IMG/VR virus record: IMGVR_UViG_3300037046_000294
Location: 1 to 45,728 of that record
DNA: 45,728 nucleotides
Source of the DNA: a virus
Taxonomy: Duplodnaviria > Caudoviricetes
Reading direction: 5' to 3' (one strand)
A program made the position numbers and the translations under genes. The stretch's first letter is position 1, and each line of letters begins with the position of its first letter. The notes under the pieces are model-generated. The model saw only the letters and a program-made list of their open reading frames with translations. It was not told where the DNA came from and ran no database searches. Below are positions 1 through 45,728 of this stretch, in pieces.

Positions 1-177
1 ATGCTTTACGAGAAAAACATACCGAAAATAATTATCTGCCCAACTTGCGAAGGCGAGTGTGTTGTGAGTGTTGGCAACCTCAGGGAAATGCACAACCACG
101 ACACCGAACCTTGCACCGACTGCGATGCCAAAGGAAAAGTCTGGAGATTTATAAACATCAAATACGAAAAACTATGA
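1..177 (+). CDS. Small zinc-finger protein (58 aa, DnaJ-type CxxC pairs)
   Basis: Read manually, not in ORF track: MLYEKNIPKIIICPTCEG...PCTDCDAKGKV; stop overlaps next ATG (ATGA). Confidence 0.7.
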   Translation: MLYEKNIPKIIICPTCEGECVVSVGNLREMHNHDTEPCTDCDAKGKVWRFINIKYEKL

Positions 178-365
178 AAATCAAACTAAAAGAATCTATT
201 AATGACGAGCTGATCGCCGTAGGCTGCAAGCCGGGTGATGAAATAAAAGTGGAAGCAATATCAGGCAAAACCGGCGCTGTTTATTTTACAAAATACCGCA
301 ATGATGTTAATCAGCAGTGTGTAGTATATCCCGAAGATTACGAAGTAATTGAACCTTTAAAATAA
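174..365 (+). CDS. Hypothetical early protein (63 aa), paralog of 754..948
   Basis: ATGA coupling to upstream gene gives start MKIKLKES; shares GxKPGD and V[YW]PE[DN]Y with 754..948. Confidence 0.75.
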   Translation: MKIKLKESINDELIAVGCKPGDEIKVEAISGKTGAVYFTKYRNDVNQQCVVYPEDYEVIEPLK

Positions 366-370
366 AACCA

Positions 371-757
371 ATGGAATTTAACATTTTCAACGAAAAAAAC
401 TGCAGGGTAGTTACCCGCGAACCTTCTGTGAGAATCACAAAAGGCGGAGTAATGATGATTAACACATCGGCAATGAAAAAGATGGAGTTTGTTGCCGGTA
501 ACCGAATTTCGCTTTGCCAGGATAAGCAACACCTGAAAGACTGGTACATCTGCCGCGATGCTGACGGTATTGAAATCAAATCAAAAAGCGGTACCACAAA
601 ATCATTTGGAATTCAGTCGAGTAGCTTATGCAATGAAATTCTTCTCTCACTCGGATTGGAAAAAGGCACTTGCAATTCATTCAAATTAGCTGCTGCAGCT
701 ACCGAAGTCAACGGCAAATCATTCTGGGCTTTAATAACTTCAAAAGTAAAACTATGA
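371..757 (+). CDS. Hypothetical early protein (128 aa)
   Basis: ORF in tightly packed operon with A-rich leader. Confidence 0.75.
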   Translation: MEFNIFNEKNCRVVTREPSVRITKGGVMMINTSAMKKMEFVAGNRISLCQDKQHLKDWYICRDADGIEIKSKSGTTKSFGIQSSSLCNEILLSLGLEKGTCNSFKLAAAATEVNGKSFWALITSKVKL

Positions 758-948
758 TGACAATTAAACTGGTGGGCGCACTGCCCCGCGAACTTAGGGA
801 TGCCGGTTTGAAACCGGGCGACAAACTCAAAGCCGAACCGGCTGAAAACTCTACACTGGGCGCCGCGAAAATAAAGATTTGGAAAGATGACGCCGATTAT
901 ATCGCTACCGTGTGGCCCGAGAACTATGTAAAAATTGGAGTAGCATGA
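754..948 (+). CDS. Hypothetical early protein (64 aa), paralog of 174..365
   Basis: ATGA coupling; aligns by eye to 174..365. Confidence 0.75.
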   Translation: MMTIKLVGALPRELRDAGLKPGDKLKAEPAENSTLGAAKIKIWKDDADYIATVWPENYVKIGVA

Positions 949-1223
949 CAAAGCAGCAATTTCTGAAAACCGCAAAAAGCCTGCTCCGGGGCATTATTAA
1001 GCAGCGCCGCTGGCTGTTGTGCCACAATAAAAGCCACCAGGAAAGCGCATGGTGCAAAACCGAAATCAGCAACATTGAACACGCGCTTCCACTCCTGGTT
1101 GATGCCGACCGCGCAAAGGCTTACCTGGAACGAAAAGAAACTGCCCTGCGGTATATGATTCCAGCCACCAACCGGAAACGGCACGACGAGCTCCGCGAGC
1201 TCATTGAAACACAACTGAATTAA
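945..1223 (+). CDS. Hypothetical protein (92 aa)
   Basis: ATGA overlap at 945; followed by terminator. Confidence 0.7.
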   Translation: MTKQQFLKTAKSLLRGIIKQRRWLLCHNKSHQESAWCKTEISNIEHALPLLVDADRAKAYLERKETALRYMIPATNRKRHDELRELIETQLN

Positions 1224-1258
1224 TTTTTTGATATAAAATTTAAATACCAGTGCAACAC

Positions 1259-1286
1259 AGCCCCGGTTAATGAGCCGGGGCTTTTT
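1259..1286 (+). terminator. Rho-independent terminator
   Basis: AGCCCCGGTT/AGCCGGGGCT stem followed by T-run. Confidence 0.8.
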
Positions 1287-1333
1287 ACCTCTCACAATTA
1301 GAAAATCAGATATTTTAAAATAGAATATTACAA

Positions 1334-1492
1334 ATGAAACCACTACCAACCGAAGAACTCTTAACCCAGTTCCTGCACTTCTGCCGCGCCCATTTTGCCG
1401 AACATTCGAGCGAAATACTGCTTGGTGAAAATGCCCTGGAACATCCTGAATTTATAATCACACCAATAAAACCACGTAAAAATGAAAACTAA
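1334..1492 (+). CDS. Small hypothetical protein (52 aa)
   Basis: Read manually: MKPLPTEELLTQFLHFCRAHF...; overlaps start of next gene. Confidence 0.55.
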   Translation: MKPLPTEELLTQFLHFCRAHFAEHSSEILLGENALEHPEFIITPIKPRKNEN

Positions 1493-1670
1493 AATCTTAC
1501 TCTTCGTCTTTGCCTTAGCCTTGGCCTTTCTTCCTGAAACTGCCGCAGCAAAACAAAAAGAACATTTACCCTTTGCACCAAAAGGCAAATACGGCAAACT
1601 CAGAACAAAACAGGCCAAACCCCATGGCCGTAAAGAAGCCTGGATTTACCGCCAGTGGTCCCGCAATTAG
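1482..1670 (+). CDS. Small basic protein with signal-peptide-like N-terminus
   Basis: MKTKILLFVFALALAFLPETAAA followed by K/R-rich segment. Confidence 0.6.
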   Translation: MKTKILLFVFALALAFLPETAAAKQKEHLPFAPKGKYGKLRTKQAKPHGRKEAWIYRQWSRN

Positions 1671-1870
1671 AAATTGACAATTAAAAATTAAAAATGATGT
1701 GGGAAGCGATTGACAACAGTCCATATACCATGATTGGCGCGGTAATATTTTTGCTAATAACATGGATCATCGACCGCTGGGCCACCCGGAGAGAGCGAAG
1801 AAATTAGAAATTAGAAATTAAAAATTACCAATTACCAATTAGAAATTACCAATTAAAAATTAAACGAATT

Positions 1871-2344
1871 ATGAAAGCACAACTTTTAAAAGATTTACAG
1901 AGCCTGCAAAGCAAGGCCGACAGTTTTTTTACCGAAGCACAGGAAAGCGCATCGGAACATGGAGCCGGTTATTTTTACATGGCCCGCAAAATTGACAAAA
2001 TCATTGGCTATTTAACCGGCACCCGTGACCAAAAGAAAATAATAACATTAACCGAGTTGCGAAAAAACCTTATTGACATTGCAAACGAATATGGGGCTAA
2101 AACCGGTATCGATTACGGGGTTTCACTTTCTGTAGAATGTGATGAAAAAGGAGAGATTAAATATTCATGCGAAATACATGGCATAAAAGAAGTAGAGGGT
2201 AGGGACCGGTATAGCAATTACAACAGAGTTTACTATAAACCCATATTTGACCAGCTTGTTGCTGAATTTAAAGTATTACTCGATGCCGATGTAGTAGCTC
2301 GTAAGGAAGTCAGCGAATTGGAGAAGGATATTACGGCACAATAG
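1871..2344 (+). CDS. Hypothetical protein (157 aa)
   Basis: ORF in early operon. Confidence 0.75.
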   Translation: MKAQLLKDLQSLQSKADSFFTEAQESASEHGAGYFYMARKIDKIIGYLTGTRDQKKIITLTELRKNLIDIANEYGAKTGIDYGVSLSVECDEKGEIKYSCEIHGIKEVEGRDRYSNYNRVYYKPIFDQLVAEFKVLLDADVVARKEVSELEKDITAQ

Positions 2345-2354
2345 CAACAGGATT

Positions 2355-2588
2355 ATGAACAAAATTGAAATGCTTTACAAAGCCGATACAGGCCAAAGAT
2401 GCTACAAAAGTATAGAGTCTGAGCCAATGAGAAATGCCTACGACAGAAAATGTAAGGCGGTTGAGCTTGATGGTTTTCCGGAGGAGTATATTGATGGAGA
2501 TGATCTTATAATTCCTACTCAGGAATATGTAAAATGGCTGGAAGAAAAACTCGAAAGCCTGCAGAAATTTCCAGGGAATAATATTTAA
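2355..2588 (+). CDS. Hypothetical protein (77 aa)
   Basis: ORF in early operon. Confidence 0.7.
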   Translation: MNKIEMLYKADTGQRCYKSIESEPMRNAYDRKCKAVELDGFPEEYIDGDDLIIPTQEYVKWLEEKLESLQKFPGNNI

Positions 2589-2607
2589 CCAGATAAAAAC
2601 CAGAATT

Positions 2608-2847
2608 ATGAATAAATCTGAACAGGCCACACGCATGTTAACCGGGCAGGAACTGCGACAAATGGAATTTATGCAGGCCCGCAACCGCGAGGCCGAAAAA
2701 CTGCCCGTTTACGACATTCTGCAGCTTACAGGCATGAACAATGCGCAACTCATAGAAATTGCCGCTGCCCTGGGCCTTGTGGTTGGCGATGCCGTTGGAA
2801 AACAAAATTTGATGTATAAAATACTCGATAAACAAGCTAACTTATGA
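2608..2847 (+). CDS. Small protein with Rho-N/HeH-like C-terminal motif
   Basis: LTGMNNAQLIEIAAALGL...KQNLMYKILDKQA resembles the Rho N-terminal helical motif. Confidence 0.6.
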   Translation: MNKSEQATRMLTGQELRQMEFMQARNREAEKLPVYDILQLTGMNNAQLIEIAAALGLVVGDAVGKQNLMYKILDKQANL

Positions 2848-3248
2848 AACCAGCAATCCACCTACTCGACCCGGTTGCAAACCAAACCATTTACAAAACC
2901 ATGCGCTGCGGTTATATGAGAAATCCGGAATGGGTAAAATACACCACCAACCCCGCCGAAGTTACCTGCATAAAATGCAAAAGCTACATTAACAACCCCT
3001 GGCGCGTGTTGCGCAAATACGGACAGGTGAAAGTTGTTGAAGATATGTTTGTGATGTTCTGGGGCCAGTACGGTTATAAGTTCGACATGGCCGCGGTGGT
3101 TGAAACTCCCGGATGCTGGACAATATGTGTATCGCATAATAACGACTGGCACCTGAACCTGATGACCAAAGCCGGTAACATGGCTCAACTCGGGTTTAAG
3201 CTGGTTGATATTTTGGAGAAAGAAATAATGCAACTAAAATCAAACTAA
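2844..3248 (+). CDS. Hypothetical protein with putative Zn-binding N-terminus
   Basis: H...CG...VTCIKC motif; ATGA coupled. Confidence 0.65.
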   Translation: MKPAIHLLDPVANQTIYKTMRCGYMRNPEWVKYTTNPAEVTCIKCKSYINNPWRVLRKYGQVKVVEDMFVMFWGQYGYKFDMAAVVETPGCWTICVSHNNDWHLNLMTKAGNMAQLGFKLVDILEKEIMQLKSN

Positions 3249-3251
3249 ACT

Positions 3252-3974
3252 ATGAAAGAATACCCTATTTTATTCAGTACCCAAATGGTGCAAGCCATTC
3301 TGGAAGGAAGAAAAACGCAGACCAGGAGAGTTGTAAAACCGCAACCACCTTCATCTAAATGTGAATTTATTGGTGCAATAGAATTTTTAGCATCAGATAA
3401 AATCGGTTATTACTGGTCGGATGGCACACATAATAATATGCAAGGTTTTTGGCCAGGCATAGAAAAGGATTTGTATTGCCCTTACGGCCAGCCCGGTGAT
3501 TTGCTTTGGGTTAGGGAAAAAATGATTCTAAACAAAAATTCAAACACATTTTGGCCGGTTGCTGATGGTTATGTAAAAACATCGGATTATGAAAAGATAA
3601 ACCCTTCTATCCACATGCCCAAACCCGCCGCCCATATTTGGCTCGAAATTACCGAAGTAAAAGTGGAAAGACTTGAATCGATTTCGGACGAAGATGCCAT
3701 AGATGAAGGGATTGATTTCGTAATAGATAAGATAACCGGATTTTGTGGGCGTGATTATTTAACCGGAGGCTATAATCTTATGACACGGCCATGGAATTCG
3801 TTTATGAGTTTGTGGAGAAAAGTACATGGTATTGAGCGTTACAAGCCTACCGGAAACCCGTGGGTGTGGGTGGTAAAATTTAAGGTATTGAGTACAACCG
3901 GAAAACAATCCTTCCCTGCCCGACCGGCAGGCGGGGACTTCGCTCAGGATGACAAAACCATTCACGCATTATAG
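3252..3974 (+). CDS. ASCH/PUA-like phage protein
   Basis: PILFSTQMVQAILEGRKTQTRR, CPYGQPGDLLWVRE, PSIHMP and NPWVWVVKF motifs. Confidence 0.85.
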   Translation: MKEYPILFSTQMVQAILEGRKTQTRRVVKPQPPSSKCEFIGAIEFLASDKIGYYWSDGTHNNMQGFWPGIEKDLYCPYGQPGDLLWVREKMILNKNSNTFWPVADGYVKTSDYEKINPSIHMPKPAAHIWLEITEVKVERLESISDEDAIDEGIDFVIDKITGFCGRDYLTGGYNLMTRPWNSFMSLWRKVHGIERYKPTGNPWVWVVKFKVLSTTGKQSFPARPAGGDFAQDDKTIHAL

Positions 3975-4026
3975 CATTCACGCATTCACGCATTATAAAA
4001 CGTAACTCTGTAACCAACCGTTAATT

Positions 4027-6834
4027 ATGGCATTTATCGACCAGCAGGAGATTTTAGACGCTACCAGTGGTGGCCTTGATATTATTTACCGTTGTTATCC
4101 ACAGGCAAAAGAAGCGCAGGGGAAAGCCGACAAACGCTTCCGGGTGCGAGCCGATGAACGAACCCCATCGGCTTCGCTCAAGCAATTGCAGGATGGCGTA
4201 TGGGTGGTTACCGATTTTGGCGGCGACCAGACCCCGCGCAACGGAATACAGGTGTTTATGAAGGAAGAAAGCCTTACCTTCCGGGAAGCCATCGTTCAAC
4301 TGGCAAGCATTTATGGTGTTGGCGGTATTTCGGCAGAAATTAACAAGCCGGTGTTCACAAAGCGACCGGCCACCACGGAAGAACAGGAGGGGGATTACTT
4401 TTTCGATATAAAAACCGCCATTACCGAAGCTGAACTAAAGGTGATGGGGCCAAAGGTTACCGCCGAAATCTGCAAGCGTTACAACTGTTACTCGCTGGTG
4501 AGCTTTACCACCATCCGCAACCGCGAGGCGCACGTAACGGCCAGCACCGACAAATACCCTATTTTCCTGTTCGACCACGGCGAATTTAAAAAGCTGTACC
4601 AGCCGCTGAACCCCGACAAACAATACCGGTTCCGCTATTTCGGCACCAAAGAAAAAGACTATGTAAACGGCATGCGCCAGTTAAACCAGGCTTACGAAAA
4701 GTACCGCGACGAGCAACTGAAAAGCCAGACCGAAGACGACGACAGCCACGACATCAAGAAACTGGATATGGCCATTATCTGCTCCGGCGAACGCGACGCG
4801 CTGAACGTGGCAGGTTATGGATATTACCCGCTGTGGTTTAACTCTGAAACCGCCGAGCTGACAGCGAAAAACTTTAAAGACATCATGCGCTGCGTTGATG
4901 TGCTGTACAACCTCCCCGATATTGACGATACCGGCCTGCGTGCCGCCATCAGGCTGGGGATGCAGTATTTGGACATTCATCACATCATGCTTCCGGAGAG
5001 CCTCCGCCTGTTTAAGGACCCGAGGGGAAAAGCCAGGAAAGATTTTTTGGATTACATTGAAATCTACAATAAGGACTGGGACTTTAAAAAGCTGATAAAC
5101 GTGGCCAAGCCCATGCGGTTCTGGAAGGTTGACGTTACCAAGAATGGCATAAAATACAACCTCAGTTCGGCCAATACCCGCTTTTTTTTGCAGGCCAACG
5201 GGTTTTACCAGCTCGAAAATAAGAACTCGAAAACCGGGCAGATGTTTGTTTACATCAACGGCCATATTGTAAAGGAGATAAAATCGAAGGACATCAAATC
5301 GTTTCTGATTGGCTACTGCGAAAACAATTACCTCGACAACCAGATACTGGAGCTGCTGCTGAACACCAACAGGCTGAGCGAGGCCACGCTGGAAGGGCTG
5401 AAACAAATTAAAATTGATTTTTGCGATTACGAGCCACACGCGCAATACCTGTTTTTCGAAAACAAAGTGTGGAAAGTTACTGCAGAAGATGTGATTGAAA
5501 GCAGGAGCGAAGGCAGCGAACGGTATGTTTGGAGCGAGGAGGTGATTCCGCATAAGGTAAAGAAAACCGATTCGCCATTTACGATTAAAAAAATAGCCGA
5601 CGAACATTACGACATTGAGGTGCACAATACCCAATCGAAATACTTTTCGTACCTGATCAACTCGTCCAGGATACACTGGAGGAAGGAACTGGAAACAGAG
5701 CTTGAGCAGGTGAGCGAAGAAGAGGAAGAAAAATATTTGAAGGACCACAAATTTTGCATCGATGGCAGCCGCCTGACAGAGGAAGAAATTTTTGAGCAGA
5801 AACAGCACCTGATAAACAAAATCTTCTCGATAGGCTACCTGCTGCACCGGTACAAAAGCCAGGCAAGGGCATGGGCAGTGTTTGCGATGGATGCCGTGCT
5901 GGGCGAAGAAGGAGAATCGAACGGGCGCTCAGGGAAATCGTTTGGCTACAAAGCGCTGCGGTACTTTATGAAATCGGTAACACTCTCCGGGCGTAACCCG
6001 AAGATGACAGAGAACCCGCACCTTTACGACAGGGTTACCGAGTACACCGACTATGTACTGGTTGACGATGCCGACCTTTATTTGAACTACAAATTCTTTT
6101 TCGACAGCATCACCGGCGAGCTGATTGTAAATCCAAAGAACAACCAGAGTTATGAAATACCGTTCGACCTTAGCCCGAAATTCTGCTTTACCTCGAACCA
6201 TGCCCTGCGCGATATCGACACCAGCTTAACCGCCCGGATTCTGTACACCGTATTTTCGGACTACTACCACGAGCGCACCGAAACCAACAACTACCGCGAA
6301 ACACGGAAGATATTCGACGATTTTGGAAAAGAACTTTTTGGCGAAGCTTATACCGAAGCCGAGTGGAATGCCGACTTTAACTTTTTTGCACAGTGCATCA
6401 GGTTTTATTTGAGCGTCCCCGCACCCCTGAAGATTAACCCGCCGATGGGAAATGTAACTCTGCGTAACCTGCTGGCCGAAATGGGGCAGGCGTTTAAAGA
6501 CTGGGCCGATGCGTATTTCTACATCGACGACAAACGCGAGGGCGACAACGTGAACACGCTAATTGCCAAAGAAGATGCCCTGAACGACTTTATGAAGAAA
6601 ACCAACATGAAGGGATGGACCACCAACAAATTTACAAAAGCGCTGCGGGCCTTCTGCCGGTTCTACGGGTACAAGTTCAATCCCAAATCGTTTTGCAACG
6701 CCCAGGGGCGCATCAGCCGCAAGGTTGACGGAACCACCAAGGATATGATTTACATACAAACCAACCTGGTGATAAACCCGGCAGATTTGCACGATGGAAA
6801 CGAAGCAGAACCTGATGGAGACCAGCCGTTTTAA
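4027..6834 (+). CDS. Primase-helicase (TOPRIM primase plus P-loop helicase)
   Basis: N-terminal DERTPSA...DFGG; TOPRIM CSGERDA and PDIDDTG; Walker A GRSGKS; Walker B VLVDD; acidic tail ending DQPF. Confidence 0.88.
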   Translation: MAFIDQQEILDATSGGLDIIYRCYPQAKEAQGKADKRFRVRADERTPSASLKQLQDGVWVVTDFGGDQTPRNGIQVFMKEESLTFREAIVQLASIYGVGGISAEINKPVFTKRPATTEEQEGDYFFDIKTAITEAELKVMGPKVTAEICKRYNCYSLVSFTTIRNREAHVTASTDKYPIFLFDHGEFKKLYQPLNPDKQYRFRYFGTKEKDYVNGMRQLNQAYEKYRDEQLKSQTEDDDSHDIKKLDMAIICSGERDALNVAGYGYYPLWFNSETAELTAKNFKDIMRCVDVLYNLPDIDDTGLRAAIRLGMQYLDIHHIMLPESLRLFKDPRGKARKDFLDYIEIYNKDWDFKKLINVAKPMRFWKVDVTKNGIKYNLSSANTRFFLQANGFYQLENKNSKTGQMFVYINGHIVKEIKSKDIKSFLIGYCENNYLDNQILELLLNTNRLSEATLEGLKQIKIDFCDYEPHAQYLFFENKVWKVTAEDVIESRSEGSERYVWSEEVIPHKVKKTDSPFTIKKIADEHYDIEVHNTQSKYFSYLINSSRIHWRKELETELEQVSEEEEEKYLKDHKFCIDGSRLTEEEIFEQKQHLINKIFSIGYLLHRYKSQARAWAVFAMDAVLGEEGESNGRSGKSFGYKALRYFMKSVTLSGRNPKMTENPHLYDRVTEYTDYVLVDDADLYLNYKFFFDSITGELIVNPKNNQSYEIPFDLSPKFCFTSNHALRDIDTSLTARILYTVFSDYYHERTETNNYRETRKIFDDFGKELFGEAYTEAEWNADFNFFAQCIRFYLSVPAPLKINPPMGNVTLRNLLAEMGQAFKDWADAYFYIDDKREGDNVNTLIAKEDALNDFMKKTNMKGWTTNKFTKALRAFCRFYGYKFNPKSFCNAQGRISRKVDGTTKDMIYIQTNLVINPADLHDGNEAEPDGDQPF

Positions 6835-6843
6835 TTTAACAGT

Positions 6844-7071
6844 ATGAACGCTGCGACAGTTGAATATAAGCGAAAGGTTTGGGAGTTCCTGGAAACAATG
6901 AAACCAGATGTAACCTATTCGGTTTCGAAACTGGCAAAGCACGAAAACCGGAGCGCGTTTATTACTGCAGTAAAAGAATACATGGACGCATGGCCATGGC
7001 AGGGCTGGCTATCATTCAATAAAGACTATTCGAAGATTTATAAAATTCACCCGATAATATTTGAAAAATGA
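6844..7071 (+). CDS. Hypothetical protein (75 aa)
   Basis: ORF directly after primase-helicase. Confidence 0.7.
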   Translation: MNAATVEYKRKVWEFLETMKPDVTYSVSKLAKHENRSAFITAVKEYMDAWPWQGWLSFNKDYSKIYKIHPIIFEK

Positions 7072-7484
7072 ACAGGTATAAAATCGACTGGACACCGGAA
7101 ATGATTCACCGGTTAAAGTTTGAATTCAAATATGCTTACAACAAATCGCTGGCCATTGATTTGGGCGTTAGTTGGCGTTCGCTCGTAAGAAAAGCCCGGG
7201 AACTTGGGCTTGAAAAAGAAGAAGGATTCCTGGAAAAAAGAAAAGAGCAGATTCAAAAAATGGCAAGGGCAAAAAGAGGAACAAATCCAACTAAAGGACT
7301 AAAAGGCTGGTGCGTTCCCAACAGTGAAGCGCACAGGTTTAAGCCCGGGAACATTTCGCCCATGGCCATTAGCCAAAACGTAAGGGATAAAGTAAGCCGG
7401 AGCAGGCTAAAAACAATTGAAGAAGAAAGGTACAGGATCCGCGAGGGATTAGACCAGATAACCAAATTAAAATTAAAAGTATGA
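7068..7484 (+). CDS. Putative DNA-binding protein (HTH plus basic repeat motif)
   Basis: WTPEM...LAIDLGVSWRSLVRKARELGL and HRFKPGN. Confidence 0.65.
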   Translation: MNRYKIDWTPEMIHRLKFEFKYAYNKSLAIDLGVSWRSLVRKARELGLEKEEGFLEKRKEQIQKMARAKRGTNPTKGLKGWCVPNSEAHRFKPGNISPMAISQNVRDKVSRSRLKTIEEERYRIREGLDQITKLKLKV

Positions 7485-7831
7485 AAAAGTATTTTGCCGA
7501 AATGCAACACCTGAACAATCCTAAAAACAAGTCAGAAGAAGCAGTACAAAACTTAGCCAGAACTATGAACCGGACCTTGATTTACGGTGAAGAGGCACTG
7601 GAGCAGTATGTAAAGCAATTCAGACAAAAGGTAGATGAAATAAACACCAAATTTCCGCGTTGCAAGTACATCGATACCGAATACCGGAACTATAAAAATT
7701 ACGGGTCGATGTGGGTTTCAGCCCGTGATGTGGCGCGGATAGATTTTAGCGAGGTTGAAAATGAATTCAACGGCCGCACGCGCGACTGGGGCCGTGATTT
7801 GATGGGAGATATGAAAGCGGATGCTGAATAA
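7481..7831 (+). CDS. Hypothetical protein (116 aa)
   Basis: ATGA-coupled ORF. Confidence 0.7.
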   Translation: MKKYFAEMQHLNNPKNKSEEAVQNLARTMNRTLIYGEEALEQYVKQFRQKVDEINTKFPRCKYIDTEYRNYKNYGSMWVSARDVARIDFSEVENEFNGRTRDWGRDLMGDMKADAE

Positions 7832-7837
7832 ACTGCC

Positions 7838-8128
7838 ATGCTAAAAGTAACCTATAAAAAACGAGCTGACGGCACGATGGACCAGCAGGTTAAAAGCCTG
7901 GTAAGTCAGATTTGCAGGCTTTGGGACCAGGTGGAAGATTTTGAAAGGCTGTTCGCCCTGAAGATTAAAGAGATTAAGCAGATGAACCAGGTAAGGGCAG
8001 AACATGCTTACGTGCTTGAAAAACAGGGCAGCGATACCATACTGGTTTGGCACGTTGACCTGAACTGGAATAAAGACCGGCTGTTGTGCGAAGTGAAACA
8101 TTTTGAAAATGAACTTCCGGAACTATAA
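7838..8128 (+). CDS. Hypothetical protein (96 aa)
   Basis: Last ORF of early operon. Confidence 0.7.
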   Translation: MLKVTYKKRADGTMDQQVKSLVSQICRLWDQVEDFERLFALKIKEIKQMNQVRAEHAYVLEKQGSDTILVWHVDLNWNKDRLLCEVKHFENELPEL

Positions 8129-8133
8129 TATTT

Positions 8134-8217
8134 GGGCGTGCCCCCGAGTTCCCGGGGTCGGGCTATACGCTGCAAGTCCTCATTGCATTCCGGGCTATCC
8201 GCTGCTATCCCTCACGC
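8134..8217 (+). ncRNA. Flavo-1-like structured RNA/repeat motif
   Basis: GGGCGTGCCCC...GGGGTCGGGCTATACGCTGCAAGTCCTC...GGGCTATCCGCTGCTATCCCTCACGC matches my recollection of the Bacteroidota Flavo-1 motif; not model-scored. Confidence 0.65.
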
Positions 8218-8219
8218 GG

Positions 8220-8298
8220 AGCCTGACCGATAACTCGAAGCTATGCATCGTTGTGAGGAACGAGCAATGATTGTATAGCGGCTGTTATCGGTCAGGCT
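8220..8298. repeat. Long imperfect palindrome with 15-bp perfect arms (attC-like architecture)
   Basis: AGCCTGACCGATAAC / GTTATCGGTCAGGCT with inner pairing GCTATGCA / TGTATAGC. Confidence 0.7.
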
Positions 8299-8379
8299 TT
8301 TCACCAGGGCACAGTATGATAGCGACCGATCCACCGGCAGGTGGTAAAACAATACGTCACGAAGTGACACCTTTTTATT

Positions 8380-8415
8380 CACCCTTTCGGTAGCATCCGG
8401 GAGGGTGTTTTTTTT
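8380..8415 (+). terminator. Rho-independent terminator
   Basis: CACCCTTTCGG / CCGGGAGGGTG stem plus T-run. Confidence 0.75.
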
Positions 8416-8487
8416 GTGCTGTTTTTTTTGGCTGGGGTGCTGCCTTTTTTCTTTTCCTTACCTTTTACTTATTTACTATTAAAAAAA

Positions 8488-8718
8488 TGTAACTTTGTAA
8501 CCAATACTCAAAAGAGCTAAAAAAGAAAGAGTTACACGGTTACGTTTTGTTTTTGCTATTTGTGTCGGACACACTTTTTTTGTAACCGCCCGCGCGGACA
8601 CATTTCGGTTACACTTTTTAAAAACACCGGTTACATTTTTTAAAACTGAAATGTGACTTTCTAAACAATTAATAACTAATAACTTATAAATAAAAAATTA
8701 CCCGGTTACACGGTTACA
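8488..8718. other. Putative replication origin (iterons)
   Basis: About ten GGTTACA/TGTAACC-type heptamers in both orientations in an AT-rich non-coding region downstream of the primase operon. Confidence 0.7.
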
Positions 8719-8775
8719 AATTTTTCGTGCAAAAACTATACTGACGGGAGAAATAAAAAAGTTCAAAGTTGAAAG

Positions 8776-8805
8776 TTGAAAGTTGAAAGTGATGCGTTAT
8801 CTTCG
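8776..8805 (+). promoter_or_regulatory. Candidate Bacteroidota sigma-A promoter
   Basis: TTG-N19-TATCTTCG upstream of 8834. Confidence 0.45.
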
Positions 8806-8833
8806 GGGCGTTGTACTGGGCTAAACAGCTCAT

Positions 8834-9367
8834 ATGAAACCGACGCCAAAAATCGAACCTGACACAAAACCAAAAGTTATTATCGACCTTCCGCCAGTAC
8901 TTGAGGCATTTTGCCGTTATGTTTTTGAAACTCCGGCTAAACAGGAAATTATAGTCGCCAACCGGAAACACATCATCGGCAAAGCAATTAACGGCCTGAT
9001 TGAAAAAACACAGTGCAAAAAAGGAATCCAGAATTTTGAGAACCCTGTAATATTTACAGTGCCGGTTACCGAATTTAACCAGTACTCGCTTACCTCGAAA
9101 TACATTTACATTAACGCTGAAGAAAACGAGGCTTTTTGCGACAGGGTTGAATCGTCATATTCGTGCTGGATAGAAAACATCTTTAAGGATGGTTATGGAA
9201 TGAACATGGACCAGCTTGCTATTATTGAAGTGATTTTGGATTTGCTCAACGTAAGGATGAATGCGGTTAATTTCGACTATGTAAAGAAATATGATTACCG
9301 GGCGCGCAAAAGTGAGATACGACTAAAGAGTAAAACCATTCTAAAACAAAGAATATCAATTAATTAA
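8834..9367 (+). CDS. Hypothetical protein; positional candidate for late-gene activator
   Basis: Lies between origin and structural genes; basic C-terminus. Function inferred from position only. Confidence 0.55.
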   Translation: MKPTPKIEPDTKPKVIIDLPPVLEAFCRYVFETPAKQEIIVANRKHIIGKAINGLIEKTQCKKGIQNFENPVIFTVPVTEFNQYSLTSKYIYINAEENEAFCDRVESSYSCWIENIFKDGYGMNMDQLAIIEVILDLLNVRMNAVNFDYVKKYDYRARKSEIRLKSKTILKQRISIN

Positions 9368-9416
9368 ATTATTTATCAGGAATACCGATTGAAAACAACA
9401 CTTTAAGTCTGAAAAA

Positions 9417-9887
9417 ATGGAACAAAAAACACCAGGTACAGAACGCCCGATTTCGATTCACTATGTATATAAATCGGATATTGCATATTATGGCGCTGCC
9501 GGGGATTCGGGTTGCGTAGTTTCAGTAACCGGAAGCTGGAAGCTGATTCATACTACAATCGGCAGTATCGACCTAAAGGAAAAACCAGAGGAAACACCGG
9601 CGGGAACTGTTTTCCGCACACAACTCACAGCTCAGCACCCCGGCCACGATAATAATACACCGGGTGATATCGCCAATATTTCGGGCAGAAAGGTATTATT
9701 GAAAATCACCTACCGCAGCGGAAGGGAAAAGATTATTGGCAATGCTGTAAACCAGCCCAAGCTTTTCATTAGTTCAGATTCAAACTCATCGACAAAACTT
9801 ACCATCGAAAGTAACTGGAGCAGTACAGGCCCAAACCTTTTTGTTGTTACCAGTTTGGATTCGGGTTCTGAAGGTGCAGGAGTATAA
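9417..9887 (+). CDS. Putative structural protein (tube-like beta fold) with C-terminal DSGSEGAGV tag
   Basis: Beta-rich; resembles 12481..13023 (shared HPG motif and similar C-terminus). Confidence 0.6.
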   Translation: MEQKTPGTERPISIHYVYKSDIAYYGAAGDSGCVVSVTGSWKLIHTTIGSIDLKEKPEETPAGTVFRTQLTAQHPGHDNNTPGDIANISGRKVLLKITYRSGREKIIGNAVNQPKLFISSDSNSSTKLTIESNWSSTGPNLFVVTSLDSGSEGAGV

Positions 9888-9963
9888 GAGCATAGAGCAA
9901 AGAGCATGTGGCATAGAGCAAAGCGTTTCTGCCCTTTGCCCCTTGCCCTTTGCCTTTATTCAA

Positions 9964-9998
9964 GTCCTTTAATACAGCAGGCCCATAACGTAATATTG
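9964..9998 (+). promoter_or_regulatory. Phage late-promoter motif, copy 1
   Basis: GTCCTTT-N20-TAATATTG, 5 nt before ATG 10004. Confidence 0.75.
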
Positions 9999-10003
9999 TG
10001 TAC

Positions 10004-10969
10004 ATGAACGACGCAGTATTACGCAATCAGTGGCAATTCCTCCTTATTTCTCAAATATACCGGGGAATTTGGGCAATGCAGCCTGAAAAGGTAATCGCCC
10101 AGGGAGCAACCATTAATCAATTTTTAAACCGCGACTGGAGTGGCCGTGACCAGACCATCGATTTGGAAAAAGAACGCGCTGCTTTTCCAATTTGCGCTGT
10201 TGCCAAAAACGGAGAAGTATTTGCCGGGGTTGGAAACTTTGAAAAAGCACCCGCAGGATCCACCGCAATTATTCCGTTGAAAGGTACCATGTTGAAATAT
10301 GGAACTGAATGTACTTACGGTACCGAAGAAATTGCCGGCAAAATGCTGGAGGCAGCAACGCACCGGAATATTTCGTCGATAGTACTCGACATTGATTCGG
10401 GTGGTGGCGCTGTTGATGCTGTTGCCCCGATAGTTCAGGGTATTGCAAAAATACGCTCGGGCAGTAAAAAACCTGTTGTGGCCAGTTGCGACCTTGCAGC
10501 CAGCGCAGCCTACTGGGCAGCTTCAGCCTGTACCCGTATAGTTGCCAACAACGATATATCGGCTGAGTTTGGTTCAATTGGCGTTATGATGAGTTTTTGG
10601 GATGTTATTCCATATTACGAAAAGGAAGGCTTTAAACGCCACACCATTTATGCTCCGGAATCGGATTATAAAAACCGCCCTTTCCAACTTGCACTCGAGG
10701 GAAAATACGACGAAATAAAACAGGAGGAACTTTCGCCTCTTGCTGTTGCGTTTCAGAGTGCCATTAAAGCAAACCGCGGCAATAAACTAAACATGGAAGT
10801 ACCTGGCTTATTAAATGGCCGGATGTTTTTTGCCCGTAACGAAAAAGAAAATTCACTTAACGCCAAAGAGGTGGGTTTGATTGACGAGATTGGTTCACTC
10901 GACATTGCTGTTGAGATAAGCCGCAACCTTGCCAAATCAGCCTTTGTGGACAAGTATATTAACAGTTAA
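10004..10969 (+). CDS. S49 (SppA/ClpP-fold) prohead protease
   Basis: IVLDIDSGGG, AASAAYWAAS and GSIGV motifs; precedes capsid gene. Confidence 0.92.
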   Translation: MNDAVLRNQWQFLLISQIYRGIWAMQPEKVIAQGATINQFLNRDWSGRDQTIDLEKERAAFPICAVAKNGEVFAGVGNFEKAPAGSTAIIPLKGTMLKYGTECTYGTEEIAGKMLEAATHRNISSIVLDIDSGGGAVDAVAPIVQGIAKIRSGSKKPVVASCDLAASAAYWAASACTRIVANNDISAEFGSIGVMMSFWDVIPYYEKEGFKRHTIYAPESDYKNRPFQLALEGKYDEIKQEELSPLAVAFQSAIKANRGNKLNMEVPGLLNGRMFFARNEKENSLNAKEVGLIDEIGSLDIAVEISRNLAKSAFVDKYINS

Positions 10970-10979
10970 ATTTTAAAAA

Positions 10980-12431
10980 ATGTTTAAACACGCACTTTCT
11001 ATGGTTTTGGGCTTTTTGGGAATTACCGCGTTTGCCAAAGAAGAAGGCAAATCGGTATTATCTGAAAGCCAGAAAGAACAGCTTGCCGCTGAATACGGCC
11101 AGCAGTTTGTAGCAAAGTTCGAGGCTGACCTGGCAAAGTTTGAAGCTACAGGTGAGGATCCTCTCCGCGCCCGCCTCGAATTGAAACTGACAAATCTGGA
11201 GCAACTGGTTAACGAGCAAAAAACAAAGCTCGATGCTGTTGCATCGGAGAATGTAACTCTTAAAGGGCAGGTTGCAAAACTTGCTGATACTCCTGAACCG
11301 GCACCCGCTGCCGAGTATGTAACCGAAAACGGAAAACGACAGTTGAAACTGAAAGTAAACCGCAACCTGGCTCACAACAAAATGGCCGCTGAGTTTTTGG
11401 CCGGCGACCACCGCGTGCTTGCCGCAGGTGAAACCATCGATGTTGATTCGGTGATTTCGGAATTTGGAGACCTGGTTAACTACGTGAAGTTGCCAATGTT
11501 GAAAGACGTATTCCAGGGATTTGAAACCGCCCAGTATTTAACCTGGGAACGTGGCATTGAAAGCTGGAAAGCTACAAAAGCCGCTGTTACTTCGGTAATT
11601 CAGCAGTTTGTTCCGAAATGGACACCGCTGGGAGATACCGAATTTACCCCACTTGTAATTCCGTTAAGGAGATTTAAAATCAACTTCCCGATAACTCCGG
11701 CTGATGTTGAAAAATGGATTTTGGGAATGTACGAAGAGGATAAAGACCTCGACCAGCACCCGGTTACTGTTTACATTATCAACCAACTGATTGTGCCAAA
11801 AGCACAGGAAGATTTGGATGATGTTTGCGCCAACGGTGAATATGAAGAACTGGACTGGAGCACTGTTACCGAAGGTGACGCCGGACAGGACCCGTTGAAA
11901 TCGATTGATGGTTTTATGACTTTGCTGCAAAAAGACAAAGCTCTTCCAACTCCGTTGATGAACCCGATAGCACTGGCTGCTACCATTACCATGGACAACA
12001 TTCTGGACCAGGTGAATTTGTTTGTTGACAGCATCGACAAAAAATACAAACGCCGCGAGATGCCGGTGTTTATCGACCCAACCCTTTACCGCATGTACAA
12101 ACGTGCTTACAAGGATAAATATGGCGTTGGTTCTGATAAAGGCGATGACCCAAAATATGGTGGTGATGTGATTGATTACAGCCGCAACCGGTTGGTACCA
12201 ATGTACAACATGACCGATAAAGGCGCCATGTTTAGTACTCCAAAAGAGAACTTTATTGGCTTGCGCCATATTAACGAGCCCGGAGCTACCAAGCTCACGC
12301 TTCGCAAATACGATTACGACATTCACTGTATTGGTGAATTCCGTTTCGGTATTGGGTTCGCAATTGCTGAAGCTGTATTTTATGCCATTCCCGATGCAGT
12401 TGATTCTGGCAGCGTAGGAGGCGGAGTATAG
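10980..12431 (+). CDS. Major capsid protein with N-terminal coiled-coil scaffold segment
   Basis: Position after protease; size; coiled-coil N-terminus; IDGFMTLL and terminal beta motif typical of HK97-fold capsids. Confidence 0.8.
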   Translation: MFKHALSMVLGFLGITAFAKEEGKSVLSESQKEQLAAEYGQQFVAKFEADLAKFEATGEDPLRARLELKLTNLEQLVNEQKTKLDAVASENVTLKGQVAKLADTPEPAPAAEYVTENGKRQLKLKVNRNLAHNKMAAEFLAGDHRVLAAGETIDVDSVISEFGDLVNYVKLPMLKDVFQGFETAQYLTWERGIESWKATKAAVTSVIQQFVPKWTPLGDTEFTPLVIPLRRFKINFPITPADVEKWILGMYEEDKDLDQHPVTVYIINQLIVPKAQEDLDDVCANGEYEELDWSTVTEGDAGQDPLKSIDGFMTLLQKDKALPTPLMNPIALAATITMDNILDQVNLFVDSIDKKYKRREMPVFIDPTLYRMYKRAYKDKYGVGSDKGDDPKYGGDVIDYSRNRLVPMYNMTDKGAMFSTPKENFIGLRHINEPGATKLTLRKYDYDIHCIGEFRFGIGFAIAEAVFYAIPDAVDSGSVGGGV

Positions 12432-12480
12432 GATAACTGAGAATTATAAATTATAAATTAAAAATTAAAAATTCGAAGTT

Positions 12481-13023
12481 ATGTACACACCAGTAAGCGT
12501 TCCAAAAACGGGAAACAATCCCGGAAGACCCCAGGGTAAAGACCCGAATATCATTATTGTAAGAACCGATGATATTCTGAATTTCCCGACCCGCGATGCC
12601 AACGGCGTTCAAAGCGCTGTGGGGCAGAACCTCACCCTGAAACCCGGTGCCAATGCCATTGCCGTATATGCCACACCATCGACCATTAAACGTTTTGATG
12701 GTGTTGAAGGCGAACCTGATGGAAAAGGATGGATTCAGAACCTTGTTTTCGAACACCCCGGCGACGAGGTTGGTTTGCAGGAATGGATGGAAAACAATGT
12801 TAACATTAACCTGGTTGCATTGAGTTTCAGACGTGGTTTTACCAGCGTAAAACTTCACGGTACCATTGAAGAACCCATCCAGTTCAGCGTAGAAGAGCAG
12901 GATGACAAAGAGGCTTTGAAATCGACCATTACCCTGAAATCGGTAATGAGAGGACCAAAATCGATGTTGTACCTGGGCACACAACCCGCGCTTGATACCG
13001 ATTCGGGAGGATTAGGAGTTTAA
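12481..13023 (+). CDS. Structural protein, probable major tail tube
   Basis: Follows capsid gene, ends at strong terminator, beta-rich 180 aa; no other clear tube candidate near the tape measure gene. Confidence 0.55.
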   Translation: MYTPVSVPKTGNNPGRPQGKDPNIIIVRTDDILNFPTRDANGVQSAVGQNLTLKPGANAIAVYATPSTIKRFDGVEGEPDGKGWIQNLVFEHPGDEVGLQEWMENNVNINLVALSFRRGFTSVKLHGTIEEPIQFSVEEQDDKEALKSTITLKSVMRGPKSMLYLGTQPALDTDSGGLGV

Positions 13024-13044
13024 TACAAAACCAGATTATAATTG

Positions 13045-13080
13045 AAGCGCTATTCGTCGATCGACGGAGGCGCTTTTTTT
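13045..13080 (+). terminator. Rho-independent terminator
   Basis: AAGCGC...GCGCTT stem plus T-run. Confidence 0.75.
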
Positions 13081-13082
13081 AT

Positions 13083-13117
13083 GTCCTTCTGTTTGCAATT
13101 GCAACATCTTAATTTTC
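13083..13117 (+). promoter_or_regulatory. Phage late-promoter motif, copy 2
   Basis: GTCCTTC-N20-TAATTTTC. Confidence 0.75.
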
Positions 13118-13132
13118 AAAATAAAAAACATC

Positions 13133-14089
13133 ATGGAAATTTCATTAAAAAACACCAAGCCGGAAATACTGGCAGCATTGCAAAAAATTCAGGATGAGAA
13201 CCTGCAGCAGAAGGAAACTATACTGAGGTTGGAAAATGAAGCGGAACAAGCTTTAACAGATAAAAAACCATTGGGAATAACCGATGAAGAATTGTTCAAT
13301 ATCCAATCGCTGCTCCAGGAAAATGAGGAATTAAAATCGGGGAAAATATCAGTTGTTATTCCATACGTAAAAAAGTATGCACAGGGTAACGAACTGAAGC
13401 TGGCCGTTAGAGGTTGGGATACTCATTTCAGGGAAGAATTTAACCTGGTAATTGTTGGCGACCGTGAACCGTGGATGAATGACCGGCTGAATGTAATTGA
13501 ATGTGCAGTTGTTGGCCAGAACCCGCCAATAGATATTGCACACAAAATGATGCGGGTAATTGAATCGGACCTTGTTACAGAAAAATTTATATGGAGCAAT
13601 GATGACCAGTACCTGGTTTCGCCGGTAATGCTTGCCGACCTTGAATTTTTGAAATGCACCGGCAAACTGAATGAAAAGAACCTGGGAGGAACTTTATATC
13701 ACGAAAACAAACGGGCCACTTACAATGCATTAAAAAGCATGGGCGCCGGTACCTGGGATTTTTCTGTACACATGCCTTTTGTTTTCGAAAAGCAAAAACT
13801 GAAGGAAATGATTGAAACCATGAATCTGACAGAAAAATCGATGCTGATTGCCACACTGTATTTTAATATATGGTTCCCGGGCTTTGTACCTTACAATGTT
13901 GAAACCCAAATTGCTTTGGAGAATGATAATCTGAAGGCAGGTGTTTACCGCCCAAACGCCGACCTCGACCGTTTACGTGCATTGATACCCCGTAAAAAGG
14001 TTGTGGGCAATTCGCAGGCAGGTTATTCTGAAAAGCTGATGAAAATAATTGCTGATATTCTTCCCAACAAATGCCGGTTCGAAAAATAA
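13133..14089 (+). CDS. GT-A fold / Stealth-like (phospho)glycosyltransferase with N-terminal coiled coil
   Basis: ISVVIPY, ELKLAVRG, VIVGDREPW and FIWSNDDQY parallel the Stealth CR2 pattern ELRYSLRS...P.W...F.Y.NDD. Confidence 0.7.
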   Translation: MEISLKNTKPEILAALQKIQDENLQQKETILRLENEAEQALTDKKPLGITDEELFNIQSLLQENEELKSGKISVVIPYVKKYAQGNELKLAVRGWDTHFREEFNLVIVGDREPWMNDRLNVIECAVVGQNPPIDIAHKMMRVIESDLVTEKFIWSNDDQYLVSPVMLADLEFLKCTGKLNEKNLGGTLYHENKRATYNALKSMGAGTWDFSVHMPFVFEKQKLKEMIETMNLTEKSMLIATLYFNIWFPGFVPYNVETQIALENDNLKAGVYRPNADLDRLRALIPRKKVVGNSQAGYSEKLMKIIADILPNKCRFEK

Positions 14090-14856
14090 CAGCCAAAGCC
14101 GACCGGGTTAAGGTGGTAAACTGGATACGTGCCGGGGCAAAGCTAAAGGAAGGGATTTCCCTGTATGCTGGTTTACGCGGTGACAAGCAACTGATTGCGC
14201 GGTTAAAACAAAACCCTGTAAAATACTACGATGCCATGATTGCTGATTTTTGCGCGATGATGGGAATGAGCAGGGAAAAGTTTAAAGTTCAAAGTTTAAA
14301 GTTTAAAGATGAAAAAATCAGTAACAAAACACCTGAAGCCGGAAATCAATCTGGAGAAAACAGAAAGGTTGAAAAAAACAATAACCGATCCTTCAGAAAA
14401 CAATGGCCATTCTTATCACGACCGGAATGTCCAACGGAGCTTAAGGCGTTAGCAGCCGACAAAATAACAGCCTGGGAAAATTATACAGCGGCGCACAAAC
14501 GTCTGTTTGATTGCTCCAGCATTGATGAATGTTACCAGACTGCTTTTGAACTGGTTGAGAATTACAAGGAAAACCGGCTGATTCACCAGGAGTTTGAATA
14601 TTACATGAAGCATGGCGCTGTTTTGGGCAAACACCCGGTTTTTAACCAGTATAAAAAGTTTGAACATCTGCGTGGTTTGAATGTGATTGACCTGGTAAAA
14701 CTTCACGAAATTACCTTGCCTCACCGTATCTGGAGAATCGAAAGCGTAATAAAACAGGGCAACAAACCCCATTTACTTGGCGAAAGGCAACAGCGGTTGA
14801 ATGAAGTGAGAGCAGAACTGGCCGAAGTAAAACGGTTGCTGGGTATCAATGGGTAA
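14071..14856 (+). CDS. Hypothetical helical protein in packaging operon
   Basis: Overlaps both neighbours; FRKQWPFL...CPTELKALAADKIT. Confidence 0.75.
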   Translation: MPVRKITAKADRVKVVNWIRAGAKLKEGISLYAGLRGDKQLIARLKQNPVKYYDAMIADFCAMMGMSREKFKVQSLKFKDEKISNKTPEAGNQSGENRKVEKNNNRSFRKQWPFLSRPECPTELKALAADKITAWENYTAAHKRLFDCSSIDECYQTAFELVENYKENRLIHQEFEYYMKHGAVLGKHPVFNQYKKFEHLRGLNVIDLVKLHEITLPHRIWRIESVIKQGNKPHLLGERQQRLNEVRAELAEVKRLLGING

Positions 14857-15451
14857 ATTTTTCGATATAAACGACCTGAAGCCTAAGCCATTTATTGATG
14901 GTGATGAAAAAGGATTGAAGTTCAGAGATGAAAACTCAAAATCAATCCGGATAAAGTTTGATGAAATACACGAAAGGAAAGTGGCCACCATCAAGATGCT
15001 GACAGGCCATCTTCCGGAAGAAAACGAAGTGATATTTATGCAAACCACAAATAGTTTTAATGCATTCACCTTTATTGTTTACCTGCTGAAACATGCCGGA
15101 AGGATTGAGCAACTTCTGATAAAAACATACTCGATAAACACTCGCATACTCGACAGTTTATCATCGAAGATAAGGAGCAATGAAATAGGCGATATCGCCC
15201 TTTACATTGCGGAAAGTATTAAGTACAGGATGCCCAGGGTAAAGGACCAGCTCGAGATGATGGTAAAAGAATTTCCCGATTTTCAGGTTGAATATGCCTG
15301 GACACATCAGAAAGTGATTTGCGCCCGGGTAGGAACCGACCACTATGTTGTTGAAGGATCGGGAAATTTCTCTGAGAACAGCGCTGAAGAGCAGTACATT
15401 TTTATGAAATCGAAACGGATATATGAGTTCAGATCTGGATATACTAAGTGA
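14849..15451 (+). CDS. Phospholipase-D-family (single HKD-like) nuclease-like protein
   Basis: TYS, HQKV and EGSGNFSEN...EQY motifs. Confidence 0.78.
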   Translation: MGKFFDINDLKPKPFIDGDEKGLKFRDENSKSIRIKFDEIHERKVATIKMLTGHLPEENEVIFMQTTNSFNAFTFIVYLLKHAGRIEQLLIKTYSINTRILDSLSSKIRSNEIGDIALYIAESIKYRMPRVKDQLEMMVKEFPDFQVEYAWTHQKVICARVGTDHYVVEGSGNFSENSAEEQYIFMKSKRIYEFRSGYTK

Positions 15452-15767
15452 ATGGCCCGACTGGTTCCCGCTGGATAAAGTTCAGGAACTTGAGGATATT
15501 GCAGCCATAGGTTACACACCCGATAAGGTTGCAATGTATTTTGATGTTAAGGTGGATGATTTTATGCATGAATTCAACCGGCCCGACAGCAGGATAAGAT
15601 ATCATTACAACCGCGGAGTACTTGTTAACGAAGCACAGGAAGCTATTGCCACACAGCAGGCAGCAAACGGCGGCAATGCAACACAGGCACAGCGACTTGA
15701 CCGGAAGCGGTTCCAGGTGATGTTTCAGGAAATGAAAGAAAGGATAATTTATGGCAAAGAAGTTTGA
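15423..15767 (+). CDS. HTH protein, terminase small subunit candidate
   Basis: LEDIAAIGYTPDKVAMYFDV HTH; AANGGNATQA motif; upstream of large terminase. Confidence 0.6.
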   Translation: MSSDLDILSEWPDWFPLDKVQELEDIAAIGYTPDKVAMYFDVKVDDFMHEFNRPDSRIRYHYNRGVLVNEAQEAIATQQAANGGNATQAQRLDRKRFQVMFQEMKERIIYGKEV

Positions 15768-16371
15768 AGTAAGCCGTTATCACGAAATTGCAGAGTACAT
15801 TGAAAAGGGAAGCCTATCGAAACTTACTCCGGAAGAGATTGAATACCTCGATATACTTTCAAAAATGAACACCATGCGCCGCAGGTATGGTTTGAATCAA
15901 ACCATTTCATTTTTTACTCAACCACCATTCAATATCAGTTTATACCGTGCCAAACAGATGTTTGAAGAGTCGATAAACCTTTTCTATTCAGATGAGATTC
16001 TTGATAAACAGGCAGCCCGCAACCTGAAGGCTGAACAGTTTGAACAGGCCGCGCAGCTCGCTCTTGAAGCTGCACAAAGTGTTAAGGACCTTGAAATATA
16101 CCGCGCCCTGTTATGGGACAGTTACAAAGCCCGGCAGTTAGACCAGCCAGACCCGTTACATATTCCGGAAGAATTATATAAACGTCCGATTAAAATTTAT
16201 ACCCTAAATCCTGTTCAGGCCAAATTACCTGCCATCGACCGCAACGAACTGGCTAAAGAAATAGATGCCATGGACGAAACTGCTTCGAACAAACGGCGAT
16301 GGAAGCAGGAAGCAATGATTGATGATATTGATTTTATAGAGATGATAAATGACCAAGCCGACGAAGATTGA
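15751..16371 (+). CDS. Hypothetical protein, second small-terminase candidate
   Basis: Helical; overlaps large terminase start. Confidence 0.6.
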   Translation: MAKKFEVSRYHEIAEYIEKGSLSKLTPEEIEYLDILSKMNTMRRRYGLNQTISFFTQPPFNISLYRAKQMFEESINLFYSDEILDKQAARNLKAEQFEQAAQLALEAAQSVKDLEIYRALLWDSYKARQLDQPDPLHIPEELYKRPIKIYTLNPVQAKLPAIDRNELAKEIDAMDETASNKRRWKQEAMIDDIDFIEMINDQADED

Positions 16372-18052
16372 CCTCGACCGTAACGACGTTGAAGTACGTT
16401 ACATGAACTGGCTTGCACAGCTGAGCGGTATTGGAATGTTTGCATCGCTGTTTTTTGTTGGTGGCCGTGGCAGTACCAAAACAACTGCTTTTTTGGCCGA
16501 ACGCCTGCAGGAAATGGTTTACGATATGCCGGGAGCACCGGTTGCTTTGGTTGCCGATACTTATGCCAACCTTCAGAAAAACGTTTTGCCTACACTTCAG
16601 GAAGGTTTACGTTTGTTGGGTTGGGAAGAGGAAATTCATTACCGTATAGAGAAACCACCGTTCGACCATTGGAAAGAGAAGCCGGTAAATATTATCTCCA
16701 GCTACAAACACACCATTGTATTTTTCAATGGTTTTAACCTTACACTTATTTCGCTCGACCGTCCATCGAGCGCCGCGGGAAAAAGTTATGTGGCCATTAT
16801 TGGTGATGAAGTGAAATTCTTCCGGGAAGATAAAATTGCCAAACTAACAAAAGCCGTTCGCGGATATAAGGTAAGGTTTGGTAATTCACCATTTTACCGC
16901 TCGCAGACATTCACTACCGACATGCCCAATCCAAACCTGATAGGTGAACATGACTGGATACTGAAGCATCGCAAAAGGATGGACCCGAAAGAAATTGTCA
17001 GGGTTTTGAAAGTTGGTTTTGTGCTGAATGAAATCCGGAAAGAATATGTTTTGGCAAAAGACTCCGGAGATCGGAAAGAAATTGCCAATGTTCAAAGAAA
17101 GCTCGACAGATGGGAGCAGCGTTGGCGCAAAGTGAGACAACACACTGTTTTTTTCTGGGTGGCCAGCTCATTCATTAATTCCGATATCCTGGGAGTTGAA
17201 TTTTTTAGTGAGGAGTTTGCAGCCGGGTTGGAAGATGTTGCTCAGGCAATACTTTCACTGAAACCGAATTTAACTGCAGGTAACCGATTCTACACGAAAC
17301 TTACCGAAAAGCATTTCTATCAAGATGGTAACGATTCGTATTTCAGTGAAGCTTTTGGCATCCGGGATAAAGAAGATTGTCGTATCCTGGCTAAACTAAA
17401 TAAAGCTAAGGCCATCGATATAGGTATGGACTTTGGCAATATGTTATCAATGGTTATTGCCCAACCTGGAGCTAAACGTGAATACAATTGTTTGAAGGAG
17501 CTTTATACATTACCCCCTAACTCCATCAGGGAGATAGCAGACCAGTTCCTTGAGTACTTCAGACACATGGAAGAGAAGACAGTTAACCTGTATTATGACA
17601 GGGCTGGAAACAACTACCAGAAGACAGGGCAGGACTTAGCCACACAAATAAAGAAAGCAATTGAGAAGGACCGTAAGGGTAAACGTACTGGATGGAAAGT
17701 ATTACTTCGTTCCATCGGGCAGGGCAACATACATTCAAACACTGAATACAACTTCATGATTGACCTGCTGTCTGAGGCTAATCCATTGCTGCCTAAAGTA
17801 CGAATCGACCAGTTTAATTGTCGCTGTTTAAAAGCATCGATAGAGAAAGCACCAACCAAGATAGTCAATAGAAACAACCGTAAGCTGGTTGTAAAAGATA
17901 AGCGTAGTGAGGGTCTTCCAGTTCATAAATTACCTACCGAATCAACTAACTTTTCAGATGCATTTAAATACCTGATGTGTAGAAGAGATTGGCTCAAATT
18001 ATCCAAGGGTACACGCAAGCAAAGTGCTGGTGATGTATCAACCGTTGGTTAG
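16349..18052 (+). CDS. Terminase large subunit
   Basis: Walker A GGRGSTKT, Walker B IIGDE, nuclease motifs IGMDFG, YYDRAG, SDAFKY. Confidence 0.92.
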   Translation: MTKPTKIDLDRNDVEVRYMNWLAQLSGIGMFASLFFVGGRGSTKTTAFLAERLQEMVYDMPGAPVALVADTYANLQKNVLPTLQEGLRLLGWEEEIHYRIEKPPFDHWKEKPVNIISSYKHTIVFFNGFNLTLISLDRPSSAAGKSYVAIIGDEVKFFREDKIAKLTKAVRGYKVRFGNSPFYRSQTFTTDMPNPNLIGEHDWILKHRKRMDPKEIVRVLKVGFVLNEIRKEYVLAKDSGDRKEIANVQRKLDRWEQRWRKVRQHTVFFWVASSFINSDILGVEFFSEEFAAGLEDVAQAILSLKPNLTAGNRFYTKLTEKHFYQDGNDSYFSEAFGIRDKEDCRILAKLNKAKAIDIGMDFGNMLSMVIAQPGAKREYNCLKELYTLPPNSIREIADQFLEYFRHMEEKTVNLYYDRAGNNYQKTGQDLATQIKKAIEKDRKGKRTGWKVLLRSIGQGNIHSNTEYNFMIDLLSEANPLLPKVRIDQFNCRCLKASIEKAPTKIVNRNNRKLVVKDKRSEGLPVHKLPTESTNFSDAFKYLMCRRDWLKLSKGTRKQSAGDVSTVG

Positions 18053-18076
18053 ATTATCAAATCAAAAGTTATCCTT

Positions 18077-18482
18077 ATGACTTAAAAAGTGGTGGGAATA
18101 CCATTTTAAGTCATTTGTTGCGGCTGGCATGGCTTAACATAATGAGCAACAGGCCGTTTGTCATATATCCTTTGAAAGCGATTCATGCAAAGGCAAACAC
18201 GAAGGGGGGCGGGCTCGGAGTCAATCGTTACATAAACCATTTTTGAATATTTTCAAAATGGTTTATTGACTGATTTGTTGATTTTTACTTCACATAATCT
18301 TTATAAAAAGGGTAATTTTTTGTCCTTATGTTTTGAGGAGTTATCCGAAATTAGATTTTTATCTGTATTGCGGCGCCACTTTTTTCTTGCAAGAAAAAAG
18401 TGGACAAAAAAGAAGCACGCACGGGTAGGCTTAACGCGAAAAATCTTGCTACCACGGCGATTTTTCGCTGACCTACCCGTGC
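18077..18482. repeat. Cluster of inverted repeats downstream of terminase
   Basis: Hairpins at 18077-18114 and 18232-18265; perfect 28-bp palindrome 18376-18403; nested hairpin 18419-18482. Confidence 0.85.
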
Positions 18483-18753
18483 TCAAAGAAACTAAGATGC
18501 AATCCCTAAATCCCATGCCGATCATGGAAAATCAGAACGGAAAAGCTTTGGATATTTTTTTGCGAAATTCCGGTTTTTAAACTTCCTCGCTTTGGCAGTA
18601 CTGTAATCCTCCCGGCCGGGTTCTGATGCACTCCAACGGATGTACTTCTATTCGGGATGAATATTTCCTGATACTTTCAAATTTTCGGTTATTTGGCTGA
18701 ACCCACTTTCCCGATATTTTTCATGTGGCCAGTTTTCATATAATTTTTTTGAC

Positions 18754-18920
18754 TTAATATCTGCTAAGGTGATGGCACAACCGCTGCGCTTTCAGGGTAC
18801 GCTTTGCCATACAAGGATTTTCCCGGGTGCCTCTTTCGTGTACACGTTCACACTCATTCAGCCTTCCAGTTCCTCCTTGCTATGCCCTGAATTGTGCCAT
18901 CTGATACCTGCACATATTAA
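18754..18920. promoter_or_regulatory. Fold-back leader type B, copy 1 (candidate ssDNA promoter)
   Basis: Pairs TTAATAT/ATATTAA, GATGGCACAA/TTGTGCCATC, TTCAGGG/CCCTGAA, CAAGGA/TCCTTG; core shared with 19971-20112. Confidence 0.65.
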
Positions 18921-18938
18921 CTTTTAAAAATTATTAAA

Positions 18939-19217
18939 ATGAAAACTTACAAGAAAAATTACATCGGAAAAGGAACTCAGGTACCTAACATGACAATCGC
19001 AAAATGTACTGTGAAAGTGTCGGAAATGATGAAATTCATCCACAAATACGAAGGTGAAGAGTACATCACGTTTGAAGTTGCAAAAATGAAACAGCCCGAC
19101 AAATTTAACAGGAGTTATACGCTTTACTGCACAACAATCGAGGAAGTTGAAGAAGAAAAACCGGCTCCAAAGAAACGCAAATCAAAGAAAGCTGAAAACG
19201 CTGACATTCCATTCTGA
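18939..19217 (+). CDS. Small putative single-stranded DNA-binding protein
   Basis: Beta-rich core and SSB-type C-terminal tail ...NADIPF. Confidence 0.6.
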   Translation: MKTYKKNYIGKGTQVPNMTIAKCTVKVSEMMKFIHKYEGEEYITFEVAKMKQPDKFNRSYTLYCTTIEEVEEEKPAPKKRKSKKAENADIPF

Positions 19218-19225
19218 AGAAATTT

Positions 19226-19256
19226 TCCCTGCTTCGGCAGGGATTTTTTTTGGTCG
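19226..19256 (+). terminator. Terminator plus GGTCG module-end motif
   Basis: TCCCTGC-TTCG-GCAGGGA, T8, GGTCG. Confidence 0.85.
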
Positions 19257-19260
19257 TACA

Positions 19261-19481
19261 TCTCAGAAAGACTATCCACTCCACTTAAATACCGGCAAAG
19301 GTATTAATCGCCGCCCGGAACAGTCAAGGGTATATAAACACCCTTCCTGTTTCCAGTGGTCATCCTGAGCGTAGTCGAAGGGCGCCCTTGCCCTAATCCG
19401 CCCGGCTCAATGGTGGTACGCCAATATTTAACCGGCGTGCCTGATGCCATAAAAAGTCTGTGTAGGCAGCAGCAAAACATT
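19261..19481. promoter_or_regulatory. Fold-back leader type A, copy 1 (candidate ssDNA promoter)
   Basis: Repeat of 20321-20522 and 22997-23160; minus-strand TTG-N21-TACCTTTG at 19327..19296. Confidence 0.75.
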
Positions 19482-19673
19482 ATGTCTGATTCAAAATATG
19501 GAAGATTTCGCTGCATCCATTGCGGCAGTAGGTTTAACCTAAACAACGAAGAAAACGAAGCTTACGAAAACGGCTTCTTTATGATTGACCCCGATTGCTG
19601 TGATGATTGTTTTGATAACCTGGAACATGCTCCGGATTATCCTGAATTCTCTGATGCCGACCCTGGCCTTTAA
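19482..19673 (+). CDS. Small acidic zinc-finger protein (63 aa)
   Basis: Start placed after repeated leader; CIHC...CCDDC; strongly acidic C-terminal half. Confidence 0.75.
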   Translation: MSDSKYGRFRCIHCGSRFNLNNEENEAYENGFFMIDPDCCDDCFDNLEHAPDYPEFSDADPGL

Positions 19674-19684
19674 AACTCTGCAGT

Positions 19685-19867
19685 ATGGAAAAGATTATCA
19701 AAATACAGGAGTTTTATCGCCAAAGTGGTAAATACGACAAGCGGATGAACATTGTGCCAAAACTCACACTCAGCGGAAACTGGCTGTCCGATGCTGGTTT
19801 CAAACCTTCCAAAATGGTTAAGGTCGAATGCCGTAACAATCAACTCATTGTAACCTCAATCGAGTAA
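19685..19867 (+). CDS. symE: SymE-family (type I toxin-like, AbrB fold) protein
   Basis: VPKLTLSGNWLSDAGF...VKVECRNNQLIVT signature. Confidence 0.85.
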   Translation: MEKIIKIQEFYRQSGKYDKRMNIVPKLTLSGNWLSDAGFKPSKMVKVECRNNQLIVTSIE

Positions 19868-19873
19868 TAAAGA

Positions 19874-19906
19874 ATGCCCTGCTCCGGTAGGGTATTTTTT
19901 TGGTCG
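19874..19906 (+). terminator. Terminator plus GGTCG module-end motif
   Basis: ATGCCCTGC/GTAGGGTAT stem, T-run, GGTCG. Confidence 0.85.
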
Positions 19907-19970
19907 TTAAACTTCACACCCCAAAACACGTTTTTCCCTGCCATTTTCTCCAGTGCTTTCACCCTGTTTA

Positions 19971-20112
19971 TTTTAAATGTGTGTGCGAAGAAACAGCCTC
20001 AATTCATAATGCACGCTGCCATTCAAGGATTTTCCCGGCATAAAAATTTATTCCAGTTCCTCCTTGCATGTTCTGACTTTCTGCTGTGATGGCAATGCAC
20101 ATCATTTTAAAA
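19971..20112. promoter_or_regulatory. Fold-back leader type B, copy 2
   Basis: GCCATnCAAGGATTTTCCCGG and TTCCAGTTCCTCCTTGC shared with copy 1; outer pairs TTTTAAA/TTTAAAA and TGTGC/GCACA. Confidence 0.6.
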
Positions 20113-20122
20113 TTAAAACATT

Positions 20123-20284
20123 ATGAAATCAAAATCTTACAAAAACAGCAGTGAAGAAAAAAACAACCTTTGGGATGCATTCGTCGATTATCTTGAAAAC
20201 ACCTACTTCCCGGGAGCCAGTGAATTACTCGATACAAAAACAATCGCTTTCGAGTATGAGTCTTTCAAAAAGTGTTATGCATAG
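20123..20284 (+). CDS. Small hypothetical protein (53 aa), missed by ORF track
   Basis: MKSKSYKNSSEEKNNLWDAFVDYLENTYFPGASELLDTKTIAFEYESFKKCYA between leader and terminator. Confidence 0.75.
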   Translation: MKSKSYKNSSEEKNNLWDAFVDYLENTYFPGASELLDTKTIAFEYESFKKCYA

Positions 20285-20308
20285 GGCTTCGGCCCTTTTT
20301 TTTGGTCG
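20283..20308 (+). terminator. Terminator plus GGTCG module-end motif
   Basis: AGGGC-TTCG-GCCCT, T-run, GGTCG. Confidence 0.85.
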
Positions 20309-20320
20309 GTTTTCCCCAGA

Positions 20321-20522
20321 TCTCAGAAAGATCCTCACTCCACTTAATCACGGCAAATTTATTAATCGCCATCCGGAACAGGCAAGGGTAATACAAGCTC
20401 CCTTGCCTGTTTTCTTTTGTGGATCCGCCCTTGCCCTAATCCGCATGGCTCAATGTGGTATGCCGAAATTAACCGGCGTGCCTGATGCCATAATAAGTCT
20501 GTGTAGGCAGCAGCAAAATAAT
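20321..20522. promoter_or_regulatory. Fold-back leader type A, copy 2 (candidate ssDNA promoter)
   Basis: Minus-strand TTG-N21-TAAATTTG at 20385..20354; inner 11-bp stem ACAGGCAAGGG/CCCTTGCCTGT. Confidence 0.75.
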
Positions 20523-21434
20523 ATGGATAAATTCGATATCTACGAAATGGTTACTAAACTCATTACCGACCGCCTCGAAGCTGGTGTGGTACCGTGGCAC
20601 ATGCCATGGAAAACGGCAGGAGCAATGCCACGTAACCTGGTGTCAAAGAAAACTTACCGCGGTTTCAACTTCTGGTACCTGCTCAGCATGGGTTTCGAGA
20701 GGCCGTTTTTCCTCACTTTTAACCAGGTGCAGGAACTGGGCGCTACGGTCCGGAAAGGGTCAAAAGCGTTCCAGGTGGTTTTCTGGAAAATGGTCGAATC
20801 CCGCGAAGACCCCACAAAGAAGGTTCCTTACCTGCGTTACTATCGTGTTTTTCATGTTGACGATGTGGAAGGAATCGACCCAAAGAAAATCCCATCGAAC
20901 AACCAACACGATCAGGATTTCGACCCCATTGGAACCTGCGATCGGCTGGTGGAAGAATGGAAGGATTCACCCTACATTTCGCACAATGCCGAGTATGCCT
21001 GCTATGTGCCATCTCTCGACACGGTGAAAATCCCAAATCCACGGAGGTTTTTCAAGGCCGAACAGTACTACTCCACGCTGTATCACGAGCTGGTTCACGC
21101 AACAGGCCATGCACGCAGATTAAACCGGCACAGCAAATTCCCAAACCATCACTTTGGCAGCAACGACTATTCGCAAGAGGAGCTGGTTGCCGAAATGGGA
21201 GCTGCTTACCTCTGTGGTATTTCCGGAATCGAAAACGAAACCATCGACAACTCAGCCGCCTACATACAAAGCTGGCTGCAGAAACTCAAAAACGACAAAA
21301 AGTTTGTACTCCAGGCTGCCAGTTATGCCCAGTTGGCTACCGACTTTATCCTGGGAATTACCCCGCACGAAACTTCCGAAACGGTTGTGCAGACGGAGGA
21401 AAACCCACCTGTTGTTGAATCCTTTGAATTCTGA
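20523..21434 (+). CDS. ardC: ArdC-family antirestriction protein (ssDNA-binding domain plus zincin-like domain), 303 aa
   Basis: LEAGVVPWHMPW, YRGFN, FLTFNQ, VRKGSK, YYSTLYHELVHATGH and YSQEELVAEMGAA motifs; start corrected from 20151. Confidence 0.92.
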   Translation: MDKFDIYEMVTKLITDRLEAGVVPWHMPWKTAGAMPRNLVSKKTYRGFNFWYLLSMGFERPFFLTFNQVQELGATVRKGSKAFQVVFWKMVESREDPTKKVPYLRYYRVFHVDDVEGIDPKKIPSNNQHDQDFDPIGTCDRLVEEWKDSPYISHNAEYACYVPSLDTVKIPNPRRFFKAEQYYSTLYHELVHATGHARRLNRHSKFPNHHFGSNDYSQEELVAEMGAAYLCGISGIENETIDNSAAYIQSWLQKLKNDKKFVLQAASYAQLATDFILGITPHETSETVVQTEENPPVVESFEF

Positions 21435-21437
21435 GCT

Positions 21438-22163
21438 ATGAAAACACAACCACAGAAATTCGAAAAACTGATGGAAAAGCTGACGCGCCGATACGGTGTG
21501 TCAGCCGTTTTTTCCGATTTCCTAACTTTGCTTATATGTGCTTTCTCACACGGCCAGCGCGAAGAGGAATACCTGAACATTATCCGCCGTTACGAAAAGC
21601 CCGAAGCTTATACATTTTCTGAAGCCCTGGGAGCCCTCACCATCGAAATGACCGGCGACGGAACCGGAATGGTTGACGTACTGGGAACCTACTTCGAAGA
21701 ACACATTTCGCACGGCCACAACGGACAGTTCTTCACACCGCAACACCTATGCGACATGATGGCCCGCCTGATGAACCCCGTCAACCCGCTCGAACGCATT
21801 GCCGACCCTGCCTGTGGAAGCGGGCGAATGTTAATGGCAATGGCAAAGCTCAACAGGTATGCCCGGTTCTATGGTGCCGATAACGATGTAAACTGTGCGA
21901 AAATGACAGTGGTAAACATGACACTAAACTGCATGTACGGCGAAGTAGCCTGGATGAACACCCTCACCAACCAGTATTACTCAGGCTGGGTAATCGAACC
22001 AACCATCCACGGTGTACCACGCGTAAGCCAGATATCCGAAAAACAAAGCTACATCCACATGAAACTCCCGGAAAACAAAACAGATATTCCGAAAAACGAA
22101 ATACCAGTACTGGAAAACAAAACCAGGGAAATGCCTGCAAAGCAACTGTTATTTGAATTTTGA
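21438..22163 (+). CDS. Truncated N6-adenine methyltransferase (HsdM)-like protein
   Basis: GQFFTP and DPACGSGRML present; no NPP(Y/F) catalytic motif. Confidence 0.85.
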   Translation: MKTQPQKFEKLMEKLTRRYGVSAVFSDFLTLLICAFSHGQREEEYLNIIRRYEKPEAYTFSEALGALTIEMTGDGTGMVDVLGTYFEEHISHGHNGQFFTPQHLCDMMARLMNPVNPLERIADPACGSGRMLMAMAKLNRYARFYGADNDVNCAKMTVVNMTLNCMYGEVAWMNTLTNQYYSGWVIEPTIHGVPRVSQISEKQSYIHMKLPENKTDIPKNEIPVLENKTREMPAKQLLFEF

Positions 22164-22165
22164 AG

Positions 22166-22193
22166 AAAAAGGGCTTTTGCCCTTTTTTTGTCG
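22166..22193 (+). terminator. Terminator plus GTCG module-end motif
   Basis: AAAAAGGGC-TTTT-GCCCTTTTTTT then GTCG. Confidence 0.85.
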
Positions 22194-22254
22194 TTACTTT
22201 ACATAGCTTTATGCTGAATTATTTTTTTTAAAGAATTGTTTAATAAAAAGACAA

Positions 22255-22998
22255 ATGAAAAAGTGGACCATAATCGTAACTTTCGTTGTACTGATTTTCT
22301 CAGCGACATCGCAAAATATTAAAAATTTACCTGTTGACTGCTTAGATGGTATATTCTACACAAGAATTAAAACAGATTCATTAAGTAATGGTTATTCAAT
22401 TGGAACTTCGTTTCTTTTTTTCTATAATAAAAGAAATTATTTAGCAACAGCAAAACACGTAATTCTTACTAGTCAAAATAAAAACGATTCATTATATCTA
22501 GAAATTTTTCAAAGTGAAAAATGGAAAACGCTGAAACTTAAACCACTATATCACAAAAATGATTCAGTGGATGCAGTATTATTTATTCTGCCCGACACTA
22601 TACAACTAACAAATCACCATTTAAATCTACATTTTGAAGGATTTGGAAATGATGCCTATATATTAGGATTCCCTAATTTTATGATGATGGATGCGAGAAG
22701 TGTATATTCTGATGGTAGTACTTATCAATTACCTTTAATTAAAAAGGGTATTATTTCCGGAATTATTAAATTGGGTACTTTGAATTATACCTTACTTGAC
22801 ATCATAGGAAATAAAGGATTTTCCGGAGGACCAGCTTACTCTTACGATATCTATGGAAAAGAATGGGCAATTTTAGGACTAGTATCTATGCGATTGCCTA
22901 ATATACTAATTAAACAGGATTCTCAATATCCTGAAACAGGATTCATTGTTCTGACACAAGCTGCATATTTAAAAGAAATAATAATTTTAAATAATTAG
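22255..22998 (+). CDS. Secreted trypsin-like serine protease (AT-rich moron)
   Basis: Signal peptide; GTSF, TAKHV (His), DAVLF (Asp), GFSGGP (Ser). Confidence 0.85.
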   Translation: MKKWTIIVTFVVLIFSATSQNIKNLPVDCLDGIFYTRIKTDSLSNGYSIGTSFLFFYNKRNYLATAKHVILTSQNKNDSLYLEIFQSEKWKTLKLKPLYHKNDSVDAVLFILPDTIQLTNHHLNLHFEGFGNDAYILGFPNFMMMDARSVYSDGSTYQLPLIKKGIISGIIKLGTLNYTLLDIIGNKGFSGGPAYSYDIYGKEWAILGLVSMRLPNILIKQDSQYPETGFIVLTQAAYLKEIIILNN

Positions 22999-23221
22999 AA
23001 ATACCCCACTCCAGTTAAATAAAGGCAAAGATATTTGCGCCGTCCGGAACAGGCAAGGGTAATACAAGCGCCCTTGCCTGTTTTCGTTGGTGGGCGCGCC
23101 CTTGCCCTAATCCGCCCGGCTCAATGGTGTTATGGCCATTATTTAACCGGTGTGCCAGGCCAGTCCGAATGTGAAACGGGCGGATACCAAAATTAGTCTC
23201 CAGGGCAGGGGCAAAAATACT
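22997..23221. promoter_or_regulatory. Fold-back leader type A, copy 3 (candidate ssDNA promoter)
   Basis: Minus-strand TTG-N20-TATCTTTG at 23056..23026; outer pair TTAAATA/TATTTAA; inner 12-bp stem. Confidence 0.75.
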
Positions 23222-23581
23222 ATGACACAGTCAGCAGTTAAAACAAACGGACAGCCAACCGAACAAAAGGCTAAGATGGAAGTGGTTAAAGAAACCAAAG
23301 TTGAAAACGCAATCCTGAGTCTGGAGAAACGGATCCAGAAAGTGGAGGAACTGAACATTGTGATCGACAAGTGGCGGAAACTGAACGAAGCCCGCAAGAA
23401 CCTGAACGGGTTTAAGCTGGGAGCCGACGGTCTCAGTTCAACAGTTGTAATCAAAGATGTATCTGGGCAGGAGTTCAAAACCTCGCACAACATCGTAGTT
23501 GAAACTGTTCTGACAACCGTAAAGGAAGTGCTCGATGCAAAGATTCAGGAAGTTGAAGACCAAATCAACTTTATTGTTTAA
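23222..23581 (+). CDS. Hypothetical coiled-coil protein (119 aa)
   Basis: Start placed after repeated leader; followed by terminator. Confidence 0.78.
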   Translation: MTQSAVKTNGQPTEQKAKMEVVKETKVENAILSLEKRIQKVEELNIVIDKWRKLNEARKNLNGFKLGADGLSSTVVIKDVSGQEFKTSHNIVVETVLTTVKEVLDAKIQEVEDQINFIV

Positions 23582-23588
23582 AGAAAAT

Positions 23589-23622
23589 GGATCAGTCGGC
23601 AGGCTGATCCTTTTTTTGGTCG
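23589..23622 (+). terminator. Terminator plus GGTCG module-end motif
   Basis: GGATCAGTC/GGCTGATCC stem, T7, GGTCG. Confidence 0.85.
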
Positions 23623-23758
23623 TTTCCACTTCTTCAAATTTCCCCTCCTTTTCTTCTTTAAAAAGGAGGGGAGTGTGTTGGCTTGTGCAATGGATAGGGG
23701 TGGTTTATTTCATTCACGCATTATAGCTTTGTAGCATTGTTTTTTGTACCTTTCACCC

Positions 23759-23884
23759 ATGAGCTACAAAACCTTCCATCATAATTATAAATACGGTTGG
23801 ATAATTGCTTTGGTAATTATCATAATTAGTTTAATTTTATGGCTTGTTGAAACCATATTCAACGTAACTATTTTTAAACCTTAA
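23759..23884 (+). CDS. Small membrane peptide (41 aa), missed by ORF track
   Basis: MSYKTFHHNYKYGWIIALVIIIISLILWLVETIFNVTIFKP; preceded by -7-like TACCTTTC. Confidence 0.55.
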   Translation: MSYKTFHHNYKYGWIIALVIIIISLILWLVETIFNVTIFKP

Positions 23885-23896
23885 AATCAAACTATT

Positions 23897-24502
23897 ATGA
23901 AAAAATTTATTTTAGTAATCCTTGTCTTTATTCCATTAATTCATTTTGGCCAGGTCAAAATTGTACTCAACGATGGAACAATTATAAACACGAAAATCGA
24001 CGGATTCTATGGCGAGGATTTAGTTTTCACTAAAAAACTTCCGGATACCAACATCGACAGAGTTAACATTATGGATGTCGACTCAATTTCAGGAAGTATG
24101 CCAAATTCGCGGGTTAAAAGCATTTTAAAGAAAAACCCGGCAGTACATTTCTCAAGTAATCAGAATTTTACCGATGCAGTTTATTATGCTCCTTCTGCCA
24201 TTGCTTCCGGTGCAGCGAACAATACAAGTATAAATGGCCAATACACTGCCGGCGATTATATTCAGCGCGCCGGTACCCGTTATGTCACTGGCCTTGCCCT
24301 TGGTCTTGGCGGGGCCGTTGTTATGGCTGTTGGTGCTGATTCTCAGGAAGCAATTGTTGCCGGTAGTTTAATATCGCTAACAGGTGCAATTATTTCAATT
24401 ACTGGTCATTTTCAGTTAATAAAAGCTGGTAAAAAAATGAATTCCGATGCAGTTACACTTAGCCCGGCAACTCATGGTATTGGCATGGCAATTAATTTTT
24501 AA
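23897..24502 (+). CDS. Exported/membrane moron protein
   Basis: Signal peptide; two Gly-rich hydrophobic helices; ends GIGMAINF. Confidence 0.8.
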   Translation: MKKFILVILVFIPLIHFGQVKIVLNDGTIINTKIDGFYGEDLVFTKKLPDTNIDRVNIMDVDSISGSMPNSRVKSILKKNPAVHFSSNQNFTDAVYYAPSAIASGAANNTSINGQYTAGDYIQRAGTRYVTGLALGLGGAVVMAVGADSQEAIVAGSLISLTGAIISITGHFQLIKAGKKMNSDAVTLSPATHGIGMAINF

Positions 24503-24521
24503 ACCTTAAAAACCAAAAATT

Positions 24522-24830
24522 ATGAAAAGAAATCAAATCCTTGGCAAACTTATTTTTGATTATCGAAAATTTTTCACAAATCAGGAAGTTGATGATTACA
24601 AAAAACAATTTTCTGATTTTATCAAAGCGAATGAAAGCTTGAATGATGAAGCATTTTATGAAAAATTTAAAAGCGAATTTTCATTAGTGCCAATGTTTAA
24701 CAGCTCACTTGACAGGCATTATCTTTCAAAAATTGAATCTGCTGTTAATACCATTAAAATTATTGCAATTATTTATCTGGTGGCTTCAATCATAGGCGCA
24801 ATTATTATTGCTTCTCAACTTACGCCATAA
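24522..24830 (+). CDS. Small membrane protein with C-terminal TM helix
   Basis: IKIIAIIYLVASIIGAIII. Confidence 0.75.
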   Translation: MKRNQILGKLIFDYRKFFTNQEVDDYKKQFSDFIKANESLNDEAFYEKFKSEFSLVPMFNSSLDRHYLSKIESAVNTIKIIAIIYLVASIIGAIIIASQLTP

Positions 24831-24853
24831 TTAGAAAATGTAATTTATTCATC

Positions 24854-24881
24854 AAGCCAGTTTTTAAAAGCTGGCTTTTTT
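24854..24881 (+). terminator. Rho-independent terminator
   Basis: AAGCCAGTTTT/AAAAGCTGGCTT plus T-run. Confidence 0.8.
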
Positions 24882-24893
24882 AATTTTACCCTA

Positions 24894-25082
24894 TTGCACA
24901 TCTCAATCACATTCTCTACCTTTGTAATGCTTACACAATTACAATAGGTTTAGAAATTCGCTTTCTAAGAGTTTTTTTAAACAACATACTGAGTCGTCGG
25001 GATCATTCATTTTCGGGTTTCGTACCTGTTCGTGATTGTGTAAGCACCTGGCGGCTCTTTATTTTTTAATGCTTACACAATC
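24894..25082 (+). promoter_or_regulatory. Consensus sigma-A promoter and structured leader with alternative pairing
   Basis: TTG-N20-TACCTTTG; TAATGCTTACACAAT twice (24925, 25067) and its complement ATTGTGTAAGCA once (25035). Confidence 0.75.
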
Positions 25083-25307
25083 ATGAGTAAAAAAACAAAG
25101 GTAATTTACCAAATCGAGTCAGAAACGCTTGAGCAAACCGTTCGCGTTATTTTCGAAGTATTGGGCAACACAGGCATGGAACCCGATAGTATTGTCCTGC
25201 ACGATGGCCGTGTTCTTCCCTGGAACAATTATGCCGCTCACCAGTTTGTCGGCGAAGGCCGCATTACCGAATCAGAATTCATCGAAATGTCACTCTCAGG
25301 CAATTAA
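25083..25307 (+). CDS. Hypothetical protein (74 aa) under structured-leader control
   Basis: ATG abuts second leader repeat. Confidence 0.7.
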   Translation: MSKKTKVIYQIESETLEQTVRVIFEVLGNTGMEPDSIVLHDGRVLPWNNYAAHQFVGEGRITESEFIEMSLSGN

Positions 25308-25404
25308 AAATTAGAAATTAAAAATTAAAGCGTCGCAACCCGGCGCTTTTTCTTTTTCCCACCATTCACGCATTCACGCATTCAAGCATTCAGCATTGCA
25401 AAGT

Positions 25405-25439
25405 GTCCTTTCATCACCCCGCCCCGCTTCCTACCTTTC
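25405..25439 (+). promoter_or_regulatory. Phage late-promoter motif, copy 3
   Basis: GTCCTTT-N20-TACCTTTC, 4 nt before ATG 25444. Confidence 0.78.
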
Positions 25440-25443
25440 CACC

Positions 25444-25716
25444 ATGAACGTATATGATGCCATCGATTCCATGCGCCAAATCAGTAACCGCGGCGGAAGT
25501 TTCTCGTTTTCGTTTATGAGCTATTCAGAAACCGCAGGATCCACCGATGGCGTTACCGACGTTGCATCAGCCCGCCTCAGGGCCCGGCCATCAAAAGAGC
25601 AAAACCGCAATTTCGAAATAATGGAAGCATATACCAACCTCGATACAGGCGAAGCCCGCCAGTTTTACCAGCCATTGCTAATGATTTTTAACGGACAAAA
25701 AATTGAGTTGACATGA
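25444..25716 (+). CDS. Small pre-portal protein (90 aa)
   Basis: Start corrected to ATG after promoter; ATGA coupled to portal. Confidence 0.75.
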   Translation: MNVYDAIDSMRQISNRGGSFSFSFMSYSETAGSTDGVTDVASARLRARPSKEQNRNFEIMEAYTNLDTGEARQFYQPLLMIFNGQKIELT

Positions 25717-27086
25717 GTAAAGAAGCAGATATCACCATTAAAGGAAAATCCGGAATAATGAACGTGCCCGATGTTGGCGTATTTTCGTTTTACACCGGAG
25801 CCGCCACTACCGACGATGTGTGGGATACAATCATACTTTCCGACAGTGGCGTGCAATGGGAAGCCGACCCCGACCTGGTAGCAGGTAAACACATTGTACC
25901 CTACGGCGCCAACAACAACCTGCCAATTGTGGTGCGCGACCTCATGGAAGCCAACAACCTGGCTCCCGGAATTCTCGAACGCGAAATGGGCCTGCTTCAT
26001 GGTCAGGGTCCGCAGCTTTATATTGACTTGGTAAAAGAGGGCGATATCACCCGCACATGGACATACGACCAGGAGATTTGGGACTGGCTGAAATCGTGGA
26101 ATTACCGCCGCTTTCTCGACATGGCAACCGTTGAATACAAGTACCTGAAGGGAGTATTCGTGAAACGGTTCCTCCGCCGTGGTGTTCGTATTGGCCGCAA
26201 ACCCGAGTTTGTATTGGAAGTTTGCCCCGGTACCGATGCCCGCCTGGCATGGGTTGATACCCGCCGGCTGGAAGATGTGCCGTTTATTTACACCGGCGAT
26301 TTCGAAAACGGATGCCGCCGAACGGGGATCCGCGCATGGCCGGTTTGGGACCGTTACCAGCCTTTTGAGCAATCGTCGTGTATGAGCTACCATAACTCCT
26401 ACAGTTTTGCACACAACTTTTACTCAATCCCCGGGTTCTGGGGATCCCGCAAATGGATTGCACGCTCCAGCGACGTTCCCGACATTCTGAAATACCTTTC
26501 AGATAACGGCCTTGTGCTTTCTTACCACATCCACAGCCCCGGAGCTTACTGGAAAGAAAAACGCGAAAAGCTGGAGGAACGATTCCCAAGTAAAACCGAT
26601 ACCGAAATCGATGCCAAACTCGAAGAGCTGAAGCTCGAAACCTTCCGCAAAATTTCGGGAGTACTGGCCGGGAAAAAGAACGTTGGCAAATTCATTGAAA
26701 CGGTTGATTTCTGGGACGAGGAAGCCGGTGCAATGGTAGCCTGGAAAGTAGAACCCATCGAGCAAAAGGTAAAAGATTTTATCGATGCACAGTTGGCCAT
26801 TTCCGACAAAGCCGATGCAGCAACCACTTCAGGAATAGGTCTGCACCCAGCCCTTTCAAACATGATGATGAACGGCAAATCAGCAGCCGGTTCAGAGATG
26901 CTTTACGCGCTCAAGCTTTACCTGGCTTCCGATACCACCATTCCTGAAGAGGTAATTTTTGAACCCATCAACCAGTGCATCGAAGCTATGTGGCCCGGCA
27001 AAAAAGCCCGCCTTGGTTTCTACCACAAAATTGTAATGAAAGAAGAAAATGTTTCACCGTCCGAACGGACTACAACAAACGTGTAA
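25713..27086 (+). CDS. Portal protein
   Basis: PYGANNNLP, FYSIPGFWGS, IGLHPAL and GSEML motifs; size and position. Confidence 0.85.
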   Translation: MSKEADITIKGKSGIMNVPDVGVFSFYTGAATTDDVWDTIILSDSGVQWEADPDLVAGKHIVPYGANNNLPIVVRDLMEANNLAPGILEREMGLLHGQGPQLYIDLVKEGDITRTWTYDQEIWDWLKSWNYRRFLDMATVEYKYLKGVFVKRFLRRGVRIGRKPEFVLEVCPGTDARLAWVDTRRLEDVPFIYTGDFENGCRRTGIRAWPVWDRYQPFEQSSCMSYHNSYSFAHNFYSIPGFWGSRKWIARSSDVPDILKYLSDNGLVLSYHIHSPGAYWKEKREKLEERFPSKTDTEIDAKLEELKLETFRKISGVLAGKKNVGKFIETVDFWDEEAGAMVAWKVEPIEQKVKDFIDAQLAISDKADAATTSGIGLHPALSNMMMNGKSAAGSEMLYALKLYLASDTTIPEEVIFEPINQCIEAMWPGKKARLGFYHKIVMKEENVSPSERTTTNV

Positions 27087-27088
27087 TT

Positions 27089-28135
27089 ATGCTTTTCAAC
27101 AGGTCAAACAATGGAAACGAGGAGCTGCGCGAGCTCACAGGCGCTTACTATAAAAGCAACGATTTCAATAAAATAAAAGTAAAGGTTATCCTGGCATCAG
27201 AAGATGTGGCTAACCTCATTGGTACAGCCATTTTCACCAAAGCCGAAAATCATTATTTGTCGGAAAATTACATGGCCATTCCTGAACCCGAAGCCGAACA
27301 GTCCGACTCCGGAAGCGCCGGATCCGGAATTCCTCCGGTTAATTACCCGCTGCTCGACCAGTTGGTACAGCACATCCAGTTACCAATTTCTTTTTTGGCT
27401 ACACTGTGGCACTACCAGGGAAACGACATCAGCCACGAAGACACCGGGCGCAAAATGAAAATCGATGCAGAATCGGAAAAAATGGCATGGGAATGGATGT
27501 ACGATCGCGATGATGCCGCCGCCATGCGTAACTATCAGAAAACTTTCGACCGTTTAATCCGGTTCCTCAATGCCAACGTTGCAAGCTTCCCTGAGTGGGC
27601 ATCATCAGACGCCCGCAAAAACACGCTCAGCCTGTTTATTAATACTCCCGAACATTTCGACAGGCTGTACCCCATCGACAGCTCACCGGTGTTTTACATT
27701 CGCCTGGCACAAATCATGCGCGAAATCGAACGTAAATTAATTAAACCCATACTGGGCGATACCTATGCCGAATTGAAAAGAGCAATTGCAGCCGGAACTT
27801 TAAGCCCTGACGAACAGGAGCTCTACGACTATGTTTGCGACCCAATTCCGTTGCTTACCATGAGCAAGGCGATTACCAGGTTAAGTGTTACACTTTTGCC
27901 CGAGGGCGTGGTTCAGAATTTTATTTCTGAACGTCAAACAGCAAAAGCCAGCCTGCCGGTAATTCCTGAGATTATAAAAATGGTTTCCAAAAACCTGTGG
28001 GAAGATGGACTGAAAACCCTCGACGAGCTGAAGAAATTCTGGAAGGTTTACAATGTGGATCCGGATGATATCGACGAAGACATTACCGACATGCTTCCCG
28101 GGATGGATGCAACCGATAAATTCATTTCATTATGA
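27089..28135 (+). CDS. Head-tail connector-like protein (DUF6712-like), 348 aa
   Basis: Start MLFNRSNNGNEELRELTG directly after portal; internally duplicated helical halves. Confidence 0.7.
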   Translation: MLFNRSNNGNEELRELTGAYYKSNDFNKIKVKVILASEDVANLIGTAIFTKAENHYLSENYMAIPEPEAEQSDSGSAGSGIPPVNYPLLDQLVQHIQLPISFLATLWHYQGNDISHEDTGRKMKIDAESEKMAWEWMYDRDDAAAMRNYQKTFDRLIRFLNANVASFPEWASSDARKNTLSLFINTPEHFDRLYPIDSSPVFYIRLAQIMREIERKLIKPILGDTYAELKRAIAAGTLSPDEQELYDYVCDPIPLLTMSKAITRLSVTLLPEGVVQNFISERQTAKASLPVIPEIIKMVSKNLWEDGLKTLDELKKFWKVYNVDPDDIDEDITDMLPGMDATDKFISL

Positions 28136-29061
28136 ACCGCGTCGAAATACCCGAAAGAAATATTGTAGCCGAATACCCATCGTGCTGGGACGAACTTACC
28201 AACGACCAGTTTTACTTTATTATGCAAAACTGGCTGAAGGTGATTGATGGGAAAATAAACCAGAATGAATTCCTGGTTATTGTGCTGTACAATTTTCTTG
28301 GCATTACGCGCTCGCCGTTTAATAACTGGAAAGACCGACGCCTGAGCAAAGAGCAGCTCGAGAATAAGTTTTCCAACATCTGGCAACTTACCGAAACATT
28401 AACCTGGTTATTTCGCTCTGATGCATCAGGCGAAGGGAATTTTATTTATCTCGACTACACTGAAATAAAAAACCGGATTCCCGAAATTGTAAACAGTGGA
28501 GAAATTACACTGGTTGGTCCTGCCGACGGAATGATTGATATCACCTTTGGAGAATACCGCCGCGCCTGGGATTATTTCGAAGCATACATTGCCAAACGCA
28601 ACAATTCCGACCTCGACAGGCTGATTGCCACACTCTACCGCCCCGAGCGGTACCGCTACGAGCACATAAAACACACGCCCGAATTCGATGGCGAACGCCG
28701 CGAACCGTTTAACCCCCACCTTACCGAACATTATGCAGAGCTGCTGGCCGAAGTTCCGTTCTGGCAAAAGCAAACCATTTTTAACTGGTTCTTTAACTGC
28801 GACAAATTTTTAAAAGAAGGCGAACTCGAACTTGGCGGAAAAACACTCAGCTTCGCGCCCCTGTTTTCCAGGAAAAGAAACTCTGATGATGACATGGAAA
28901 CCCTCGACGAAAACGACCTGGGAATGACAAGCCTGCTCTTTATGATAGCCGAAAGCAATCTTTTTGGAAACGCCATCCAAATCGAAAGAACAAGCTACAT
29001 CGATATACTAACCGCGCTGCTGTATTGGAAACAACAGGCCGATAAAATGAAAAAAACATGA
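28132..29061 (+). CDS. Hypothetical morphogenesis protein (possible tail chaperone)
   Basis: PSCWDELT...ITFGEY...LIATLYRP; position between neck and tape measure. Confidence 0.65.
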   Translation: MNRVEIPERNIVAEYPSCWDELTNDQFYFIMQNWLKVIDGKINQNEFLVIVLYNFLGITRSPFNNWKDRRLSKEQLENKFSNIWQLTETLTWLFRSDASGEGNFIYLDYTEIKNRIPEIVNSGEITLVGPADGMIDITFGEYRRAWDYFEAYIAKRNNSDLDRLIATLYRPERYRYEHIKHTPEFDGERREPFNPHLTEHYAELLAEVPFWQKQTIFNWFFNCDKFLKEGELELGGKTLSFAPLFSRKRNSDDDMETLDENDLGMTSLLFMIAESNLFGNAIQIERTSYIDILTALLYWKQQADKMKKT

Positions 29062-29531
29062 TACGAATTACCGACTTCAACAACCTGCTAACCGAAATGG
29101 TAACCGCTCTTAATACCGATGCTATTGGTCTTGATGTGCCACAAATTAAAGGGCACGTTCTGGTTGCCAGCGAAAAACACCTGGTAAAACGCCTGGCCGA
29201 CAGTTCAGGTGTTTGGCTTGCCGTTACCATCCCCAGCGCTGACCCCGAAACCAGAAACGAAGACAATGTTGCCGAAAATAACATCGTGTGGATTTTTATA
29301 CTCGAGAAGGTGGATCCGGGAAGTCTTTCAGCTTCCGACGAAATTGAGCATTACCAGAAAATACAGTCGGTTACAACAGCCGTAAAAAACTGGCTTCGCA
29401 GCGAAAAACTTGCCGGTAATGAACACCTCGAGTACCTGAACCTGCAAAGCCTCCACACCGACCCCGAATACCAGTTTGGCGGATGGAACGGCTGGAGCAT
29501 CAACTTCAACTTCGACACTGACGGGTACTAA
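29058..29531 (+). CDS. Putative tail terminator/neck protein
   Basis: Size, position and acidic beta C-terminus GWSINFNF. Confidence 0.55.
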   Translation: MIRITDFNNLLTEMVTALNTDAIGLDVPQIKGHVLVASEKHLVKRLADSSGVWLAVTIPSADPETRNEDNVAENNIVWIFILEKVDPGSLSASDEIEHYQKIQSVTTAVKNWLRSEKLAGNEHLEYLNLQSLHTDPEYQFGGWNGWSINFNFDTDGY

Positions 29532-29941
29532 TGAGCGAACTGGCATACATACGGAAAGAATTCGTTAAGCAAATCCTTACAGAAGAAGGAAAAGAGCTGC
29601 ACGACAACCAGGGAAAAGCAATTGCCAAACTGCTCCATTTCCATAGCAACAAATTATATGACGAACGCCCGTATTCAGTAACTGCCGATGATTCGCTGGA
29701 TGGCAAATTTACCATCTCAATACCGGGTTACGGGCGCGCGCTCGACATTAAACCCAAAAACCGTGTTATACAAGCCCAGGATAAATACACCCACTGGAGA
29801 CAACGCCGCCGAACAAAAGCTTTCCCTGTTTACAACAGGTTTATGTTCGGCCATTACTATACCATCGCCTGGAGATTGATGTACGGCCTAACAGAAGAAG
29901 TGGCAGCAGGTATTAAAAAACAATTCGAAACTCAGCAGTAA
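29531..29941 (+). CDS. Putative tail completion protein
   Basis: Basic 136 aa protein directly upstream of tape measure. Confidence 0.55.
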   Translation: MSELAYIRKEFVKQILTEEGKELHDNQGKAIAKLLHFHSNKLYDERPYSVTADDSLDGKFTISIPGYGRALDIKPKNRVIQAQDKYTHWRQRRRTKAFPVYNRFMFGHYYTIAWRLMYGLTEEVAAGIKKQFETQQ

Positions 29942-32900
29942 TGGCAAATAAATTAAGAGACGAAGATTTAACGCTGAACATTATCGTAAATGGCGATAAA
30001 AGCAAGAAAGAGCTGGGTGACCTTGAAAAAAGCACCCGCGAGCTAACCAACCGTAATAAAGAATTGCGGATGGAAAAAGAAAAACTTGCCCGGGCAGGAA
30101 AACAGGAAACCGAAGAATACAAAGCCATTGAGAAGCAATTGCGCGAAAACAACAAAGCCATTAAAACCAACGAAGCCCGGATGACCGAACTCCGGAAGGA
30201 GATTGGTTTAACCGGACTTACCATGCGCCAGTTACGAAGCGAACAGGTAAGGCTGAAAAGGTTAATGGACTCATCAACCCCGGGAACTGAACAATGGAAA
30301 AAATACAATGCCGAGCTGCTTAAAGTCGAAGCTCAGATAGGTAAGGTATCTGCAGGCGCAAAAGCATCGCAGTTTTCAATGGGTAAAATGGCCGATGGCT
30401 TTAACCGGTATTTCTCCATGATTACAGTTTGGGTTGCTTCGCTGACAGGGATTATATTCGGATTTAAAAAAGCAGCAAGCGCTTTTGCTGAATTTGATGA
30501 CCAGGTAGCCGATATTCAAAAAACAACCAATTTAAGCAAAGACGAAATAATTGACCTCGATAAGGAGCTGCAGAAAATTGATACCCGCAGCTCGCAGGAA
30601 GAATTATTGGGATTGGCTCGTATTGCCGGAAAACTTGGTAAAGACAGCGTTGAAGATGTTCTCGGTTTTGTTCGTGCAGCCGATAAAATAAATGTCGCTT
30701 TAAATGAAGACCTTGGCGGAGATATTGAAGAAACAGTCCGGCAAATTGGTAAATTATCAGATATATTCGGAATCGAAAAAGAGTTCGGAACAGAACAAGC
30801 CCTTTTAAAAATCGGTTCATCAATTAACGCACTCGGAGCCGCCAGTACTGCAAATGAAGGGTACATTGTCGAATTCTCAAAACGTGTAGCCGGTATTGCT
30901 CCTTCTGCCGATATATCAATAGATAAAGTATTTGGCCTTGCTGCTACACTCGACCAATTAGGACAAACAAGTGAAGTTGCCAGTACAGTTATTTCGCAGG
31001 TCATTCCAGATATGTTTAAAGAAACCGAAACATACGCGCGAATTGCCGGAATGGCAGTTACCGATTTTAGTGAATTGCTTAAAGTCGATGCCAACGAAGC
31101 ATTTATTCGCTTTCTATCGGGGTTGCAAAACAATAACGGCGGCCTTCAGGAGATGGTTGAAAAACTCGACGGTCTGGGGCTGGAAGGCAAACGCTCAATT
31201 TCAGTACTTGGAGTTTTGGCAAATAATACCGACAAACTTCGCGAACAGCAAAACCTTGCCAATATTGAATTTGAAAAAGGCACATCTTTAACCGAAGAGT
31301 TCAATATAAAAAACAATACTGTACAGGCCGGCCTCGAGAAGTCGCGCAAAAACCTTGCATTAATTACCCGCGAGCTGGGGCAAAACCTTTCTCCTGCAGT
31401 ACTGTTCAGCACAAACGGAATTACCTATTTTATTAAGGCAATGGTTGCCCTTATTCGTTTCACCCGCGAATACTACCCTTTAATACTTGGCACTACTGCT
31501 GCAGTAGCAGCCTATACTATTGTTGTAAATGCCCAGAACATTGCAACCAAACTTTACAATGCTGCCACGGCTGTTGCAACATTTGTAACCAAAGCATTTA
31601 ATACTGCAGTAAAATCAAATCCGCTGGGTATTCTTATCAGCTTGCTTGCAGGAGCTGCTGTTGGTTTAGCTGCTTATGCCCGAAAAATAAACTCTGTTAC
31701 TGCCGAACAACAGGCTTTAAACGATGTAGAGAAAACCGCGCAGCAAAACATTGTTGAACAGAAAACCAATGTCGAACTTTTAATGGCCGCGGCAAAAAAC
31801 GAAAACCGCACATTGGCCGAACGCAAAAAAGCACTGGAGGAACTGAATAAAATTTCTCCGGAATATTTTGGAAACCTTACCCTCGAAAAAATAAACACAC
31901 AGGAAGCAACCGAAGCAACCAAAGCTTATACCGAAGCCTTGCTTGAACAGGCAAGGGTGCAGGCCGCCAAAGAAAAACTGATTGAACTTGAAAAGGAACG
32001 GATTGATGCCATTCAAACAGGGACCGATTACCAAACAAAATGGTATCAAACCGCATGGAATGGAGTTAAATCGTTTGGCAATGCTGCTGCATTTAGTTAC
32101 AACCAGGCTATAACCGGCGCCCAAAATGCCACTGCCGCCGATGCCGAATACATGAAGCAAAAAGAGGCGCTGATTGGTATTATCGGCAAACAAAAAAAAT
32201 CAACTCCTGTTATCCCGGGTCTTCCCGGCAGCGATGGAGGTGAAGGTGGTACAGTACCCGAAACTCCAGCCACCCCATCCATTACCCCGCTGCCAACATT
32301 CGATGAAATCGACCTTGTTGCAGGTAAAGAACTCGAAATCGCCGCCCTAAAATCAATGGAAGCCGACTGGACCGATTACCTTAAAAAAGAAATCGACGAG
32401 CAAACCGATGCACTGGCCAAACAATTCGAGCTTGAAAAAGAAATAGCCGCCGCCCGTATCGAGCTAAAAGACATGCAGGTTGATGCCATCGGGCAACTGG
32501 CCGGTGCGCTTGCAGGCATGTTCGAACAGGGAAGCGCTGCCCAGATTGCAATGATTGCAGTGGAAAAAGCAATTGCCATTGCACAAATATGGATTAACTA
32601 CGCCCGCGAAATGTCGGCAATCAGTGTGGCATCAGCCAATATAGCAGCCATGCCGATACCTGGTGCAAGAATAGCCGCTGCCGCATACATGGCCACTATG
32701 AGCGCAAAGGCAAAAGCCCAGGCTGGTATCAATACAGGTATTATTGTTGCTCAAACTGTTGCCAGCGCTGTAAGCTCAGGCAAACGCGAAAAGAAACAGG
32801 CTTATGCTGAAGGCGGCCACACCGGTCCCGGTGGTAAATACGAACCTGCCGGAATAGTACATGCCGAAGAATACGTTATTCCACAGGAAGGCACAAAAAA

Positions 32901-33222
32901 CCCAATGCTTAAGCCGGTTATCGATATGATAGAAATTGCCCGCCGTAACGGTTCACTTGCCCGGTTAGACCTTCGCCCCATTGTGCAAATGATGCCAATG
33001 AAAGGATTTGCCCAGGGCGGTTTCTCTTCTTCTCCTGCCTACTTCCAACTGCCGCTGCCTACTCCTCCCCCTCCCGGTGGTGGTTCTCTTTCCGACTCAA
33101 CCCTCGCCGCACTCGCACGCGAGCTGGCCGAGTTCCGCAAATGGAAACCCAAAGTTTACACCGAACTCATTAAAAAAGACCTCGAAACCCTGGATGATAT
33201 CGACAAAAAACGCGGAATGTAA
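29941..33222 (+). CDS. Tail tape measure protein
   Basis: 1093 aa helical Ala-rich; TP901-type core; YAEGGHTGPGGKYEPAGIVHAEEYV C-terminal motif. Confidence 0.95.
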   Translation: MANKLRDEDLTLNIIVNGDKSKKELGDLEKSTRELTNRNKELRMEKEKLARAGKQETEEYKAIEKQLRENNKAIKTNEARMTELRKEIGLTGLTMRQLRSEQVRLKRLMDSSTPGTEQWKKYNAELLKVEAQIGKVSAGAKASQFSMGKMADGFNRYFSMITVWVASLTGIIFGFKKAASAFAEFDDQVADIQKTTNLSKDEIIDLDKELQKIDTRSSQEELLGLARIAGKLGKDSVEDVLGFVRAADKINVALNEDLGGDIEETVRQIGKLSDIFGIEKEFGTEQALLKIGSSINALGAASTANEGYIVEFSKRVAGIAPSADISIDKVFGLAATLDQLGQTSEVASTVISQVIPDMFKETETYARIAGMAVTDFSELLKVDANEAFIRFLSGLQNNNGGLQEMVEKLDGLGLEGKRSISVLGVLANNTDKLREQQNLANIEFEKGTSLTEEFNIKNNTVQAGLEKSRKNLALITRELGQNLSPAVLFSTNGITYFIKAMVALIRFTREYYPLILGTTAAVAAYTIVVNAQNIATKLYNAATAVATFVTKAFNTAVKSNPLGILISLLAGAAVGLAAYARKINSVTAEQQALNDVEKTAQQNIVEQKTNVELLMAAAKNENRTLAERKKALEELNKISPEYFGNLTLEKINTQEATEATKAYTEALLEQARVQAAKEKLIELEKERIDAIQTGTDYQTKWYQTAWNGVKSFGNAAAFSYNQAITGAQNATAADAEYMKQKEALIGIIGKQKKSTPVIPGLPGSDGGEGGTVPETPATPSITPLPTFDEIDLVAGKELEIAALKSMEADWTDYLKKEIDEQTDALAKQFELEKEIAAARIELKDMQVDAIGQLAGALAGMFEQGSAAQIAMIAVEKAIAIAQIWINYAREMSAISVASANIAAMPIPGARIAAAAYMATMSAKAKAQAGINTGIIVAQTVASAVSSGKREKKQAYAEGGHTGPGGKYEPAGIVHAEEYVIPQEGTKNPMLKPVIDMIEIARRNGSLARLDLRPIVQMMPMKGFAQGGFSSSPAYFQLPLPTPPPPGGGSLSDSTLAALARELAEFRKWKPKVYTELIKKDLETLDDIDKKRGM

Positions 33223-33248
33223 AATCAATTAAAAATGAAAAATTTGCT

Positions 33249-34463
33249 ATGGCTTTAACAATCTTCCTCTACCCGTCAACCGGCATCGCGCTGTCCGGGA
33301 ACCCTGTGTGGGTTACCATGTTTGGCGACGAACCACCCGCCGGAGCAAACGGATACAAGTTTATGCTGAAAATAGAAAGCACAAACAACATGCTCGTGGG
33401 CGCACCTTTTTATATGGACGTGGCCCCTTCTGCAGCCTACGTCGCCCGGCTCAACATTCAGGGATATGTTGATAAGGTTGTGAAATACGTATTCTCCTAC
33501 CCCGCCGGTGACGCATGCATCCAGTATGACAACACCACGCACGAAGTTGTAATTACAGCCGGTATCCGCTACATCGACAGCTCCGGTGTTTTGCACGAAA
33601 TATGGAACGAAACCGGCGCTGAGCTTACCCTGCTCAAAGGCGGAGTTTCGCAGCGACAGGTGGCAATATGGAAAGCCGCAAACCAAAGTTTCTATACCAT
33701 CTACATTGGCGCCGGAAAGTTCCTCACCCAACGCCCGCAGGATGACATAGTTCACCCGCAACAGCCCGTAAAACTCTGGAATTTTAACGACGGCACACGC
33801 GAAGTAAACACCCTCCGGCTGGTTTGTGCATACAGCGATGGCTCAACTGTAACCGAAAACTTACCCATCTACCAGGAAGAAGGATACCTCTACGAGCTAA
33901 ATGTAAACCCCGCCAGCCACGGTATCGATTTGGTTAAGGAAGACGGCGCCAAATTGCTCACATGGACCGCGGCGCTATATAACGACGATGTTTTAAAAAG
34001 CGATATCCGCCGGTTTGCCTACGACCTGCGCTACTGCGAACGCCCCTTCTGGCTCATGTTTGCCAACTCGCTGGGCGGCATCGATGATGTTTACCTTTCG
34101 GGCTACGCTGTCGAAAGTTTTGAAGTGAAAGGCGACGAGGTGTACAAACCGGCACAGTTCGACGACACTATTTACGACCGCACACTGGTTGTACCCAACA
34201 AACAGGCCCGCAACACGTGGAAAATTAACACAGGGCCAAAATCGGCAACGCAAATGTTCCACCTCCGCGATTTGCTCTGCAGTCGCGAAGTGTGGCTTAT
34301 TTACCCATCGAACTTTGTGCAGGTGTACAATATTGTTCCGGTAAACATCACCAACACCGAGGTTGTAATTGTGGACCGTAAAAACGACCTCTATGACACT
34401 GATATCGAAATGGCCGAAGCCCACAGCTCGCAGTTTAATTTCGATAACCGGCTAATGGTGTAG
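33249..34463 (+). CDS. Distal tail/baseplate protein
   Basis: Follows tape measure; FANSLGGID...WKINTG...DLLCSREVW motif. Confidence 0.75.
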   Translation: MALTIFLYPSTGIALSGNPVWVTMFGDEPPAGANGYKFMLKIESTNNMLVGAPFYMDVAPSAAYVARLNIQGYVDKVVKYVFSYPAGDACIQYDNTTHEVVITAGIRYIDSSGVLHEIWNETGAELTLLKGGVSQRQVAIWKAANQSFYTIYIGAGKFLTQRPQDDIVHPQQPVKLWNFNDGTREVNTLRLVCAYSDGSTVTENLPIYQEEGYLYELNVNPASHGIDLVKEDGAKLLTWTAALYNDDVLKSDIRRFAYDLRYCERPFWLMFANSLGGIDDVYLSGYAVESFEVKGDEVYKPAQFDDTIYDRTLVVPNKQARNTWKINTGPKSATQMFHLRDLLCSREVWLIYPSNFVQVYNIVPVNITNTEVVIVDRKNDLYDTDIEMAEAHSSQFNFDNRLMV

Positions 34464-34564
34464 TCAATTAAAAATGAAAAATGATAAATGATAAATTATA
34501 GGAGTAGGGACATGACTGTAGTAAAAACATTTCTAATTTTTAATTTACAATTTATAATTGTGCA

Positions 34565-35464
34565 ATGCTAACAATCGACATCAACGGCAACCATTTCGCT
34601 CTCGATACCTCTTTCAGCATCCGTGTGCAGGGAGTTAACCCGGCCTGTTATATGAATAAACTCCCGGGCGATGTGGGAATGGGAATAATCATACCGGTGA
34701 ACGACATTAACCGCGGCATACTTGGCGCTCCCGAAATGTTTGCCAAATACTACCCCAACGGCGAGCCAGGTGTAAAGTTCGCGGGCTGCTCCATCCGTTT
34801 TGGCGGTGCGCTGCTGCTCAGTGGCTCGCTGGTGGTTACACAGGCCACTACTGACAGTTACCAGTGCTGGCTGCAAAGCAACCTCGGCGTTATGGGCGAA
34901 GCGCTTCAGGAAAAAACCCTGCAGGATATGCCGTGGCCCACCAACCAGGTGTTTGCCGCAAAAAGCAGCTACAACGACGAGGCCGATGATTACGGCGTTA
35001 TGGTAATTAAAAACCCGGGTTTCTGGGATGGAAAAGGCCGCGAAGCCGACAATATACCAATGGCTTATACCGACGAAAACGGCGACCCGCAAACCAAACT
35101 CGAAACCCGCTCGGCGCTCAGCGGCGAACACTGGGCAAATTATGCATGGCTGGTAAATAACCAAATCAGTGCGCCACCGGCTTTCGAAAAAGGCGCTGTT
35201 ATTTCGCCGTTCCTCTACCTGCGTTACGTAATCCGCGAATCGCTCCGCATGAATGGTTGGTACATCAACCGAAACGACATGACATCGAACCCGCTTTTCC
35301 CGCTACTGCCAATGGCTGTTTGTAGCCAGTTGGCCATTTACAACAACGTTTCAATTGTTGAGCCCGAATTTACAACCGTATACACCGAGTACCCCGGTTG
35401 GAATTATGAAACCAACGAGATGGAAAAAAAATACGACGACATAATAACCGAGCAATCATGGTAA
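34565..35464 (+). CDS. Tail hub/tip protein, N-terminal part (split gene)
   Basis: MLTIDING...IPVNDINRGILG typical of tail-tip N-termini; overlaps 35458 in the -1 frame. Confidence 0.7.
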   Translation: MLTIDINGNHFALDTSFSIRVQGVNPACYMNKLPGDVGMGIIIPVNDINRGILGAPEMFAKYYPNGEPGVKFAGCSIRFGGALLLSGSLVVTQATTDSYQCWLQSNLGVMGEALQEKTLQDMPWPTNQVFAAKSSYNDEADDYGVMVIKNPGFWDGKGREADNIPMAYTDENGDPQTKLETRSALSGEHWANYAWLVNNQISAPPAFEKGAVISPFLYLRYVIRESLRMNGWYINRNDMTSNPLFPLLPMAVCSQLAIYNNVSIVEPEFTTVYTEYPGWNYETNEMEKKYDDIITEQSW

Positions 35465-36387
35465 AAAACTTCAACTACGCCGCGCTACTGCCAAAAAGCA
35501 GCTACAAAGACTTTTTGTTGGGCCTGCAAAACATGCTCAATGTAGTGTTTCGCTTCCGTAATGATGGTAAGGTTGACATTATCGACCGCAACGAAATACT
35601 TTCGGGCGCTGCCATTAACCTGCAGGAGTACCACGTTGGCCACTGGACCATTGGCGAACGTGCTAACCTTACCCTGAAATTTATTCCGGAATACGATAAA
35701 GACGATGCCCGGTACGACAGCCAGTTTGAAGACCTGTCAGACCGCCACGCCGATTACAAAGACCCGGTTGCAACTTTTGCCGACCTCGCCGCTATCGCCG
35801 CCCCCGAGTTTGGCGAATTACGCCGGGTAAAGGATACAGGCAAAATTTACGAGTACAAATGGAAAGTGGTGGCCACCGAAGATGAATATGGAAATGGCGA
35901 ACAGTTTGATGCGCTCGGATGGGAGTTTGTTTCAACCGGTCCGCAACCCTACGTTTTTGGCACAGGCGAAAAAGAGGAAGAAATAAAATCGGCATTCTCT
36001 GCCCTGCAACAGGAAACTTATGGAATGCTTGGCACTTTCCCAATCGCAAACCAGCGCGGAAACCTGCTATCGATGCAAAGCGTGTGGAAAGATTTTACGC
36101 TCCGCCTGCTGGCCACACACCCGCTTTCGCTTGGCGCACAAAACGACCTGTACTGGGAAGACCTTGGCCTTTTCGAAACCCGCTGGCGCAAATGGGCGCA
36201 GTTCTGGGCAACCCGCAAAACCATTGAAGCCGAATTCCAGCTTCCGCTCAACGTGCTGCTTCACGTTTCAGAAAACATCACCTCGAAATTCCGCACCGAC
36301 GAAGGCGAATTCATAATCGAAGAAATGGAAACCGAGTTCGGGCTGAATATGATTGGAGTAACGAGAGTGAAAGGGTATAAAATATAG
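35458..36387 (+). CDS. Tail hub/tip protein, C-terminal part (split gene)
   Basis: Begins FNYAALLPKSSYKDFLLGLQNML, which reads as an internal segment. Confidence 0.7.
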   Translation: MVKNFNYAALLPKSSYKDFLLGLQNMLNVVFRFRNDGKVDIIDRNEILSGAAINLQEYHVGHWTIGERANLTLKFIPEYDKDDARYDSQFEDLSDRHADYKDPVATFADLAAIAAPEFGELRRVKDTGKIYEYKWKVVATEDEYGNGEQFDALGWEFVSTGPQPYVFGTGEKEEEIKSAFSALQQETYGMLGTFPIANQRGNLLSMQSVWKDFTLRLLATHPLSLGAQNDLYWEDLGLFETRWRKWAQFWATRKTIEAEFQLPLNVLLHVSENITSKFRTDEGEFIIEEMETEFGLNMIGVTRVKGYKI

Positions 36388-36390
36388 AAG

Positions 36391-36510
36391 AAAGAGATTG
36401 ATGGAGAGAAGAAAGAGATTGATTGAGATTAAGAGATTGGTTGTGAAACTATCAATCACAATAAATCTCTACTAATCTCTACTAATCTCCATAAATTACA
36501 ATAAATCACA
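36391..36510. repeat. Inverted array of degenerate 10-mers
   Basis: AGAGATT-type units followed by AATCTCT-type units. Confidence 0.75.
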
Positions 36511-36516
36511 TTTTTA

Positions 36517-38112
36517 ATGAAATACGCAAAATTAGCACTGCTTAATAAACTCCAGAACGTCCCCCGCCAGGGCTGGACATGGCAAAAGGTAAAAGACCTG
36601 GTTGACTCCCTTTGGCGCGACGAAATATGGGTGAAAAACATTATTTATAAATTTTTGCCAACCCCCGCCGATGGTATCGTTTCGGGCGGCATAGTTACCT
36701 GGCTAACCGGGTTAACTTTTGCCGTTAGCCAAACCATTTATTATTTGGGCGGAAGGCTATATTTTGCCCCGTCAACAACGGTAACTTTAAATGAAGCCGA
36801 TGCCACAAACCCGCGTATCGATGTTTTTACGGTTAATTCCGACAGCTCCGTTGAAGTTATTGAAGGCACACCTGCAGCAGAACCACAAAAGCCAAGTATC
36901 GATCCGGCCACACACCTTGAACTTACTTTCGTGCTTATTCCGGCCAATGCCACAGAACCGCCAACCATTACCGACGAAATTGTTTACAACGAAAACACAG
37001 AGTGGACACCCGTGGCAAGTGGCATAACAGTTAATTTTAACGCAGCAACCAGCCCATACACAGGCTCAAAATGCGCCGATGTTGGCGCAATTGGCAATAA
37101 CGACACAATAACCTTTACAGCCGCGCTTCCCAATAATTTTACCGATTACGAAAACATTAGTCTTTGGCTGAAACTAAAAGCAAATCCTGCAACACAGCAT
37201 AAACTTTATGTGCGCTTCCTTCTCTCCGGCATTGCAGTTAGCACCGAAATTGAAATACTTTTCGAACGCGCCAATACAACCACCTGGCAGAATATCGCGC
37301 TGGCATTATCAGCATTTACCTTTACAGGCGAAACCTTCGATGCTGTTCGTTTGCGCTGGTCGAAATCGGGCGCCAATGTCGATTTTACAGGTTTTTATCT
37401 CGACTACATTAAATTGCAGCGTGGCATAACACCCCCACCGGTTGCCACCGACACTTATACAACCGCTCTCACTTTCAATGATACTACCCGCGAGCTTGCC
37501 CTGGTTCAAAACAACAACAGGCCAGTGCTTAAAGTAACCATCCCCGGTGGCGAAGGCGGCGGAGAACCTGGTGAAGATGGCCGCGAAGTTGAAATGTCGG
37601 TTGAAGGTGGATACGTGGTTTGGCGTTACGTTGGCGATGTATCCTGGACAAACCTTGTAGCATTATCGGCAATTACAGGCCCGCCCGGGTCCGATGGTGA
37701 AGATGGCGCAACAGGAGCGCCCGGTGCTGATGGAACTGATGGCCGCGAAATCGAACTTCGTGAGAATGCCGGTTGGGTAGAGTGGCGCTACATTGGCGAT
37801 GCAACCTGGACACAGTTGTATGAAATTCCGGAAGGTGGTGGCGGTGGAGCTTCGGTTATACAGGTAACCGGAACGCTGGTTGTTGCCAATTGGGTAACAG
37901 ATGGAAGCCTGAAAAAGTACGTGCTTTCAAACGCCAACATAACAGCAACATCAAGCGTGGAAGTTATACCGGCAAACTCAAGTTATGACGTTTTAGTTGC
38001 AGCCGAACCCATGCCTGAAACCGAAAGCGCTGCCGGAACGGTTACTATGTGGGTTAAAAACACTCCCAGTGCAGATATACCGGTAACAATCAACATTACA
38101 GAAATAGCATGA
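36517..38112 (+). CDS. Tail fibre protein with collagen-like repeats and a putative carbohydrate-binding domain
   Basis: ADATNPRID anchor motif; jelly-roll-like middle; Gly-X-Y runs; two GRE[VI]E...WRY.GD..W repeats. Confidence 0.8.
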   Translation: MKYAKLALLNKLQNVPRQGWTWQKVKDLVDSLWRDEIWVKNIIYKFLPTPADGIVSGGIVTWLTGLTFAVSQTIYYLGGRLYFAPSTTVTLNEADATNPRIDVFTVNSDSSVEVIEGTPAAEPQKPSIDPATHLELTFVLIPANATEPPTITDEIVYNENTEWTPVASGITVNFNAATSPYTGSKCADVGAIGNNDTITFTAALPNNFTDYENISLWLKLKANPATQHKLYVRFLLSGIAVSTEIEILFERANTTTWQNIALALSAFTFTGETFDAVRLRWSKSGANVDFTGFYLDYIKLQRGITPPPVATDTYTTALTFNDTTRELALVQNNNRPVLKVTIPGGEGGGEPGEDGREVEMSVEGGYVVWRYVGDVSWTNLVALSAITGPPGSDGEDGATGAPGADGTDGREIELRENAGWVEWRYIGDATWTQLYEIPEGGGGGASVIQVTGTLVVANWVTDGSLKKYVLSNANITATSSVEVIPANSSYDVLVAAEPMPETESAAGTVTMWVKNTPSADIPVTINITEIA

Positions 38113-39623
38113 AAAAAGGAGCGTTCAGATTTCCAATGATAAAAATCGCGGGTGGCGAAAACCCAGACCCGGCGATTTATTGCCCGGCAAACGGTTATTA
38201 TTCTCCAATACTACCCGAATACGAGGAACCAATTCAAACGCCAACACCATCAGCAGAAGTTATAATTTTAACATGCGAAGATAAAGAGCAGCGAATTGTG
38301 ACTTTCAGAGTACAGTTAAGCAGTACTGGGACGGTGAACTGCGAAGTTTATAATTCGGCAGATGAACTATTGTACGCCAAGACAACAGCCTCTGGTACAA
38401 AAATCACCTTCAACCCGATAAACGATCCAGTACCCCAGTTTTATTATATTAAAATTTACCCGGCAGACCCACTAAAAACCATTAGTTTATTTACAGTTGA
38501 CACAACAACCGGATATGAAACCGATTATCCGATTTTAGCCGCCAAATTTAATACGCCAAATTTAACATCCCTCTTAAACAGTTTTTTTAAACAGAGCCAA
38601 TTTAAGAAATTCACCCGCATAAGTACGTTAGACTTATTGACAAACACACAAGGCGCATTCTCATACTCAGGGATCACACATTTTACCTTTCCGGATTCGA
38701 TGAACTCATTAAATCAGGCCACTTCAATGTTTTCGTACTCGGACATAAATTTTATTGATTTCAACAATTGCAATATGCCACTGCTTGCTGCAAATGCGCA
38801 ATCGATGCTGGCATACACGTACAAATTACAAACGGTAATTTTTAACCCGATCATACCAGCTTGCACCAACATGATTTCTTTTTTTCAGGGGTCAAACGTT
38901 GAAAATTTAACACTTTCTCCAACACTTTCAACCAACACCATAACGTTCTCATTATCTAATCTGTGCAACGGATGCCAATTTTTAAAAACATTAATTTTGC
39001 CGGAATTTCCCATTAGCTATACGATTGGATTTTCATCGGCATTCACGAACTGCCCATCATTAAATTACATTGAATTTCGAGGCGCAAGCAAAGGAACAGG
39101 ATCGACAATCTTTACAAACACAACCAACATAGAAACGATGATCTTTAGAGAGTACTTGAATACCCAATTATGGGCATACGGTACTACGTTCTCAAAAGTA
39201 AAGACATTACGATTGCCGGACGTTTACGACAATACGGTTATGAGCTTGAGTTTATTTTCAAGGGTGACAGAAATAGACTGTCCAAATTGCGTCTCCACAG
39301 GTCAAGTTCACGCAAGTTTTGGTAGTGCAAAATACCCGAAAATCAATCTTCCGGGAGTAAAGGTGTACCGATTATCCGCAGGAAGTACAGCAGCATACGG
39401 TAACTTTACAACCGCGCAATTTGACTGGGCAAATTCAATCCCGTCAAGCGAAGTAAGCCCGATTTATACATTAATTGGGGCAATGGATGCAAACGAAATA
39501 AATAGGATTTTTGGGGAATTGCCAACGGTCGTAGGCAGACAGATAGACGTTAGATACAATCCCGGAGCATCAACATGCAACCCAGCAATTGCAACGGCAA
39601 AAGGATGGACAGTTAACAGATAA
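38109..39623 (+). CDS. Putative receptor-binding protein with BspA/LRR-like repeats
   Basis: Repeated (M/A)FSYS, LCNGCQFLKTL, AFTNCPSL; ends IATAKGWTV. Confidence 0.75.
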   Translation: MKKGAFRFPMIKIAGGENPDPAIYCPANGYYSPILPEYEEPIQTPTPSAEVIILTCEDKEQRIVTFRVQLSSTGTVNCEVYNSADELLYAKTTASGTKITFNPINDPVPQFYYIKIYPADPLKTISLFTVDTTTGYETDYPILAAKFNTPNLTSLLNSFFKQSQFKKFTRISTLDLLTNTQGAFSYSGITHFTFPDSMNSLNQATSMFSYSDINFIDFNNCNMPLLAANAQSMLAYTYKLQTVIFNPIIPACTNMISFFQGSNVENLTLSPTLSTNTITFSLSNLCNGCQFLKTLILPEFPISYTIGFSSAFTNCPSLNYIEFRGASKGTGSTIFTNTTNIETMIFREYLNTQLWAYGTTFSKVKTLRLPDVYDNTVMSLSLFSRVTEIDCPNCVSTGQVHASFGSAKYPKINLPGVKVYRLSAGSTAAYGNFTTAQFDWANSIPSSEVSPIYTLIGAMDANEINRIFGELPTVVGRQIDVRYNPGASTCNPAIATAKGWTVNR

Positions 39624-39684
39624 TAAAACAGATTTACAAACCCAATTAAAAAAAACAAATGACAGGAACGGAATCCTTTTTTTT

Positions 39685-39719
39685 GTCCTTTCCTTAGCAT
39701 CCTGTGCCATCTATCTTCA
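39685..39719 (+). promoter_or_regulatory. Phage late-promoter motif, copy 4
   Basis: GTCCTTT-N20-TATCTTCA upstream of lysis cassette. Confidence 0.75.
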
Positions 39720-39747
39720 CAAAAAAAACCATTAACGCTTTTTGAAG

Positions 39748-40188
39748 ATGAATAATTTTCTAAATACGCTGTACGACTTTATAGTTGCAATTTTCCTAAC
39801 AATTATCGGCTATTTGTTACCCCTCAAAAACATGGCACACCTGGTACTGTTTTTCTTTTTCCTCGATGTGATTTACGGTTACCTGGCCGACAGAAAGCAG
39901 AACGGCGCCCGGTTTAAAACAGCAATTGTTTGGGCTAAAACAGTACCCCGGATAATACTAAGCATCGTGCTTCTGATTATGGCTTTTATGCTCGACGAGG
40001 TTTGCAGCCAGGAGTACATTCAAACCTACAAAGTAGTGGGCTGGTTTATCTGCAGCTTACTATTCCTTTCAATTCTTAAAAACGGGTACATCGTTACCCA
40101 GTGGGCCGCAATACCGTTAATCGGCAAACTGATTGAAAAGCGCATCGAAAAGCAAACCGACACCGAAATTGAAGAAACTGCGATATGA
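39748..40188 (+). CDS. Holin
   Basis: Three to four TM segments; SILKN motif; coupled to endolysin. Start may be TTG 39742 or ATG 39748. Confidence 0.85.
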   Translation: MNNFLNTLYDFIVAIFLTIIGYLLPLKNMAHLVLFFFFLDVIYGYLADRKQNGARFKTAIVWAKTVPRIILSIVLLIMAFMLDEVCSQEYIQTYKVVGWFICSLLFLSILKNGYIVTQWAAIPLIGKLIEKRIEKQTDTEIEETAI

Positions 40189-40589
40189 GAAAGATTAACC
40201 TGCTTGTAATTCATTGTGCCGACACTTATGCAACCATGGACATTGGCGTGAAAGAAATTGATACCTGGCATCGCCAAAAAAAATGGAACGGTTGTGGTTA
40301 CCACTATGTGATCCGCCGCAATGGTGTTGTGGAAACCGGCAGACAGGAAGCTGTTGTGGGCGCACATGTTGAAGGCTATAACGCAAATTCAATTGGCGTA
40401 TGCTATGCCGGTGGCAAAGGAACCAATGGCCGGCCCGAAGATAACCGCACTCCTGAGCAGAAAGAAAGCCTCCGGAAGCTGATTGCTGAACTTCTGAAAA
40501 AATACCCGGGAGCAAAAGTAGTTGGCCACCACGACCTGGACCCCGGAAAAGCATGTCCATCATTTAACGTTAAAACTGAATATTTATGA
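40185..40589 (+). CDS. Endolysin, N-acetylmuramoyl-L-alanine amidase (T7-lysozyme-like)
   Basis: VIHCAD, GYHYVI, GAHVEGYNANSIGVCYAGG, GHHD and KACPSF motifs. Confidence 0.95.
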   Translation: MRKINLLVIHCADTYATMDIGVKEIDTWHRQKKWNGCGYHYVIRRNGVVETGRQEAVVGAHVEGYNANSIGVCYAGGKGTNGRPEDNRTPEQKESLRKLIAELLKKYPGAKVVGHHDLDPGKACPSFNVKTEYL

Positions 40590-41173
40590 AAACTCAATTA
40601 TTTCTATGTGCCCTTATGTGCCTGCTGTTGTTCAGCTCCTGCCTGACAGTTAAAAAAATTGAACGCAACTGCGATAAGTTCGCCAAAGTTTGCGTAACCG
40701 AAACCACCACCCAAACCCTTTGGCGTGATACCACAATCTATGTTGACAAAGCGTTTTATATTGACACAACAATTTTTGTTCCCATCCCCGGATTTAAAGA
40801 TTCAGTCCGTATCCGGGATTCGGTAGTGGTGCGCGATAATTATGCATACATGAAATCGATACACGTTGAAAAAGGCATTATTGCAGTTGATGCATCAGTT
40901 AACCGATCGGTTTTTTCGGTGGATGCCTACCTAACCGACAGCACCATTTTATACCATTTCCAGGACACGCTAAACTATCAGGATTCTTTAACCATTTACA
41001 ACGCTATCAGGGAACGAACGACAACCAGTACCGTAGTTTTACCACCCGTAAAGTATATCCCGAAGCTCTACAAAATTACTTTCTGGATTGTGATTTTACA
41101 GGTACTGGTCTGCATTGTATTGCTGCTCTCGGAGTTTGGCGTATTCCGCAAATTGCTGAATCTGTTCAGGTAA
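40586..41173 (+). CDS. Lipoprotein with C-terminal TM helix; unimolecular spanin candidate
   Basis: Lipobox LFSSC, beta-rich body, C-terminal hydrophobic helix; follows endolysin. Confidence 0.65.
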   Translation: MKTQLFLCALMCLLLFSSCLTVKKIERNCDKFAKVCVTETTTQTLWRDTTIYVDKAFYIDTTIFVPIPGFKDSVRIRDSVVVRDNYAYMKSIHVEKGIIAVDASVNRSVFSVDAYLTDSTILYHFQDTLNYQDSLTIYNAIRERTTTSTVVLPPVKYIPKLYKITFWIVILQVLVCIVLLLSEFGVFRKLLNLFR

Positions 41174-41397
41174 AAATAAAAACAGTTACGGGCGGCTGAC
41201 CAAACCACCCGGCGTTCTGAGTGTATTTATACTGTATTAAAACATGGTCCGAAAAATTTATTTCTTTCGATTCCTTCAATTTAAACAGACCAGACAGTTT
41301 TTAATATGGGTTTGTAAAGGAAGCGGGTTGGGTCTCGCTTCCGAACCAAATACAATAATTTCTAATTTTTAATTTACAATTTATAATTTATAAAGTT

Positions 41398-41787
41398 ATG
41401 TCAATTACAAAATTCATCGCAGACGCCATCATGGATGCAGCGTGCGATTACGTGAAAAACAACATTACAGAAATGTACATCTGTAGCGGTGCAAACAACC
41501 CCGCAACCAGGGCGGCAGCAATAACAGCGGCGCTGGCCAGTAAAACAAACCTTACCAGCGCATCGTTTACCGGGCCCGCTGATGGGACTGTAAGTGGGCG
41601 AAAAATCACCAAAAATGCCGAAACAGGTATTGCAATTACAGCTTCCGGCGATGCAACAAACGTTTGTTTGTGTTCGGGAACTACGCTGCTGGCGGTGCAC
41701 CAGATGACATTGCAGAACCTCACTTCGGGCGGAACTGTGAACACCCCGGCATTCAGGGTTACCGAAATTGCCGACGTTACCCCGTAA
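41398..41787 (+). CDS. Small virion appendage/fibre-base protein
   Basis: Thr/Ala/Gly-rich beta protein heading the repeat-fibre module. Confidence 0.65.
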   Translation: MSITKFIADAIMDAACDYVKNNITEMYICSGANNPATRAAAITAALASKTNLTSASFTGPADGTVSGRKITKNAETGIAITASGDATNVCLCSGTTLLAVHQMTLQNLTSGGTVNTPAFRVTEIADVTP

Positions 41788-41798
41788 TATTTGATTGA

Positions 41799-43577
41799 GT
41801 GTCAACGGTAACAAAAACATTCGCATTTGGTAGTAATGCCGAAGGTTGGTCAGTATCTGGCGGTACTGCCGATACAACTTTGGCATGGTCGTCAACCGGT
41901 GGCAATACCGGCGGATGTTTAAGTTCCCGTATTTTTGGCCGTAACAAAACAGCAGACCCGCATTGGTTTTATGCCGGTACGTGGGAGTCAATGGGAGTTC
42001 CTGCCGGTGCAACTGTTACCAAAATACGTTTGACTGGGTTTGATTGGCGGTGTTCTGAGTGGAATGTTGGAAATACATCAACACAGGTAAGATTGTCTTA
42101 CCTATATGATTCAGCAGGCACAACTCAAATTGCTGTATTATCAAACACTCAACCTACTGTTTCGGGGGTAACGGCCTATGCCTCAATAAATGGTATAGAA
42201 GCTACAGTAGGCGAAGCATATCAGGCGTCAAACACTTCCATTCAGTTGTGGTGGGATATTTACCTGCGCTCAGCCAGTAACAACTCTGCAGCAGTAACCC
42301 TGTTAATGGATAATTTCAGTGTTGAAATAACCTATACAGAGGCACCTGTGCCTGTTGATTTAACTATTCAAGACAACGTTCAATCTCAGGTTTCAGACAG
42401 CATTGTGGTGGAGGCATTTGCGCCTGTAGTTACCTTAACAGTTATCGATAATGTACAATCGCAGGTTTCCGATTCGCTTTCGGTTACTCAGGATTACAAT
42501 CTGGCAATTCATGACAACGTTCAAAGTCAGGTTTCCGATTCGGTTACTGTTACTCAGGATTACAATCTGGCAATTCATGACAATTTGCAATCGCAGGTTT
42601 CGGACAGCATTGTTATTGAAGCTTTTTTACCTGTTGTAACCTTAACCATTCAGGACAATCTGCAAAGTCAGCTTTCCGATTCACTTTCTGTTACGCAGGA
42701 TTACAATCTGGCAATTCATGACAATTTGCAATCGCAACTTTCTGATTCGATATCGGTTACCCAACAGCACAATCTGGCAATCCATGACAACGTTCAAAGC
42801 CAGGTTTCCGATTCACTATCGGTTAGCCAGAATTACAATTTAGCAATTCAGGACAATTTGCAATCGCAGTTTTCCGATTCGGTTACTATTAGCCAGAATT
42901 ACAATTTGGCTATCCAGGACAACGTACAAAGTCAGGTTTCCGATTCGCTATCGGTTACTCAGGATTACAATCTGGCAATTCAGGACAATCTGCAATCGCA
43001 GGTTTCCGACCTTATTACCGTAACGTTTGAATCGGCTGAAATTAACCTGCAAATTCATGACAACCTTCAAAGCCAGGTTTCCGATTCGCTATCGGTTATC
43101 CAGGATTACAATCTGGCAATTCATGACAATCTGCAAAGCCAGCTTTCCGACATTATTACCGTAACAGTTGAATCGACCGGAATTAACCTGATAATTGAAG
43201 ACAACGTTCAGGAGCAATTAGCAGACAGTATTTCGGTTACTCAGGATCATAATTTGCAGGTTGATGACCATTTTCAGGCGCAGTTTTCTGACACCATCAA
43301 CGTTACCCAGGATTACTTATTAGTGATTTTCGATAACGAACAGGCGCAAATTTCCGACAGCATTGTTATTGTAATACCTGGCATCACACTGAAAATATTC
43401 AGCGGTACTTCTGAATTTTCATTTTTGCTAACAGCGAAATCAGAGTTTATAACCGGAATTGGGGAGGAAAGCGATTTTCAGAAGCATATTGAATCGGCTT
43501 CCGATTTCTCCCAACACATTCAATCAACATCAGAGTTTTCAAAAACAATTCAAAAACAATCAAGTTTTCTACCATGA
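41799..43577 (+). CDS. Repeat-rich fibre protein (globular N-terminus plus about 15 repeats of 22-25 aa)
   Basis: DN[VL]QSQ[VL]SDS.SVTQDYNLAI repeats; 10-aa S[ED]F repeats at C-terminus; GTG start. Confidence 0.8.
   Translation: MSTVTKTFAFGSNAEGWSVSGGTADTTLAWSSTGGNTGGCLSSRIFGRNKTADPHWFYAGTWESMGVPAGATVTKIRLTGFDWRCSEWNVGNTSTQVRLSYLYDSAGTTQIAVLSNTQPTVSGVTAYASINGIEATVGEAYQASNTSIQLWWDIYLRSASNNSAAVTLLMDNFSVEITYTEAPVPVDLTIQDNVQSQVSDSIVVEAFAPVVTLTVIDNVQSQVSDSLSVTQDYNLAIHDNVQSQVSDSVTVTQDYNLAIHDNLQSQVSDSIVIEAFLPVVTLTIQDNLQSQLSDSLSVTQDYNLAIHDNLQSQLSDSISVTQQHNLAIHDNVQSQVSDSLSVSQNYNLAIQDNLQSQFSDSVTISQNYNLAIQDNVQSQVSDSLSVTQDYNLAIQDNLQSQVSDLITVTFESAEINLQIHDNLQSQVSDSLSVIQDYNLAIHDNLQSQLSDIITVTVESTGINLIIEDNVQEQLADSISVTQDHNLQVDDHFQAQFSDTINVTQDYLLVIFDNEQAQISDSIVIVIPGITLKIFSGTSEFSFLLTAKSEFITGIGEESDFQKHIESASDFSQHIQSTSEFSKTIQKQSSFLP
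42362..43370 (+). repeat. Coding tandem repeat, 66/75-bp units
   Basis: Recurrent CAGGATTACAATCTGGCAATTCA and CAGGTTTCCGATTCG. Confidence 0.9.
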
Positions 43578-43867
43578 GCGACGCATTCAGTACACAGGAC
43601 TATCTCCGCATATCGGCAAAATACACCGCCAACGTGAGCGAACAAATTGCAGAGGTGAAATTAAAATACATCAACCCAAACAAGTTGCGCGGCGAGTGGC
43701 CTGCCGTACACGACGCCGCCAACAAAACCATTTATTACGAGTTGCCGCTTGCCAGCCCGCTGCTGCTCTCGGGCCAGTGGAAAATCTGGAGCTTTGCCAC
43801 CATGGCCGATGGCCGCAAATTGCCAGGCAAACCTTTTACGATTAATATTTCGAAAGAGGGGGAATGA
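43574..43867 (+). CDS. Small Ig-like (BppU N-terminal-like) adaptor protein
   Basis: LKYINPNK.RGEWPA...IYY...GQWKIW pattern; ATGA coupled. Confidence 0.6.
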   Translation: MSDAFSTQDYLRISAKYTANVSEQIAEVKLKYINPNKLRGEWPAVHDAANKTIYYELPLASPLLLSGQWKIWSFATMADGRKLPGKPFTINISKEGE

Positions 43868-43994
43868 AAAGCAATTAGAAATGCAAAATGTTAAATGATA
43901 AATGTTTGGACTACATACATAATCGCTGTAGATATTTTGTTTTCATACCAATTAGTTTATGATTTAATCAGAGGGCCGTTTTACAAATCCCGGA

Positions 43995-44022
43995 AAGCCT
44001 GACCGCAGCGTCAGGCTTTTTT
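43995..44022 (+). terminator. Rho-independent terminator
   Basis: AAGCCTGAC/GTCAGGCTT plus T-run. Confidence 0.85.
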
Positions 44023-44057
44023 GTCCTTTTAGTTTAACTCACAAAAACCGAAATTTC
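44023..44057 (+). promoter_or_regulatory. Phage late-promoter motif, copy 5
   Basis: GTCCTTT-N20-GAAATTTC. Confidence 0.6.
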
Positions 44058-44091
44058 AGTTTTAATTGTTTAACCATTTAATAATTTACCA

Positions 44092-44451
44092 ATGAAGAAG
44101 TTTTTGATTTTTATGATGCTTGCTTTTTCGGTGGTTATGTATGCATCGCCACCGCCAGTTCCGGAAGTTATTACTGAACAGGTACAGTTTTCACCGCCCG
44201 GAGAGTTTCAAACCATTCAGGCTGTTGAAGTGCAGGAGGTCGCGTATGTGTACCTTGGTGACTTCGAAATGGCCAGTTACCAGGAATTCATTATAGAACC
44301 GGTTGCGAAGCTGGAATTCCCGGTGATGGTGATGAATGATAATTATTTTGCTTTCGCGCAGGAGTTAAATAAGCCTCCTTCAATTCTGAATTTGAATGGA
44401 GCAATTAACAAACAGCATTCAAATTACGGTTATCCATTTACTGCGAATTAG
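44092..44451 (+). CDS. Small exported acidic protein
   Basis: Signal peptide MKKFLIFMMLAFSVVMYA. Confidence 0.7.
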   Translation: MKKFLIFMMLAFSVVMYASPPPVPEVITEQVQFSPPGEFQTIQAVEVQEVAYVYLGDFEMASYQEFIIEPVAKLEFPVMVMNDNYFAFAQELNKPPSILNLNGAINKQHSNYGYPFTAN

Positions 44452-44487
44452 TTTTTTCATATTTTTGGTTTAGTTTAGTTAGGTTAT

Positions 44488-44525
44488 ACACCCGGTTCTT
44501 CAGAGGAAGGATCGGGTGTTTTGTT
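44488..44525. terminator. Terminator between convergent genes
   Basis: ACACCCGGTTCTTC/GAAGGATCGGGTGT stem plus T-rich tail. Confidence 0.75.
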
Positions 44526-45728
44526 TTAAATCTCCGGAAAATTCTCAATAATGCTTTTGCTGGTGTTTCCTTTTTTGTTTTTCATATAAATTTCTGTTGT
44601 AACCATGCTGGTGTGGCCGTTCTGTCCCTGCAGTTCGTTGCGTGGTATTCCGGCATCATCGGCACGTACATTGCCGGTATGTTTCCAGGAATATAGTTTA
44701 TACTGCGATGGCATTTTCAGCGCAATCCTTACCTTACGGAACCGGTCGGTAAGGTCGTTTATGCAAAGGTGTTTCTTTCCAGGTTCGCCCCCTGCCCCAA
44801 TAACGTAATAATCGCGGTCGTACATTTGTAATTTGTAAACCTCCCTTATTTTGTTCATGAAAACTGTTGGAATAGTTACAATACGCTGCCCTTTTTTGGC
44901 GTTCTCGTATTTCACCACCACCCGGGAACGGCCAAAGTCGATATCGCCAATTTTCAAAAACCTGATTTCTTCCCTGGGGCGAAGAAAGCAATAGTATTCA
45001 AAGCATATAGCCAGCCACAATTGCGGATCTGTTTTCAGAATTTTGCGCTTCAATATAGGGATATCGCTTTCGTGTATTGGGTAAGCTGCCGAATCGTTGA
45101 TGCGCTTTGTACCTGGCAAGTCAAAACACGGGTTAGGGAATTGTTTCCGCTCTTTACGCACATAATTAAAAACCGCTTCAAGTATTATCCGGTAATTATC
45201 CACCGATGATTTCGACAGCTTCCGGGTTTCAATAATGAAAAACATGAATTCGAGCAGCACTTCCTGGGTGATTGCAGATACATCGGCTTCGCCCATTTGC
45301 CTGCCATCGAGCCAGGCGTTAAACAACCGTAATTTACTGCGGTAGGTGATTACCGTGTTCGGGTCAATTTCGTTTTTCCTAAAGTCGATGTATTTTGAGG
45401 CATAGAACCTGAAAGTACCGTTTTTCGAAACAGCTTTCCTGTAATTCTTGATAAGTGTTTGGTATTGCAGGTTGTCGTCGTAAATTATGTTTTCGTCAGT
45501 AAATGGAGTCCAACCGGCTTTGAGTTTGTCGCTCCAGAGCTGCTTCATTTTTTCTGCAGCCTGCATCCGTTCATGGTAAGTATGAAACTTATTGATTCCC
45601 TTCGCCATTCGAAAGCGTTCGAGCTTTCCGGTTTTAGGGTTCCGAACCTTAAATATGATCAACCATTTGTCGTTTACGGAGACTTTGCCGCCGCAATCGT
45701 AAATTTCTGGTAACTCGATTAAAATCAT
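44526..45728 (-). CDS. Tyrosine recombinase / prophage integrase (start at window edge)
   Basis: FLRPREE (Arg), LYSWKHTG and GHTSMVTTEIY (His, Tyr); SAM-like N-terminal domain. Confidence 0.93.
   Translation of the reverse strand: MILIELPEIYDCGGKVSVNDKWLIIFKVRNPKTGKLERFRMAKGINKFHTYHERMQAAEKMKQLWSDKLKAGWTPFTDENIIYDDNLQYQTLIKNYRKAVSKNGTFRFYASKYIDFRKNEIDPNTVITYRSKLRLFNAWLDGRQMGEADVSAITQEVLLEFMFFIIETRKLSKSSVDNYRIILEAVFNYVRKERKQFPNPCFDLPGTKRINDSAAYPIHESDIPILKRKILKTDPQLWLAICFEYYCFLRPREEIRFLKIGDIDFGRSRVVVKYENAKKGQRIVTIPTVFMNKIREVYKLQMYDRDYYVIGAGGEPGKKHLCINDLTDRFRKVRIALKMPSQYKLYSWKHTGNVRADDAGIPRNELQGQNGHTSMVTTEIYMKNKKGNTSKSIIENFPEI

What the first reader, a model, noticed from the sequence alone, without database searches (positions are those of the whole stretch)
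18754..23622. Five-module array resembling a plasmid leading region, inside a dsDNA phage between terminase and portal
Seen: five units of [long fold-back leader, 1-2 genes, terminator, TTTTTT(G)GTCG], with leader types in the order B, A, B, A, A. Cargo is an SSB-like protein, acidic Zn-finger + SymE, a 53-aa protein, ArdC + truncated HsdM-like protein, and a coiled-coil protein. Established: SSB, ArdC, methylases and toxins under ssDNA promoters (Frpo/ssi) typify conjugative leading regions, which enter cells single-stranded. No relaxase or T4SS gene is in the window. Inference: this phage exposes the minus strand of this region as ssDNA on entry or induction and uses that state to fire anti-defence genes. 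Possible routes are a gapped or long-overhang virion end, 5'->3' resection from a nearby genome end, strand-displacement replication, or mobilisation in trans.
Basis: partly seen in the sequence, partly recalled or inferred. Interest (0 to 1): 0.93.

Follow-up and report, generated by a model that had tools for sequence, protein, structure and literature searches.

The report
Single-strand promoters at phage entry end
Five anti-defence gene modules in this tailed double-stranded DNA phage sit behind DNA hairpins whose host-type promoter faces the gene only when one strand folds on itself, right next to a site that is likely the genome's cohesive end, so the phage likely fires them while its entering end is single-stranded, a trick that the papers searched describe only for conjugative plasmids.

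Summary
Observation confirmed, and the array is family-wide. The window is a Duneviridae-related Bacteroidota temperate phage. Each A leader carries the Bacteroidota promoter (TTG-N20/21-TAnnTTTG) on the minus strand. These are the only three minus-strand copies in 45.7 kb, and the -7 box falls in the bubble of a covarying fold-back, as in Frpo-type promoters. The B leaders carry a variant box. In phage A leaders the box is reversed in 24 of 35 and forward in 0 of 35. A conserved site 110-170 bp after terL is probably a 3'-overhang cos: contigs stop on either side of its 11-nt core. All 62 leaders found with a site are co-oriented with it, 59 lie downstream, and site and leaders invert together (L517). 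The same leaders occur in real ICE leading regions and in a satellite-like element. The folding strand is the one that ends 3' at this end, opposite to conjugation geometry. Best model (0.4): 5'->3' resection or unwinding of the first-ejected end fires the promoters until circularisation and fill-in. No ssDNA state or transcript was observed.

The parts
16349..18052 (+). Large terminase (567 aa)
   Evidence: Pfam Terminase_6N weak; 38-44% identical to terL homologues of 6H, laban6-1, Ingeline and BT-TP2, the last annotated terminase
18161..18218 (+). Conserved oriented site: TCATATATCC box, central near-palindrome, GC-rich 11-nt core (18208-18218); probable 3'-overhang cos / packaging end
   Evidence: Family-wide motif; terL-side contigs end just before the core, island-side contigs start just after it; cos role is inferred
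18376..18482 (.). Perfect 28-nt palindrome and long hairpin between site and array; role unknown
   Evidence: z about -6 on both strands; similar hairpins seen by eye in relatives
18740..18938 (-). Leader B1: fold-back with a variant -7 box (CACCTTAG) on the non-template arm
   Evidence: 5 of 54 pairs with two-sided changes among 5 positional orthologues
18939..19217 (+). 92-aa beta-rich protein with an SSB-like acidic C-terminal tail; fold unassigned
19226..19256 (+). Terminator 1 + TTTTTGGTCG
19277..19481 (-). Leader A1: fold-back (19277-19441) with a reversed promoter (TTG at 19327, TACCTTTG at 19303-19296), then a conserved 5' UTR hairpin
19482..19673 (+). 63-aa acidic Cys-rich (Zn-finger-like) protein
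   Evidence: sequence; only a sub-threshold NCBIfam hit
19685..19867 (+). SymE-family protein
   Evidence: Pfam PF08845, E 4e-10, above cut-off
19877..19906 (+). Terminator 2 + TTTTTGGTCG
   Evidence: repeat D10
19964..20122 (-). Leader B2 (weakest fold, degenerate box)
20123..20284 (+). 53-aa protein, recurrent in phage and ICE islands
20283..20308 (+). Terminator 3 + TTTTTGGTCG
20336..20522 (-). Leader A2: reversed promoter (TTG at 20385, TAAATTTG at 20361-20354) in the bubble of the fold-back
20523..21434 (+). ArdC anti-restriction protein (303 aa)
   Evidence: Pfam ArdcN and MPTase-PolyVal above cut-off; PHROG 7245
21438..22163 (+). Short N6-adenine methyltransferase-like protein (241 aa)
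   Evidence: Pfam N6_Mtase
22170..22193 (+). Terminator 4 + TTTTTGTCG
   Evidence: repeat D20
22255..22998 (+). Low-GC trypsin-like gene inserted in the array, no fold-back leader
   Evidence: no match in the 43 terL loci
23007..23221 (-). Leader A3: reversed promoter (TTG at 23056, TATCTTTG at 23033-23026)
23222..23581 (+). 119-aa coiled-coil protein, a hallmark of these islands in phages and ICEs
   Evidence: no family found
23589..23622 (+). Terminator 5 + TTTTTGGTCG
25713..27086 (+). Portal protein
   Evidence: 33-36% identical to the annotated portals of Ingeline and BT-TP2

Best explanation
The array is a set of ICE-type establishment modules whose leaders are likely single-stranded-DNA promoters, placed at what is likely the first-ejected cohesive end of a temperate siphophage, and they would fire when the entering end is transiently made single-stranded. 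Shown in sequence: each leader can fold back on the minus strand so that a Bacteroidota sigma-A promoter on one arm lies opposite a non-matching arm, forming a pre-opened -7 bubble that points into the gene; the coding strand has no such promoter. Shown by comparison: leaders and cargo travel and invert with an oriented site at which contigs stop on both sides of an 11-nt core. Inferred: the site is a 3'-overhang cos; terminase loads on the boxed (terL) side, so the island end is packaged last and enters first; the minus strand ends 3' there. Inferred, weakest step: 5'->3' resection or unwinding of that end (host RecQ/RecJ- or AddAB-type activity, or an unidentified phage or virion nuclease) removes the plus strand over a few kb while keeping the 3' overhang. 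The hairpins then fold, host RNA polymerase makes ArdC, the methylase and the small proteins, and annealing of the second end primes fill-in, which switches the promoters off.
For: Promoter pattern TTG-N19-22-TAnnTTTG: 3 minus-strand copies in the window, all in A leaders. Reversed -7 box in 24 of 35 phage A leaders, forward in 0 of 35; controls 5 of 60 random windows and 6 of 105 shuffles; B variant box reversed in 24 of 32, forward in 0 of 32. Named 40-pair stem: 82% of cells paired, 12 pairs with two-sided changes, 0 of 500 shuffles as high, above all slid controls (11 related sequences). G.T 29 cells versus A.C 0 on the minus strand. The partner arm never rebuilds TAnnTTTG in 11 of 11. Site score >=20 in 123 of 181 terL/portal intervals. 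Of 39 loci ending within 3 kb after terL, 4 stop at the same base before the core (L007, L013, L014, L027) and L002 stops 7 nt short; L061 starts right after the core, L072 probably also; the Ingeline record boundary lies inside the inverted core. All 62 leaders with a site (of 103 distinct leaders, 35 site sequences) are co-oriented with it, 59 downstream, median 1.9 kb. Site and fold-back island are inverted together against the structural genes in L517; conventional cc/ArdC-N operons co-invert or move with the site in laban6-1, 6H, L294, L295, L357 and L360. RecJ matched in 5 of 5 Prolixibacteraceae genomes tested, 4 over cut-off.
Against: No ssDNA, transcript or terminus was observed directly. 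Contigs of cellular metagenomes bridge the site (X7; X1, X8, X10), as expected for prophage or circles, so they give no support. Three fold-back leaders in L370 lie upstream of the site, and a B-like leader lies about 8 kb upstream in a G141 prophage; end resection cannot reach these. Some leaders lie 10-13.5 kb downstream. A strand-neutral wobble count was no stronger than in shuffles for A leaders (132:105 versus 508:384). Many family members use forward dsDNA promoters for similar cargo (L003, L008) or have no island. No nuclease was recognised in the window. The leaders are shared with ICEs, so their conservation could partly be inherited. Sequences are related, so the counts are not independent events.
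Confidence: 0.4

Rival explanations
1. Captured ICE modules that work without a real ssDNA phase: the hairpins extrude transiently under torsion, or the genes are read through from upstream, or the reversed promoter simply fires leftwards in dsDNA (short or antisense RNA) and the fold-back is inherited baggage.
For: The same leaders and cargo occur in ICEs with relaxase, coupling protein and tra genes; 151 of 335 Prolixibacteraceae genomes match the array DNA. The reversed promoter is a perfect consensus and should be active in dsDNA. Relatives express similar cargo from forward promoters.
Against: Every module ends in a terminator. Phage copies keep the box at least as often as non-phage copies (24 of 35 versus 24 of 56) and show compensatory changes among positional orthologues. 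Leader strand follows the site in 62 of 62, including against late-gene direction.
Confidence: 0.25
2. The whole genome crosses the inner membrane as one strand, 3' end first, through a ComEC-type channel; the minus strand enters from the island end, and the leaders both express the cargo and prime the complementary strand.
For: Explains strand, polarity and the distant or upstream leaders. ComEC matched in 5 of 5 host-family genomes. RcGTA particles need ComEC/ComF to reach the cytoplasm (PMC12378983, passages). Frpo transcripts can prime complementary synthesis (10.64898/2026.01.09.698686, passages). 3'-first entry is recalled, not from a call.
Against: A single strand loses one cohesive end, so circularisation by cos annealing is hard to explain. 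Many relatives use ordinary promoters at the same end. ComEC is near-universal (10 of 14 control genomes), so its presence is weak evidence.
Confidence: 0.12
3. The minus strand is displaced during rolling-circle or unidirectional replication after induction or infection; the leaders act as sso-like primers and replication-coupled promoters.
For: Site-linked strand choice and a position near the 3' end of the displaced strand fit an sso; this tolerates leaders on either side of the site.
Against: The cargo (ArdC, methylase) and the co-moving conventional operon point to action at entry; contig ends on both sides of the core fit a double-strand staggered cut, not a nick. No HUH Rep recognised.
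Confidence: 0.12
4. The prophage circle or chromosome is transferred as ssDNA by a co-resident ICE, and the island is a true conjugative leading region used in trans.
For: L370 and L390 have leaders pointing toward the site, as toward an oriT; hosts carry many ICEs.
Against: In 59 of 62 cases the genes point away from the site, so they would enter last. The window has no copy of the ICE nic-like motif CATCTTGC seen in L127/L167, and its minus-strand YATCCTGY matches lie 10 kb or more downstream or upstream in coding DNA. In L039 only a terminator and a promoter separate the island from the portal operon.
Confidence: 0.08

Closest known systems
Frpo/ssi (ssp) single-stranded promoters of F and ColIb-P9 leading regions (PMC9849209, PMC11541004, PMC13478746; passages)
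   Same: Long imperfect fold-back that rebuilds a housekeeping promoter on the template strand, repeated in front of ArdC, methylase, TA and SSB-type genes
   Different: Bacteroidota -33/-7 boxes instead of -35/-10; no DNA match in the plasmid collection; sits in a tailed phage with no oriT or relaxase; genes point away from the entry site, on the 3'-terminated strand
Leading regions of Prolixibacteraceae/Bacteroidales ICEs
   Same: Same leader families and cargo (92-aa protein, 53-aa protein, RadC-JAB, methylase, coiled-coil protein)
   Different: There the island points toward an oriT-like inverted repeat, relaxase and coupling protein; here it follows a packaging site
Duneviridae (6H, laban6-1, Ingeline) and Bacteroides phage BT-TP2
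   Same: terL 38-44% and portal 30-36% identical, same gene order, same site; laban6-1 has methylase, ArdC-N and SymE beside it
   Different: The cultured members have a conventional island or none; no fold-back leaders were seen in them; their ends are not determined in the papers read
First-injected anti-defence regions of T7/T5, and hairpin promoters of N4 and filamentous phages (all recalled, no call)
   Same: Anti-restriction genes at the entering end; RNA polymerase working on a folded single strand
   Different: T7/T5 use dsDNA promoters; N4 uses its own virion polymerase and short hairpins; filamentous phages have ssDNA virions
Morons and T4 PeSL cassettes (recalled)
   Same: Promoter-gene-terminator modules with shared flanks, shuffled in a hotspot between head genes
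   Different: Those carry forward dsDNA promoters

Membership tests
Frpo/ssi-type ssDNA promoter | Long imperfect fold-back conserved as a structure | tested here: met
   (B2 weak, z -1.2)
Frpo/ssi-type ssDNA promoter | Host housekeeping promoter boxes rebuilt in the fold and pointing into the gene | tested here: met
   -7 consensus TAnnTTTG from PMC9723704 (passages); -33 TTG and spacing recalled; the B type has a one-base variant box and an unclear -33
Frpo/ssi-type ssDNA promoter | No forward promoter on the coding strand | tested here: met
   0 of 35 phage A leaders and 0 of 32 B leaders
Frpo/ssi-type ssDNA promoter | Transcription from ssDNA but not dsDNA | not testable with these tools
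   needs in vitro transcription or infection RNA-seq; only contigs were available
Frpo/ssi sequence family | Sequence homology to Frpo/ssi | tested here: not met
   leader A2 gave one 23-nt chance-level hit among 72,556 plasmids; no Rfam family at gathering score
Conjugative leading region | Adjacent oriT with cognate relaxase/T4SS, genes pointing toward oriT | tested here: not met
   met for the same leaders in ICEs L127 and L167
Conjugative leading region | Anti-restriction, methylase and TA cargo | tested here: met
3'-overhang cos terminus | Fixed ends on both sides of a short GC-rich core | tested here: inconclusive
   4 of 39 terL-side ends at one base, 1-2 island-side starts, Ingeline record boundary; most contigs run through the site; no read-level data
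3'-overhang cos terminus | Cut by terminase; overhang chemistry | not testable with these tools
   needs virion DNA
Duneviridae | Homologous terL, portal and gene order; integrase; tape measure | tested here: met
Duneviridae | Formal core-gene or proteome clustering | not tested
   no whole-proteome tree was built
SSB | OB fold | tested here: inconclusive
   model pLDDT 71; no Foldseek hit at E<=0.001, best VIA Z 3.4
SSB | Acidic C-terminal D-x-PF tail | tested here: met
   PF invariant in 9 of 9; likeness to the SSB tail is recalled
ArdC | ArdcN plus MPTase-PolyVal domains | tested here: met

The most novel reading that the evidence does not exclude
A widespread group of tailed dsDNA phages of Bacteroidota, and satellites that borrow their packaging site, enter the cytoplasm as a single strand, 3' end first, and have evolved a true leading region: ssDNA-only promoters taken from conjugative elements that express anti-defence genes and prime second-strand synthesis from the cohesive end.
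Probability: 0.15. Interest if true: 0.98.

Novelty: new variant of a known kind. Interest (0 to 1): 0.88.

Why it matters
Single-strand promoters are established as a conjugation device. Finding them tied by position, strand and co-inversion to the packaging end of dsDNA siphophages implies an overlooked single-stranded stage during phage entry, which would change what restriction, CRISPR and end-sensing defences meet first. It also gives a sequence rule for Bacteroidota ssDNA promoters, a marker for finding new anti-defence genes (several cargo families have no annotation), and a candidate cos for a phage family whose ends were left undetermined. Each step can be tested with cultured relatives and short synthetic templates.

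Tried and rejected
Rfam: no family at gathering score. Leader A2 against plasmids: chance hit only. Strand-neutral wobble count: not above shuffles for A, modest for B (176:101); the structure-anchored count uses a register taken from the minus-strand fold. A single-sequence model of the 935-aa early protein failed (pLDDT 32), so a phage nuclease or helicase could not be assigned. Fold searches for the 92-aa protein found nothing clear; Atlas neighbours of the 92-aa and coiled-coil proteins are unnamed. Sequencing runs exist only as contigs. The one RNA run laid shows no listed piece over the five leaders except part of A3 and the coiled-coil gene, which says nothing about expression. A contig break near the site in X6 (18198/18204) is a weak hint only. 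A search for viral relatives of the satellite's VapE-like protein found none. ICE geometry could be read only for L127 and L167; in the G049/G006/G052/G051/G048 ICEs no oriT was located. An E. coli sigma-70 scan was uninformative for this host. Look-ups of earlier scan findings by place, by ArdC sequence and by a first word set returned nothing.
Full report
What the window is. The window is the whole 45,728-base record: a temperate siphophage with head protease, terL, tape measure, amidase and integrase. terL is 38-44% and portal 30-36% identical to those of 6H, laban6-1, Ingeline (Duneviridae) and BT-TP2. The closest leader matches are in Prolixibacteraceae and Bacteroidales genomes. None of 53 proteins scanned matches a relaxase or T4SS family.

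The observation. The five units, their order B, A, B, A, A, the terminators and the TTTTT(G)GTCG tails are as described. Two corrections: a low-GC 247-aa trypsin-like gene without a fold-back leader sits between units 4 and 5, and the 'SSB-like' protein shows only an acidic D-x-PF tail, with no fold match.

The leaders are built as single-strand promoters. The Bacteroidota -7 box is TAnnTTTG (PMC9723704, passages; the -33 TTG and spacing are recalled). The pattern TTG-N19-22-TAnnTTTG occurs three times on the minus strand of the window, once in each A leader, and twice on the plus strand elsewhere. In duplex DNA it points away from the gene. When the minus strand folds, the arm with the box pairs with the gene-proximal arm on both sides of the box, but the box itself faces a non-matching stretch; that arm never spells TAnnTTTG in coding sense (11 of 11). 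The result is a pre-opened promoter aimed at the gene. On 11 phage-borne A leaders the 40-pair stem is 82% paired, with 12 pairs changed on both sides, above 500 of 500 shuffles and all slid controls (the sequences are related and the structure came from one of them). G.T appears in 29 cells and A.C in none on the minus strand, although a cruder strand-neutral count showed no excess over shuffles. Across motif hits, phage A leaders have a reversed box in 24 of 35 and a forward one in 0 of 35; non-phage hits with cargo 24 of 56 and 3; hits without cargo 9 of 65 and 3; random windows 5 of 60. B leaders carry a variant box, reversed in 24 of 32 and forward in none; their -33 element is unclear, and B2 folds weakly.

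It is not a one-off. Among 43 terL loci, islands with coiled-coil, ArdC-N, RadC-JAB, SymE and 47-57-aa genes follow terL in phages down to 39% identity. Leader scans found A and B types in the same place in phages whose terL is only 22-24% identical. The same leaders and cargo also lie in real ICEs: in L127 and L167 they point toward primase, an oriT-like inverted repeat, relaxase and coupling protein, the geometry described for leading regions (PMC11541004, passages). So the modules come from a pool shared with conjugative elements.

The site. After terL lies an oriented motif: a TCATAT(A/T)TCC box, a central palindrome and a GC-rich core (window 18161-18218). It scores 20 or more in 123 of 181 terL/portal intervals; background 4-kb scores were -1 to 11, with one of 19.7. 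Of 39 loci that end within 3 kb after terL, four end at the base before the core and one 7 nt short (for L013 and L027 the next bases are inferred from relatives). L061 begins at the base after the core, and L072 probably does too (starts were not counted systematically). The Ingeline record begins and ends inside its inverted core, although the paper lists its ends as not determined (PMC8776804, passages and a supplement search; three supplement files were not searched). A missing 11-nt core is what end repair of 3' overhangs would leave, so I read the site as a 3' cos (inference). Contigs from cellular metagenomes run through it, as prophage or circles would.

Island and site travel together. 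In 54 of 59 intervals with site and cargo, the cargo is downstream and co-oriented; four have it upstream and one on both sides. In laban6-1 and 6H both are inverted. In L294, L295, L357 and L360 the site sits 4-6 kb past the portal, inverted, with a conventional coiled-coil/ArdC-N operon right behind it. For fold-back leaders, 62 of 103 distinct copies have a site in view; all 62 are co-oriented with it and 59 are downstream, median 1.9 kb, maximum 13.5 kb. In L517 site and B leaders are inverted together against the structural genes, and L498 has an inverted island whose site is off the contig. So the site, not late-gene direction, sets the folding strand. A Draconibacterium MAG holds the same array (84-93% identical pieces) behind integrase, a VapE-like gene and a site-like motif (score 13, below my cut-off), with no phage-structural or tra gene recognised among the ORFs scanned: a satellite-like element.

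Mechanism. With the boxed side as the likely terminase loading side, the island end would be packaged last and ejected first (lambda logic, recalled). The folding strand ends 3' there. That is the opposite of conjugation, where the template strand enters 5' first and genes point to oriT, and no ICE-type nic motif lies near the island. It is the strand that 5'->3' resection leaves behind, with its overhang intact, so later annealing of the second end could prime fill-in and shut the promoters off. Injected cos ends are substrates for exonucleases and RecBCD before circularisation (PMC12407980, passages); RecQ/RecJ action at 3' overhangs is recalled (PMC8066028 passages did not cover it). RecJ and ComEC are present in 5 of 5 host-family genomes, which discriminates little. 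Against pure end resection: leaders upstream of the site in L370 and G141, and leaders over 10 kb away. These fit whole-strand states better (ComEC-type import as for RcGTA, PMC12378983 passages; or rolling circle), or are misplaced passengers. My odds for the steps: leaders are ssDNA promoters 0.85, site is the packaging end 0.8, used single-stranded in the phage cycle 0.65, full resection model 0.4.

Novelty. Full-text searches listed no paper on ssDNA promoters in tailed dsDNA phages or in Bacteroidota. PMC11541004 has no 'Bacteroid' in the main text or in its Frpo table (one scanned file not searchable), and PMC13478746 has none in the main text. PMC9849209, 10.64898/2026.01.09.698686, PMC10367356, PMC7077304 and PMC12694917 were seen as passages; none of those passages reports termini for this family. 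Subscription journals and bioRxiv supplements are outside the library. Other notes of this scan describe similar hairpins in other Bacteroidales prophages; they are unchecked and not independent support. What this report adds is the link to a probable cos, the co-inversion and the satellite-like copy.

Noticed in passing
L457/L458 (G003:C45, about 12,000-26,100): Satellite-like element: integrase, VapE-like gene, site-like motif and the same fold-back array, with no phage-structural or tra gene recognised; a candidate hijacker of this phage family's packaging.
   Followed up: partly
L012, L231, L243, L244, L253, L294, L295, L357, L360: The packaging-like site lies 4-6 kb downstream of the portal and inverted; in four of these a conventional coiled-coil/ArdC-N(/RadC) operon follows it.
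   Followed up: partly
L370:877-3303 bases upstream of its site; L390; L465:6150-6445: Fold-back leaders upstream of the site, pointing toward it; not explained by end resection.
   Followed up: partly
window 18490-18740: Non-coding stretch conserved with L046 and the satellite-like element, with no strong fold (z about 0.5); possibly another cis element.
   Followed up: no
window 19443-19481, 20484-20522, 23180-23221: Conserved 5' UTR element (GATGCC...AGTC...GGCAG) just before the start codon, found in 36 viral and 128 genome stretches, the latter including chance hits; may aid translation or RNA stability.
   Followed up: partly
window 19247, 19897, 20299, 22185, 23613: GGTCG/GTCG right after each terminator's T-run; relatives show similar TCG-ending tails. 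Possible crossover point for module shuffling.
   Followed up: no
window 22255-22998: Low-GC trypsin-like gene with a hydrophobic N-terminus, inserted between modules 4 and 5; moron-like.
   Followed up: no
L044:9029-14054; L055:3373-4720: Other leading-region cargo in the same hotspot: PcfK, PcfJ and DUF4942 (L044) and DUF932 in two pieces (phage 6H).
   Followed up: no
L468, L469, L472, L474: ICE type in which A-type leaders and ArdC/methylase/coiled-coil genes lie before the tra genes or after the relaxase; oriT not located.
   Followed up: partly
L020/L031 after terL: Long 7-nt tandem repeat tract directly after the terL stop, before the site.
   Followed up: no
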